Source of the DNA: Octopus sinensis
Lineage: Eukaryota
DNA length: 64,000 nt
Assembly: GCF_006345805.1 (NCBI RefSeq)
Contig: NW_021832231.1
Coordinates: 434,001 to 498,000, forward strand
Direction of reading: 5' to 3'
The position numbers and the translations under genes are program-made. Below are positions 1 through 64,000 of this stretch, piece by piece. Positions within the stretch are counted from its first letter, which is position 1. The number at the start of each line of letters is the position of its first letter. The notes under the pieces were generated by a model. That model saw nothing but the letters and a program-made list of their open reading frames with translations. It was not told where the DNA came from and did no database searches.

Positions 1-470
1 AGCATTGGAAATACAAAAACAACTGCTGGAGAATCAAATTGTAAATTTGCTAGAGACTATTTAAAAAACCGTTATACTCAATTCAACAGTGTCTGAAAAA
101 ACCGACGTAAATGTGGTCGAACTTTCAGGGTGGCCAATTAATGGAAACAACTCTCCTTCCACTGAAGGAATGCTTTATTTACTCAAAAATCGCTACTTTT
201 TGGAATATGAAACAAATAAATATAATTACTGCAATTCAGTAAAGAAAGGTTCCAACCTTGTTACAGGTAAATTTTGAACTTTGCAATTTCCCAAATATGC
301 CGAAGTTGACAGGAACAAAAAATGGTAAATTTGAGAAAGTTTACTGTATGCCCGTAAAATATTTGTTTTTATACAGGTATAATTGAAAAATCCAATGTAT
401 TTTATTGAAGGAATTTCGTTACCTATAGCCAGAAGTAATTTGGCCTGTTTATTATCACTAATTCCCTTAT
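1..470 (+). CDS. 3' part of an unidentified spliced gene running in from the left edge
   Basis: Open frame 89-277 followed by GT..AG-bounded short segments. No family recognised and exon phases are uncertain. Confidence 0.25.
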
Positions 471-608
471 AATTTTTTGATTCGGCTAAATAAATTATTT
501 TAAGACAGATTTAAGAGGGCGTAGAATCTCAATCAAAGAAAATTTACAACAAAAAGTGCATAATTTTAAAAATGACTTAATTTTAACAGAATGTGGTGAT
601 AATTAACA

Positions 609-1030
609 TAGTTCCCTCCGGTCCTGGAGCCGTTTGGGTTAGACCGTGGTGACGGAAAACGTCCCGATGGGTCCACGCTATTCCCGTTCAAGGGGGACTC
701 GCTCTCGTTTGGGACGTCACATGTGTCGACTCGTTTTCTCGTCATCTCCCATCGACTCTGCCTCCCCCCTGGCTCAGCTTCCGCACATGCCGAAACGAAA
801 AAAATCGCAAAGTACGCCTCATTGGAAAACACCTGCCTTTTCGTCCTCCTGGCTTTCGAGACGAGTGGGATAATCGGCCCAAAAGCCCTGGAGTTCCTTT
901 CAGAAATCGGTTTGATTATCTTAGGAAAAGTCACGCGAGACGTGAGTCTAACTGGCTTATTCAGCGTATTTCGCTCGCGATATTGCGCTGAAACTGCCAA
1001 TCTATTCGCTCGTCCTCTCAATCAAAAAAT
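609..1030 (+). mobile_element. CRE-clade non-LTR retrotransposon, 5'-truncated (REL endonuclease end)
   Basis: Frameshifted translation PVLEPFGLDRGDGKRPDG..LVWDVTCVDS..KYASL..LAFETSGIIGPKALEFL..WLIQRISLAILR, the typical PD-(D/E)xK C-terminus of CRE elements. Confidence 0.85.
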
Positions 1031-1104
1031 TAACATTGTGGATCACTTAACAAAGATTATAGTTTAATAAAATTGACACCCTCAAAAAAAAATTAACATA
1101 GTTT

Positions 1105-1260
1105 ATAAAAGTACTCTTGAAGAAGAACGGTAAAACGATTTCGAAACGCACTCGGGAGACGAGAGAGGCTCCTTGCTTTCTCCAGAAAAAACAACTCTAT
1201 GGCTATTTGCGGCACAACCGATGTTACACTATTGAAATAAATAAAATTAATAAAATAAAT
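1105..1260 (+). mobile_element. Degraded CRE-like 3' end fragment
   Basis: LKKNGKTISKRTRETREAPCFLQK..(MAI)LRHN resembles the CRE terminal motif (allowing indels), followed by an A-rich tract. Confidence 0.45.
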
Positions 1261-1981
1261 GAAAAATTGGACCAAAAATGCTTTTTCTTTAAAAAAATTA
1301 ACTATTTAAACCACATGATACCACTACAATGATAGTTATTGTCCGGGGATATGACAAATTATCACATCATTTACAACAAATTAACATTTATTATTTAAAG
1401 TAGGTACACATAGACACTTATTGACAAGCATGAAAACCATGTTTGGGTCATGATAAACTTATTGAGTGAATTACAAAATTTTTTTGAGGTTAACCCACAA
1501 AAAAACGTTCTTAAAATTAGCTATAAAAAAACAAAAGTGTCTTAACATATGTAACATACTTAACAGATATTAATATGCTGATTATTTTCCAAAAATAAAT
1601 TGGTCAAACTATTTAGTATTATTAATTGATAATCTATTAGATACATTCAGTACACATGATTCACGTCATTTTTGACGCCTTTAATGTTTTTATTAAATAA
1701 ACTATTTTTTGTTAGAACCTATAATATAATTAAAAATTAAATTTTTATCATAAAATAGCAACAAATTTTTTTACAAAGTCCCCTTCCTACAGGAAAAAAT
1801 GAGTTATTAATTTTAATAATAATCGTATTTCTAGAGATCATTATAGGAATTTGCTAATCGTTATTTTGCCACATCGTAAATTTAAATGATTAACTTTATA
1901 ATAACCACATTAAGCTACGTGCTTAACGAGTATTACTAGTAGGTTTGTTTTTACTTTGCTCCAATACTAGTTATTTACAAC

Positions 1982-3907
1982 ATGAATCTAGTCCGGCCAT
2001 CTAAATTTAGACACGTTTATGGAAAAGTGGCTTCGCGAGACAAATCCTTCGATGACCTGAGGCTAACCAATTCTCCAATTGATTCCAACATGATTGCTGT
2101 CAGTAAAAAGTTTATTGCTTTTGTCGAAACTTCGATGGGTGGAGGAAGTTTCACAGTCGTGCCAATCACCAACGTTAGTAAACCACAATCTAAAATTAGT
2201 TTGGACGCATTGAGAGAAGCGCACCCCGAGTTACTGGGCATAGTTCAGAAGTTCTCGACATTTTGTTTTCTCCCTTCAACGACAATATTATTGCCAGTGC
2301 GAGTGGTGATGCCAAAGTACGGATATGGAAAATCCCAGACCATGGACTTGTAGTCGACCTAACAGAACCTCTCGTTGAGTTAGTTGGTCACGAACGGAGA
2401 GTCACCACACTGTGTTGGCACCCTACCGTCGACCATGTTCTTGTTTCAGGAGGTCAAATATTGACTTTCACATTTCAGGTCTCGATCCGTTTTTGTTGTT
2501 GTGGAACACCTCCACCGGAACAGAGCTAAATCGTGTTTATCTCAATGACGGATTATCTCAATGTTCCTTCAATTATGACGGATCTAAACTGGCCGCTATA
2601 CTCAGGAACAAAGAACTGGTTGTCCTCGACCCTCGACGTGACCAGATTGAGAGAGTAGTGTTCTGACTTTTATTTATAGTCGGTAATAGCCCACGGGGGA
2701 GTAAGACCTGCGAGGTGTGCCTATGTCAGTGGGAACAGAATTTTTACTTGCGGCTTTGAAAAGGGCACTTCGAGAACTCTGTCAATGTGGAATGCTGTAA
2801 TCTACTAATCTCCTAATACTTTAGGACGATTTAAGTGAGCCACTTCATAAAATGTTTTTTGATGATAACCGAGGCATATGACACTTCATTACGAGCCAGA
2901 ACACGAAGTAGTGTTTATTGCCGGAAAAGTTACCGGAATCTTTCGATTACGCAATAGGGAGAGAGTTTTGTGACTATTTTTGAGCTGACCAAAGAGGAAC
3001 CCTATATTCACTATTTGACGACATACCAGTCTTCTAATGATTCACAAAAGGCATTTTCTACTCTTCCAAAGTTGGGATGCAATCATTTGAATTGTGAGAT
3101 AGTCAGGTACGTTCTTTTTCTTTACTCTTTAGGGGCTATCGTGGTCTCAACAACGGATTTTGTGAGATTATATCTTTTACTGTTCCTCGCAAAGTATTCG
3201 CATTTTTTGATTTTTTAAGTCGGAAACTTTCCAAAGTGATCTGTTTTGTGAAATCAGGTCCGACGTCCCTGCACTCACGTTGGAAAAGTATATGGAGGGG
3301 GAGAATACGAATCCCAACATGGTTAGGATATCAAGGATCTATATATTTTTAGGTTTCTCTGAATCCAGCAAAAAACAAACAAAAAAGGCCTCCTCTGCCA
3401 ACTGAATCACTCCAAAATTCAAAAAATACTGAACTCGAATCTTCCCCGATTACCAAGATAAATCCATCGCCGGAAAAAAATTCCAAAGTTACCGAGGCTT
3501 CTCCCTCAGTAACAAATATTGAAGAAACGGTCTCCGTTGAGGATGCTGTGCAAAATGAAATAGTTTCTATTTCACTAGAACAAGAACAAGAGAAGAATGA
3601 TGATAATTGTATGACAACTGCATTGTGTGAGAGTCCTCCAAGAATAACCCCAGAGACGTTAGAGGTGATTGACTTGAACAAAATATATTTGTCCCTGACT
3701 GATTTGTCATCAAAGGTTGACTTGATTTTTTCCAGATTGGATAAAATTGACTCAAATTTATCGAATCTAAACGAAAAATCTCTTAAAGATTCTTTGGAGG
3801 TTCAATCTTGCCCCGATGGCCCTTCAGAGAATTCGAACCAAGTTTTGTCTGAGAGTGAAGGTGTTGATATCAATGGGAGTAAAATCGACTGTCTGAATGA
3901 AAAATAA
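1982..3907 (+). CDS. CORO1: Coronin (type I, WD40 plus C-terminal coiled coil), about 7 tiny introns
   Basis: MNLVRPSKFRHVYG; GGGSF; VLDILFSPFNDNIIASASGDAKVRIW; TVPRK/SETFQSDLF; C-terminal coiled coil. First intron gttagtaaaccacaatctaaaattag (26 nt). One apparent 1-nt deletion near 2878. Confidence 0.93.
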
Positions 3908-4570
3908 ATTTAATCCGAAAATTAATATAGCTAACGTTTTCTCGGAAAGATTTCTGTTTTTTTGGTTTTTTAGAAAATTAATGTTCTGTATATAAAAAAT
4001 GATTAAAGAATTCCTTTCTATTCTGTCTTTATTTAAACCGACGAAATCCCTTGAATGAAGATTCCTAGATACTTTGTTCAAATCACATCGTCAAAAAAGA
4101 TGATTTAAAACCAATAAAAATTGACCTTGATTTAAAAGCCTAGCATTGGGAATGAATGAAATTTATGTCAGGATAATCTAATAATTTAACGAATCTTTAG
4201 TTAAACCCTTTTCATTTTATTTCATGATTTTTTTAAAAAAATTATTTTTTCATATTCCTTAAAATGTGAAACATTAAATAATAAAATTAACTATTTAGTT
4301 TAACGGATGTATGTCTTTTTGAGCAAAAAACGCCTTTTCGACAATAAATTCTTAATTTAACTGCTGGCTAAATGATCATTAATATACATTGTCAATCTTA
4401 CTAATATTTTTTAAAACATTTTCCAACTAAAATTTGTTAAATAAAGTCCGGTATTATATTTGAATGGTTCTTGATTTATAACTTTCAAAATCTGAACAGT
4501 TTGAAATAGATTGAAAATCATTTTCTTTATAAATTTGAGAAGTATTATTTTCTGAATCTAAATGCACCAA

Positions 4571-5335
4571 CTAAAACAGCAAACTATTAAGACTGTTTGT
4601 GTAATACTCAACGTTGACTGTTGATGTGGAAATAGATATTCCTTTATTTGTAAAATATTCATAACTCTCCGGATCTGTCACCAAAAGACTGATCTCTCTC
4701 GGGTTTTTCAGTATTTCATTCACAGCCATAATGTGATTCATTTCGAGGATAGGAGTGTGGTTGATTTCAATTAAAATGTCGTTCTCTTTGATTTTGGCTT
4801 TGTCGGCTTGCGAATTTTCAGTCACATTACAGATGGAATGAAGCTGACCTGATTTGATTGTCGAAAGAGTGAACCCGTACTCTTCTTCATTTTCTAACAC
4901 AATCCGACACAATCGGACTGTCGGGGTTTTTAAAAATTTTTTTTCAGAAGGAACACTCTTTATTCGTAATTCTTCCAAGGTTTTCGCCTTTGATGAAAAT
5001 TTTGTAGGTGATTTCTTCAAAGATTTCACCTCTTTATGGGAGCCGACTATTTCGTCTCTATCTACCTCGAATATCAAATTCTTTCGACACTTCATTATTA
5101 TTTCTCGAATACGGTTTATAGACTTTTTAGTCACATTTTCGCCATTAATCTTGACAATTACGTCATCAACACGCAAGCCACTTTTCTCTCCAGCTGAATT
5201 TGGTCTAACATCAGAGATTATATGGGTTTTCGTATTAGGATTTGAATCAACCGAAAAGCCATAAATATTTTCAGGATGCTTCAGTGTTAATCTGAATTCA
5301 GACATTGAAATATATGTCATCAGAATACTATTCAT
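4571..5335 (-). CDS. Two-PDZ scaffold, NHERF1/PDZK1-like, single ORF of 254 aa
   Basis: Two PDZ domains (YGF..ISDVRPNSAGEKSGLRVDDVIVKING; YGFTL..VTENSQADKAKIKENDILIEIN..LLVTDPESYEYF). The post-PDZ LLVxDPE motif is NHERF-like. Confidence 0.8.
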   Translation of the reverse strand: MNSILMTYISMSEFRLTLKHPENIYGFSVDSNPNTKTHIISDVRPNSAGEKSGLRVDDVIVKINGENVTKKSINRIREIIMKCRKNLIFEVDRDEIVGSHKEVKSLKKSPTKFSSKAKTLEELRIKSVPSEKKFLKTPTVRLCRIVLENEEEYGFTLSTIKSGQLHSICNVTENSQADKAKIKENDILIEINHTPILEMNHIMAVNEILKNPREISLLVTDPESYEYFTNKGISISTSTVNVEYYTNSLNSLLF

Positions 5336-5887
5336 TAAAAAAATAACGAAAATAATAAATATTTAATTAAAAAAAATTTGTTTTTATCGTGGTTCAAGTT
5401 TTAATCTTTTGAAGATTTTTATCCATTGAATTTGCAATTCCTAACTTGCGGAGAGTTATAAAATAATAATGAAACAAAAATTGTATTTTTTTAAAATGAA
5501 ATTTAGCAAAAATAAAACTTTATTAATACACTTCAGAATGTAAAAACCAACAAGAGTCAATAATCCAGAGAATATTAAAACTAAGTTAGGGAATTCCAAA
5601 AACTGACGATACCAATGTTGTGTAATTGTGACAATTTTGAAGTGATTTGATCCACACTGAAGTAAAAAACCCGAAATAAGTGCGTAGAAATAGAAAAGAA
5701 TTGATTTCAATTTTAAGAATAAAGACACAAATACAATTTTCTGTATCCTTGAGAAACTATCACGTTTCTTACTGTAAAATATTTTTCCAGATATCAGATA
5801 AAAGACATTAAAATGCGTAGAAATTCTCAAAAGTGATACAGCCAATTATCTTTTGATTTTATAATCTAAATTAATATTTTATTTGCT

Positions 5888-6280
5888 CCCGTTTGAGTTC
5901 GGCAAGTCTCTGTTATGGGATGCGACGTGTTCAGAGACACTTTCTCGGAGCTCAACCTTCCTTCTTCAGCTGTCGAGCCTGGCTCAGTCTCTCGCAAAAC
6001 CGAGAAGATGAAGATTGGAAAGTACAAGGGCTCTCTGAACGGTATCTGTTCACTCCCATCGCCGTCGAGACTTCCGGCGTCATCGGCGAAAAGTCTCTTT
6101 CCTTCTAAAAAAGCTTGGCCGCATGATCTCCCATAAACGGGGAGACCCACGCGAGTCCAAGTGGCTTTTCGAAAGGATTTCCTTGGCCATAGTACGTGGA
6201 AACTGTGTTTCCATTTACGATGCCGGGAATTTAATTAGTTAATAACTATTTGTTAATTACATATAAAAAAAAAAAATTAA

Positions 6281-6317
<37 letters not shown>
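5888..6317 (+). mobile_element. CRE-clade retrotransposon, 5'-truncated, with poly(A) tail and 10-bp TSD
   Basis: PFEFGKSLLWDATCSDT..YLFTPIAVETSGVIGEKSL; poly(A) about 6265-6317; TTTATTTGCT at 5878-5887 and 6318-6327. Confidence 0.92.
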
Positions 6318-6320
<3 letters not shown>

Positions 6321-6662
6321 ATTTGCTAATCGGCGAGCTACTGAATTTAAATTCAAAAAATGGCTTTAATTTTCAGTTTAGTTCAGATAATGATAATTAT
6401 TACAAATATTAAAAAGAACTAGAAATTTTTTTTAAAGACTGGAATTTATATTATGAATGAAAAACAGTTTATTTTGTTAATCGGGTGAATTTTTGAGACT
6501 CAAAGGACTAGTCGAAAGATCGGGATTTTGTTTTTTAAAGTCGACACATTATTTTTCAATGGTATAATATTTACGATCTATATGATATTTTTTATGGATC
6601 ATCTCTTTTTATATGTACTACGACACAAGATTTTATTCTTAAAGACAGTATGGGCATTGTAA

Positions 6663-9600
6663 TTATTTTTCTAAACAAAAAGGGCATGTCCTTGCGTTCT
6701 GCAGTCGCAAAAATTCATACTCCTCAGTATTAAAAAACTAAAATAACACAATAATCAAACTCGCCAACATCTCTCACATACACTCACAGCGACTTGATCG
6801 ACCATACATCGATATAAAGTCCATTTCAAAGGGTACGGATTCCTGACAACAATCACGTCAGAAATATGGAGACTTCGCAAAACATCAACCCCCACTGTAA
6901 ATTTGTCACCATTCGAAATGTTCTAAAAAGAGATTTTAAACCAACCCCTTGAAAATGTAGGAGTGCACTGGAAAAGGGATCCTTCTCTGTTTTGTCTTCG
7001 ATGATAAGTTTTTCTTCCAAAATATCTAAAAAACAAACCTTCGTGACCATTTGTAGTGGTTGGTTTGAAGTTACTTTTAAGAAGTTTTATGAGCTCCTCG
7101 TTACTGATATCCTCACTGGGGGCAAATTCCACGAGAGGAAGAGCATCTGAGATTATTTACTTGAATAAATACCAAAATTATCAAAAGCATAAACAAAGCG
7201 ATATCCGCAAGAAATGCAGACAGATTGGTCGTTACATAAAATTGGATTTGTCGTGAGGCAAGTGAAACAGTTTATGAGGACGTCATTTTCGTCGGTGAGG
7301 GGGGCAGCGGAGACAGTCAGAAGTGTTCCCGTTATTTCTTTTTCTAATTGTGGTGACAAATTCATATTCAATAGTTGTTTGCAACAAAATCTCGACAAGT
7401 TATATGTTCCCAATTCAAGTCCAGTTTTAGCCATTATCGATAATAAAATACTTTTGTTATATATTGTAACAAATTAAAATTACATTTTGGATATTTTAAT
7501 GGATTTAGGCATTCTTTCAATCGCGTTATAAACATATCTTGCTCTGTTAAATAATTCAGTTGGTGAACATTCTAATGACGGATTAACCTAAAATCAGAAA
7601 ATAAACACTACTTACATCATGGAAGGCCAAGGGAATATAAGCGTAGAGAACATTGGCCATCTCCTTATATTCCTCATATTTTTTCAAAATTTCATTATTA
7701 TTAATATATTCTTTATTCTGTCGTGAAATGGCTCTAATAATATCCCCAGACATTTTATGGCAGAACAGTGAGGCCTTATCATAGTTCCCCAGCTCGCACT
7801 GCACCGAAACATAATCAGAAGATAAATTAAAAGCATCCTCGAACATTTCAGCTTCAAAAAAAGCTTTATATTAGGTCAGGAAACCAACAGTGGACTGCCT
7901 GCTCATATTTCCCCGTCCTTGTCAGATACGAGGCGTGGCTCTTGTAAATATAGTTTTTCTGTTCTGGATATTTGTCACCCAGGATGAACGCCTTAAATGT
8001 TAACTTGACTTGTAAACGTCATTCCACAGGTTTCCTTCAATACAGGCCATTACAGCTTTTTCGGTCAATTCAGCCTTAATAAAAACATCTGCTGAGTGAC
8101 GGAATTGTTCTAATTGGAGTAAATAGTCTCCACACAGTGTAAGGGGTTGAGTATCCTCGGGGTCCAAATCCCTCCCAAGTTGTATTAACCTAAGAATTGT
8201 ATCTTTAAGGGGTACATGTCCTTCCAGGAGTGTTCTCCAGCTATTTTAATGGCTTCCTCATAGTTGTTAGCTGCTTGATACAACTCTGCGGCAAGACGGG
8301 GGTTTCCTGTCACACGTGCATGTTTAGCCTCTCTTCCGGCAATAATTTTGGTTTGGGTAGGGTCAGTAGCCAGCAACTGGGATGATTAATCGGACTTACA
8401 CGTGCTTTCTGAAACATACCAACGTCCAAATAGATTTGTAGAGCCATTTGTTTTTGCCCCGCTTGTTCATACAGCTTAGCTGCCTCATCAAAGTTTCCCT
8501 GATAGGCCATTATTTTAGCCAGGACTGAACTATCGTGTGTTTTCCCCTAAAAATGAGGAGACTGAAATGACTTTAATGGAATGTATCAATTCAAGGTAGA
8601 GAATGTCTTCCAATTGAATGAACAATTGTCTTGCCAAGTCAAATTGGAGTTCTCTCATGAAGGCCAGTGCCAGACTGCGCTTGTCACACTCAGGAATGCC
8701 AATGCAGGCAGTTTCGTAGGCAGTTCTGTCATTACATTAGAGAATGGCACCTGTATTGTTTTTGTTCAAACATATAAAAGACCGCATCTGTCAACGGAAT
8801 TTGTTTGGACTCCAGCTCGACAGGAGTTTGGATATACAAAGTGCACCCAATAAATCCAGAAATGACCGAGTCGTCCTAAATTCGAAAAATCCCCAAAACA
8901 TTGATTTCTTGGTGACAGACCTGCCTTCCATCGACTAGGACGTACAAGTCCTGTTCTGTCGAATAAGCCAGCATGTTCCTACAGGTCAAATGCCATTTCA
9001 TGCTTATTGCACATTTATCCTAACATTGTGCAAAGAACATAACGAGACTTGAAATATAATATCTTCGCTGTCCAGATTATATACTGTTAGGAGTTTTTCT
9101 TTGTTTATGAGGGCCAGTCGATCACGGTGACTGTTCAGTTCTCCGGCAATTACAGGCAGTAGTTGGTTCTCTACCAAAACTCTAGAAAACTGGCTATCGA
9201 TGCAAATTTCATGCACCTAAGCTTATACTCCACCACGAATACCTGCCCATTTTCCAGTCCAACAATTAATAGTTCCCTCTTGGGACACCCTCCGGTCACG
9301 TCGACAAATGTTACTGTGCTAGGGAAATTCCAAGTTTTCAGGAGACTCCCACTTAAGGAACAAATCGATACTAAGCCATTCTAAAAGCGAGAATTATTTA
9401 TGAAAATTTGGACAGAAATTGAAACAAGAGTCGACGTGAGCAGGAATGCGGGCCTGATTGGACCCTCTAAAGGCAAGGAGGAAATTAGGTCGCAGGAGAT
9501 CTTATCGGAAAGTTCCAAGTCGGTCTGGTAAATGTAGATTTCCTTGGCCACAGCAATCTACGTTGATCAACCATCAAGAACTCCGAGTCTGTTTTTGTAG

Positions 9601-10813
9601 AGATATAAACCTTCCACATTTTCCCTCACCCTTAGACGTGCTAGAAATTATCAAAAGACACCACCTCCCCGATTCTTCATCAGACATTGCAAAATAACTT
9701 CTCCGGAATCAGTTCGGTAGGCGTACTGTGTTTGGTAGAAAGCAGCCACAACCCTCTTCCTCAATCGATACACAGACATACACCCGTCTTCAGATGTAGC
9801 CGACTGATTAAAATATCGATAAATACAATATATTGGCAATTTTTGTCCATAGATAGGGACCAAATCCAGGAGTTGGCTTGGAAGATTTTTCCGGTCATAA
9901 GTCCGTCTTTGTTGAAGGAGAGACATTCTCCAGACGAGCCAGCCACAAAGACACTTTCCGCCTTTGGGTTCCACACAAGCGCGGAAGGATCAAAATTGAC
10001 AGGTTGAGAGTGGACTGTCTGTGAATTGTGATGACTGTCATTTCCGGGGACAAACAGAATTAAATTTCTTCCAAAGTCAGCGGCTGCAACAATATCGAGA
10101 CGTTCTCCCGAATCGGAATAGACGCTTGAATTAATGTCAATTCAATACCTGGCAGACACCGTTGATAGACTCCAAATTGGATATTTTGAAAGACTGATTT
10201 TAGATAAACTCTTCCCTTCCTAGTTTATGGGACTTTAAGTTTTACGCTATTTTTGACGACAACAATTCCGTCGAAAAAACTAACAACAAAGTTCGAATTT
10301 TCAGTTAGCCAAGAACAAGACAGTGCACGAGAACTATGACTCAGTTTATTCTTAGAGACTGCCTTTTGGTCTTCTCCCCACAAAACTAAACATTCTACTA
10401 TATTATAAACCATATTCGTGCTGACTTACTCCTAGCAGTTGTCTAGTCTGAATGTTAAAACTGAGTGATTGGATAGAAGTGGATAGCCTAAAATACAAAA
10501 ATAGCTTTACGTGAATTTGACAAGTCCCTTATATCCTTTGGAGATACTCCAAACAATGACAACCTTGTCAGCCCCACCAGAGGCCAAATACTCTCCATTC
10601 TGAGTCGTGGCCAAACAGTAGACAATGTCCTTGTGTCCTTTGAGGCGATTGATGATCTCCCCGTTGAGGAGACTGAATATTGATATGCAGTTTCCGTTGG
10701 TTACTGCGATCTCCTCTCCTTGACCGACATAGCATGATGCCCATGCTCTGGTGATTATTTAATTTTATTTACGGAGATTGGAGTTGAATCTGCCAAAGGA
10801 GTGTTGATTCCAT
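6663..10813 (-). CDS. IFT122: Intraflagellar transport protein 122 (IFT-A), many tiny introns
   Basis: LKGHKDIVYCLA..ASGGADKVVIVW; LWGEDQKAVSK; VGLENGQV; AYQGNFDEAAKLY; C-terminal CERCWRFFNTEEYEFLRLQ..TCPFC then stop at 6663-6665. Confidence 0.9.
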
Positions 10814-11155
10814 GACAACTGTTATTTATTTTAACAATAATATTATCATTCTTTAACTGTTGTTTTGAGTTTAAAACAGCAGTATATTCAATATTTTCAA
10901 TAAAGAGATATTAACAGCACAGGATGAGCTCCCGTGAGAAAGTATCAGAGCAGGTCGAGACAAAGGAAAATAGTTATCCCAGAATTATGAATTTATTTTA
11001 TTGTAAGAAACAAGATGGTTCGAGTTATTTATACAATTTATAAACAAAACGCGTGTCGATATGTTCATTTTCTCTGAATATGTTCATTTTCTCTTGTGTA
11101 ATAAAATTTTTTCATACTTATTTTATAATAACAGGTTTTATCATTAAAACTAGTA

Positions 11156-11972
11156 CAGTCAAACCCCTCTAAACCGATTCTTCTTAAGATTGACAGAATT
11201 GTCAAGTATAGAGAGAAGGCCGATATATTGAACAAGTCATTAAATTTACTTGTAAAGTAAAAGTAAAACAGTAAAATTAAAAGAAAGCTGTAAATAGACA
11301 TTTAGCTTTGATTTAGAAATAACTTTATTGTTCAGATAGACCAGTCTGTTGACGAAATCGAGTAACGTTTGGTCTTGAGTGCAAATTTAACATTTGTGGA
11401 CCATTTCTGCCTGTTGATATATGTTTTTGCTTTTAAACTTTAATGCTGAAGGAGATTACTGAGAATCCCTTGGACGTCTAAAATAACAGACATGAATATA
11501 CTAAACGTGAGTATTAATTGATGACGGCGCCACTTCGTCAAACGTTTTAACACTGTAGATGCAAAAAATTTTCAACCGGAAGGACAAAGCCCAGATACAA
11601 ACTTGTATGTCACTCTAACCCGACACCTAATCACTGTGCAACCAACTTGTTTTTTGGTGGAAAAAAGTTCCACGTTAGAATATTTTACGTTGGATGAATG
11701 TGATGCTGCATCATCCAAAAACATAATAATTTTTAGTTTCTGATGCCTCATTTCACATCTTACAATCATTTGAAAACAGTTTGTAACGTTGGAGAAGTAA
11801 ATACAGGTAACTCATTCAGATTAATATTTTCAACATTTGCTTGTTCACCACTGATATAGTACGGAGCCATCATTTTTATTTTTTGATTTTCTGTCGAGTT
11901 GTTCGCAATTCAAGGTTAAAGACGATTAATAAATTAGATCAAAGATTGATGTCATTTAGAGGGGTTTGACTT
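11156..11972 (-). mobile_element. pogo/Tigger-like DNA transposon, internally deleted, 17-bp TIR, TA TSD
   Basis: CAGTCAAACCCCTCTAAA at 11156-11173 and its inverse at 11955-11972 (terminal mismatch), each flanked by TA. Internal DDE_1 remnant KIIMFLDDAASH..SNVELF on the minus strand. Confidence 0.8.
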
Positions 11973-12231
11973 TAAAATATTCACGACAAAACTTTCAGAA
12001 TGAATTCATCGATGATTATTGGAATTGTGACTAAAGTTTACATTATATTTGGTGACTTATCGAACTCTGTTCATTGAATCAGAACAGAGGAATTTTAGAA
12101 ATTCCAGATTAAAATACGAAAGTAATATACTCAATAAAACAATATCTTAAATCATATTTGATTTATTAAAAAATTGATCTTATTACATAAATAATGAATA
12201 ATATTTTTAGTGACGTGTACACCGTAAATCA

Positions 12232-13464
12232 ATGTTCAAAAAAACTGGAAAGAAAAAAGCAAAATTTCCAAGCCACGAGTTTATCCGCCAAAACGCAGAG
12301 GACATTTTTGGGTCGGTAGCAACTCTAATCTTTATGGGAACACTCTTCTCCGTCACCAATCCCTTCGCTGAGAAATTCATATTTTTAACCCCCAATGATA
12401 CCAGTACTCTAATTCTCCTATCCATAGACTTGCCTTCCTATGCTTACAGTCCTTACGATTTTTTAAACATATTCTTTTATGCCCTCATCTGGGTCATGGC
12501 AAGTGTAAACCTCCAACACTACGTCGTCAATGTTAGTATTTTTTTTAACAGGCAGTTCCTGACCAGACACCAAGTCTTCTCGAAGATTAAATTGTTCGAA
12601 TTCTCAATGAAGATTCACTACTTGTTCTTTCACTTGGCCAACTTTTCCTTAGCTGTCTACGCCCTTGTCCATGTATGTTTGGCCGGATATCCTAGACCTA
12701 CGGAAATGGATTTTATGGACAAATGCTGCAGGAAAAATTGTCAGAATTTATAAATTCTGTCCCTGACGAGGGCACGTCTTTCTGGATTAAGTTTGTCCTC
12801 CATTTCGAGTTGTCTTATTATTTACACCACTTTCTTATGATGTATTTGTTTAAGATCAAACAGGTGGGGGTTGGACTGTATTTGTAGGAGTTCGTGATTA
12901 AGCAAATTATCTTCTTATCCCTGTACTGCTTTGTACTCATTTGTGGTTTATTCTCACAGTTTTCTTAGTTTTTTGAGTTTTAGATGCTTTGTGGTGGTGT
13001 CGGTTCTTTTTGCTGTCCACTCGTTTGAACAATTTTTTTGGAATTTGTATTGCTGTATGGATGCTCGGTTTAAAGGAATTACTTCAAAATTGCTGTATTT
13101 CACTGTTTTCTAGTTATAGTTGTGTACTTTGGAGTGTGGCCTTTTTTCTCTCAGCCTCATTTTTTTTGATTTTGACATATCTTTGGTTGACGTTTGTATT
13201 TTTTGCCATATTTTTATAGAAAAAAATTGGTTGTGGACGTATTTTTGACCGGTGATTTCATGACTTTTCGATTGATGATGATCGGATTGATTTCAGTGAT
13301 TCATTTTTATTGGATTTACACTTCAATTTCTCTCTTGGTTGGAAATGTGTTTTCCTGTTTTTCACAGGTTGTGGTTTGAGTGAGGATCCTAGGATGTCGT
13401 GAAAGAAGACAAGGGGGAAGAAGTTTCGAATAAGAACGTCGCTTTTAAGAAAAAGAAAAGATGA
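12232..13464 (+). CDS. TRAM1: Translocating chain-associated membrane protein (TRAM, TLC domain)
   Basis: FPSHEFIRQNAEDI matches the TRAM SHEFxxQNxADI motif; DFLNIFFY; KFVLHFELSYYLH; multiple hydrophobic helices; basic C-terminus KKKKR. The 3' exons are approximate. Confidence 0.85.
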
Positions 13465-14014
13465 TTTATTGCTTAGTTTTGGTTTAGTTTTTCTTGTTCT
13501 GAAAATATTAATCTGATGGAAAAAATTAAGTACTGTAAGAGTTATTGTAGGATACTGTCTTATGATTATGCTGATCATCATGTTGATGCCTCATGTTCAC
13601 TTAGAAAAATTTTTTCTACTTTAGAACAAGGAATTTGCTGTATTTCTAGGAAAGAATCCCCGTCGCAATCAAAGAAATAGCTTCTGGTGTATCCTTCTAA
13701 AATATCTTGTTTGGAGCAGAGAAGAATATGTTACATTCCCAGAAGAGATAACAGAGATTTTCAGGCGAGTTCTTTGAAAGGTTAGATCCTAATATTCGAA
13801 CACGAAAGATGAATATCGCCATAACAGATTTTTAAAAGTAGAAAATTTTCATCATATGCACATACTCGGTTCTGGTCGAATCGATAATTTATATCGATCA
13901 AATTTTCAAAGCACCTAATAGTAGTGTAGTAGCACATAATAGGAAAAAACTGAGTGTCAACGAAGAGAAATTTATTTATACTTTTTTTTATAGTTTTTTT
14001 CTGACTTATTAAAA

Positions 14015-15306
14015 TTTTTTTTTGTTGACTTTTTGTTTTTTTTTAAACAAGAAAGAAATTAAAGATAGCTAAGTTAATTAAAGGCCTCACGAGACACCCG
14101 ACCAGCCTCGCGAATGGCGAAGCTGTTCCCTCGGATCACAGCAATCGACAGACGTTCCAGGAGCCAAGAAAACTCTCTTGGATCGTGACTAGTCCTTGAA
14201 ATCCGTCGACCGAGCGAGCGAAGGAAGCGGAGTGTCCGAACAGGTAGAATCCCAAATAAGGGACTTCCCCTGCTCGTAGGGGAAGGTGGACATGCCGTCA
14301 GGGCGTTTGCCATCCCCTCTATCCAATCCAACAGGTTCAAGGATTGAAATCGTGAACATTGCCTTAAATCCGAGTGACTTTACTGCTTCAATTTCCACGT
14401 GCCGAGGCATTCTCTCAGACGTCCGGATTACGGACAAATCAAATCTTACGATCCTCGGTGCCCCCATGGGGCCTTCTGCCCTCGAATGCTCACTCGCTGG
14501 AAAAATTTCCCACTTATCCAAAATGATCGACAAGCTTAAAGTCATCGAGCCTCATGTGGCTCTTTTCCTCCTCCGAAACCACTTTTCCGTCCCTAAGATC
14601 TTTTACACCCTAAGATGTGCACCCTGCTTTCAAAGAGGCGACCTTCTTTCCGACCTTGACAATATCCTCAGGCTCGGTACGAGCTCTCTTTGCAATCTGG
14701 CTTTCGACGATCCAGGCTGGACTCAGGCATCCCTGCCTGTGGGCTGGGGCGGCCTTGGCCTGAGATCCTATTCCGATCTTGCCCTCCCGGCATTCCTATC
14801 CGCCCATCACGCTTTTCGTACTCTCTCAGACATCGTTCTTAGAAACCTCCCCGAACGGAAATTGTCTGAAGATAACTCTGCTGCCCGTGGTCGGTGGGAG
14901 GCTCGGTTTGGTTCGAAGCTGCCCAATTCTCAATCTGTACAGCGTCAATGGGACGAAATCTCTTGTCAGGCAATCTTCGAAGGCCTGCTTCCTGTCTCCA
15001 ATCAACACCGTGCCGCTTGCCTCCGTGCAGGTCGCTGTGAAGGCAGCGGTGTCTGGTTAAAGGCTCTCCCTCTCCCTTCCATCGGGAACCTGTTGGACAA
15101 GGAATGCCTAAGAATTGCAATCTCCCTCCGTGTCGGGCTAAAAATCTGCCAGACCCACAAATGCCGTTGTGGGGGAACTGTTGACGAGTACGGTTTGCAT
15201 CCCCTCGCTTGCCGGCGGAGTGCCGGTCGTGCCCCCCGTCACAGTGAACTCAACTCAGTCATACAGAGAGCCCTCGCTTCAGCAGGCATCCCGTCAATCC
15301 TTAAAC
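14015..15306 (-). mobile_element. CRE-clade insertion with inverted 5' segment (twin-priming structure)
   Basis: The 3' part (SILEPVGLDRGDGKRPDG..WLLERLSIAVIRGN plus A-tail) is on the minus strand at 14347 to 14015. The upstream part (post-RT region, CKCGGTVDEYGLH..C zinc knuckle, RH..LN..ALASAGIPSIL) is on the plus strand at 14348-15306. Near-perfect TSD CTTATT(A/T)AAA at 14005 and 15307. Confidence 0.9.
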
Positions 15307-15967
15307 CTTATTTAAATTATTCAGGATTTTCGTTTTTTCAAGAATCAAATACATGTTCTTGTCAATTTTTTTAGAACATAAAACAATTTATTAGACATAT
15401 TTCTTTAAATGTAATTGTTATTTACTAGAAGTTAACTGTTCTTATCAATTAGATTACGCCCAATGTCGTATTTACGTATCAATTAGATGACGTATCAATT
15501 AGATTACTGTTCTTATCAATTAAATGCACTGGAAAAAAATGATTAAATTTATAAAGTCAATTTCAGATTTCATTATTATGTTTAGGATATATATCTAGCC
15601 TGGCGGATTGCCAGATGAAATTAAAAATTAAAAGTCCAGATGAAATTAGTTTAAATTAATGCGTTTGCTCTCAGGCGATTCTCCTCCTCTTCGAGGCAGA
15701 GCCAATCTCTTCGATGGACATATTCATCTATCACACAGAGCTTGCCTCTTCTGTGGTCGTCCTTAAGTTCGACTCAATGGCCACACTCGGGGAAGTTTCC
15801 TCCTTTGTTCCATTTTTAAACCGATCACTTTAATCAATTTTTTAACTATGTTTCCTTTTTTAATTCCTTGCACATATCGTTCGTTTTATTTCCTATATTA
15901 TTCGTCAAATCTGGAAATTTGCGGTTTTGTGTGTTTAAGAACATTTCGATTATTCTAATTGAACGAA

Positions 15968-17130
15968 ATGTTTAAGCCAGGCTGTTGTATTTTCGGGATT
16001 TAAATTTTAGTGAAGACGCTAATTGGAGTATTACTGGCCGTCGCAATTTACGTGCATGTGATCTGTGATGGACCTCGCCAGGCTAAAGTAAGATATTTGA
16101 TGTCAGTCTTAATTTAGAAAATCTCTGATTTGAGAGTGAAGGACTGGCTTTCGTGCGATATTTCGTACGTCTATAAAATAATAATCACAAAATTTGAAGA
16201 TATAGTCAACATAAGGTTTAAATTTCAAGGTTGTATTTCAAGTGGAAATTACAAGTACATTGAACCGGAAATGATATGTTTTTTGGGTCTAATCTATGGA
16301 TTACTGGGAGCTTACTTTTTATTTTCTGAAAAGTACCTCAATCAATGTATCGGGGTCTTTTTTCTTCAGTTGAGACATTTAATGGACATATACGACGGAA
16401 TGATCTATCGGCGACGAAAGAATGTTGAGTCTACTCCGATCTTTAAAAACATTGGGTTTTTTATCGACGCCACCTCAGACACTCTTGCCATCTCTTTGTC
16501 AGTAATCGCCATTCTCCTTGGCATCCTCAGAAAGCGAAGACAAAACTCGCCTTTGAAGACGTTTGTAACCTCAAAAAAGAAAATATCGTTTTTTGAAAGT
16601 CCTCTTAAATATATGAAACGTTATTTGACTCCTCTTTTACCAATCGGCTCTGAGGACCTGAGGGCAATAGATATTGTCCGTACTTTTACACTGAGCTTCA
16701 CTTTCGTGATAATTATGGGAATTTTTTGGACCACAACCCACGACATGTACTACTCAATATTTGACAGAGTAGTCGAATCTCCAGAGGCAGTAATATTTAA
16801 TATTAACATCGCATAGACAGCCCTTGTTCTGAAACATTTCCACTTGAAAACGACTGCTTTTAAGTTTTTTGTTTATTCGCAAGTAAACCACATCAACTAC
16901 ATCGGAATATTTTTTCTCATGGTGATTGCCAAAAGGCAATGGGTGGGGCTAGTTGTGTGACTTTTAGGACTTTCTTCGAATTACCTATATTTGGTGGTTC
17001 ATACTCTGCATAGTTTCTACACTCGTCATCAAATTTGACAGTCATTACGTAGGCTACTTTAAAACTATTTTAGTTAAATTCGCAAGTAAATCTAGTCCTA
17101 GGGAAGATGGTCAAAGTTTAATTGTTTACT
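15968..17130 (+). CDS. CPES: Ceramide phosphoethanolamine synthase-like CDP-alcohol phosphatidyltransferase
   Basis: CDP-alcohol motif LRHLMDIYDGMIYRRR..GFFIDATSD; N-terminal WLSCDI and C-terminal W/DFLR match arthropod-type CPES as recalled. The 3' end is approximate. Confidence 0.72.
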
Positions 17131-17149
17131 TTTTTTATTTGGTAAAAAA

Positions 17150-18330
17150 TAAAACATTCTATACATGTGGGCAATAGGGGAAATCAATTTGTATGTATTC
17201 CTTGGTGTCCTTGAAGACAAGATAGCTTAAAAACATCCGACTTGTCTGTTTGTTAGCTTAGCTATTGAAAAATTAAAGCAGCAGTAAAATAACGTATTAT
17301 TAGTAAAAATAGCTCAATGGATAGAACTGTGATTGTTTTGCATGTCAGTTGGCAACTCCTGATTAGGTGCCAATTCAAGGTGACTGTGATAGGCATTTTG
17401 AAATATGTTGGCCAAGGCAGGACGTCGAGACCTCAAATAAACATTCATAAAATTTTGATCGGATTCAACAGACGTTTCCCTAATGTACACACAGAAAACT
17501 AACCAACATGGAATAGACAACAAAAAGCAACGTCTTTTATAATTTAAACTGAATAGTTACGGCAAAATACTTTTTATACTAATAATATTTATATTACCTA
17601 ATTATGCACATTTTTTGTGTTAAAAATGATTACAAAAAAGTCAATCGATTCAAAATCAATTATTGAATAGCGTTATATAGATTTTTTGTATAAGCTTGAA
17701 ATTAGGAAACCAAACAAGATTTTATACCACAAAATAATTAATAATTGAAATTGTGGTTGCCACCACAAATTAACATTAGGCATGTCAATTAATCAATATT
17801 TTTAAAAACAAGTTGAATCCTCTCCAGACTGATCAGAGGACTTTTTTGGTTTTTTTGAAAACAGCAAGTTATTTCGAAGGCATTTATAATAGGCAAACTA
17901 CATAGAGAGCATTAAGAGACCGGTTTATTAGCAAAAAACCAATTAATCTTAAGCTTGTTGGTGTTGACAATGACAAAAATAGCTACGTTACTCTTTAAGA
18001 GTCTCTCGTCTGTAAAATGACATCTCTGATGTGTTTTTGAAGAACTGTCTGAATTTAGCAGCAGAACACAAGGACATTTCTGCAGAAATCAAGAAGTAGT
18101 CAGAATACTTCTTTCTTGTGTCCGGTATTAAGTTAATCACTTCATTTAAGACCACAACTGCAATCCTCCTAGACTCGCTCGCAGTGCTTTTTTAAAAAAT
18201 TTGAGCAAAATAGATATCATTAAGTACGTTTATTTCACTGATCAAGTCCCGACATGCTTTCTTTTAAATGGACTAAAGAAGACAGCTTATCAGGCAATTG
18301 ACATCCCTAACTCTTTCATAATTTCCCCGA
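17150..18330 (-). CDS. Unidentified, probably spliced coding region
   Basis: Coding-like open stretches (STASESRRIAVVVLNEVINLIPDTRKKYSDYFLISAE..; ETSVESDQNFMNVYLRSRRPALANIF) bounded by plausible short introns. No family recognised. Confidence 0.3.
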
Positions 18331-18420
18331 CAAACCTGATTGTTATAGTTTTAATGTCTAAACACAACTAATTGACCAATCAGGCTAGAATATGTATTTA
18401 AATAATTGTAATAAAATAAA

Positions 18421-19658
18421 TCAGGGAGGACAGAGAGGACAAACATTGAGTGATTGATGGAGAAGAACATTACAATCATAGCAGAAGGAGGCAGCACACG
18501 TAGGGCATTGATACATCTCCTCATGCTTACCGGAATGCAGACATCCTCCACAACTGACATCCTCATTTACTGCCTTAAAATTCGGCAATAAAAATAGTTG
18601 GTGATGAGAAACAGCCAAATGCGTAGAGGAGACGAGAGTCAGGTCACAAACCTTACACTGTCGAGGAACTCCACACACAGGAAAGAGACAACGAGGACAA
18701 AGTGGGTGGGGAATCGACTCCCGACTGAGAATTGAAGACACAACAACAACCACACTGTACACACCACAGCCATCCGTTCTTGAGGGAAGCCTGTGAATAA
18801 ACAAACAGTGACTACCAATCTCAATCAAGAAAGGATTGCCACTCTCGGGAACAGAACAAGTCAAAGCAGGCTCAATAAACTTGTAAAACAGCATTCCCAA
18901 ATGTTCCCTATCAATGGCCACGTCGTATGTGCCTGACTCACAATTCCACAACAACCTCCAGTCCTATCGGCCAAATACTGGAATATCCGAGTGTGTGCAG
19001 ATACGCCAATAACAGAACACCGAATATTCATTTCCCGTGCATTCTCAATTGTTTCTTCAATATTTCCACCGTCAATGAGTGTCAGACTGCCGTGGATCAC
19101 CAACACTTCCCGTGTCCAGTGTTTTGGCAGATTCCAGGGTACAACAAAATTATTACTCAAGATAATGGATTGCCAGACCAAGTCCATTTTGAAGGGAAAA
19201 TTCCCCACCGTCGACGTGTAGTTTTGATAGGGCCAGGAAGAGGTCTCGGGGATTCTCGGTCAGGCCTTGTCGGACTTCCCCGACCTTTTCTCCCAGGGAA
19301 ATCAGACCGAGGCGACCGAGGGGGTTCTTTGTGAAATATTCCTCCATGGCCTTCTCAAGCACGTGCTTTACAGAATGTAGACGGGAAGGACGCATGTCAG
19401 TGTCCTCCATGGAGGAAGAACAGTCCATCAATATAAAACAGGATCGAAACTGGGTTTATTTAGGATTATCTACAGTTCCACCCCGGAGTCGAATTAGTGG
19501 CCCGTTCTCGTGTAGTTTAATGTATTCTTTTCTGACTAGTTGGTGTATCTGGTCTTCTTCCTTTTCTTTTGTTATGTCCCTTGCTCATTTGATGCCTTTT
19601 TTATTTACCATGATTTTTCGTAGGCATTTTCCCACTCGTATTTGTCGGCCTCGTGCAT
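18421..19658 (-). CDS. GTF2H2: TFIIH p44 subunit (Ssl1)
   Basis: MHEADKYEWENAYEKSW; ILMDCSSSMEDTDMRPSRL..EEYFTKNPL; GEFSLQNGL; TREVLVIHGSL; CPRC..CKVCDLTLVSSTHLAVSHHQL; C-terminal C4C4 with CPLC. Confidence 0.95.
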
Positions 19659-19737
19659 GGCACCACAACGAATTGTTCTTATTATTTAATTGAAAATGAG
19701 TGTTAATTTAAAAAATTAGTAAAATTAATAATTCAGA

Positions 19738-20006
19738 TTAAAAATTATCATATTTATTTCCCATTGTCTGTGTAATTTTCCTTTTTATTTTATTTTTAAT
19801 AGACATTTTCTCAGGCTCGTAATCAATTGTTCGAGTTTCCTCATTTGATGACGGATCCGTGGATAATGAGCTAGATTTTGCCGACATGTAAGTCTCATCA
19901 CTTTGACTACTTTCCACCACAGTATAAAACGAAGAACGCCTAAAAATTAACTACAAATAATCAACTTGTATTCATAGTCGTCTAAATATGATTTCTGCTT
20001 TTTCAT
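19738..20006 (-). CDS. Small orphan Ser-rich protein (about 80 aa, one 26-nt intron)
   Basis: MKKQKSYLDDYEYK/RSSFYTVVESSQSDETY..GNKYDNF; a GT-AG intron joins the ATG exon in frame to ORF 19738-19920. Confidence 0.4.
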
Positions 20007-20066
20007 TCTCGATTTTTTAGAAAATTTAGTTTTTTTGTTTAAGTTGAGTTCTAGTAATCCAAAAGT

Positions 20067-20768
20067 CTATAATGTATACAAAATATATACAAAAATGATT
20101 AAACAAACAATACTTCCAAATAAATAATATTTGTCAATTTTATTGGCCCAATTCATTATTTTGGGAATACAGCCCTTTAAATAATCAAGCCCACAAGACC
20201 GAAGTGAATACATGGACTGAATTGTTGCAGGATGGAGGGATCTGAGAAAGTTGGTAGTCCTTAGTTGAGTAGGCACCACAACAGCCGACAGTCCTCTGCC
20301 AATAATCGACTCCAAATTTGTTGTTTTGGTAATTATTCACTGCCTGAGTAAATTTATAGCCAACAAACATAAAGATCTATATTTCATAAATTGTAAAACT
20401 CACCATTTCCTTAAACATAAAATAGACAATGGTCACTCCGAGGATACTGTTTAGTGCGAGTGTCATAAAAAGACGGAACTTTAGATATCATCAAATAAAT
20501 TACAAAAGCTATTAAGATTTTGTCATTTTTGATGATCAGTAAAACTCCGATAAAAATCCCTAGAAAGCCATCAGTAAAAATTAGAGAGATGATTCCGCCC
20601 AAATAAAATATGTGATTTCCAAACAAATATAAGGGACCCATACGTATTGAGAATATTATATATATGAGTAATCCTGATATGATGGACAGTCCCTGTGAGT
20701 AAAAATTTCCTGTCTACCCCAAATATTATCATGCTGAGGATAAAAATGAGTTTCCCGAGTCTGCGCAT
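20067..20768 (-). CDS. Tetraspanin
   Basis: Four hydrophobic segments; large loop with VDYWQRTVGCCGAYSTKDY..IPPSC (CCG and PxSC motifs). Confidence 0.85.
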
Positions 20769-21739
20769 TTGTTAAATAACGTGGTTTCTTCATAAAAATG
20801 CAAATAATCCCAAACGTCACAGTCTTAAGAGAGGATAAAGTTTAATAATCGGTTTTCAAACAACTAAAATAAATCTACAAACTGACTAATTCTCAAATAA
20901 TTAAATTCTAGGTTCGGTCCTTTATTAATAAAAAGAAACTCATTAATTGCCTAACTAAATCCTGAGCCTTCAAAGTGAGCAGGAGGTGGCTACATATAAA
21001 CGTAAAAAGACATATTCGATAATTTTAGACTGGAAAAGTTCCATATTTGTTTTATCACTATAAAAATGCATTTTACTACAAAAATCCGCTCACAAAAAAT
21101 TTGTTAAAAAGTATAAAAATGATTTTGTATAATTAGAAAAGCCATACCTTTATTAAAAATACGACATTCGTCTTTAACTTTTTTTAGAATGGTTCAAACA
21201 ACTCACTATAAGTAAATCTGGAACTTGGATGTATAAACTAGAATCTGAAGTAACTAAAACGAAGTAGCGTAGACAACACATTTCTTAGAAAATTAAAAAA
21301 ATGGCACCTCGTCTCTTTACCGATTCCAAATAATCAATATACAGTAAAACCTCTTCTGGTCGCCATCTCTCTATCTTGCTCGACACTATTATTAAATTTC
21401 TGCTTCTTTCAACATGTACCAAAATTATTAAAAATTGGTTAAAAGTGAGACTTGGAAAAAATTAAAATTCATTTTGTATGGCTATATTGTTCAAAAATGA
21501 GATTTTTAAAGTGTCCATTTAATCGCGTGCCCATTTATCCGACTGTGACATACTATTTGACACTCTCTGTAAATATGGGTACAAGAAATCGAAAAAGGGG
21601 GGAAGCTTTTGAGAATTAGATTGGCCATACAAGATATGATCAGAATAAAAGAAAAGAAGATATTGATGCATAAATCCAGGACCGAATTCCGAAAGGACAG
21701 CTTGTCCTTTGAATTGAATCTGAAAAGATTTTATGGACA

Positions 21740-22150
21740 AGTTTCAGGAGATCGCTAAGTTTAAGTTCAGTGACAATGATTCCTCGTCCTTTTGGAAGAA
21801 GAACTCCCTTAAGCCAGTTGGAGTGTGGATAGGACGGTCACCGGCATCGAGAGTGGACCTTCGGAGTTAACCGAGGAATTCATTAGACAGACCATTAAGT
21901 GGTCCTGCGACTGGAAGACATGCGGATGTGATGGAGTGTATAATTTCTTCATAAAACGATTTGATTCGTTACATGGATACCTGTGCCGGGAAGTGAACAG
22001 AATAGTTAATAGGGAATAAATTCCTGAAATTGGTTTTATACGGGCTTCACTAACTTGATCCGTTGAAGGCCCGACAAGAACATGCATTCAGGCCCTTGTG
22101 ATGAAGAAGACACTAGAAAGCATAATGGTGGAGCATAGCCATGGCATTCA
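21740..22150 (+). mobile_element. R4/NeSL-like (REL-type) non-LTR fragment, pre-RT region
   Basis: EEFIRQTIKWSCDWKTCGCDGVYNFFIKRFDSLHGYLCREVNRIV..PE.WFYTG. Confidence 0.7.
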
Positions 22151-22731
22151 TGCGCTTAAAGAAAAATTCATTACTGCAACCGGCTAATTGAAAAACAGAT
22201 TGACCAGAAAACTGTTTTTTGTGGTCTAATAAAAATACTTTTCTGGAACGGAACCTGGTTTGACACTTTTTTGTCTACGAAAATCACCGACTCGATATGG
22301 TGCATAGCATTTTTAAAATTGAAATTTGAGAAGCTAAAGTAGTATCAACGGCAATTTAATCGTGTTTTTTAACTGAATTAGTAAAAGTTTTTAAACGACG
22401 AACGGTACAAATCGGCTCTTTTTTGACGATGAAAAAACTCGTTGTTTTTCCAACAAATTTCTTGATTCATTTTACGAAGGAATGTTGCTTTAATTCAAAG
22501 AGCGCCTCTCTTGTAAAACTTTTAAAATCGTGATTCTCATTTAGTTTTGTTTTATACGCCCATAAAAAAGTAAAATAATAAATTAAAACAATTTAATTTT
22601 GCACAAAAATATTATCTTTTATCTATATTTGTGGTAATTAAAACACCTAATTTAGATAAACAATTATCAAATGCCGAAAAAAATTAGAGAAATTAACGTC
22701 CAGAGATTAAAGAGAAAATAATTAAGTTGAT

Positions 22732-24433
22732 CTAATTTTGAACGATACCAGGTTCATTGGTTTCGACCAATGCAATTCCAGGATTAAAATTTGCTGGACA
22801 TTCATTTTGTTCTATGCAATATTCAATTGCCCTTTGGTTAATGTCAAAATCATCGTTTGAAAACTGTCTCTAAAAATAATTTGCTTAAATAGACTACCCA
22901 GTATTCAAGCCCTTGAATTTTATTAGTTATGCAGTAATCGCAAGTGGGAAATTCATCATTCACCTAAAATATATAGTTTAATAATGTTTATTTTTTACAT
23001 TATTGTTTTTATCATTAATTTCGTCAGTATTTGTGCTTCTATCTTCTTGTTCACGATTGATTTGGTCCTCATTTTGTTCATTACGCATAACTTCATAATT
23101 TGCAGGACATTCGCTTTGTTCAATGCAATATTCAATTGCCCTCTGCCTGGTGTCAAATTTATCGTTTGAAAACTTTCTCTAAAAATAATTTTTGAATAAA
23201 TTACCCAGTATTCAAGCCCTTGAATTTTGTTAATTACGCAGTATTCGCAGGTGGGAAATTCATTATTTTCCTGAAATATAGTTTTAACAGTCAATTTTTC
23301 TTACATCATTGTTTTGATTCCTTCTATCTTCCCTATCTCTCCAATCACTTCGGTCACGATCTCTTCTGTCGTCCCTATCTCTCCTATCATTTCGGTCACG
23401 ATCCCGTCGGTCGTCTCTATCTCTCCTGTTATTACGGTCACGATCCCGTCGGTCGTCTCTATCTCTTCTATCATTTCGGTCACGATCTCTTCGGTCGTCT
23501 CTATCTCTTCTATCATTTTGGTCACGATCTCTTCGATCGTCTCTATCTCTTCTATCATTTCGGTCACGATCTCTTCGGTCTTCATTTTGTTCGTACGGCT
23601 CTCATCATAATTCTCTGGGCATTCTTTTTGTTCTATGCAATACTCAATTGCCCTTTCGTTAGTGTCAAAATCGTCGTTTGAATACTGTCTCTAAAAATAA
23701 TTCTTTTAGATAATTTACCCAATATTCAAGTCCCCTAATTTTATTAGTCACACAATAGTCACAAGTGGGAAATTCAATATTTTCCTATAATATAGTTGTA
23801 AAAGTCCATGATTTATACATTATTATTTCGATCTCTTCGGTCGTCCCTATCTCTCCTGTCATTGCGGTTACGATCTCTTCGGTCGTCTCTATCTCTTCTA
23901 TCATTGTGGTCACGATCTCTTCGGTCGTCTCTATCTCTTCTATCATTGCGGTCACGATCTCTTCGGTCGTCTCTATCTCTTCTGTCATTGCGGTCACGAT
24001 CTCTTCGGTCGTCTCTATCTCTTCTATCATTGTGCTCACGATCTCTTCGGTCGTCTCTATCTCTTCTGTCATTGCGGTCACGATCTCTTCGGTCGTTATT
24101 CTGTTCGTTACGTCTCTCATCATAATTTTCTGGACATTCTCCTTGTTCTATGCAATACTGAGTTGCTCGTTGTTCAGGATCGAAATTACTGATGGAATAC
24201 GCATTCTATAAATTATTGCTGGTTAAATTACTTGATATCTTAGTCCAATGGTTTTGTATTTTATACAATAGGAACATGAATTGAATTGGTCTCTGTCATT
24301 ATTTCGATTATCCCGCCTTCGATTATTTCTAGCCTGTTGAATATAATTTTAATTTCTAAACCTGTAGCAGATGAATACTCAATAGAATCCCTTTAAATTT
24401 TATTTAAAAAATAAAACAGATTATCGCAATCAT
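22732..24433 (-). CDS. Novel predicted secreted protein: signal peptide, four CxxC..Cx5C modules and Arg/Asp repeat linkers
   Basis: Manual splicing with 9 GT-AG introns of about 26-35 nt gives MIAIIWILLSIHLLQA-RNNRR.., then modules [EF]PTCDYC.TNKI.GLEYW/RQ.SNDDFD.N.RAIEYCIEQ.ECP.N[YF]. One apparent 1-nt frameshift near 23594. Confidence 0.75.
23330..23580 (-). repeat. 42-bp coding minisatellite, about 6 units (DRRDRDRNDRRDRD)
   Basis: Unit gaccgaagagatcgtgaccgaaatgatagaagagatagagac repeated on the minus strand. Confidence 0.9.
23830..24095 (-). repeat. 42-bp coding minisatellite, about 6 units (DRRDRDRNDRRDRD)
   Basis: Unit gaccgaagagatcgtgaccgcaatga(t/c)agaagagatagagac repeated on the minus strand. 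Confidence 0.9.
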
Positions 24434-25257
24434 TTTATTAACACTAATTCTGATATTGAAAATTTATTATAATTCGGTTTACCAATATAAAAAAATAGTT
24501 TGTAATACAATTTTATTTTAAGTATTTATATAGTAAATATTTGTATCTCTAGTCAGATATAAGTGAGTGTAAAATGTATAATAATTACATATTTTATAAG
24601 TGGAAAAATGTATCAAAATGTGAATTTAATAAAAAAACGGTTTTTGTATAAACATTATATGCTATAGTAATACTATCTATATGTTTTTACAACTTGTAGA
24701 TACTTTTTTTGATTTATAAAAATTTAATCAGGAATTCAAAATTAAACAAGTATGAAAAATTATTTTGGATGATTTATTAATTGTTAAATGCTCGTTCAAC
24801 TATATGTGAGTTCTCTTCCAACTAGATTCTTTCACATGTTCCAACTATTTTTACCAATTTTGGTGGACCTGTTTCTTCTCGCTCGAGCAATCTTTTCTTC
24901 TTATATACATTGCGGAAATGATTTGTTAATCCTATACATTCATATTTGATTTAGTTCCATAAATCGGTTTGTTTATGCTTTTATTTGGTCCAATGTCTAT
25001 AGAATTCAACAGTTTATTAAGTGAAATAGAATTTCCACTTAATAGGGAAAATTTGGGAATTCAAAAATCATTCTGCCTTTACCCCTACCCCGTTCAAAAC
25101 TAAATAAAACTCAATTCTTGTTTGAAACTTGCACTCTTTGACAATTAAAATCGTAATCGCACCAAATTAGAGCTAATGGTTTTTAATTTTGGGTTACTAT
25201 TTCGCAAATCCATTTTCTATTATAAATCTTTAAAAAAGGAATTTGGTAATTAGCTAG

Positions 25258-25890
25258 TTACTTAGTAGCTTTTAACTCCCTAACATGCAGGAAGCTCCCT
25301 GCGCACAGCGTGGGCCGATCGCTTCCAGAGATCCCGGAGCGCTGCGTGTGGTAATGACTTTGCCGATGGTCCAAAACAGGAAAAGAAATGGTGACGGAGA
25401 TCGGATTGGAGTTCCTTGGTAGGGTTTTTTTCAATGTAATCGTGTCTAAGGCAGGGGTTTCAAGAATTACACATTTCTTTTTTGGCAATAGTAATTCTAA
25501 TTCATTGATTTCAGGAAGTAGTTCTTGGAATATTTTGTTTGGCGATAGTTTCTGGATACACCTAATGAAGATAAAGTTGTGTATTAATGCTGATTTTTTG
25601 TCCTCCGTTTCCCAAGAGGACTTATAACATAATTCTTTCCAGATCAGCACAGTAGCACATATTTCCTTTTTTGGCGGAATTGCAAAGATTATGAGCCGGG
25701 TGTTGAGAGAAAAAAATTAAAGCTCGCGCATATCAAGATGGTCAGCAATAGACAGGATTTTTGTTTTCCACCAATAGGGGGAAGATTTTAAACATCCGGT
25801 TATCGTTCTAAGCTAGCATTCTGGACTCGTTGTAAGTCTTTAAGGGATGCGAGCGAAACGCATGGAGACCAGGAAACATAGTTCATTTTT
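25258..25890 (-). mobile_element. I/Jockey-group non-LTR 3' fragment (post-RT region)
   Basis: WSPCVSLASLKDLQRVQNASLRTITGCLKSSP..KTKILSIADHLDMR; IQKLSPNKIFQELLPEI..LLPKK; LRDLWKR. Similar to the element at 54229-55653. Confidence 0.65.
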
Positions 25891-26239
25891 GTTATATCAG
25901 TGTTAAACTTTCCTTGGCTTTAGTACATATCGTATTTGTATGGGTAGAAAAACTCAAAAAGTGATTATAAGTGACATCCAGAATTTTGGTGTTTTTTATT
26001 ATGGATTTTATTAATCGTTTATGTTTTGATATGATTTTACGACTAAATAGTCTGACAATTCAAATAGCATGACTATTTTCAAGGAATTTTTGGTCATACT
26101 ATTTAATAGTACGACTCATACTATTTGGAGTTATCCTTTGTTCAAGTTTTCCAATTTGAAAATGTATACAAATTCAAATCATAAAATTATTGATTTTCTA
26201 GTTAATTTTTTCCATAAATATAACTAGTGAATTAATCAT

Positions 26240-26730
26240 TTAGTATTTAATTAGCAGCAGAGGATAGGATGGAATGGCAATTCCCACGCAAGATGGCTAT
26301 TGATATGCGTTGGAAAAGCCATGTCCGTTCCCGATGATCATTTCTTCTTCTGCTTGCCAAATCCCCCAGTTTAATAAGGAATTTTTTAGTTCTGGGACCG
26401 AGGACTCCCGATGTCTCCACTGCGATCGGGGCAAAGATATGGCGGTGAGATAATGCACTGTATTTCTTGATTTTTAGCGTTTCGGCCAGGTTGGCTGCGG
26501 AGTCCGGCTCTGAAGCTGACGTCAAGATGTTCCCGGCGGAGAAAGTATCCGTGCAAGTGGCGTCCCAGATGAGAGACTTGCCATTTTCGAATGGGAAGGT
26601 CGTTAGCCATCAGGACGTTTACCATCCTCCCGAGCCAGCCCGACCGGTTCCAGCTGTGAAGGGAATCCGGCAGTTTCCAGAGTCCGCTTGACTATGTCGT
26701 TCAGAGCCGTATGTCGAGGGAAGCCCATTC
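26240..26730 (-). mobile_element. CRE-clade retrotransposon, 5'-truncated
   Basis: [73 protein letters not shown]. Confidence 0.9.
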
Positions 26731-26985
26731 TAAATGTTTTATTGATTAATTAAAAAATTCTATTGCTCGCCAATTTTTAGTCGGTTTCAAAAATAGAGAG
26801 CAATAAAGTTTTTACACTACCAGGTTTCAATAAGCAAAATAATGAATAAGTAAATTAATTTTATATAATTTTATGTTTATGATACTGCGATTCGGCAAAT
26901 TGTGGGTTAATAATAACTCAAAGAATTAGTCTTATTTAAAAGCACTATTTAATTTATCATCCTTATCAATAAACTTGTAAATAAA

Positions 26986-27888
26986 TTACGTCCATATTTT
27001 ATGTTTGAAATTTTCATTGGTTGGTTTGATCTTCAAACTCTTCCGAACTGCCTCAATCGGCGTCTCCCAATGTTCCTCGACGTACAAATTCATAACTGGC
27101 TTAGCCGTCCTCCCAGCTTCCACAGCGTAAGCCAAAAGTCTCCTTCTGAAGATATCCCCATGTCTTACCAAATCTCCGAAACAAAATCCTACTTATTTCC
27201 AAGCCGAAATCCCCCAAAAAAGGCGGCCAAATAATTCATTGGAAGACCAACATTGAGTGCCTCAAACCATTTGACTGCAACTTCTCCCAACATTGTGGTA
27301 GGCATCCCCAAAAGTGTATGGATGATATCATGTAGTTGTCGATAACGAGTTATTACGTAACCAAGTTCAGGGTCGGCCACAAATCTAGAAAGTGGTCGAT
27401 CATCAGGAGAATATCCCTAAAATATATATTTTACTTAAACATAATATTGCATGAATGTTGCGTAGTGGTGACCTAAAGATTGTCTGTCCAGAGATAAGAG
27501 ATATTTCAAATCTATAGTTTGGGTGTTTAAAAGTGGTTTATTTCTATTTTAAATGAATAAAATACAGCACATAATAATACGCCGTCCATCGGGATCACGA
27601 AGCATTCTATCACGGATAACCTTAAGAGCGTTGAGGCCTGAGGTCTCTCCAAACACGGCCAATAGATCTATTTTAATAGAGAGGGTGAGGTACACCGTTT
27701 CGTGAAGGATCAAACTGTAGGAAGATAGGAGAGGCAATATTTAATAAGAGACGCTGGAATCGGGTCGTCTGTATATGATTAGAGGCTATAGAGTCTTTTA
27801 ATGTTTAAATATATATTTATAAACCATATGTTGTAGTGGTTAAATATCTAATTTGTTTTACGAATCTTTGTCGAATATGCACACACAT
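26986..27888 (-). CDS. COQ4: Ubiquinone biosynthesis protein COQ4
   Basis: Arg-rich mitochondrial presequence [16 protein letters not shown]; [24 protein letters not shown]; [29 protein letters not shown]; [10 protein letters not shown]. Confidence 0.93.
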
Positions 27889-27949
27889 AAAAATCAAATT
27901 AAGTTTATTTTTGTTTGAATTTAAAATCAAGATTTTAAAAATATTGCTG

Positions 27950-28400
27950 TCGGGAAATACACCAAATCTTCTGCAAAGAATATGGCGCTGTCAGGCTCGA
28001 GTACAAGAACGCTTTTAACAGCCTCGGGAGAGATCAGATTATCGAGTTCTGCATCTATAGTGCTCCTGAGATCGCTCATCTGGTGCCTCATCAAACTTGC
28101 TGGTTTTGGATACAAAATTGTCTTTTCATAGAGTAGAGTCAAACAAAGCGATCCTTTCAGATTTTTTATTTTTGCCCTGGTTATTGACAAAGCTGTAAGT
28201 TCACAATTCAATCTCTGTTAGTTGAACGATACGACCATTGGCAAATCCCTTGTTTTAGTCATCAGTGACCTGTCAAGTATGATCCCTGAGCTGTACAACC
28301 TCGGTTTTGTAAAGGTTTCGAAAACTGAAATCTGTGACCAATTAGAACAAATAAATTGGACTTCTTATCAAGAAAGTATTTGTGTTAAGCCAATCAAAAC
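27950..28400 (+). mobile_element. Degenerate CRE-like reverse transcriptase fragment
   Basis: VRLEYKNAFNSLGRDQI (compare KLDFxNAFNS); RVKQSDP (compare GVQQGDP); FNL..LNDTTIG (compare YLDDxTxG). Contains stops and frameshifts. Confidence 0.6.
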
Positions 28401-28539
28401 TGTTCAGACTGGTTGTTTAATGAACAGAATTAAATGAATTTGCTTAGTTTAAAAAAATATTTTCTTCAGAAATGAGACACTATATTATCTACTTAAGATA
28501 TAAATTTTCAACCAAGATTGTGTTATGAGAAACATAAAA

Positions 28540-28700
28540 ACATGTCAATCCAATGGAGAAAATGCCTAACAGGTATTATGACGAAAGACATTTCCAAATG
28601 GTGGGGTCTATTAACTTGTATCTTTGTAAGAAATATGGAATCCGCAAAGTGAAAAAATTTTAAGAAAGCTGTTTCCATCTTTAAGACCCTTTCCAATCTT
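28540..28700 (+). mobile_element. R4/NeSL-like fragment (zinc-knuckle/REL linker)
   Basis: YDERHFQMVGSINLYLCKKYGIRK resembles RRHNEVVRCIHLHLC at 59870. Confidence 0.5.
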
Positions 28701-28930
28701 TCTGAGATCCTCATCAAGGAAAACTGCCAATCATGGTCTACCGCTGAGACATGGTGGGTCAAAGAGAAAATGGTCCTCTATGAGAGCGTTCGCGAGGCAT
28801 CCATATTCATTCTTGCATCCAGAATCTCTTATTAAATTACGTGGTTTCTGTTCTCTTTTAAAGGATTTTTTCCCGAGTTTTAAAAAGACATGGGTTTCAA
28901 ACAATGCATTGTAAAAACAAAATCTTGTTT

Positions 28931-29455
28931 GATCGTCAGAGCTCTGAAGGCTGCAGGCTTCCCAGCACAGCTTGAACCAGTGGGTCTCGATCGAGGTGAT
29001 GGAAAGAGACCTGACGGATGACTCTTTTCCCTTTCAACTCCGGACGATCTTTGGTCTGGGACGCAACTTGCGTCGATACTTACTCAAGCACGAATCTCCT
29101 TAAATCGGTTCAGACACCTGGAGCAGCTGCCTCAATCGCGGAAAACCTTAAAACCAAAAAATATTCCTTCCTCGGGGACCGCTACAGATTCACCCCTGTT
29201 GCGGCTGAGTCATCAGAGCAGTTGGCCCAGCGACTGCCGAGTTCTTGCGCGAACTCGGAAGAATGCTCGCCACAAAGAAAATGATCCTCGTGAAGGAGTA
29301 TGGCTAAGACAAAGGATCGGAATAGCCATACTCCGAGGGACTCGCTTTCCATACAGGCAGCGGCTTCCTCAATTGATTTCTCAAATCAATCTCTTCTCTT
29401 TCGATATAATAACTTTTATCAGTAAATTGCAAAAAAAAAAAAAAAAAAAAAAAAA
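28931..29455 (+). mobile_element. CRE-clade retrotransposon, 5'-truncated, with poly(A) tail and TSD
   Basis: IVRALKAAGFPAQLEPVGLDRGDGKRPDG..LVWDATCVDT..WLRQRIGIAILRG; A25 tail; (AAAA)TCTTGTTT at 28919-28930 and 29452-29463. Confidence 0.92.
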
Positions 29456-29904
29456 TCTTGTTTTCACTTCGATTTTTTTGGCGATCCATGATTTTCTCAG
29501 TTTGTTTGATGTGGCGTATATAAGTATTTTCCTCTTTGCAATATCATTTGCGTCACCAAAGAGGGTGCCTAATTTATTAGTTTTGCGCTAGAGTTCTTAG
29601 GTCCAATCTTTTCTTCTAAACAGTTTTGTGATTTCTGTTTTTGTTTACTTTTAATGACTAGTCTGCCTTTTCTGAATTGAAGCTTTTTGCTCTTCTTTAT
29701 TTTTAATCAATTTAATTAATTTTTTTGATAAATAATTGTTAAAAATACAGATTATTATTTGGAAAGCTAACCTATTATTGACCGGCTCTAAATAAAAAAA
29801 ACTAACTCAATATTAATCTGAAAATCAATTTTAAATAATTTAATCTGTTAATTGATTAATTTTTGACGCAAAATAAAACTCAAACTATTCATTACAAATA
29901 AAAT

Positions 29905-30560
29905 ATGGGTGACACTAAAACCAAAACAACTCTCATAAATAAAAAATATCACCACAACCTGATGATGTACAGATCAGAATTTGATAAGTTAAAAGCCCTT
30001 CAGCAAGTCTACAAAAGTCACAGGCAATCAAATTTAATGAATCTAAAGAATTGGGAATAAGTCCTCGATAAAAGACGAGTATTCCTTGAATTGGCGAAAG
30101 GGCATCGTCGACAAAATGGAGTCGATCATCAACGAAAACCAAGAAACTTACAGAAGAAAAAAATTAAATCAGGAAAATGTTAAAATAATTTTCTATCATT
30201 TTTAGGGAGAAAAAGAAAAGAATAAACTAGAAAGAATTATCAAAAGGATTCCAAGATTGTCACAAATATTCAACGGAAGAATTCTCCCTGAATTATCCAT
30301 AAAGTTCGCGAAAAACAAAACGCTTTCACAACCGAAAAATACGAAATGACACTTAAAGAACAAACAAATTGTTCTAAAAAGTCTATCGTATGACCTGACA
30401 TGTGTCGATTACTTAGGTCGATACAATAGTCCCTCCTCTTGGAGACATCAATTGGTTTTTAAACGATTCTGCTTTTTACAAAACTGACTGTTTTTATGAC
30501 ACTCTCACAAAAATTCAGTCAAATTCGAACTACTATTTCTCGAGTGAGGTTTTCTCTGAC
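29905..30560 (+). pseudogene. Disrupted coiled-coil-like coding region, unidentified
   Basis: MGDTKTKTTLINKKYHHNLMMYRSEFDKLKALQQ.. continues through an in-frame stop and a frameshift. No family recognised. Confidence 0.25.
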
Positions 30561-31219
30561 GACGAAAAGTCCACTAATGCAAAAGAGGTGACCTTGTGTG
30601 ATAAATTGAAAGGAGTCCTCCAAAGAGATTGTTTTCAAAAAAAATATGGAGCCATGTATAAAACTCAAAAATTCTGAAATTAAAACAACGACGAAGAAAT
30701 TGAACTTTCCTCCTCTTTATTATGCAGTAGAAAAAATAAAAAATAGAAAACATATAAACAGAATTACTGGATTATATATTTTGAATGAAACTATCAAAAA
30801 TAATATTCCAACCACTCACGTTTATACATTAAAATTATAATTCATTTCACTAATCAATATTATTCATCAACCCTTCAATCTAATGACCAAGTGCATTAAA
30901 AAATGACTAATATATTAACTCTGCCAGAATATGTCATTAATAGGGAGAACTTAATGACTCATTAATAAATAGCTTTATTAGACACAATATGGTCAGACAG
31001 TTACTCTGCTAAAAGCTCCATCGCCTTGACCGGATAGATATGAGATTCACAACCTTTAATTGTACCTGTTTCAGTAAAAAACACAACTATAGTAATTTCT
31101 TAGACGTTTCATAACAAAAATAAGATTTCTCATTCCAAAAAAATCTTAGAATAGACGATACATGTTAGTATTATTGTACTAAAAACAAAAAACTGACAAG
31201 TAAAAAAGACGCAATTGAG

Positions 31220-33313
31220 TGCACAAATTCAAAAATAAGTCCTTTTGAAATCGACAACAGCATCACGTCCCCTACAAGGTCTACATAGATAACATAAACC
31301 TCGTCGAATTTGGAATGTCCTTTAAGTTAATCACATTGTTGAGAAATGCAACCAAACCACTGAATTGCCTCACAATCGACTCAACCCCGTCCGACGGGAA
31401 TTTCCGCACCAAAACCACACTCACCTCCGCTGAAATGGCCTGACATAAGTTCAAACGACATCAAACATTTGCAGTCGAGTCAGAAAGCAGCGACTGTTCA
31501 GGAAGAAAAAATACACATGCACATTCAGGATAGTCCACAGGAACTTGAATCAGACATTTAAAGGAAACTTAAGATAAAAAAACAAAATATACAAGTCTCA
31601 AATCCGATGTCTGCCTCAAAATATAAATGGGCCAAATTCTTCTTATCGGATGTCTGGTCAAAACCAGTTTTCTGCCAAATAAAAAACAACGAGAACCTCA
31701 AAGTAATTTTCCCGACTTGAATTGGCTACACAAATATTAATTTTCTGTGGAAACGAGGGACTCAAAGAATAAATAAATTGCCCATAAAGTGGCCCGTCTC
31801 TGATGGTCAAATTAGGCTGTTCAGTGGAGATTCCCAGTGAACAAATAAATTGACCAACTCGAATTCTAGTCTCAAGTCGTGAGATAATCCTCTCGACAAC
31901 AGCCTCACATACAGGAATCTCAAAAGAAGTCCGCATCTCCTCAAATTTGGGGGAATCGTCAAACAAAATTGTCGAATTTCCAATCCACTGAGCCCAAGCA
32001 TAGAATCTGCCGAGAAACCGACATGCCGCAAAAACACCACAACTGAATTTTTGACTGAAATGGACATTCAAAAGTTAAACTTTTTAAGTTCAGTAAAATT
32101 AGGCGACTTTCGTGGGAGCTCCCCACTGTCATCTTCAAACATGAAATCCAAAAGGGTCACTGGGTCGAAGAAACTTGAAAAAGACAAATCCGAAATTCCA
32201 TCATCAACATTTGAGGACACGTGGACTTTAGTAGTTACCATGCTATTTGATTTAAACGCAAAAAACGCCACAGATACAACAAGTCCCCCTTACACCATAA
32301 TCTACAAGTAAAACCAGTCATCACATCCAAAACAACTCCACAAGAGTGGAATAGTGGAACAACATCGAACGGAACATCCTTGAAATGTGGAACAACCTCC
32401 AAGGTCCTCACCTTCACACTACAACCTATAACTACCACAAATAATGCACCAACTGGCAATATTCTGCGTATGACAAACAAGGTTGTAGAAAAGTGAGTAC
32501 AGAAGAGGACACAGGCCATAATGTCCAGATTCTACGGACACGTGTGGCAATTGGTCCCCCATCAAACCCTCCAGAGGTTGGATGGCGGACAAATATTTGT
32601 TTACAGTCTCGTTTAGACTAGTCATTTTGTCTTTGTGAAATTTTATGGATTCGAGCAACTCGGATCGAGTTTTTTCGATTTGTTTGAGTCGTGTTTTTAA
32701 TCTGAAACCAATCAGTAAAGAAACTACTCAAGACGGGATTTAATTTCGTCCTTAAGTCTAGCCAACGTGAGTGTATGCTCGTCCGTGATCTGTAAATAGA
32801 CACAAAACTAAAACGTCTTGTTTATCCTCGGAGGAAAGCCGTTCGAGAAAGGATTCTGAGCTTTCCATCCCCAGTTCTTCCAAATTGCACCTTTCGGAAT
32901 ATTTAATACTAAAAAAACTCGAAACTTAAGCATTCCGTTATTTGTCTGCGAAGGTGGTGTTCCTCATATGATATATTTTCAAATCCCAGTATCCGGTCGT
33001 CCATAGCAGAACGAGTCTTGGTAGAGAATAAAAGTACCTCGGAGACTTGAGAACGTGCATGGCAGGCAAAAAGGTTTATTTTTCGACTGCTGTTCATTAA
33101 TTTTGATATTTTGTAAAAAAAGTCGATTTTTGAAAGGGAAGGTTCTTCCTTTTAATTTTTAAAGTAATTTCGAACATTTATAGATTTAGCCGCATTGGCT
33201 GTGTTTATGCAAGCTAATAGGTCGTTGAGTTGTTCCTTCGTGTCGTTAAATAATTTAGGGATAGAAATATTAGAAAATTCTTCAATTTCTTTTTGATTGA
33301 GAATTGACTCCAT
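31220..33313 (-). CDS. THOC5: THO complex subunit 5
   Basis: ENISYEEHHLRRQITECLSF (compare [20 protein letters not shown]); TLTLARLKDEI; YLSAIQPLEGLM; LCPLLYSLF. The 3' end is approximate. Confidence 0.75.
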
Positions 33314-33399
33314 ACAAAGCACGAGCAATGCTTGTAATAAATTAATTTCAATAATTCAAAAAAATAATTAAAAAATACTTATTCATATCAATTGGTGTA

Positions 33400-34130
33400 A
33401 ATTTCTATTTACGGAAAAAAGTTAATGCTTTGAGAGATAATCGTCTCTTCTACTTGATAATAGTTTTCCCCTCAATTGCTTGCCATTTTTGAGACAAAGT
33501 CATAAACATTCATTCAAAATAATCAAGATTCTAAGTAAAGTAATAATTTAGAGATTTTACACGATCGTTTTTCCATATTTCTTTGCATTTGTATTAAACT
33601 TTTAAGCAAAGTTGTTGTCTTCAAGTAAGAAATATTTTTTGGAGTCAAAAATACTTTTCATTGCATCTCGATGTGTAATAAATTTGTTTCTTTCACAACT
33701 TGTAGTAATTTTGCTATCTCTTTGTTTTGAAAAATTTGTAAAGTTTTCGATTTCTTTTTTAAACTAATCTGCAGTATGTCTCATTTCACCAGAAAAATTC
33801 TTAATTCTAAATTGTACCTTTTTAAACTTTTCTATCTTTTATTGGATTTAAATTCAGAAAGATCGTTTATCCCAGCAAATTTAGTTGCTTTCAAATAAAA
33901 TTATTTCATCATTGAGGCAAAGATTTCATGTAATCTATCCAGGTAATGATTTCCGAATCAATTGATGAGTACAGTAAGATCTCTTGTATTCGCCACCCTC
34001 TGATAATCGCCAAAAAATATATTTTAAATGGGAAAATTCTGATATTCGTCATAAGATGAACAAGTTGATAAGCTAAAAATTGTTACTAAAAAGAATGCTA
34101 TCAAGTTTTACAAATAATCAAAAATTTTTT
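33400..34130 (-). mobile_element. Highly degenerate hAT-like transposase remnant
   Basis: IFDYL*NLIAFF..TSCERNKFITHRDAMKSIFD..ITLLRILIILNECL..KQLRG follows the hAT (TRW)/FI-LL pattern. Many stops. Confidence 0.4.
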
Positions 34131-34252
34131 TAATCAATCCGGAAATCTTGACGTTAATAGGTTAGATAATTTTTATGGATTCTGTTATCCGGCATTTTCT
34201 AATAACTACTACATTTTGACAAGTCCAATTTTTGGCGGATATAAGAGTTTAC

Positions 34253-34860
34253 TATGTCGCGAGCGCAGCGAGCGACCGAGCGCAGCGAGCGACCACTCAA
34301 TTTCTAGATCCGATCAATCAAAAAATCTATAAATTGACAAATACCCAGGCTTGTATTTGGGATTAAATATATTCGATAACAAAAATTAAAATCGATGCCA
34401 AAGCAGAATGAGCTTTAAACCGATTTCATAAATAAAAATAATATTTTAAAATTTATAATTGATATTTTAGAATAATGAGAAAAAATCTAAATGCTTCATA
34501 ATTTATAAAAATGTCAAAACAAGAATCTTCTGAAGGAGCAAGCCTGTCTGCACAGTTCATTTTTGATTAGAAGACCTAATTTTAGAGATTAAAACGAAAA
34601 AATAGCAATGAGATCTGTCAAATTATTACCCCCCTCACAACCTAAACCAAATTAGCGTTCAGTATTCATTGATTTTACTTTTTCTATTAAGGTCTACTTA
34701 TAAATTATTTTAGGGATTCAATGGAAAACTTAAGTTATTTCAATTTTAATTTTAAATCATGTTAAAATTTTAAATAATTTAATAAATATATTGTTGATGA
34801 TAGCTTGTTAGGTGTCAAAGTCGCGTCTAGCGCTCGGTCGCGCGCTGCGCTCGCGACATA
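34253..34860. mobile_element. MITE-like element with GC-rich 30-bp terminal inverted repeats
   Basis: TATGTCGCGAGCGCAGCGAGCGACCGAGCG (34253-34282) matches the reverse complement of 34831-34860 at 29/30. The interior is AT-rich and noncoding. Confidence 0.8.
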
Positions 34861-35309
34861 CTATATCTACGTTTTGTAAAAGAATAGAAGAATAGAATGT
34901 CGTTTATTGATCAAAAAAACAGAAACCGAAAGAAAACAAAGAAAGATCGTTAACGGGAAGATTAAACGAGGCACTGAAATGTCTCTTTCAATGCGTATCC
35001 CCAATTATAGTCGGTGTCGATAACGTTTCTCAAAGACCATCCGAAACGTGGACACGAAAGATTCTTGCAAGCTCTCTAGCCTTCCGTCAAGTTGTACTCC
35101 ATAAGCCAGTTTCAATGCGAAACGTCTTGTTTTATCCAACTGTTCGACAAGGTAGTCACTCTCCTCCGTGACTGGCTGTAACACGTTTTGTAGATGTACA
35201 TTTCCGGATCCAGATGGAACCTGGTTAAGCTTTTGAGGATCATAACGCTCCTCTTCCTCTGATTAGCTATGTGGTCGGCGTACGAACCACGAATAACCTT
35301 TGTTGTCGT

Positions 35310-35455
35310 GGTATGTCCTTCACGTCCAAATCAAAAAGTGATTTGCTTCCACGGCCCTTTGATGTATGCCGACAAATCCCTGCAAAGTCGAATAAAGAAC
35401 AAAGTGCTGCAGTACCGCGTGCGCTACAAAGGGTGGAACAAAAAGCAGATGGTTT
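35310..35455 (+). pseudogene. MORF4L1: MRG15/MORF4L1 chromo-barrel N-terminal fragment
   Basis: PNQKVICFHGPLMYADKSLQSRIKNKVLQYRVRYKGWNKK. The ATG is one base out of frame, and the WDEWV continuation and MRG domain are not found. Confidence 0.65.
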
Positions 35456-35765
35456 CGAAAAAATTATTAATCTTAATTTTTTATCGACCATAGATGATTC
35501 TGTTTATAGTACCAATATCACGTTAGTTATGTTTTTTAGTCATAAAATTAAATATGGGGAAAACCTATCGATTTGTATCATTAAAATGTATTTTATTCAT
35601 TTTATGTAAATTTGACAATTAACCACAAAATAAACGTGGAAAATTCAATTTCTTGTGGTAACTCGATGCTTTAATGTTTTTAAATTACACTATTTTATTA
35701 AAATTTAAACTGTCGAATAAACTTATAAAGCGGTTTCGATTAAAGCAGTGATTACAGAGTTAAAT

Positions 35766-36830
35766 TCATTCTTGCCTATTTAACTTGGCGGAGACAGTTT
35801 CCATAAACTCCTCCGCAGTCTGTCTTTTGGTAGGAACTGGGTCCATCACGCATTTAAGCACATCTCCTGCTTCGTTGCAAACATTCATTATTTTGTTTCC
35901 CGAGGCCGACCAAATAGGTAGACTGCCTGTCAGAAGTGCATACCTAGCCAGTAACTGATATAAAACAAACATAACACATCCCAGGGACCACAAATCTACG
36001 GGATATGAGTAGCCTGTCTGTAAGAGTATTTCTGGAGCGATGTACTCTTTGGTTCCACACAGGGAACTAAATTGTATTTGGTTGTTGTCCTTACAATCTC
36101 GTTTTTTTACTCTCCATGTCAGCGGCCAGTCCGAAATCTCCGATTTTTATTTTTTTGTCCTTTCCGACAAGCAAATTCTCGAGTTTGATGTCTCTATGGA
36201 TTATTAGATGGTCGTGTATGTAGCAAAGTCCAGTGGCCACATCCAAGACAAGAGAAAGCGCCTCATTGCTCGATAGTTTCCCCCTCGCTCTGATTAAATC
36301 AAACAAGGACTGTAAAATATAACCCGGAAGGGTACCCCTCCAGGACAGTATTCCATCATACAGTAGACATTTACACAATCTTCAAAGTAGTGTGTCAGAT
36401 TAACAACATTTTCGTGTTTTAAACTCATGTGAAGTTTAATTCATTTACTAACTATTTTTATTAGGTGTCAATTTCTAACCAAAAATTTCTTTCTTGTCGA
36501 AACGAATTGTCTCTTGTCGACTGCTTTGACAGCATATTCATTCTGAGGTTTTGAAACTTCAGTAAATTTGTAGCATCTGCTGAATGCTCCCTGTAAACTA
36601 TATAATGAACTAATTACTTGGCCTATTTTTTGTACATTCTGGTACATGACATCTAAGTTAGTATCGTGTACATAAGGTGGGCACTTGTCTTCATCTAAGA
36701 GTGAAGGAACAGAGATTACAGCCAGCGTATCTTTTTCGCCTTCTACTTGACATTGATTTGTCTTTTTGCGAGAATCGGCTTTTATATTGGCGAACCACAA
36801 TTAACGACTGCGGCCACAAAGTGACTTGGA
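35766..36830 (-). CDS. Polo-like Ser/Thr kinase, catalytic domain only
   Basis: IGQGAFSRCY; AVKAVDK; HENVV..YFED; HRDIKLENLL; KIGDFGLA; SLCGTKEYIAPE; DLWSLGCVMY. Stop at 35766 with no polo boxes. Start approximate. Confidence 0.8.
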
Positions 36831-37699
36831 AGCATAATTAATAATTTAATTTCTATCTCAACAACCGGATCTAAATTTGAATTTATTTCCTCTTCCGTGC
36901 ATATTTGTCATTCCAAGACATTTGTGGTTGCTAAGCTGATGCAATCCAGATACATTCTTAGTGAATATCGATTTATATAATTGATGATCAATTTTATACA
37001 TTTTTAAAGAAAAAGAGTACTTGAGAGCAACCTTTCCAAGGTTTTTTTTACAAATGTGCGATTGTAGAAACCTAATTAAAAATCAAAGCAGTTTCCAATA
37101 ATTCTAATTAAGAAATTCCCAGCATGACTCTCACTAATTCCCATCAACCGAAAAAAATTCAAAATGGGTTACAAAAAAGTGAAATGCTCAAATCATTCAA
37201 TTTATTTATGAGAATGTTAGATTTTTCGATATTAGAGTATTTTAAGAGTTTGCCTCATTGAATTGTTTTTTAGTCGAGATTTAGAGCTAATTGAGCCCTA
37301 TCATGGAATAGGTAGGGTCTTTAGAAATACAAGGTCATAACAAATAGACCATTTTTTAATTGTTTCAATTTAGAAAGATGCAATTATTTAATCGATGTGG
37401 TCAATATATTTATTGAAAATGGTTTTCATGTTTATTAGAAATGAAGTATTTAAAATAATATTTTAGGAATTTAAAAGGTTCCATGTACGTTTTTTTTGAT
37501 TCTAAGTTTCAGAGACGGCGGCCTGGATCTGTCAGTTCTGAGCTGATAACTTTCGGGTGAATTTTAAGTTTAAGCTTAACCACAAAATAATTACTTTTGG
37601 AACATAATAAAATTGATTATAATTACTATAAAATATATCTCAATTCAAAATTCGAATTTATCCACCAAAAACCTTCCAATTGACATTAATTAAATTGAA

Positions 37700-37940
37700 G
37701 AAACGCTAAAAATCAAGAAATACAGTGCATTATCGCACCGTCATATCTTTGTCCTGATCGCAGTGAAGACGTCGGGAGTCCTCGGTCCCAGAACTAAAAA
37801 ATTCCTTATTAAACTCGGGGACCTGGCAAGCAGAAGGAGAAATGATCATCGGGAACGGACATGGCTTTTCCAACGCATATCAATAGCCATCTTGCATGGG
37901 AATTGCCATTCCATCTTATCCTCTGCTGCTAATTAAATAC
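37700..37940 (+). mobile_element. CRE-clade 3' fragment, same subfamily as the 26240-26730 copy
   Basis: Nearly identical nucleotide sequence to the 3' half of the 26.2-kb copy, including the end after the stop (gctaattaaatac). Confidence 0.9.
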
Positions 37941-38336
37941 AGATATTAAATCTTATAAAGAGATATTTGTTTAGATTAAATTGACGAATACCAAGATATC
38001 AAATCTTATCCTTAAGTTTTGATAAGTAATCTTTGTATGTCAATTGATCATAATTTCTTCTTTTTTTGGGACTCTGACAGCTTGTTTTAAGTCGATTTTT
38101 TTCTTACATGAATGATCAAAATATCCACATCACGTGAGGTAGTGGTTAATTAGCCAATAATTCATGAAAACATAAATATATCCACAGTAGATTTAACTTG
38201 AGTTAAATTATAGATAAAAACAAGAAAAAGTAATAAAAATATTTGATTTAAGAACATTTAGATATGAAATTTTTATAAATTGTGAGTTTTTTGACTAATT
38301 AAACAGTTCTCCATGGAAATCTTACAAAAGTAATAG

Positions 38337-40818
38337 ATGGTACTGTTTTACACTTTACAAATATTAGTCAGAATCGGTTAAAGTGTGTGTTCGATGTCGG
38401 CCATTAAACGAGAAGGAAGAATCTAAAAGCTATCGAAAGTAACCAAAAAAGTAAACTTGTCAGTATTGTCCAAATGGAATGCTCAACTGGACAGATTCAT
38501 TTAAAGGGACCACAGGAAAATAAAAGTTTCACATTTGATCACATATTTGACCAAACGTACGAATATTGCTGAAATAACACATAGTTGTACTCAGACTGAT
38601 ATATATGAACAGGTGGTGAGACCCATCGTCGATTCCGTCCTGGCAGGTTATAATGGGACAATCTTTGCATATGGACAGACGGGGACTGGGAAAACATTTA
38701 CCATGCAGGGTCTGAACTGATTTTTTACCACAGGAGTAAAAACTAACCCTAAAATGAGAGGAGTCATCCCAAATTCGTTTCATCAGATTTTTGAGCATAT
38801 TTCATCTTCTGTAAACTGTCAATATTTGGTTCGATGTTCATATTTGGAAATATACAGAGTAACTCACATTAAAATTAAATCAAAGGAAGATATACGAGAC
38901 TTGCTTTCCAGTGACCACTCCTTTCGCCATGAATTAAAGGAACGGCCTGACACAGGAGTTTACGTCAAAGACCTGTCTACCGTCGTTACTAAAAACGTCG
39001 AACAAGTACAGCGAGTGATGGACATTGGGGACAAAAATCGTAGTGTAGGGTATATTGTGTTGTTCAAAGTTGCCAGATCCACTAATATGAACGAACACAG
39101 TTCAAGGTCTCATGCGATTTTTACTGTCACAATTGAGTGCTCCTCGGTTTGTTTTTTCTAGACATATAACAGGTTTGGGAAGACGGGGAAGAACATATCC
39201 ACGTGGGAAAACTTAATATGGTAGATTTGGCTGGAAGTGAAAGACAATCAAAGACAGGATCGACAGTTGGAATATTTCTGAATCACTTTAAAGGGAGACC
39301 GATTTATGGAGTCTGTAAAAATCAATCTGTCCCTTTCTACTCTAGGAAATGTAATATCAGCTTTGGTAGACCCGAATGTCACCCACATCCCCTATCGAGA
39401 TTCTAAATTGACGAGACTATTACAAAGTAAGAAGGGTCACTTATAGTAGACTCTCTTGGAGGGAACTCCAAAACCGTTATGATTGCTAATATTGGCCCGG
39501 CCGAGTATAATTACGAGGAGTCACTGCTCACTCTGAGGTCATTCCAAAGTTTTACTCCAAAGATACGCCAATCGTGCCAAGAAAATCCAAAACAAGCCAC
39601 ACGTCAACGAAGATCCCAAAGACGCCATCCTTCGAAACTACCAGCAGGAGATCGAGAGACTCAAATCACTTTTACAACACAAACAAGAGTCAACCAAATC
39701 GGAAGAGACCGAGGAAGACATGGTTATCAATGAGAGACATAAATTGGAAGAAGAACGGAACAAAATCATGAATAACGACACGTTGCTTAACAAAGTAATC
39801 AATTCAATCACTTTTAAGGAAAAGACCCGTTTGATGGAACAACTCGAGACCAAACAAGAGAAATTGAGGATTCAAGAAGAAAACAGAATTCAGCTCAGCA
39901 AAAAACTGCAGGTGAGGACACAAATCTACGTCCTAGAGCATGCAAAGTAAACTTCTCAATGGAACGACTAATTTTGTTCGACACACTCGAGAACAGCAAG
40001 CAAAGTTGGAGGAAAGAAGAGAGGAATTGGCTAAACAAGAAGTTGACATAAAATAAATCATTTTAAGATAAAAGAAAGAGAAATTATTGACCAAATTAGA
40101 CGGAAGAAAGAAACATCAAATGAATTGAAGGAAACATATTCCAGTCTTCGACAAGAAGCAGATATAAAGACTAGAAAACTCAAAAAAGTAAAATAATCGA
40201 TTTGAAGTAGTTACTCTCTAAACTCGAAATGGCAAAAAAAGAAATAGTCAAACTGCAGCAAATCCATTCTTTAGAATTGACTGAGTTCATGGAAGCAGAG
40301 GCGGATCTCATAAAGGAGATTAAACTCAAGTTTTTGACCAGCCTTAAATTTCTAGAAAAGGGATTGTCGAGAACTTTATTCCGCCAGATCAGGTAGAAAA
40401 AATATCTCGAATTGCCTTCTGCGACGAAGAGACGGACAATTGGCATTTGGACTCATTTCTCAATTCAGAGTTAATAATATTTAAACAACCAGTAGAACCC
40501 ACAAAGAAATCTTCAGACGACCCTTTTACACGGAGTCTACTTTGAAGGCAGTTCGGATTGAGCATGGTGGGTCGACATTGGTGAGGGGTGGTTGTTATTC
40601 TCCTGGCTGATGAGCCCATTGCTTCACTTGATATGCCAGAACGCACAACCAGGCAATACCAAGACCCGGCGGTAGCTCCTTCAGTCAAGGCTGCCCTTGA
40701 TGTGGCCTTGGAAGGGGAACAGGACGTAGAGGTCATCACCAGTTCACCAATGCATCGGATTGAGGACCAAGTGAGGTATCACAGACCGAGGTTTAGGAAT
40801 TATACAATCAAAGTGTAG
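38337..40818 (+). CDS. KIF3B: Kinesin-2 motor subunit
   Basis: [12 protein letters not shown]; [20 protein letters not shown]; [12 protein letters not shown]; [10 protein letters not shown]; tail [28 protein letters not shown] is KIF3B/C-type. Confidence 0.93.
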
Positions 40819-40999
40819 ATCTTCAAAAAGTTCTAAAAGTAGAAACTCTGGGAGTTATCCTACTGCGAGAGGTCTTGTTAAAAAATGAATATAAAAATTA
40901 ACAAAAATATTTTTAAGTTAAAAATTGTGTTTAGTCTGCTTTAGTAATTTTAAAAATTAAAAATTGACTGATCATTATTTAATAAATATTTAAACGAAA

Positions 41000-41491
41000 A
41001 TGACGTCTCGTGCTTTACCGAGTGCATATATCGAGTCCAACCTTCATTGTGGAGTCGGAAGATATGTATGCCAACTTCAACGTCTTGTCATCAAGCTTTG
41101 CAAGACACGTGTCGATAGCTACGGTGCCAGGTGGGACTACTTTGCCTTAATTTCCAAAGAGAATTTATAGAAACCAAGGTGACTGAATTAGCCAAGAATA
41201 ACCCCGGAGTAGTCATTTACGTATCCCCACGCAGATTCCGACCCCCGGAACTTGTGGGGGAATATTGTATCTTTATATATTAGACAAATAGTGACTGGGT
41301 ATTATCGCAAAGTCGGAATTGCCAATTTTGATTCTGAGGAGATTTCCCAGTGGGTTTCTATGCTTCTTTCCGCTTCCGGATTCCCTCAGCAACGGTTAAG
41401 GAAACGGTGGCGGACATTCAATCCATCCACTCAAGGGATATGGAGCCCCTTCACTCATAGGCGATCATTCGAGGATCTTGGACTGGACTGA
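41000..41491 (+). CDS. MRPL43: Mitochondrial ribosomal protein mL43
   Basis: GVGRYVCQLQRL..CK..DSYGAREFIE..NPGVVIYV..GEYLTG..STQGIWSPFT; introns of about 29 and 25 nt. Confidence 0.92.
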
Positions 41492-41637
41492 CTCTTTAAC
41501 TCCAACTATTTTAATTTCCTTAATATTATATGCAGACTTGTTTTTGTATCAAATAAAAGCAATAGGAATATTTTTATATGAAAATAAATAATTTGAGATG
41601 TTACAAAAGTTAAGTTTTCGTTAGTGCTGAATGAATT

Positions 41638-44351
41638 TTATGCTCCCCAAACTTTTGGACTTAGAAAAAAGTTTTTTTCTAATTTATCCAATCGACATTT
41701 TCTCCCAGTTTTTCCCTCAATTTCACAGGACCTCGCAGTTGGTGTGACGACATTTGGAACATTCCAGGTCTCAGAAAAACGTGCTTTGACATAGTTTTTT
41801 GTAGATATTTTCAATTTCGGAGTTAAGTTTGGTAAGGAAACGTCGTAAAAATATGGAAGACACAAATTGCATGTTTTTGAATTGTTTCGCATTAAATGAG
41901 ACTTTGCGTGTGCTATCGCCATTAGGTCATGTTCGTCGACGGGGTTTCTCATCTCAAAACGTTGGTTTGACAAATTTTTTTTGGGCTGAGATTTTCTTGT
42001 CGATTTTTCGTTAGGAAGTTGTTGGAGAATGTCGATTTTTAATTCATGTTTTTTCAATAATTTTTTATTTAAAATTGTAAATTTCTTTTTTTTGTCGTTT
42101 CCGATTAATTTTCCAATCGGCGACTTTCGTTTTCTCGTTTTTCTACCTGAAAATTTCATTGAGACATTTTCAGTTTTATTACTACAAGGGACCGAAATGG
42201 AGAATGGTTGATTGTTCCCGCCACCATTTTTGATCCCCGATGAACCCTGGTTAAGAGAAATCAATTTTTCCACATTTTTGTTTGCCTTGTTGCAATTTTC
42301 ATTATGTTTTTCTGAATTGTCATTTTGTTTATTTGGTGACTCGATCTTTAATGGAGAGATCCGCTTCACCGGTTTAGGGATTCTGAGAGGGACCCCATCA
42401 ACGACCAAGTTCGATCCAATGTATTGAGGGGTTGGAACGCACATTCCCTTATAAAGTATCTCAAAGTCCCCGACACTGGCTGTTCTATTAGCCTTTCGAT
42501 CGCAAATGACTAAATTCTCCAAATATGATTGAAAACCTTTAATGGTGTCGTCGAGGACCGCAGAACACATTGATTGAGTCACGGACGTGCTCGAGTCCAT
42601 GCTGGGACTTGAATTGATCTCAATCAGCCAAGGATTAAGCTGTTCGTCGATTATAAAATCTGCTCCATAAAGCTCGAAGGAATTCTATTTATCGAAGACA
42701 CATTGAAACCTTTCGTTGATCGACGGACTCTTGTGCACAGAGAACAGCACAGAGAATGTACTTTTTCATGTTCGGATAAATGTGGTCCCTCCAATGATGT
42801 GGGTGTCCAATTGACCTTTCGACTAATAGTTCAAAAATACTCCAAATATTGCTGGAACCGACCACTCGTCCACATGTTCTCCTCGGGGAGGAGGTCGGAC
42901 CTTCCTCGGTCGTTTGAATAGTTCCTTTGGATGGCGTTGTTGTTGAGGTGTATTGACCTGTCATAGACACACATGAAAACGCGTGAAAGTCGTGCAAAGA
43001 GAATCTCTGAGAACAAAATCTGAGGTAACTGTGCTTGTATATCCAAATAGTCAGAGGGTTCCAATCAGTGACCAAAAACCATTGACGAATGTCGAATTTT
43101 GTGCGGTGAATTAAAAGAGGTCGTTCGATGTATTTTTGTACTACAAAACGTGCTTTTTGCTTGCTGTATGTCGTGTCAGAAACACGCATTATGTCTGACA
43201 GTTTATCACAAATGAAGATCCCTAAGGATAAGGAACTCGAGTCGACCTCGACCACGAGACCTCGCCGCGGGCTTCACAATCCAAATATTTCGAGTTCCGT
43301 CGATTCTTTCTTGTGGACATAACTCAAAAACTTGTTTTAAAAGTTGTGCACAGTATTCTGCTTTTTCCATTGGCAGGAAGACATCTTTTAATCTGAAATG
43401 TAATATTTTGAACTACTTTAACTTTGCGCAGTAATTATGGAAGGACGACCACCTTTCAGGGGAGGGGACAGTCTATGGGAGTGGGGGACGGTACCAAACT
43501 GATAGAGGATCATCAATATCTTGATTTGTTTTGAATTTTAAAAAGTTTTCGACAGTTTTTATAGCAAAAAAAATATTTTCTGAGACAAAAGTTGTTTCCG
43601 AGTGTTCTACACGTTGTGTCAATATTTTGAGAAGTGAAACACATGCAGTCAAATTATAGTCCTCTGCAAATAAAAATATTAAAAAACGGGTGAATGCAGT
43701 TAAATCATCTTCGTCAAACAGTCGGTAAGCCCGAGGATATATCGCGGCCTCATCTACATCAGAATACCACCCAAGAAGCTTGAGATGCTGCAACAGTCCT
43801 GCCTACAACAATCCGAATTGAACTACTTTTGTAGTTAAAGACCAGGATCCTCGAAAATGGTTAATAATTTGGTGTTTCTCAACAAGTCGATAATCCACGG
43901 CATTTGAGCGGAGAGTCCAAATGAGGTTTGAAATTGTGTTTCGAAGAATCCGGGACTTGATTTTATTTTTAAAATTAAACTGTAATTTTGCATTGCTGAA
44001 TTTGATCTTGAGCATTGTTTTCTGAATCATTGATTTCATCTAACAAATAATGAACTAAAATTTGCCAAGCAACCATTTCCCTCGTCGTCCTCATCAGAAA
44101 GGGAGTTTTCGTCTTTTTGTTTAGGAAGTTTTGAGGGTCCGACGGCCTTCTCAAGCCATCCACGAGACACAAGTGACCTTCTTATAATGTCATAGCCACC
44201 AAAAATAGAAAAAACTTTTCCTGACTAAAAAGTAAGAGAAAATAGCCACTTTGACTATCGAATCGACATATGCCTTAATTTGTTTGATATCTTGAATTTT
44301 TAGTTTTTTGTAAGATTCTTTAATGTGAATTTTGTTTGTAGGCAAATCCAT
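41638..44351 (-). CDS. TTLL3: Tubulin monoglycylase (TTLL3/TTLL8)
   Basis: VFSIFGGYDIIRRSLVSRGWLEK; INHFRGSWSLTTK; IDGTRNIWIVKPAARSRGRG; VVQKYIERPLLIHRTKFDIRQWFLVTDWNPL; FELYGADF. Confidence 0.92.
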
Positions 44352-44648
44352 CGATTTAGAAATAGCTTAAAATAAATATAATAAAGCACAACATTTTAAA
44401 TTTTCAATTTAACACTAATAGACAATATTTAAATAATTTATTATTATTTGTAAACATGGAAACCATTTTATATTTAGTTAAAAATAATTAAAATAAGACA
44501 AATTAAATAAAAACTACAAATTTTATATAAAAATCAATATTTGTCTTATTAATACATAATTTAAAAAAATTAAGATTTTTAAGACAAAATATTCAAATAA
44601 TAAAATATAATTTTATAATAAAATAAAAACTGATTGGCGCGTAAATTA

Positions 44649-47185
<2,537 letters not shown>

Positions 47186-47489
47186 TTTGTTTTTTACTTA
47201 AAAATGACTATTTGATTCTACTGGACAGTATATGTAATATTAAGTAAAATGAAATGGTATGTTTCTGAATGACTCTATTTTTGTGTACAGTACATTACGT
47301 TTTACTGAAGGAAATAAACCATATAGGTGCAGTTTTGAGTGTGCTTGTTTGGTATAAGTGATATTTTTAATAAAGGTGTAAGGGCTTTGTTTATCAAAAA
47401 GTGCAAGAAAACTGACAGTTGATATTATTTATTTTTGAAGAAAACCCAGAAAACAAAATTAGTTAGGTGATCCCACATTCCCAATCGAT

Positions 47490-47695
47490 TTACGCACTTT
47501 TGGTCACTGGGAAACTCATTAGAAGGAAGACTAATGACCACCGGGAAACCAGCTGGCTGTACCAGAAGGTATCTATAGCAATTTTGCAAGGTAACTCGTT
47601 TGCTATCCGCGGTGCGGCCAGGGCGAATCCTAATTTTCTGATATGCATTGACTCTTAGTTGAGTAATCAATTATAAAAATAAAAAAACTTTTCGC
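47490..47695 (+). mobile_element. CRE-clade short 3' fragment
   Basis: KLIRRKTNDHRETSWLYQKVSIAILQGNSFAIRGA, followed by an A-rich tail. Confidence 0.8.
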
Positions 47696-47699
47696 ATCT

Positions 47700-48211
47700 T
47701 CTCTCTGTGTTCAGCCAGGAGTCCGACGCATCTTTTTATTGGCCGAGGATACAAGGCTCTGGGTTGTTTCCAGCATGTTTTAACATAAAACAGAACCCGT
47801 CATCCTCACAAGCGTTTCGAAGGGAGTTGGTTTTATAAACCGTTCAGTACAACTGGAGATAGACTTTGCAGTTTGAGATCTATTGTAGATTTGTTGGGGC
47901 AAACATGGTACCACAAGAATAAACAATAAAGAACTCGTAGTATATATTGTTAAACCAGGGTTGTTGTATTTCCGTGCATGAACCGAGAAAGGCCTTTAAA
48001 AGTTCAAACTTCTCGATAGTTTAGCTATAACATTGTTAGAGAATGAAAATTGGATGTCAAAGGTCATACGAGTATTTCCCAAGTTTATATCCAACTCCGA
48101 AATCAATGTTGTTTTAAACGAAACAAGAATTACGCAGGCAGTTGATATCAAAACTGTTTTTGTTTGCGGTCGTGAAAGTACAGTTTGGTGATAGGACGAA
48201 TTTCTAACCAA
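47700..48211 (-). CDS. Unidentified, possibly membrane-anchored small protein
   Basis: ORF MVRNSS..TVLISTACVILVSF.. plus further coding-like segments; divergent from the KH gene. Model unresolved. Confidence 0.25.
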
Positions 48212-48340
48212 ATTTTTAAAATAGTGAATATCCCTATATAAGATTATTTTTTGGACAAAAATTTACTTTTAAGTCATATAATAAATTTTTTTTATAATAA
48301 ATTGTATTATTAAATTAAAAAAGATTGTCTTTGTTGGTAC

Positions 48341-49501
48341 ATGTTGTCCTCGTTAGGTATTAAATTGTTTAAAACTAATAATTAAAAAGACCTCCAAGAC
48401 TACAATGTCCGTCTTCTTGTATCCGATCAGGTAATTTCACCAACTAAACGTTTAGATCGTCGGGAAATTCATAGGCCGAGTAAGACAGTGTATCATTCAT
48501 ATTAGAGTGGAGCCAACATCCGGGATATCCGCAATAATGTAATTCTTGTCCTCACCTGTAGATATCCTCCCGAATAACCGTGTCTGACAGCTGCAGTCAC
48601 GAACGGGTCATTTCCTGTACTGGAAAGAAGGACACAGTCTTTGTCTGTCTTGCTGTGGTCCTCAGAAGACTCCGAGAAGCAGAGACTGCAGCCTACCCTT
48701 CCTACACATCCCCATCCAATTGGAAAATGAAATTCTTAATTCCTGCCATTTGGGTGGACGAGACCTCCGATCCTTATCCCGAGTTGGATAAAATTCAACT
48801 TGTAAGTCTTGTGGGTCTAAATTGACAGAAATGTGATGCTTTGATGAAGATCTCTTTGGAAGTCCCTGCCAATCCTTCCGAAGTTGTCCTTATTGTCACG
48901 GGACCTCCAGAAAACATGGCAAAATGTGTTGAGGGGTTGTTTCATACTTTTTCGGTCAGTCGTGATTGTAATGGCCAGAATAGGACTCGACTGCCCCCCA
49001 AGGATTACGACCCTTTGAAGGCAGCCGAGCAACTTTGTAGGGCCGGGGAACCAGATAACCCGGGATTGGGGTCAAATGACGACCGGGAATTCCAACAGGA
49101 GTTGATTGTCCCCAACAGTCAGATCGGCTGTATTATTGGGCACAGGGGGACTATGATTGACGAAATAAGGTGGTCTGGTTTTGTATAATTTTTAGAAAAA
49201 AGTCAGGGGCGGCAATCAAAATATTGGATGGAAAGGATATTGAAAACAGAAAAATAATGATTTCCGGTCGCCTTGATTCTGTTATTTTGGCAATCGAGCA
49301 GATTAGAAACACGTAAGTTTGAAGGGGAAATGTGGTAGGTTTACGTCGTCCAACATGAGCACTCCGGCTCCTGCCCTCCAAGTGGAGTATCAGTGTGCGC
49401 CTCCACCGCCGCCTCCGCAGTCCTACGGAATATTAATGTATCAACCAATCCCGCCTCCTCCTCCGCCTCGCCCGAAACATCACCAAATTGTATATTTTTA
49501 G
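48341..49501 (+). CDS. PCBP: Poly(rC)-binding protein-like KH protein, paralog A, Pro-rich tail
   Basis: Spliced KH1 VRLLVSDQ/IVGKFIGR/SGANIRDIRNN/ISSRITVSD..ERVI; KH3 ELIVPNSQIGCIIGHRGTMIDEIR..SGAAIKI; middle KH lacks GxxG. Confidence 0.82.
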
Positions 49502-49799
49502 AGACATAATGGAGTTGAATGAAGGATAGTGACGTTCGCACTCATAGACGATTCGAGCCCTACTGAAACCTAATTATTCTTCTTTTTATTGGTTATTCTA
49601 TTAATCTGTCTATCTATAATGACAACTACTTATTAGGCATTTATGGAATAGCGTAAATGAATTAAGTTTTTTTATGCCACGATTTCTATCTTTTTCATTG
49701 AGTTTTTTAGGATTCCTCGTTTTGGGAATTATTTGTAGAGAGCATATGTTTTGGGAATTTTGGGATTTCTAATTTATTTAGAATAGATCAGGACTGTAT

Positions 49800-51900
49800 G
49801 CAGTGACATTGGGTTTTCACGAAAAGATCCTTTGTGTTGTGGAAAATAATTTTCCATTGTGTGCGTAAAATATGACCATTAAAATCATCATCTAAGAATA
49901 TCTATTGACAGCGGTTTTGAGCCACACCTTTTTTATAGTGCCGAGTTTGTTATTGTTCCTGGCAAATGTATATTTTCCTTAGCAGGTTTAGGTTGTTCAA
50001 TTCCAAGTTGATTATTCCCCATGCCGACACGTTATATGGCAGAATGGGACCACTAATGTGTTATTGATCCTTGTGGTAAACTTCTTTGTCGACAGATCTT
50101 CAGAAACTAGTTATATGTTGAAATCAAGACATGACGCAACGTGCTGCTACTGTTACGACGTGATTTATCACTACTCAAGCATGTGTATGAGATATTCTCT
50201 CAAAATCTCTTTGCCATTTCGTCTGTCCCCCTAGCGGACCGCAGAGTGACCCGGAAGATACCTGCGTGTAAGGTCAGAGGTGGAGTACTGACTGGTATCA
50301 ACAGGGCCATTGCTCACCATTTGTTGAGTAAGCGGCCAGAGTCTCTAGAGGAGATTTCTTTTTTTTGTATGTGGCTCAAGTTACCTACGAGGAATTGACG
50401 GTTAAGCCCAGACAACCTAGTAAGTGGAAGGACAACATCGCTGCAAAGATTTCTTTGTGCGAGGTAGAGCTGGAAGCACTGATTGGGCACAAGACTCCTC
50501 CCTTGGTGCGTACTTCACCGACACAGGGCCGCTAAGTGGGACCTGAATGAAATCGTTGGGGCAAAGAATGAGGTAGAAGAGTCTATTCTTGTTTACAAGA
50601 AGAAGTGTATAGCGTCCCCGGATAGTATCCCAGGCTGGTTGTGCACTGGTGTTACTTATTTGATACCAAAAGTGTCCTGTCCAGCGTCTCCGGCAGATTA
50701 TCGTCCGATAACCTGCATGCCCTCCTTATACAAGCTGATGACCAAGTTGGTGGCTAATGAGGTCAGAGGATTTGTTGAGGTTAATGGCATTCTATCCGAG
50801 AATCAGCTCGGAACTGTGAGGAATTGCCAGGGAGCAAAGGAGCAGGCATTGATCAACAAGTGTCTTTCTAACGCTTACGGAAACTCACTTATGTCCATGT
50901 GGGTGGATGTTAAGAAGGCATTTGACTCCGTTGATCATGCATATCTCATCGAATGTCTACACAACGGAGGCGGGCATCAATGTTATGCAAAACTCATTTA
51001 AATGAAAGGAATTTATTCCATGCGTTGAATGAATATGCAATATCATTGCTTAACTATTATGTAGGTATTGTGGAGTTTGAGCCACAGGAGTACGATGATA
51101 TGGATTGTATGATCCGTAGAGTACTGATGAGAATTAGCTATGAGAATTAGCTTTGTATGAGAATTAGCTATCCTGTCCCAATATCAATTATTTTTGATAT
51201 TTGTAATGATTGCAGCTAGTTTCATAGCCTCATATCTGATTAAACCACTAATCTCCCAGTTTTTAGCTTTTTGATTGCTATTGAGGTTTCATAAACGATT
51301 ATTAAAGAGGTTAATACCCTTATAGCCTATGAGTAATGTCCTGACTCATTGTCCTAATTTATCAATCTATAATAGTAATTATCGATTAAGAATTGTGTTT
51401 GCAGGTTTTGTTGTGTCGATATCCAATGTTATTTTTGATTACTTTAACTGAATGCTATAAATTTTATTTTTACCACAAGTTTGTGGTCACCGTTTGTTTT
51501 TAGTCCTCCATATGACCGTAAATTGCCAAGTAGATGTTTATAAGCACGTATTAGAATATAGTCGATCTGATTGTAGGTTGTATATTTCTGCTAAGTCGTT
51601 TCTGACTCCAACTTAGGTAGTTTAAAACACCGTGTTGCATAAAAATATATCTACGCAGGTGTAGAACTGTATCAAAACAGTTTCAGGAGTACTTCGGCTG
51701 TTTGTTTCATGAGAGTTTTACTGATTCGGGCTTTTTCGTTTTACAAATCCAGTTCCCAGCAATGAAGCATAAATATAGATGAGCTGACTGCAGTAAGAGC
51801 TCGGGAACAACATTACGGTTTAGATCCACGTTACAGGCATTTCATTTTTGAGACTATTTACGCAATAGTTTTTAATTTTCTAGCATACGGGCTGTACAGG
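49800..51900 (-). mobile_element. Degenerate RTE-like non-LTR element (APE to C-terminus), interrupted by an R4-like piece
   Basis: APE motif YNQIDYILIR..NLRSYGG..DHKLVV (about 51480-51580); AIKKLKTGR (about 51260); C-terminal TLVVPILPYNVSAWG..TITNSAL*KRCG..GHILR (about 49880-50060). Confidence 0.6.
50140..51150 (+). mobile_element. R4/NeSL-like reverse transcriptase fragment
   Basis: IPGWLCTGVTYLIPK..DYRPITCMPSLYKLMT..NQLGTVRNCQGAKEQALINK..WVDVKKAFDSVDH; post-RT RNLFHALNEYAISLLNYYVG. Confidence 0.85.
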
Positions 51901-52338
51901 TCATTAGACGACAGAACTACACGTCGAGGATCTAATTTTAAACTATGGGCCATTATTTATCTAAATACTAAGATAAAAGAAATAATTCCAGCTCTGTTAT
52001 CGTTCGATTCAGCAATAAAGTGAATTTAATAATAAAGTGACTGTTTGAGACCATTAAAGCTGAGATAAGATAAAATTCCTGAACCAATTAAACTAAACAC
52101 AACTCTGAATGAACAAAAAAACTATCCAAATGCCGAAAAATTCAGAAGAGATGTGTCAATTAGACCATTAAAGCTGTCTGACAGCAAAGAGACAATTAAA
52201 TACAAAACAACAGGTAACCAATTAACTCGTAATTAAGTAATGTCTGCAGTACTGTGTCTAATATAAAAAAAAGTAATTAAGAAAACATTTAAAAAAAAAT
52301 GACCAACAAAAAAAGATATCGAAAAAGTACACAACTAA

Positions 52339-52770
52339 TCAACTTGATTCGGAACTCGAATCCTCGTCCTCAGATTTCTGTTTCTTCCCCTTTTTTGGTT
52401 TCGCTGTGGGGTTTTGACTGGGCGTGTATGAAGCCATTTCCTACTCATGCGGTGACACCTACCTACCTTATCGTATCGCTCTCGGTCCTGCTTGGCCTGT
52501 TCGTTGTATTTGGCCTTTTCCTTGTCAGATAGACTCTTCCAAATGACTCCCAGTTTCTTCCCAATCTCAGTAAATGTAATGTCTGGGTTCTCTTTCTTAA
52601 TGGCGGACCTCCTGTCCATTCCAAACCAGAAGAAACCAGATCTACCATTGATGGTTTAATATGAAGATATACAGTGGTTTTTTAGGGGCATTTGGATCTT
52701 TGATTGGTTTTTTAGAGCCCTTTGGGGAGCCTGCTTTGGTTGTTTTCTTTTTAGTGGCAGCTCGTGGCAT
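52339..52770 (-). CDS. Single HMG-box protein (NHP6/HMG-D/SSRP1-box type) with acidic Ser tail
   Basis: KDPNAPKKPL/SGFFWF..RSAIKKENPDITFTEIGKKLGVIWKSL..KAKYNEQAKQDRERYDK/EMASY..SEDEDSSSESS; introns of about 31 and 22 nt. Confidence 0.9.
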
Positions 52771-53489
52771 CTTACTAAGAATGATGTATACGCACAGACA
52801 GACTTAGTGAATAACTACACGCTGAAGCGGTATATTTAATTATAAGAATTTAAAGCGATTATAAAATTATAATTTATTTAATATTTATTTTATTTTTAAT
52901 TGAAATTAATTATTCTTGTTCAGCTATTTAATTTTTATTTATTTACCTGAAAATACATTTTTAAATGAAACTTCTTATTTTATAACATTTATAAATTTAT
53001 TATTTAAATAATATTCCCCAAAAATTTATCCGCGCTAATTTATTATTTAAATAATATAAATTATCTTGTGTAACTAAAAGCAAAAATAATCGTTATGGCC
53101 ATAACCGAATTCATCCCGAAAACTAATTGAGCATGCCTTTTTATTTAGGGGAACAAATTTAGCAAAGAACCTCCTTTTAAATAGTAAAAAACATACCAGG
53201 ACCATCTCTAATTGCGTGGAGGTATTTGAAAATCGATATTTTAAAATCCTAATTCTTTTTGGAATATATCCTTACTAGTTTTTTTATTTTATTTAAATAC
53301 ATCAAGCCTCGATGGGAAGGTCCTAAGTTATATTGGGATATCCTTTCTGAACTAATCTAGGATATTAATTTTTCCTAAATAATCTACTTTTTCAAGAATA
53401 TATTGGATTAATATTTTTTACCTTGTAGATATTTTTAATCCATATAAAAAATTGGAGGTTTGTCTTAGTATTTAAATCAATGAAAGTTA

Positions 53490-56200
53490 TTTTAAATTTT
53501 ATGAACACATGTCTGTCCCGCAAGAAATTTTAATATCCATAAAGAAACCCAAGAGACCGGCTGGGTCTGTTGAGAACCTCAAACCAATCATCCTTATCAC
53601 GCCTTTACGGAAACTACTGTCCTTGATTGTCCTTGATAGCATTTCTCCTACTGTAGACAAATACCTGTCCCTGAGCCAAAGTCGATTCAAAAGAGGAGAA
53701 TCCACTGCAAGCGTCGTATGGACACAAATGAATATTTTTCAAGACACGGAAATACCAGAAGGCTGCTAGAAATTAATCTCTTCTGAACGTTTTCTGCTGC
53801 AAGGTGAGGAAAGCTACTAAATTTCCTTGGGACCTTACTGGACGAGGACTGTCTGAGGATGATACGTACTTGCCAACGCCGAACTATGAATTTGAGGTGA
53901 TTTAGAGCGGTCCCTCAAATTTAAAGCACATGTTGATGCCGCAAAAGGCAACTTGTTGCAAATACTATTTGTTCTTTGGGAACCGCAGAGATTTAAGGGC
54001 GAAAATTGGACCGAGTTCGATTACAGAACTGATTTACGAAGATAACGTACACTTTGTTTGGAAGACATCAAAGAAATTAGAAAATTGCTCAATCATACTC
54101 CTGGATTATTTGGGAAATTGTTTCTGAAAGTGAAAAAATAAAAAACGGAGCTCACAGCATTAAAAAAACCAATTGACAGAGGATAAAAGGAAAAGAACCA
54201 AAAAATTGGCTAACTTTCCTGATGATTTTATTTATTTGACCGCCAAGAACACGATAAAAATTAAACAAAAGTCACGTGATCCCGATTCACTCGACCAGGG
54301 ACTTCATCTTCGCTCGGTGATCTTTCCACGAGGCCACAAAGATCGCACCGGGCGACAGGTCGTTTTTGACGGGGCATTTGCTGACGGACCGAGCTTGATA
54401 AGATTTTCCAAAGAAGCTGGACCGGGGCGTTCGTTATCGTGTGATCAACGATCGGTTTATCTGAAGGCCCTTTGTTGGGCTTCCTCGATTCGCTTCCTGT
54501 TAGACCACGATAACCGCGGACCCCATAATCCGCAGGCGTAGGCAATAAATGGTTCGAAGTACTGGCGGTAGATATTCGCCAGTACCGGGTGTGACCCGTT
54601 TTTCCATAATCCGGATAGGGTTCTAAAAATGTTCCATTTTTTTCGCATTTGCGAAGGAGGTTGTCTGCATGTAAGGAGAAACAGAGGTGCATGTCGAGGG
54701 TTACCCCTAAGACCGTCTGACTCCTGTAGAAGGGTACGGATATGTTGTTCAGCTTTAAGTCGACTGAAGTCCTTCCCAATCTTTTGTCCGAAGTGAAGAG
54801 GGACGTGGCCGACTTTGTCGCGTTTACCACGAGCCGGTTGTCCGTCAGCCATAGGTTCAGCCGATCCAAGTTAGCTGGATGTCCCGATCTCGTGAGGCTA
54901 ATACGATGTCGTCCGCATATGAGAGGACAATTTCATTATTGTCGAGGGAGGGTGGGAGATCTTCCAGGAATACGTTGAAAAGGGCCGGGGATCCCTGAAG
55001 TACTCCGTTGAGTAGGAGACAAGATGTTGACTTCAGACTCTCGAGGCACACCCTTTCTTTTCAAAAAGTTGTTGATCCATATTTTAAGTTTCGGAGGAAA
55101 TTCAGATTTGAATATCTTTCTTGATAGAAGCTTCCTTGAGACAGAATAGAAGGTTTTGTGAATGTCAACGGAGCAAAGCACGGTCTTTTGGTGCCTCGGT
55201 TTGTTTGCAAAACCGGTACAGATGAAATTCGACAATGATTGTAAGTACGAAGAAGTGGACTTCGCCTTCTTAAACCCATGTTGAAAAAGTCTTTCGGATA
55301 AGAATTCTTCTATTCTCCCAAGAAACAGTCTTTCCAGGATTTTTGACATCGAACATAACAGAAAAATCGGTCTGAAAGATGCCGAGTTGCCTCTTGGTCT
55401 TTTAGGCTTCAGTATCGGCCTTATTAGGGCCTGTTTCCATATTGACGGAATCACATTGGGGTTGATTGAGTAGTTGAAGATAGCCGTTAGGAACGTGACT
55501 CCTTCGACATCAAGATTTTTTAATAGAATGACCGGAATTTTGTCCGGGTCGTGAGAGTACGATGATTTTGTGGAGTGCAAGGTATCCTCCACCTTCTTTA
55601 TTGAGAGGAGAGGTTCCGCCCGTTTCTTCAGGCTTTTGTTAGAGGGGAGTGAACCTGATGATTTGAAACATGTTCAGCAAAGTGAAATGCTTTCGATACT
55701 TAAAAGATTAAAGCTAAAAGACATTTCAACACATATAAAAGTGCGTCTATACAATAGATTTATTTGGCCCATTTTGCTATATCACCAGGGAACGTCGGGT
55801 TACATAAAAATGTACTGAAAACCTAAATCTATTTCAGAGGAAACAACTAAAGTTCCTATACGGTATCCGGAGGTGATCAGAAACCAGAACATATACGCTA
55901 CGTGAAAATCTGAGTGTTTGAGAACCACTATAAAGAATACTCAACGGGAACTACTTGGAGATATCTTAAAAATAGATCATGGTGCTTATGAAAATAACAT
56001 TTTGAAATCGTATTTCAGGCTCCTTTCGAGGCAGACCACGTACAACCCTGCCACTATCCATACAAAATGACCTAAAAATGCTGGAATACGACTAGAAAAT
56101 GCTGATGAGTTTTTGAGAAATCGCAATCTTAAGCAGAAAATTAAGGTGACTAATGAAGAAAATCATCCGGGATGCTGCACAAGCGACGATAAAAACTTAA
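53490..56200 (+). mobile_element. Degenerate RTE-like element split by a nested insertion
   Basis: ENLKPIILITPLRKLLSLIVL..LSLSQSRFKRGESTASVVWT; after the insert, IKVRLYNRFIWPILLY..VIRNQNIY..LLGDIL. Confidence 0.7.
54229..55653 (-). mobile_element. I/Jockey-group non-LTR element, 5'-truncated, 11-bp TSD
   Basis: RT motifs WKQALIRPILKP..SFRPIFLLCSMSKILER..QHGF..GVLQGS..YADD; (TAAA)n tail; CCTGATGATTT at 54218-54228 and 55654-55664. Confidence 0.88.
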
Positions 56201-57049
56201 CGTTTTTTCATGAATAATAATGAATTATTCCCTAAAATCTCTCGTTAGAATAAAAATATGGCGACTCTTCCAGTGCAGAGAAGAGAAAGATCAAAAATAT
56301 TGCTCATTTCCGGAGTCTTTAGACTATGAAACCAGCGGAGTCATTGGGAAGTGTCCGAGTGCTTTTTTTGTTGAAATCAGGGTATGAATCATCACGATGA
56401 TCCTTGACAGACGTGAGACCAGCTGGTTCATATTTTTCACTTGATAATCAAAAATCAGACGAATTAAAAAGATAATAAAATTCATAAAATTTATATTTTT
56501 AATCACTTGAATATCGTAGTCAGAATTTATACTTGATTTTTACACTTTCATTTAAACACTCATATATTTTAGATTTATTATCAAAAAAATTTATAAATTT
56601 ATGAGAATCTAGATTTTATAAATATGCATCCAGTCAATTACAATCTAAAAAATGTTGAAGAGCGTGATAGTTACTACTGGCATAAATTAAGAATTAAATG
56701 TTAATGATCTGGCACAGGAGTCACTTTCAGTTAAGAGAGGGGAAAAGAAAATATTCTAGAAACTAGTAAGTCGGCAGTATAGTTGTCTAAAGATAAGAGT
56801 TCTTGGCTTTTGTAAATTGTTGATTAAGTTTGATTTTCCACATAAGAGGTTTCTATAATTAAGGGTGATGTGGTTAAGACTTAGATAGAATAGTACATTT
56901 TCCAGATAAACATATCTGATAAAATTATTTTAGTTTTAAACTGCTAAAATTAAATTATCACTTAAGAATCAGTTAAATATAATTCATTTTTAGGTTTAGC
57001 AATTCTAATCTAAATAAAATAAGTGGTTTGTCAAATTTTTTTAATTAAT

Positions 57050-59510
57050 GAAATAATTGGCGTATCTCAAACTTGTGATTAACCACCGTGAAACCGAATA
57101 TAAAAAGATTAAATTTTTAATTGGATAGCATACAACAATGCACAGTTTTATATTTTTCTTGTTTATTAATAACAATTTGGGTAATTTTGAAATTGGTCTA
57201 TTAAGTTATTTCTTATGACTACATAAAGATTGAAAATATCACGTGGACTGAATACATGAGTTTCTGGAGCACAAATTACAAACCGATAACAAAATTTAAT
57301 GAACTTGAAGAGATATATAAATATACAAATGGATGTTTTGTTGATTATATTTACATTTTTTAGCTAGAGGGTGGATTGGAGCAACATTTTTTAATAATTT
57401 TGAGTGGATTTCAGACATAAACGATACACATTATGTCTATCGGACTAATATCTACACATTGGACGGAAAGTAGAATTGATAATTCAATTTTAGATTGTAC
57501 AAAAACATAAATAATTGCCTTCGAGATGGAGGATATCAGAAAGCATTCACTATGAACTGTCAGAATAGATATTTTGGTTATTTAATTCCTCGTCAAAACG
57601 AGCAATTTAAAACCTCAAACTGCAAAAAAATTCACAATTATTGTCCTAACATAAATTATATTTCAAAGTACGCTATTAAAGAATGCAAAAAAGGAAATGG
57701 TAAAAATAAAATTATTGTTTGTAAAAGAGTCAAGAATTGTAACATGCAATTACGACTATAATGGGAAACTTCAGATAATCCAAGTCGAAAACACAAATGA
57801 GGTGAACCAGTTTAAGGAAATAATTGATAGGAAGTGAACAGCATAAACCAGTTTTTGAATTATGCAAATGCAAAAAATAACTTGACGGAAAAAGAAAGTC
57901 AGGTATTTTTTTACAGTAGAGAACGATTACAACCACATTATTATTAAATTTAGGCAATTCTTGGTACAATCAGCAATCAAGTGTCTTATTCAAAATCCAC
58001 AGTATCTGATGAGAAGGTGAAATCAACAAACATAAAGTCATATATCATTTTTAATTTAATTAGAATTATGAAGACCATAACAAATACAATAATTTCTACT
58101 GATGCCAAACTTGCCACAACCAAATTTAGTTTAGAAAATTTCGATGCAAAATTGTTGACTTTAAACAAAAAAAACATAAATTTGGCGATTCTTGATAATA
58201 TTGAATCACCAATTAAAATAAAATTTGACAAAAATAATCTTCAAGATTTAGTAAAAGGTAAAATAAAATTGTTTATCTGTAAGAATCTGCGAAACTAAAA
58301 ATAGCATTAGTTTTTTGGAAGAACGATGAACTTTTTAACATTTTTGGTAAATCAAATCTTCAGACGAAAGTTTTGGGAATTTCACTGAATACTAATGAGC
58401 CGATTCACAACTTGACAACAAAACTTGAGTTTCCAGGAAGTATGCCTTGATTAATATAAATAAGATTTCACTAAAAAATCAATTTGTGTATATTTGAATA
58501 TGTCCACGCAAGACTGGAGATCAAATGGATGTAGCAGTAAAATTACGGAAAACGGTGTCCACTGTACGTGTTCTCATTTGACTAATTTTGCAGTCATTTT
58601 TGTATTTTTGTGAAATAATTATTACATATAGGATTCATCTATAATAAAAGAAAATGAATGGCTGAGTATTTTTACACATGTTGGTCTTGCAATATCAATA
58701 ATAACAGAGATTGTCGTCATTGTTTACTCGATTGTGTCTTGGAGGTCATGTAATTATTTCAAATTTTAGAAATGGACATAAATCTTATTCATTTAATTTA
58801 TTTTTAAATTTATGTATTGCAATGCTTTTGATGAACCTTGTTTTTGCTTTTGGAATGGAGTTTGGTAAAAATAGAAGCTGTGGGGCAGTTGGATTCCTAC
58901 TGCATTATTTACTGCTGTCTGTGTTTTTCTGGATGACAGTAGAAGGGGTCTTCTTTTACTATTTATTTGTTCGAGTTTTTGGGAGTATTCCCGTCGATTT
59001 TTTAAAAATTGCATTTTGTACTGCTTGGGGTCAGTTTTGAAAGATATAATAAACTAGGCGTTCCAATCATTCCTCCAATCATCATATCTGCTATTAACTG
59101 GAAAATGTATATGCAAAAACAAATGTTTTTATTTAAAGTCATTTTTAGATGCTGGCTTAATGGACTTTCTTTATATTTGGGACTGTACTTTCCTATTGCT
59201 ATTTGCTTAGCAATTAACATCATTATTTTCATACTCATCCTTATTACTCTCGATAAAAATAGAAGAAGAAAAAAAATATTTTTAAAAAACTTGTCATCAA
59301 AGTATCAAGAGTTCTTTTTGCTTTTTGGGCTAATATTCTTTTTTGGTAAATGATTTTCAATTTTTAGGCATAACCTGGGTTATTGGTTTGGGCATAAAGT
59401 ATAACCATTCAGTATTTCTGCAATTTATTTTTATTTTATTAAACGCTTTTCAAGGTTTTTATCTGGCTGTTTTGAGATTTTTTGCACATAAATATCAGTC
59501 ACGTCTCTAA
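57050..59510 (+). CDS. Adhesion GPCR (lectin-like N-terminus, GAIN/GPS, 7TM)
   Basis: GPS CVYLNMSTQDWRSNGC..HCTCSHLTNFAVIF; 7TM with CGAVGFLLHYLLLSVFFWMTVEG; WIGATF and Cys-rich segments upstream. N-terminus not resolved. Confidence 0.85.
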
Positions 59511-59809
59511 TTCTATTATTATTTCATTCTAATAAAACTTAAAATATTTAAATGAGTAAAAAGACGATCCATCAGTAAATAGAATGATACTTAGACTAGT
59601 CACGAACATTTGTTATTTACAAAAATGGGAATGCAGCAAATTCTAAAAATTTATCGAATCCCGTTTGTTTTTTTAAATATCACATTCTCATATTTTGATT
59701 GTTTCAGTTTTTTAATTCATAAAATTTACTAATAGTATAACAAAAACTTAACTTAAATAAGGGCAGAATATAAAATGCTATTAAATATAATTTAAAATGT
59801 ATTAATTAA

Positions 59810-60110
59810 GTTAAAACAATTTTGTGATTTTGCTGATTGAGGACTTCCTGCATAGATGAAGATGAATACATCTCACGACCTCATTATGTCTTCTGAGGTA
59901 ATCAGTGTTGACGCCCAACCGTTTTTTTTGTTTCTCATACAATGATTGCACAATGCTCCCTTGTTTGAAAAGAACAGGTTTCTGTCCTGCAGTAGGCAAT
60001 ATAGTGCCTCAAACATTTCCTCTCGAAAGCCACCCACTTGACGTTTCTATATCAATATTCTGTTCCCCCTGAGTACGGCTATTGAGACGCGCTCAAAAAG
60101 CCGATTGACC
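59810..60110 (-). mobile_element. R4/NeSL-like 3' fragment
   Basis: IDIETSSGWLSRGN..YCLLQDRNLF; DYLRRHNEVVRCIHLHLCRK. Confidence 0.75.
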
Positions 60111-60205
60111 TCGCGGGGGTCGTTTCTAATCCTCCCGGATTATAATTAATTTATAATTTATTAATATTAAAAATAACAAATAAATTGTTTAACTAATCAG
60201 TTCTT

Positions 60206-61359
60206 ATGGATCATTCTTTATGTGATATTAGCACAAATATAGGTGCAAATTTGTAGTTAATAAGAAGGATCTGAGCCTCCCCAATCCTCCGAAAGTGATT
60301 CGTTGGTCATCATTCGGTTTATACTACTCGATCAAGTATAAATATATAACCACTTTATTAGCTCGCCGGCATCCTGATAGGAAAAGTATGCCTTATTCCA
60401 CAATTAGTAGAATGGCAGTAATATCCAAGCACTAAGAAAAAACGTTTATTTAAACAATTTACTAAAATAGCTGATCGAAGGCCGCCTTTCCATATCTGAT
60501 GGGAGTTGTGTGGAGAGAATAGTCACCCTCACTCACTCCAAGTCACAAATATTCAGTTCCCTCCGAATGACCCTCTCCGCGGTGATGAATGCTGAGGTTT
60601 GGTCCCCTCTCCCTCCACAGGCACGTCTCTATCAAGTCGAATCAGACAAACCAACTTTTCTACTGAAGGTCACCTTCCTGGTCCCCTCTTTCTGGACGCA
60701 CGTGATTAAAATAGGTGATTTAAAACAAATGGAGAATGTGGTGTTGTGGTGTCATATTCAGGCCTCCTCGACATTCGCAGAGTTCTCTTCTCACGTGGTT
60801 TCGGCACAAGTCTTGTTGGTGGTGACTGGGCAGGTGGGGAATGTGGTGGACTGCTATAAACTGATTTGGAAATATGTTGGATATTCCTTTATATATTCCC
60901 GTAGGTCAAATCCCCCACTATAAACCAGTCCATGTATTATTATTTTATTTATTAAATATAATTATTATAAATAATATAAATAAAGTAGTGGTGATTATAT
61001 TTGTAGGGATAGAAGGGGATGGGAGGGGAGTACAGGCAGGAGATAATAGTGCCGAATGGGCAGGTGGGGTGTGTGATTGGCCGGAGGGGGGCGAGCATAG
61101 ACCAAATACGGTGGGGTGGCTGGCTGACCATTAGGAGACAGTCGAATGCGTGTGTCAAGATATCAGACGATGATGGGGGAGAGAACAGGCGGATTATGGT
61201 GACAGGACAACTTGAGAATGTGTTGATGGCCATCGAGTTGATTCAGCAAATGTATTTATTGCAATTATTTTTAGATTTTCGACAAATGAGGCTGCATTTC
61301 GCTCATCCTTTCAGAACACCACAAGAAGTGAGTTCATCCCCCGCTTCTTTCCCTATTAA
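60206..61359 (+). CDS. PCBP: Poly(rC)-binding protein-like KH protein, paralog B
   Basis: KH1 IIRFILLDQ/LAGILIGK/NGSNIQALRKN/..RLSISDGSCVERIV; KH3 EIIVPNGQVGCVIGRRGASIDQIR..SNACVKI; same exon structure as paralog A. Confidence 0.82.
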
Positions 61360-61436
61360 TAATATTCTTTTGATTATTTAATTAATTTAATTATAATTAA
61401 ATTAAGAATAGTGTCAAGTGATAGGGGAGGGTGGTG

Positions 61437-62240
61437 ATGAGTACTTCGAGGAGCAGCAGTTTTACATTTAAGCATACGACGGATGACACTCAGTCAGAGA
61501 ACAGTGTGTTTTCCTCTACATTGAACGTCCTAAGCTCAGTCAACTCTACAGAAAGTGATTCCAAGAAAGGGCAGGGATGTATTCCCCAGACCTGTCAATG
61601 GAATAACTGTGGAGTGCCCCACTGCTCGGGATATTCTCTGTTTACTCACCTCCAGGAAGTCCACCTGCCCTCTCACGTTCGGCGATTGATTTATGAGTAG
61701 ACCTCGAAGCAGTGTTTGTGGGACAACTGCAGGAGATATGGGCGAGAGTTAATAAGCGAGAGTGTCCTCAGGCAGCATATTCTCACTCACGTGCGCGGAA
61801 AGGCCTTCAAATGCATAATCGACGGATGTGAGCGACTTTTCTCCACTGATCTACAACTTCAGGCTCATGTGGACAGACATTTACAGAACTTTTCTCCCAT
61901 TGAGAACTTTCAAAAAAAGACCAAAATTGACTCCTCAAAGTCTAAACGTGGAAGGGTTGATTCTCAGGTGAATGTCCAACATGGTTGTGAAATGTCTGTT
62001 CAGTGTAGTTTATAACCGACCGGACTATTTTGATCCCGGCTCCCTTCAGAAAATAATGTTTTTAAACAAGAGTGTCAAAAAATCTGGGGTTGTGACTCCT
62101 TCATTTCCCGTTGTGGCTACCCATTCAGAAAACAACAGAATTGTGCGTTACTTGGTTGAGTGTCCTTTCCGAAAGTAGTGTAGTTTGATTATTGGTGTAG
62201 AGGAGACTTGACGTGGTATGAGGTCAATCATAAAAACTGA
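61437..62240 (+). CDS. AEBP2: AEBP2/Jing-like C2H2 zinc-finger protein (PRC2 cofactor)
   Basis: CQWNNC..HLQEVH; CLWDNC..LRQHILTHVRGKAFKCIIDGC..LQAHVDRH; C-terminal RPDYFD resembles AEBP2 RPHDFFD. Confidence 0.72.
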
Positions 62241-62419
62241 TTTTTTTGTTTATTTACTAAAAATTGGGTTGCTTGTTTTGTTACATTTTTACTCTAAGAA
62301 GATATTGATCGCAATTTATTAGTGATAAATAAAATATGATTATTGGAAGAAAATCCATTCAAATCGTCCTAAATTTTTTGTCTTATTTACGGCGAAAGAT
62401 ACAAATCAAATGTCAAATT

Positions 62420-62640
62420 TAATTAGGAGATTGCTGCCGAAAGGTTTGACTTACAATTGCCCTGCAAGACAGCAAACGAAATGCTGTGGAATAACCAGCT
62501 CGTCTTGCGGGGGTCAAAGGTCTTGGAAGAGATCTTTGTTCTGATAGGAGCGCATGTTCACGCTTATTAATGATACCACTGGTCGCAAAGGCAAGGAAGG
62601 GAAGCATATTTTTGATCGCTAAAGCTTTGTTTGATTGGTT
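62420..62640 (-). mobile_element. CRE-clade 3' fragment, degraded
   Basis: KYASL..LAFATSGII..IRTKISSKTFDPRKTSWLFHSISFAVLQGNCKSNLSAA. Confidence 0.7.
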
Positions 62641-64000
62641 AAATACAAAAATAGTTTATTTCTAAACACGGTTTTCCAAAATCACGGCACATATGATCAA
62701 TAACCGATTTACATTTTCTGCATTTTTCAAACTGTTTTTGTCAGCTTAATTCTCTTTTGTAATTATTCAAAGTTAAATGATCATAAAGAGATTTGAATTT
62801 GCCAAGTAATCTATCGATATTGGTTCTATAATGAATTATAGTCTTAATAAATTTAGTTTATATGTCTATTGTAGATTTTTGCCTCATTTATACGTTTTAT
62901 GACAATAGCTTTTATAACAATTACCTTCACCGTTCAGCATAATATTATTCTAATGGACACTTCTTCTGAAATGTTACAATTTGAATATAATTCTATTTAA
63001 CTACTAAATTAAAAAAAATCTAATTTTCGTCAAAATAAAAACAGAAACTTATTTTTGAAAAATCGTACCTCAAAAAAGCTTCAAAAAGAAGTTCAAAGCA
63101 GAAAGGTTTTTTGCGACTTTAAATCAACACGGATCCTTTATGTAATTTTGCTGTACTCAGCATTTTTCAATAAAACCTTTCAGTCTACCTGACTGCATTG
63201 TGGTCTATCATTTGATTAATATTTCAAATACGAAAATAAAACACTTCTAATTTGTTTACAATTCAAAAATTAGTTGGGTAGCTCCACAACGAGATGATAT
63301 TGTTACGTGTGAAAACCAGGATGCATACTATCCTTGATAAAGAGAGTATCAATTTCAATTATAAATTATGAAAGGGCTCCTTGACTGACCAATTGTGGGC
63401 TGTCTTAGAAAACCTATTTTATTTGTGATTTCCAAACTTACTAATAAATTCCACAAACTGATTAGCGTTTATGTATTTTACTAAGAAAGCCCTGCTTTTA
63501 TTGGAAGCTTCCAAGTTAACCCCGGTTGTCACAAAAAATGGAAATATTCGTTTTACTCACGACCTTTAAAGAAATCGGCGAATTATTCGTAAAAACTGTT
63601 TTTGATAATTTTCTGACTTACACGCATTGTTGTGAGTCCCAAAGTCCAATACGGAGTTTAAGAAACTGAACTGATAAAAGTGCAAAGAGTTTCTTCCAAA
63701 TTATCAATTCATACACAATGCTAAAAATCCGATTAATTTTGTCATTAAATTACGTCTTAATGACATTAGAAAAAGCAGATAAACTGGAACAATTTTAACT
63801 AGACTTTTCATAGAGTTCATAGATAGACCTGAAAATACACTTGTTACGCTCAATTATTTATTATTATTAATATTTATTTATTATCTAAAATAAAATATTA
63901 ACTGGCAAGTCTAAAATGAAAATATAATAAATTGTATGTATTTCCAGATTTGCTTCCGTTCATCTTTAAATTCGTTTATGCAGAAAAATTCAAAATCATA

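Follow-up and report, generated by a model that had tools for sequence, protein, structure and literature searches.

Arginine-enriched mixed-charge domains, exemplified by the RD/RE tracts of U1-70K, NELF-E and CPSF6 and by the fungal SPA-5, are the closest described counterparts of the two long arginine/aspartate (RD) tracts considered here, which match them in composition. Searches for such domains have used criteria of >60 aa and a charged fraction of 0.7, and natural examples are typically net-positive (10.1101/771592). Furthermore, fibrils assemble in vitro at 5 uM from pure RD repeats once these reach 40 dipeptides (40-60 dipeptides examined), and high salt keeps such polypeptides soluble (bioRxiv 10.1101/771592). 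The human mixed-charge domains are nuclear, and all the papers that our search recovered using the term RD concern nuclear proteins, as the first-pass annotation of this DNA had supposed. We found no extracellular example of an RD tract or mixed-charge domain in our literature search.

For the small cysteine-bearing modules that accompany these tracts, several described systems offer parallels. Saposin-like proteins are secreted helical domains of about 80 aa that occur in tandem in one precursor, with four or five helices and six cysteines (three disulfides); in SapB_1/SapB_2 a CxxC lies in a helix and a Cx5C at and beyond the end of the last helix, and the outer four cysteines of human saposins A-D are spaced C4-x2-C7 and C73-x5-C79. 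Plant alpha-hairpinins have a helix-loop-helix stapled by two disulfides and are made as multi-module precursors. Additionally, the secreted cysteine-rich tandem-module proteins of parasites resemble the present product in having a predicted signal peptide, small cysteine modules, low-complexity linkers and no outside homologues, yet they constitute a general category and not a family, and none that we found shares the module or the RD linker.

The third point of comparison is genomic. Dicyemid introns are mostly under 30 nt, with a median of 27 bp in Dicyema sp. (PMC6543705), and among 51 metazoan genomes introns of comparable length were confined to myxobolid myxozoans and D. japonicum (PMC13644364). 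The genome of D. japonicum, which was collected from O. sinensis, is LINE-rich and has a GC content of 36.7% (PMC6736024). We found no secreted dicyemid protein described in the dicyemid literature searched.

Origin of the contig

The window analysed here (the whole stretch of DNA, 64,000 nucleotides in length) belongs to a 1 Mb contig filed under Octopus sinensis (GCA_006345805.1 VCDQ01002408.1). Its mean GC content is 36.2%, it contains RVT_1 (LINE) fragments, and the introns of its MCM3 gene are 23-28 nt long with GT..AG borders; once the 25-nt intron at 46158-46182 is taken out, the product aligns without gaps to solved MCM3 structures (E = 1.6e-91). Tiny introns are consequently normal for the present genome. 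The sole match of a PDZ protein encoded in the window was itself, and that of a TFIIH p44-like protein was a 38% identical sequence from a read-archive assembly, with no identical annotated protein; moreover, none of ten ORFs from the window was present (0/10) in an exact look-up in a collection of 15 billion proteins. The short introns of MCM3, the GC content of 36%, the LINE fragments and the absence of cephalopod orthologues together point to a dicyemid. The contig fits dicyemid traits in each respect (introns mostly <30 nt, GC near 36.7%, LINEs, association with O. sinensis), and it therefore looks like DNA of a dicyemid kidney parasite of the octopus, an assignment based on genome traits and not on a match to dicyemid sequence.

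A flatworm origin, suggested by intron size and GC content, was dropped given that the record is filed under Octopus sinensis. A ciliate origin was rejected, as both TAA and TAG are required as stops and the neighbouring genes are metazoan. We found no published report of dicyemid DNA in GCA_006345805. If the assignment is right, 1 Mb of a reference octopus assembly would be parasite DNA, and because the gene finder cannot model 25-nt introns, genes on the contig would have been missed, as the one described here was, or mis-joined and labelled as octopus.

Exon-intron structure and the one-base shortfall

Translation of the region in all three internal frames delineates a gene on the minus strand, 24433-22732, whose ATG begins at 24433 and whose TAG stop ends at 22732. 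On VCDQ01002408.1 it occupies 456732-458433. It comprises ten exons separated by nine GT..AG introns (27, 28, 26, 34, 28, 34, 26, 35 and 28 nt in order), which confirms an earlier proposal of a hidden spliced gene with nine tiny introns. Exon 6 lacks one base, and when an X is placed at this shortfall the product is 478 aa long, introns 2-9 are all phase 0, and the architecture is a hydrophobic N-terminus, four modules, two RD tracts of ~92 aa and one short acidic/Asn linker. The features are as follows.

24418-24433, minus: exon 1, 16 nt; ATG and opening of the hydrophobic N-terminus (MIAII plus the initial base of W)
24391-24417, minus: intron 1, 27 nt, GT..AG, phase 1
24362-24390, minus: exon 2, 29 nt; remainder of the hydrophobic core (WILLSIHLLQ)
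24334-24361, minus: intron 2, 28 nt, GT..AG, phase 0
24232-24333, minus: exon 3, 102 nt; basic/Asn-rich beginning of the mature protein, then the N-terminal half of module 1 (..FNSCSYCIKYKTIGLRYQ)
24206-24231, minus: intron 3, 26 nt; intra-module intron of module 1
23819-24205, minus: exon 4, 387 nt; C-terminal half of module 1 and RD linker 1
23829-24096, minus: RD array 1, 42-nt unit in 6.4 copies, encoding DRRDRDRNDRRDRD (Tandem Repeats Finder)
23785-23818, minus: intron 4, 34 nt; precedes module 2
23719-23784, minus: exon 5, 66 nt; N-terminal half of module 2
23691-23718, minus: intron 5, 28 nt; intra-module intron of module 2
23305-23690, minus: exon 6, 386 nt in the assembly; C-terminal half of module 2 and RD linker 2
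23333-23580, minus: RD array 2, 42-nt unit in 5.9 copies; TEEIVT frame as assembled, substitutions fit the RD frame
23271-23304, minus: intron 6, 34 nt; precedes module 3
23205-23270, minus: exon 7, 66 nt; N-terminal half of module 3
23179-23204, minus: intron 7, 26 nt; intra-module intron of module 3
22999-23178, minus: exon 8, 180 nt; C-terminal half of module 3 and acidic/Asn-rich linker 3
22964-22998, minus: intron 8, 35 nt; precedes module 4
22898-22963, minus: exon 9, 66 nt; N-terminal half of module 4
22870-22897, minus: intron 9, 28 nt; intra-module intron of module 4
22732-22869, minus: exon 10, 138 nt; C-terminal half of module 4, followed by a tail of 17 aa and TAG at 22734-22732

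With the exception of exon 6, the lengths of all exons beyond exon 2 are multiples of three. Wrong-frame products figure in the ORF list of the region only because no right-frame exon has a start codon of its own, and the plus-strand ORFs were rejected as genes given an excess of non-synonymous changes in the plus-strand frames. Taken together, the sequence evidence indicates that the locus is a genuine, unannotated protein-coding gene, for which transcription is predicted.

Exon 6 is 386 nt long as against 387 nt for its paralogue exon 4, and the difference lies in a single one-base gap just after 23595. As assembled, the frame breaks at residue ~233, enters the TEEIVT... frame and stops in exon 7 at residue 340, whereas downstream of the shortfall modules 3 and 4, the splice sites and the stop codon are all intact. 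Because this downstream sequence has been preserved, the shortfall would be an error of assembly or else a lesion that inactivated the gene very recently. In MCM3, which lies in the same window, seven junctions need zero frame corrections, and indel errors are thus infrequent in the window. The shortfall also bears on the suggestion that every intra-module and pre-module intron is phase 0, which stands for those upstream of exon 6 and applies to introns 6-9 only with read-through of the missing base.

Cysteine modules and Arg/Asp tracts

The four modules proposed at first reading (about 45 aa each, with conserved cysteines) are evident in the alignment as paralogues of about 45-50 aa that share 22 invariant positions, including C8, C11, C40 and C46, and the pattern CX2C-X28-CX5C (C8-x2-C11, C40-x5-C46) is present in 4/4. 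All four are interrupted after GL[RE]Y[QW] by a homologous intron of 26-28 nt, and a homologous intron of 34-35 nt stands before modules 2, 3 and 4. These shared positions argue that the modules arose by duplication of a genomic exon-intron-exon unit, in agreement with the exon-pair duplication envisaged earlier. A tblastn search of the window with the modules returned the four known copies and no others. Pairwise dN/dS between modules is 0.10-0.45, and the modules, as well as the RD frame discussed below, are under purifying selection.

The module is predicted to fold as a two-helix hairpin. AlphaFold2, run from the four-module alignment, gives a model with pLDDT 76.4 and pTM 0.63 and helices at 2-23, 32-42 and 50-58, and the same two-helix hairpin appears in both modules of a 216-aa model. 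C8, C11 and C40 are placed within helices and C46 in the loop following helix 2, so that the cysteine pairs are not on knuckle turns, unlike those of a C4 zinc finger or zinc ribbon.

Searches for relatives give a uniform result. Pfam returned sub-threshold noise only for the whole product, two modules or one module, zero matches at E <= 10 for the single module, no zinc-finger family match, and one weak 4Fe-4S line (E = 0.043-5.6) that falls below the family cut-off. A PDB sequence search yielded nothing below E = 0.5, and Foldseek found no match to the module model in PDB or BFVD at E <= 0.001. Moreover, a word-based search with modules 3-4 among 5.8 billion proteins gave no match, a four-module profile gave 0 matches at E <= 0.001 among 1.84 billion protein representatives, and scans of viral, metagenome and GTDB contigs with back-translated patterns detected no relative. 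The view that this is an undescribed family is supported by the lack of any match to the module in Pfam, PDB sequences, Foldseek, the 1.84 billion representatives and the three contig collections.

A further suggestion, that the cysteine pairs recall saposin-like folds, holds for the spacing of the outer cysteines (CxxC...Cx5C), which equals that of saposins A-D. The predicted placement of CxxC in a helix and Cx5C at and beyond the end of the last helix, the predicted secretion and the tandem arrangement are parallels of a general kind. Homology finds no support, as hhalign probabilities are 0.2% for whole saposins A-D and 0.3% once their middle is removed, and Pfam gives no match; moreover, the module has four cysteines, ~50 aa and two predicted helices. 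The likeness is thus one of cysteine spacing only. The alpha-hairpinins resemble the module in the predicted helix-loop-helix with two cysteines per arm and in the presence of several modules per precursor, but they differ in spacing (CX3C...CX3C as against CX2C...CX5C); the module is of animal source and bears no sequence relation to them.

Linkers 1 and 2 had been described as about six copies of a short charged repeat, and Tandem Repeats Finder identifies two corresponding 42-nt arrays (23829-24096, 6.4 copies, 94% matches; 23333-23580, 5.9 copies, 90%). The unit encodes DRRDRDRNDRRDRD, with about six units in each ~92-aa tract, and linker 3, in the exon 8 product, is acidic and Asn-rich as reported. 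The proposed reading frame is corroborated by the codon differences between array 1 and array 2, which in the RD frame comprise 18 synonymous and 11 non-synonymous changes. In the remaining five frames the synonymous to non-synonymous counts range from 2:27 to 13:16 (6:23 for the TEEIVT frame), so that, of the six frames, the RD frame alone has more synonymous than non-synonymous changes. Between the two tracts dS is 0.57 and dN 0.05 (Nei-Gojobori), giving a dN/dS of about 0.09.

Each tract is 92 aa long and 86-87% charged (f+ 0.46-0.47, f- 0.40), with zero Lys, a net charge per residue of +0.054 to +0.065 and a kappa of 0.005-0.008, such that the charges are almost perfectly mixed. In length, charged fraction (>=0.7), predominance of Arg over Lys and absence of net negative charge, both tracts fall within the definition of mixed-charge domains, and their length is within the fibril-forming range of pure RD repeats (10.1101/771592). 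They differ from described examples in that their repeat is a fixed 14-mer that includes RR and DD steps and not a strict dipeptide, and in that the protein starts with a hydrophobic, signal-like peptide.

A likeness to single alpha-helix (ER/K) spacers is also suggested by AlphaFold2, which models the tract in the 216-aa construct (residues 64-155) as an uninterrupted helix, with pLDDT 69-84 over most of its length, and by i/i+4 charge pairs of which 47 are opposite and 20 like. However, the tract is Asp-based and not Glu-based, like charges dominate at i/i+3 (21 opposite, 47 like), and the net helix charge-pattern score of 1 is no better than that of shuffles (mean 0.8). Since the combined pattern is neutral for helix formation, the long predicted RD helix may be a modelling habit.

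Probable secretion, possible function and competing explanations

The N-terminus of the product is plausibly a hydrophobic signal peptide of 16 residues, encoded by two micro-exons of 16 and 29 nt, and the product plausibly secreted. Exon 3 lacks an ATG and is closed upstream, and among 5' models within 1 kb upstream (introns <=100 nt) only two that start with an ATG reach it, both of which start at 24433 and are hydrophobic. The mean Kyte-Doolittle value of IAIIWILLSIHLL is 2.66 (residues 2-14), the three top 19-residue hydropathy windows are all N-terminal and there is no second hydrophobic segment, which fits a classical signal peptide (a core of 7-15 residues and no further membrane segment). 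Classical signal peptides also have a basic n-region and small residues at -1 and -3 of the cleavage site; the putative site here, LQA|R, has Ala at -1 and Leu at -3, with zero basic residues ahead of the core. The product has a mass of ~58 kDa and a pI of ~5. A role at the host interface, raised in the first-pass annotation, is plausible in that it fits a dicyemid origin.

The explanation that we favour, with some reserve, is a lineage-restricted gene of dicyemid type encoding a secreted bead-and-spacer scaffold protein maintained by purifying selection, the function being one that we infer. The modules would be the binding or capping units of a multivalent extracellular scaffold, with CxxC on helix 1 stapled by two putative disulfides to Cx5C at the end of helix 2. 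The RD tracts may be functional in their own right and long enough for self-association; they would act as long, highly solvated or helical spacers, or alternatively as arginine-driven, salt-sensitive self-association domains, as for RD repeats of at least 40 dipeptides. The earlier suggestion of self-assembly has a precedent in the fibrils formed in vitro by pure repeats of at least that length (bioRxiv 10.1101/771592). A likely use of such a protein would be as coat, matrix or granule material secreted by the parasite in the host renal sac. Cephalopod renal fluid should be near sea-water strength, and charge-driven assembly would consequently be weakened there.

A more elaborate variant, which we regard as doubtful, would make this the first extracellular RD domain, in which the two ~92-aa tracts form a salt-switchable gel or fibre that is capped or cross-linked by a new two-disulfide hairpin. 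The cap or cross-linker would be a minimal two-disulfide helical hairpin with saposin-like cysteine spacing, and the material would be condensed in a secretory granule and swell or dissolve in host urine of sea-water strength, or alternatively template a charged mineral or phytate deposit. Should the bead-and-spacer protein be expressed and secreted, it would add a new small cysteine-stapled domain to the catalogue, provide the first RD mixed-charge tract working outside the cell (so far a nuclear-speckle hallmark), and give a first molecular entry point to the material that dicyemids release in the kidney of cephalopods.

Other readings of the product deserve consideration. Multi-module precursors are known from plant alpha-hairpinins and nematode polyproteins, and cleavage at Arg-Arg in the linkers could similarly release four disulfide-rich helical peptides of ~50 aa that act as signals or antimicrobials. 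Four near-identical small modules in tandem, each a predicted four-Cys helix-loop-helix, and 29 dibasic sites are what such a precursor would offer; however, R-x-[KR]-R sites number 0, the dibasic pairs are scattered across the linker instead of flanking the modules, and a dN/dS of about 0.09 is unexpected for a discarded spacer, such that we consider a polyprotein improbable. Lower still do we rate a nuclear protein, in which the 5' micro-exon model would be wrong, the RD tracts would target speckles and the CxxC...Cx5C modules would bind zinc. The RD-repeat proteins found in the literature are all nuclear, N-x-S/T sequons number 0 among about 60 Asn, and four-cysteine CxxC...CxnC patterns, which the modules resemble, are common metal sites. 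This reading must nevertheless contend with an exon 3 without an ATG and with ATG-started models (introns <=100 nt) that all give a hydrophobic N-terminus, with the lack of any meaningful score for a zinc-finger family in Pfam, where the 4Fe-4S line stays below cut-off, and with the predicted placement of C8, C11 and C40 in helices and C46 in a loop, which are not zinc knuckles.

The remaining alternatives concern the locus itself. The most serious is that the exon 6 shortfall is real and the gene recently dead, as a young pseudogene or a null allele carried by the population that was sequenced: the record itself contains the frame break, assembly indels are uncommon (the seven MCM3 junctions need no correction), and no module protein appears among the 1.84 billion representatives, which include predictions from public-run assemblies. 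Against this, modules 3 and 4 are preserved whole, as are all splice sites beyond the break and the stop codon, and linker 2 read in the RD frame has a dN/dS of about 0.09 at a dS of 0.57, so any inactivation must be very recent; moreover, the assembly is presented as PacBio-based, and single-base indels are a typical PacBio error. We therefore view a dead gene as unlikely, while giving it real weight. It is very unlikely that the sequence is correct and used as it stands, yielding either a protein of 340 aa in which two modules are followed by an acidic TEEIV-type tail or, by way of an alternative exon 6 donor, four modules. The TEEIVT frame is open through the entire linker 2, and eight GT sites in exon 6, most at a recurring ATC|GTGACC, would rejoin exon 7 in frame to give 390-463 aa, but the introns so created would be 78-297 nt long as against 23-35 nt for the other introns seen here, and the substitution pattern of linker 2 agrees with the RD frame (18:11) and not with TEEIVT (6:23). 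Finally, the locus might not be a gene at all, with open frames as by-products of tandem repeats and introns as chance GT..AG pairs, as could be supposed from the fact that 5/6 frames are open through the arrays and that databases hold no annotation-derived protein from the locus. This is scarcely credible in view of four modules that are not repetitive, share 22 invariant residues and show dN/dS below 0.5, homologous intron positions, exon lengths beyond exon 2 that are multiples of three (one broken exon excepted), and a synonymous excess specific to the RD frame.

Gene structure and reading frame

Reading the minus strand in three frames across 22650-24520, we find the four Cys modules and the Arg/Asp (RD) tracts described in the first-pass annotation; the coding pieces are scattered over frames and separated by short stop-bearing stretches that start with GT and end with AG. 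Frame reading combined with splice joining gives ten exons:

24433-24418, minus strand, exon 1
24390-24362, minus strand, exon 2
24333-24232, minus strand, exon 3
24205-23819, minus strand, exon 4
23784-23719, minus strand, exon 5
23690-23305, minus strand, exon 6
23270-23205, minus strand, exon 7
23178-22999, minus strand, exon 8
22963-22898, minus strand, exon 9
22869-22732, minus strand, exon 10

The nine introns measure, in order, 27, 28, 26, 34, 28, 34, 26, 35 and 28 nt. Aligned over 59 columns, the four modules share 22 invariant positions (F5, C8, Y10, C11, K15, G18, L19, Y21, S26, F30, D31, R35, A36, Y39, C40, I41, E42, Q43, E45, C46, P47 and N49). All four carry an intron at the identical internal site, directly after GL[RE]Y[QW], and a 34-35-nt intron lies directly before each of modules 2-4. 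Corresponding introns can be aligned between the duplicated units, and the duplicated unit was therefore a genomic piece comprising exon, intron and exon; these homologous introns at matching sites support the exon-pair duplication proposed earlier.

Linkers 1 and 2 contain two arrays of 42-nt period (6.4 copies at 94% matches and 5.9 copies at 90%; Tandem Repeats Finder), the repeat unit in both encoding DRRDRDRNDRRDRD, and linker 3 is a 31-aa stretch that is acidic and rich in Asn. RD tracts 1 and 2 differ at 33 of 276 nucleotides, with 21 of the 33 differences at third positions of the RD frame. Codon differences in this frame are 18 synonymous to 11 non-synonymous, against 2:27 and 6:23 in the other same-strand frames and 6:23, 13:16 and 2:27 on the opposite strand, so that the RD frame claimed at first reading is borne out as the only one with a synonymous excess. 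By the Nei-Gojobori method the linkers have dS 0.57 and dN 0.05; for modules 2-4, dN/dS is 0.10-0.45. Together, these substitution counts and ratios show that purifying selection has acted for a substantial time on the modules and, in both linkers, on the RD frame. Across the arrays (23275-24211, both strands) five of six frames are open, reading RD, TEEIVT, SISSVV, LRSRSL and GHDLFGRLY.

Exons 4 and 6 are paralogues that align end to end with one single-base gap, exon 6 having 386 nt and exon 4 having 387 nt. The gap falls just past position 23595, in the short stretch separating module 2 from its RD array, which units 1 and 3 preserve as R-N-E-Q-N. The indel previously placed at 23594 is thus present as a one-base gap in the assembled exon, and its cause is either an assembly error or a recent lesion. 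As assembled, the reading slips into the TEEIVT frame, stays open over the entire array and meets a stop in exon 7, at residue 340. With an X inserted at the gap, the product is 478 aa, exons 3 onward are all multiples of three, and the phase-0 introns reported earlier hold for every intron except intron 1. In the assembled sequence, exon 6 (23305-23690, minus strand) also offers eight GT sites, the majority at ATC|GTGACC of the repeat, from which splicing to exon 7 would keep the frame and give four-module products of 390-463 aa; use of these donors is unlikely, since the introns required are 78-297 nt, far beyond the 23-35 nt of all other introns seen here.

Origin of the contig

The window holds metazoan housekeeping genes and reverse-transcriptase fragments: MCM3 and, by Pfam assignment, a TTL-family ligase, COQ4, TFIIH p44/Ssl1, a PDZ protein and RVT_1 fragments. 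At 100% identity, the PDZ exon matches 'NHE-RF3-like [Octopus sinensis]', a protein encoded on VCDQ01002408.1 (1,033,805 bp) of GCA_006345805.1, a record in which the window occupies 434001-498000. A genuine octopus gene would be expected to have near-identical orthologues in other sequenced octopuses; yet the PDZ protein has no match except itself among 5.8 billion proteins, and the sole database match of the p44-like protein is 38% identical. The content of the contig is not octopus-like. MCM3 (44772-46818, plus strand) is split by six or more GT..AG introns, each 23-28 nt long. Excising one of them, the 25-nt intron at 46158-46182, brings ANPVYGR next to the following 11-residue stretch, and the alignment of the spliced ATPase core with solved MCM3 structures is gap-free and of high similarity (E = 1.6e-91).

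Mean GC in the window is 36.2%. In Dicyema sp. the median intron length is 27 bp (PMC6543705), and the genome of D. japonicum, collected from O. sinensis, has 36.7% GC and a repeat content of 49% that includes numerous LINEs, its scaffold N50 being 1 Mb (PMC6736024). Given the 23-35-nt introns, the GC content, the LINE fragments and the absent cephalopod orthologues, we take the contig to be probably DNA of a dicyemid that ended up in the assembly of its host, an attribution drawn from genome traits rather than from a match to dicyemid sequence. Such an origin, with its tiny introns, would explain why the gene was hidden from annotation. Our literature search found no report of dicyemid DNA in GCA_006345805.1, and the misattributed contig is a practical finding separate from the gene itself.

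Predicted protein architecture and rival explanations

An AlphaFold2 model of the four-module alignment (pLDDT 76.4, pTM 0.63) places C8 and C11 on a predicted helix at 2-23, followed by a loop and a second helix (32-42) that ends at C40, with C46 and P47 immediately beyond; a third predicted helix is the beginning of the linker. When the 216 aa from module 1 through linker 1 to module 2 are modelled as a single sequence, this hairpin reappears in both modules. The cysteine layout in these models, with a pair three apart on one helix and a pair at the end of its partner, would correspond to a doubly stapled hairpin, for which nested C8-C46 and C11-C40 disulfides may be proposed. Of the resemblance to saposins suggested earlier, the spacing of the outer four cysteines stands and is identical, whereas profile similarity was absent both for full-length saposins and with the middle hairpin deleted. 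Searches of Pfam, PDB and Foldseek returned no matches to the module, and none of the libraries searched held a detectable relative, in agreement with the earlier view of an undescribed family. Lineage-specific secreted parasite proteins built of small repeated Cys modules and low-complexity linkers are nevertheless of a kind already familiar.

Each RD tract comprises 92 aa, is 86-87% charged without Lys, and is slightly positive (net charge +0.054 to +0.065 per residue), with charges mixed almost perfectly (kappa 0.005-0.008). Three readings compete. Charge-patterning theory predicts an expanded coil for well-mixed polyampholytes. Alternatively, the tract may form a single long helix, a rod of ~14 nm, as AlphaFold2 models residues 64-155 (pLDDT 69-84 across most of the tract); however, charge pairing at i/i+3 and i/i+4 does not exceed that of shuffles, and Asp has a low helix propensity. 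By analogy, arginine could instead drive self-association: in vitro, pure repeats of 40-60 RD dipeptides, a length range that takes in the present tracts, assemble into fibrils at 5 uM with crowding agents absent, are kept soluble by high salt, and lose fibrils when Arg is swapped for Lys (10.1101/771592). No secreted RD mixed-charge protein was found in our literature search.

Exon 3 lacks an ATG and a stop closes its frame just upstream. Among all ATGs within ~1 kb upstream, allowing at most four GT..AG introns of 18-100 nt each, only two models join exon 3 in frame, both from 24433, with products MIAIIWILLSIHLLQA|RNN... (model 1) and MIAIILFICYRNN... (model 2). In model 1 the hydrophobic core spans 13 residues (mean Kyte-Doolittle 2.66), position -1 is Ala and position -3 is Leu, so that this start can reasonably be read as a putative signal peptide; the rest of the protein has no further hydrophobic segment. 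The predicted mature protein (462 aa, about 58 kDa, pI about 5.1) contains 23% Arg, 20% Asp, 13% Asn, 16 cysteines and no N-x-S/T sequons. A main rival here is a nuclear zinc-binding RD protein whose 5' end has been mis-modelled.

Two other main rivals concern the frame break and the linkers. The locus could be a very young pseudogene, and seven junctions of the neighbouring MCM3, none requiring a frame correction, favour this and count against an indel error, whereas the assembly, PacBio-based according to the cited title, favours such an error. Given the long-lasting purifying selection, the break is either young or an artefact. A processed polyprotein precursor with discarded linkers is opposed mainly by the linker dN/dS of ~0.09, which argues that the RD tracts do more than space the modules; moreover, an R-x-[KR]-R site is absent, and 29 dibasic pairs are dispersed along the linkers instead of bordering the modules. 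Under the secreted reading that we prefer, the protein would be a bead-and-spacer molecule in which four small disulfide-locked hairpins act as binding or capping units upon two long RD tracts, these either keeping the hairpins apart or adhering to each other, to give a multivalent scaffold or self-assembling extracellular material. In a dicyemid, it could serve as surface coat, as attachment material within the renal appendage crypts or as a component of larval granules.

Neighbouring genes and repeats

The public NHE-RF3-like model (311 aa, 4574-8510, minus strand) joins exons 8391-8510 and 7483-7587 (35-40 aa each, with a weak IFT122-TPR match) to the two-PDZ exon 4574-5290 through introns of ~0.8 and 2.2 kb. 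These introns suggest a gene finder that disallows tiny ones, and the model appears to be a two-gene chimera. The modular gene is flanked by housekeeping genes on the minus strand, namely a TFIIH p44/Ssl1-like gene (18421-19455; Ssl1, VWA_2 and C1_4 matches) and a COQ4 exon (27189-27416; E = 3.8e-29). The tubulin-tyrosine-ligase-family gene (41638-43273, minus strand) has two long ORFs in different frames with four bases between them, presumably linked by a further tiny intron.

RVT_1 non-LTR retrotransposon fragments and related ORFs occur at 14280-15374, 50483-51001 and 29015-29591 (plus strand) and at 54261-55673 and 26247-26691 (minus strand), in higher-GC stretches, several 2-kb bins reaching 40-45% GC. 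ORFs 26247-26609 and 29022-29591 have a common ...QRI.IAILRG.. motif, and the latter contains a Lys codon run (an A-rich tract). A run of 53 A at 6265-6317, which comes with an AT-rich repeat of 20-mer units (6255-6316), could represent the tail of a retroelement.
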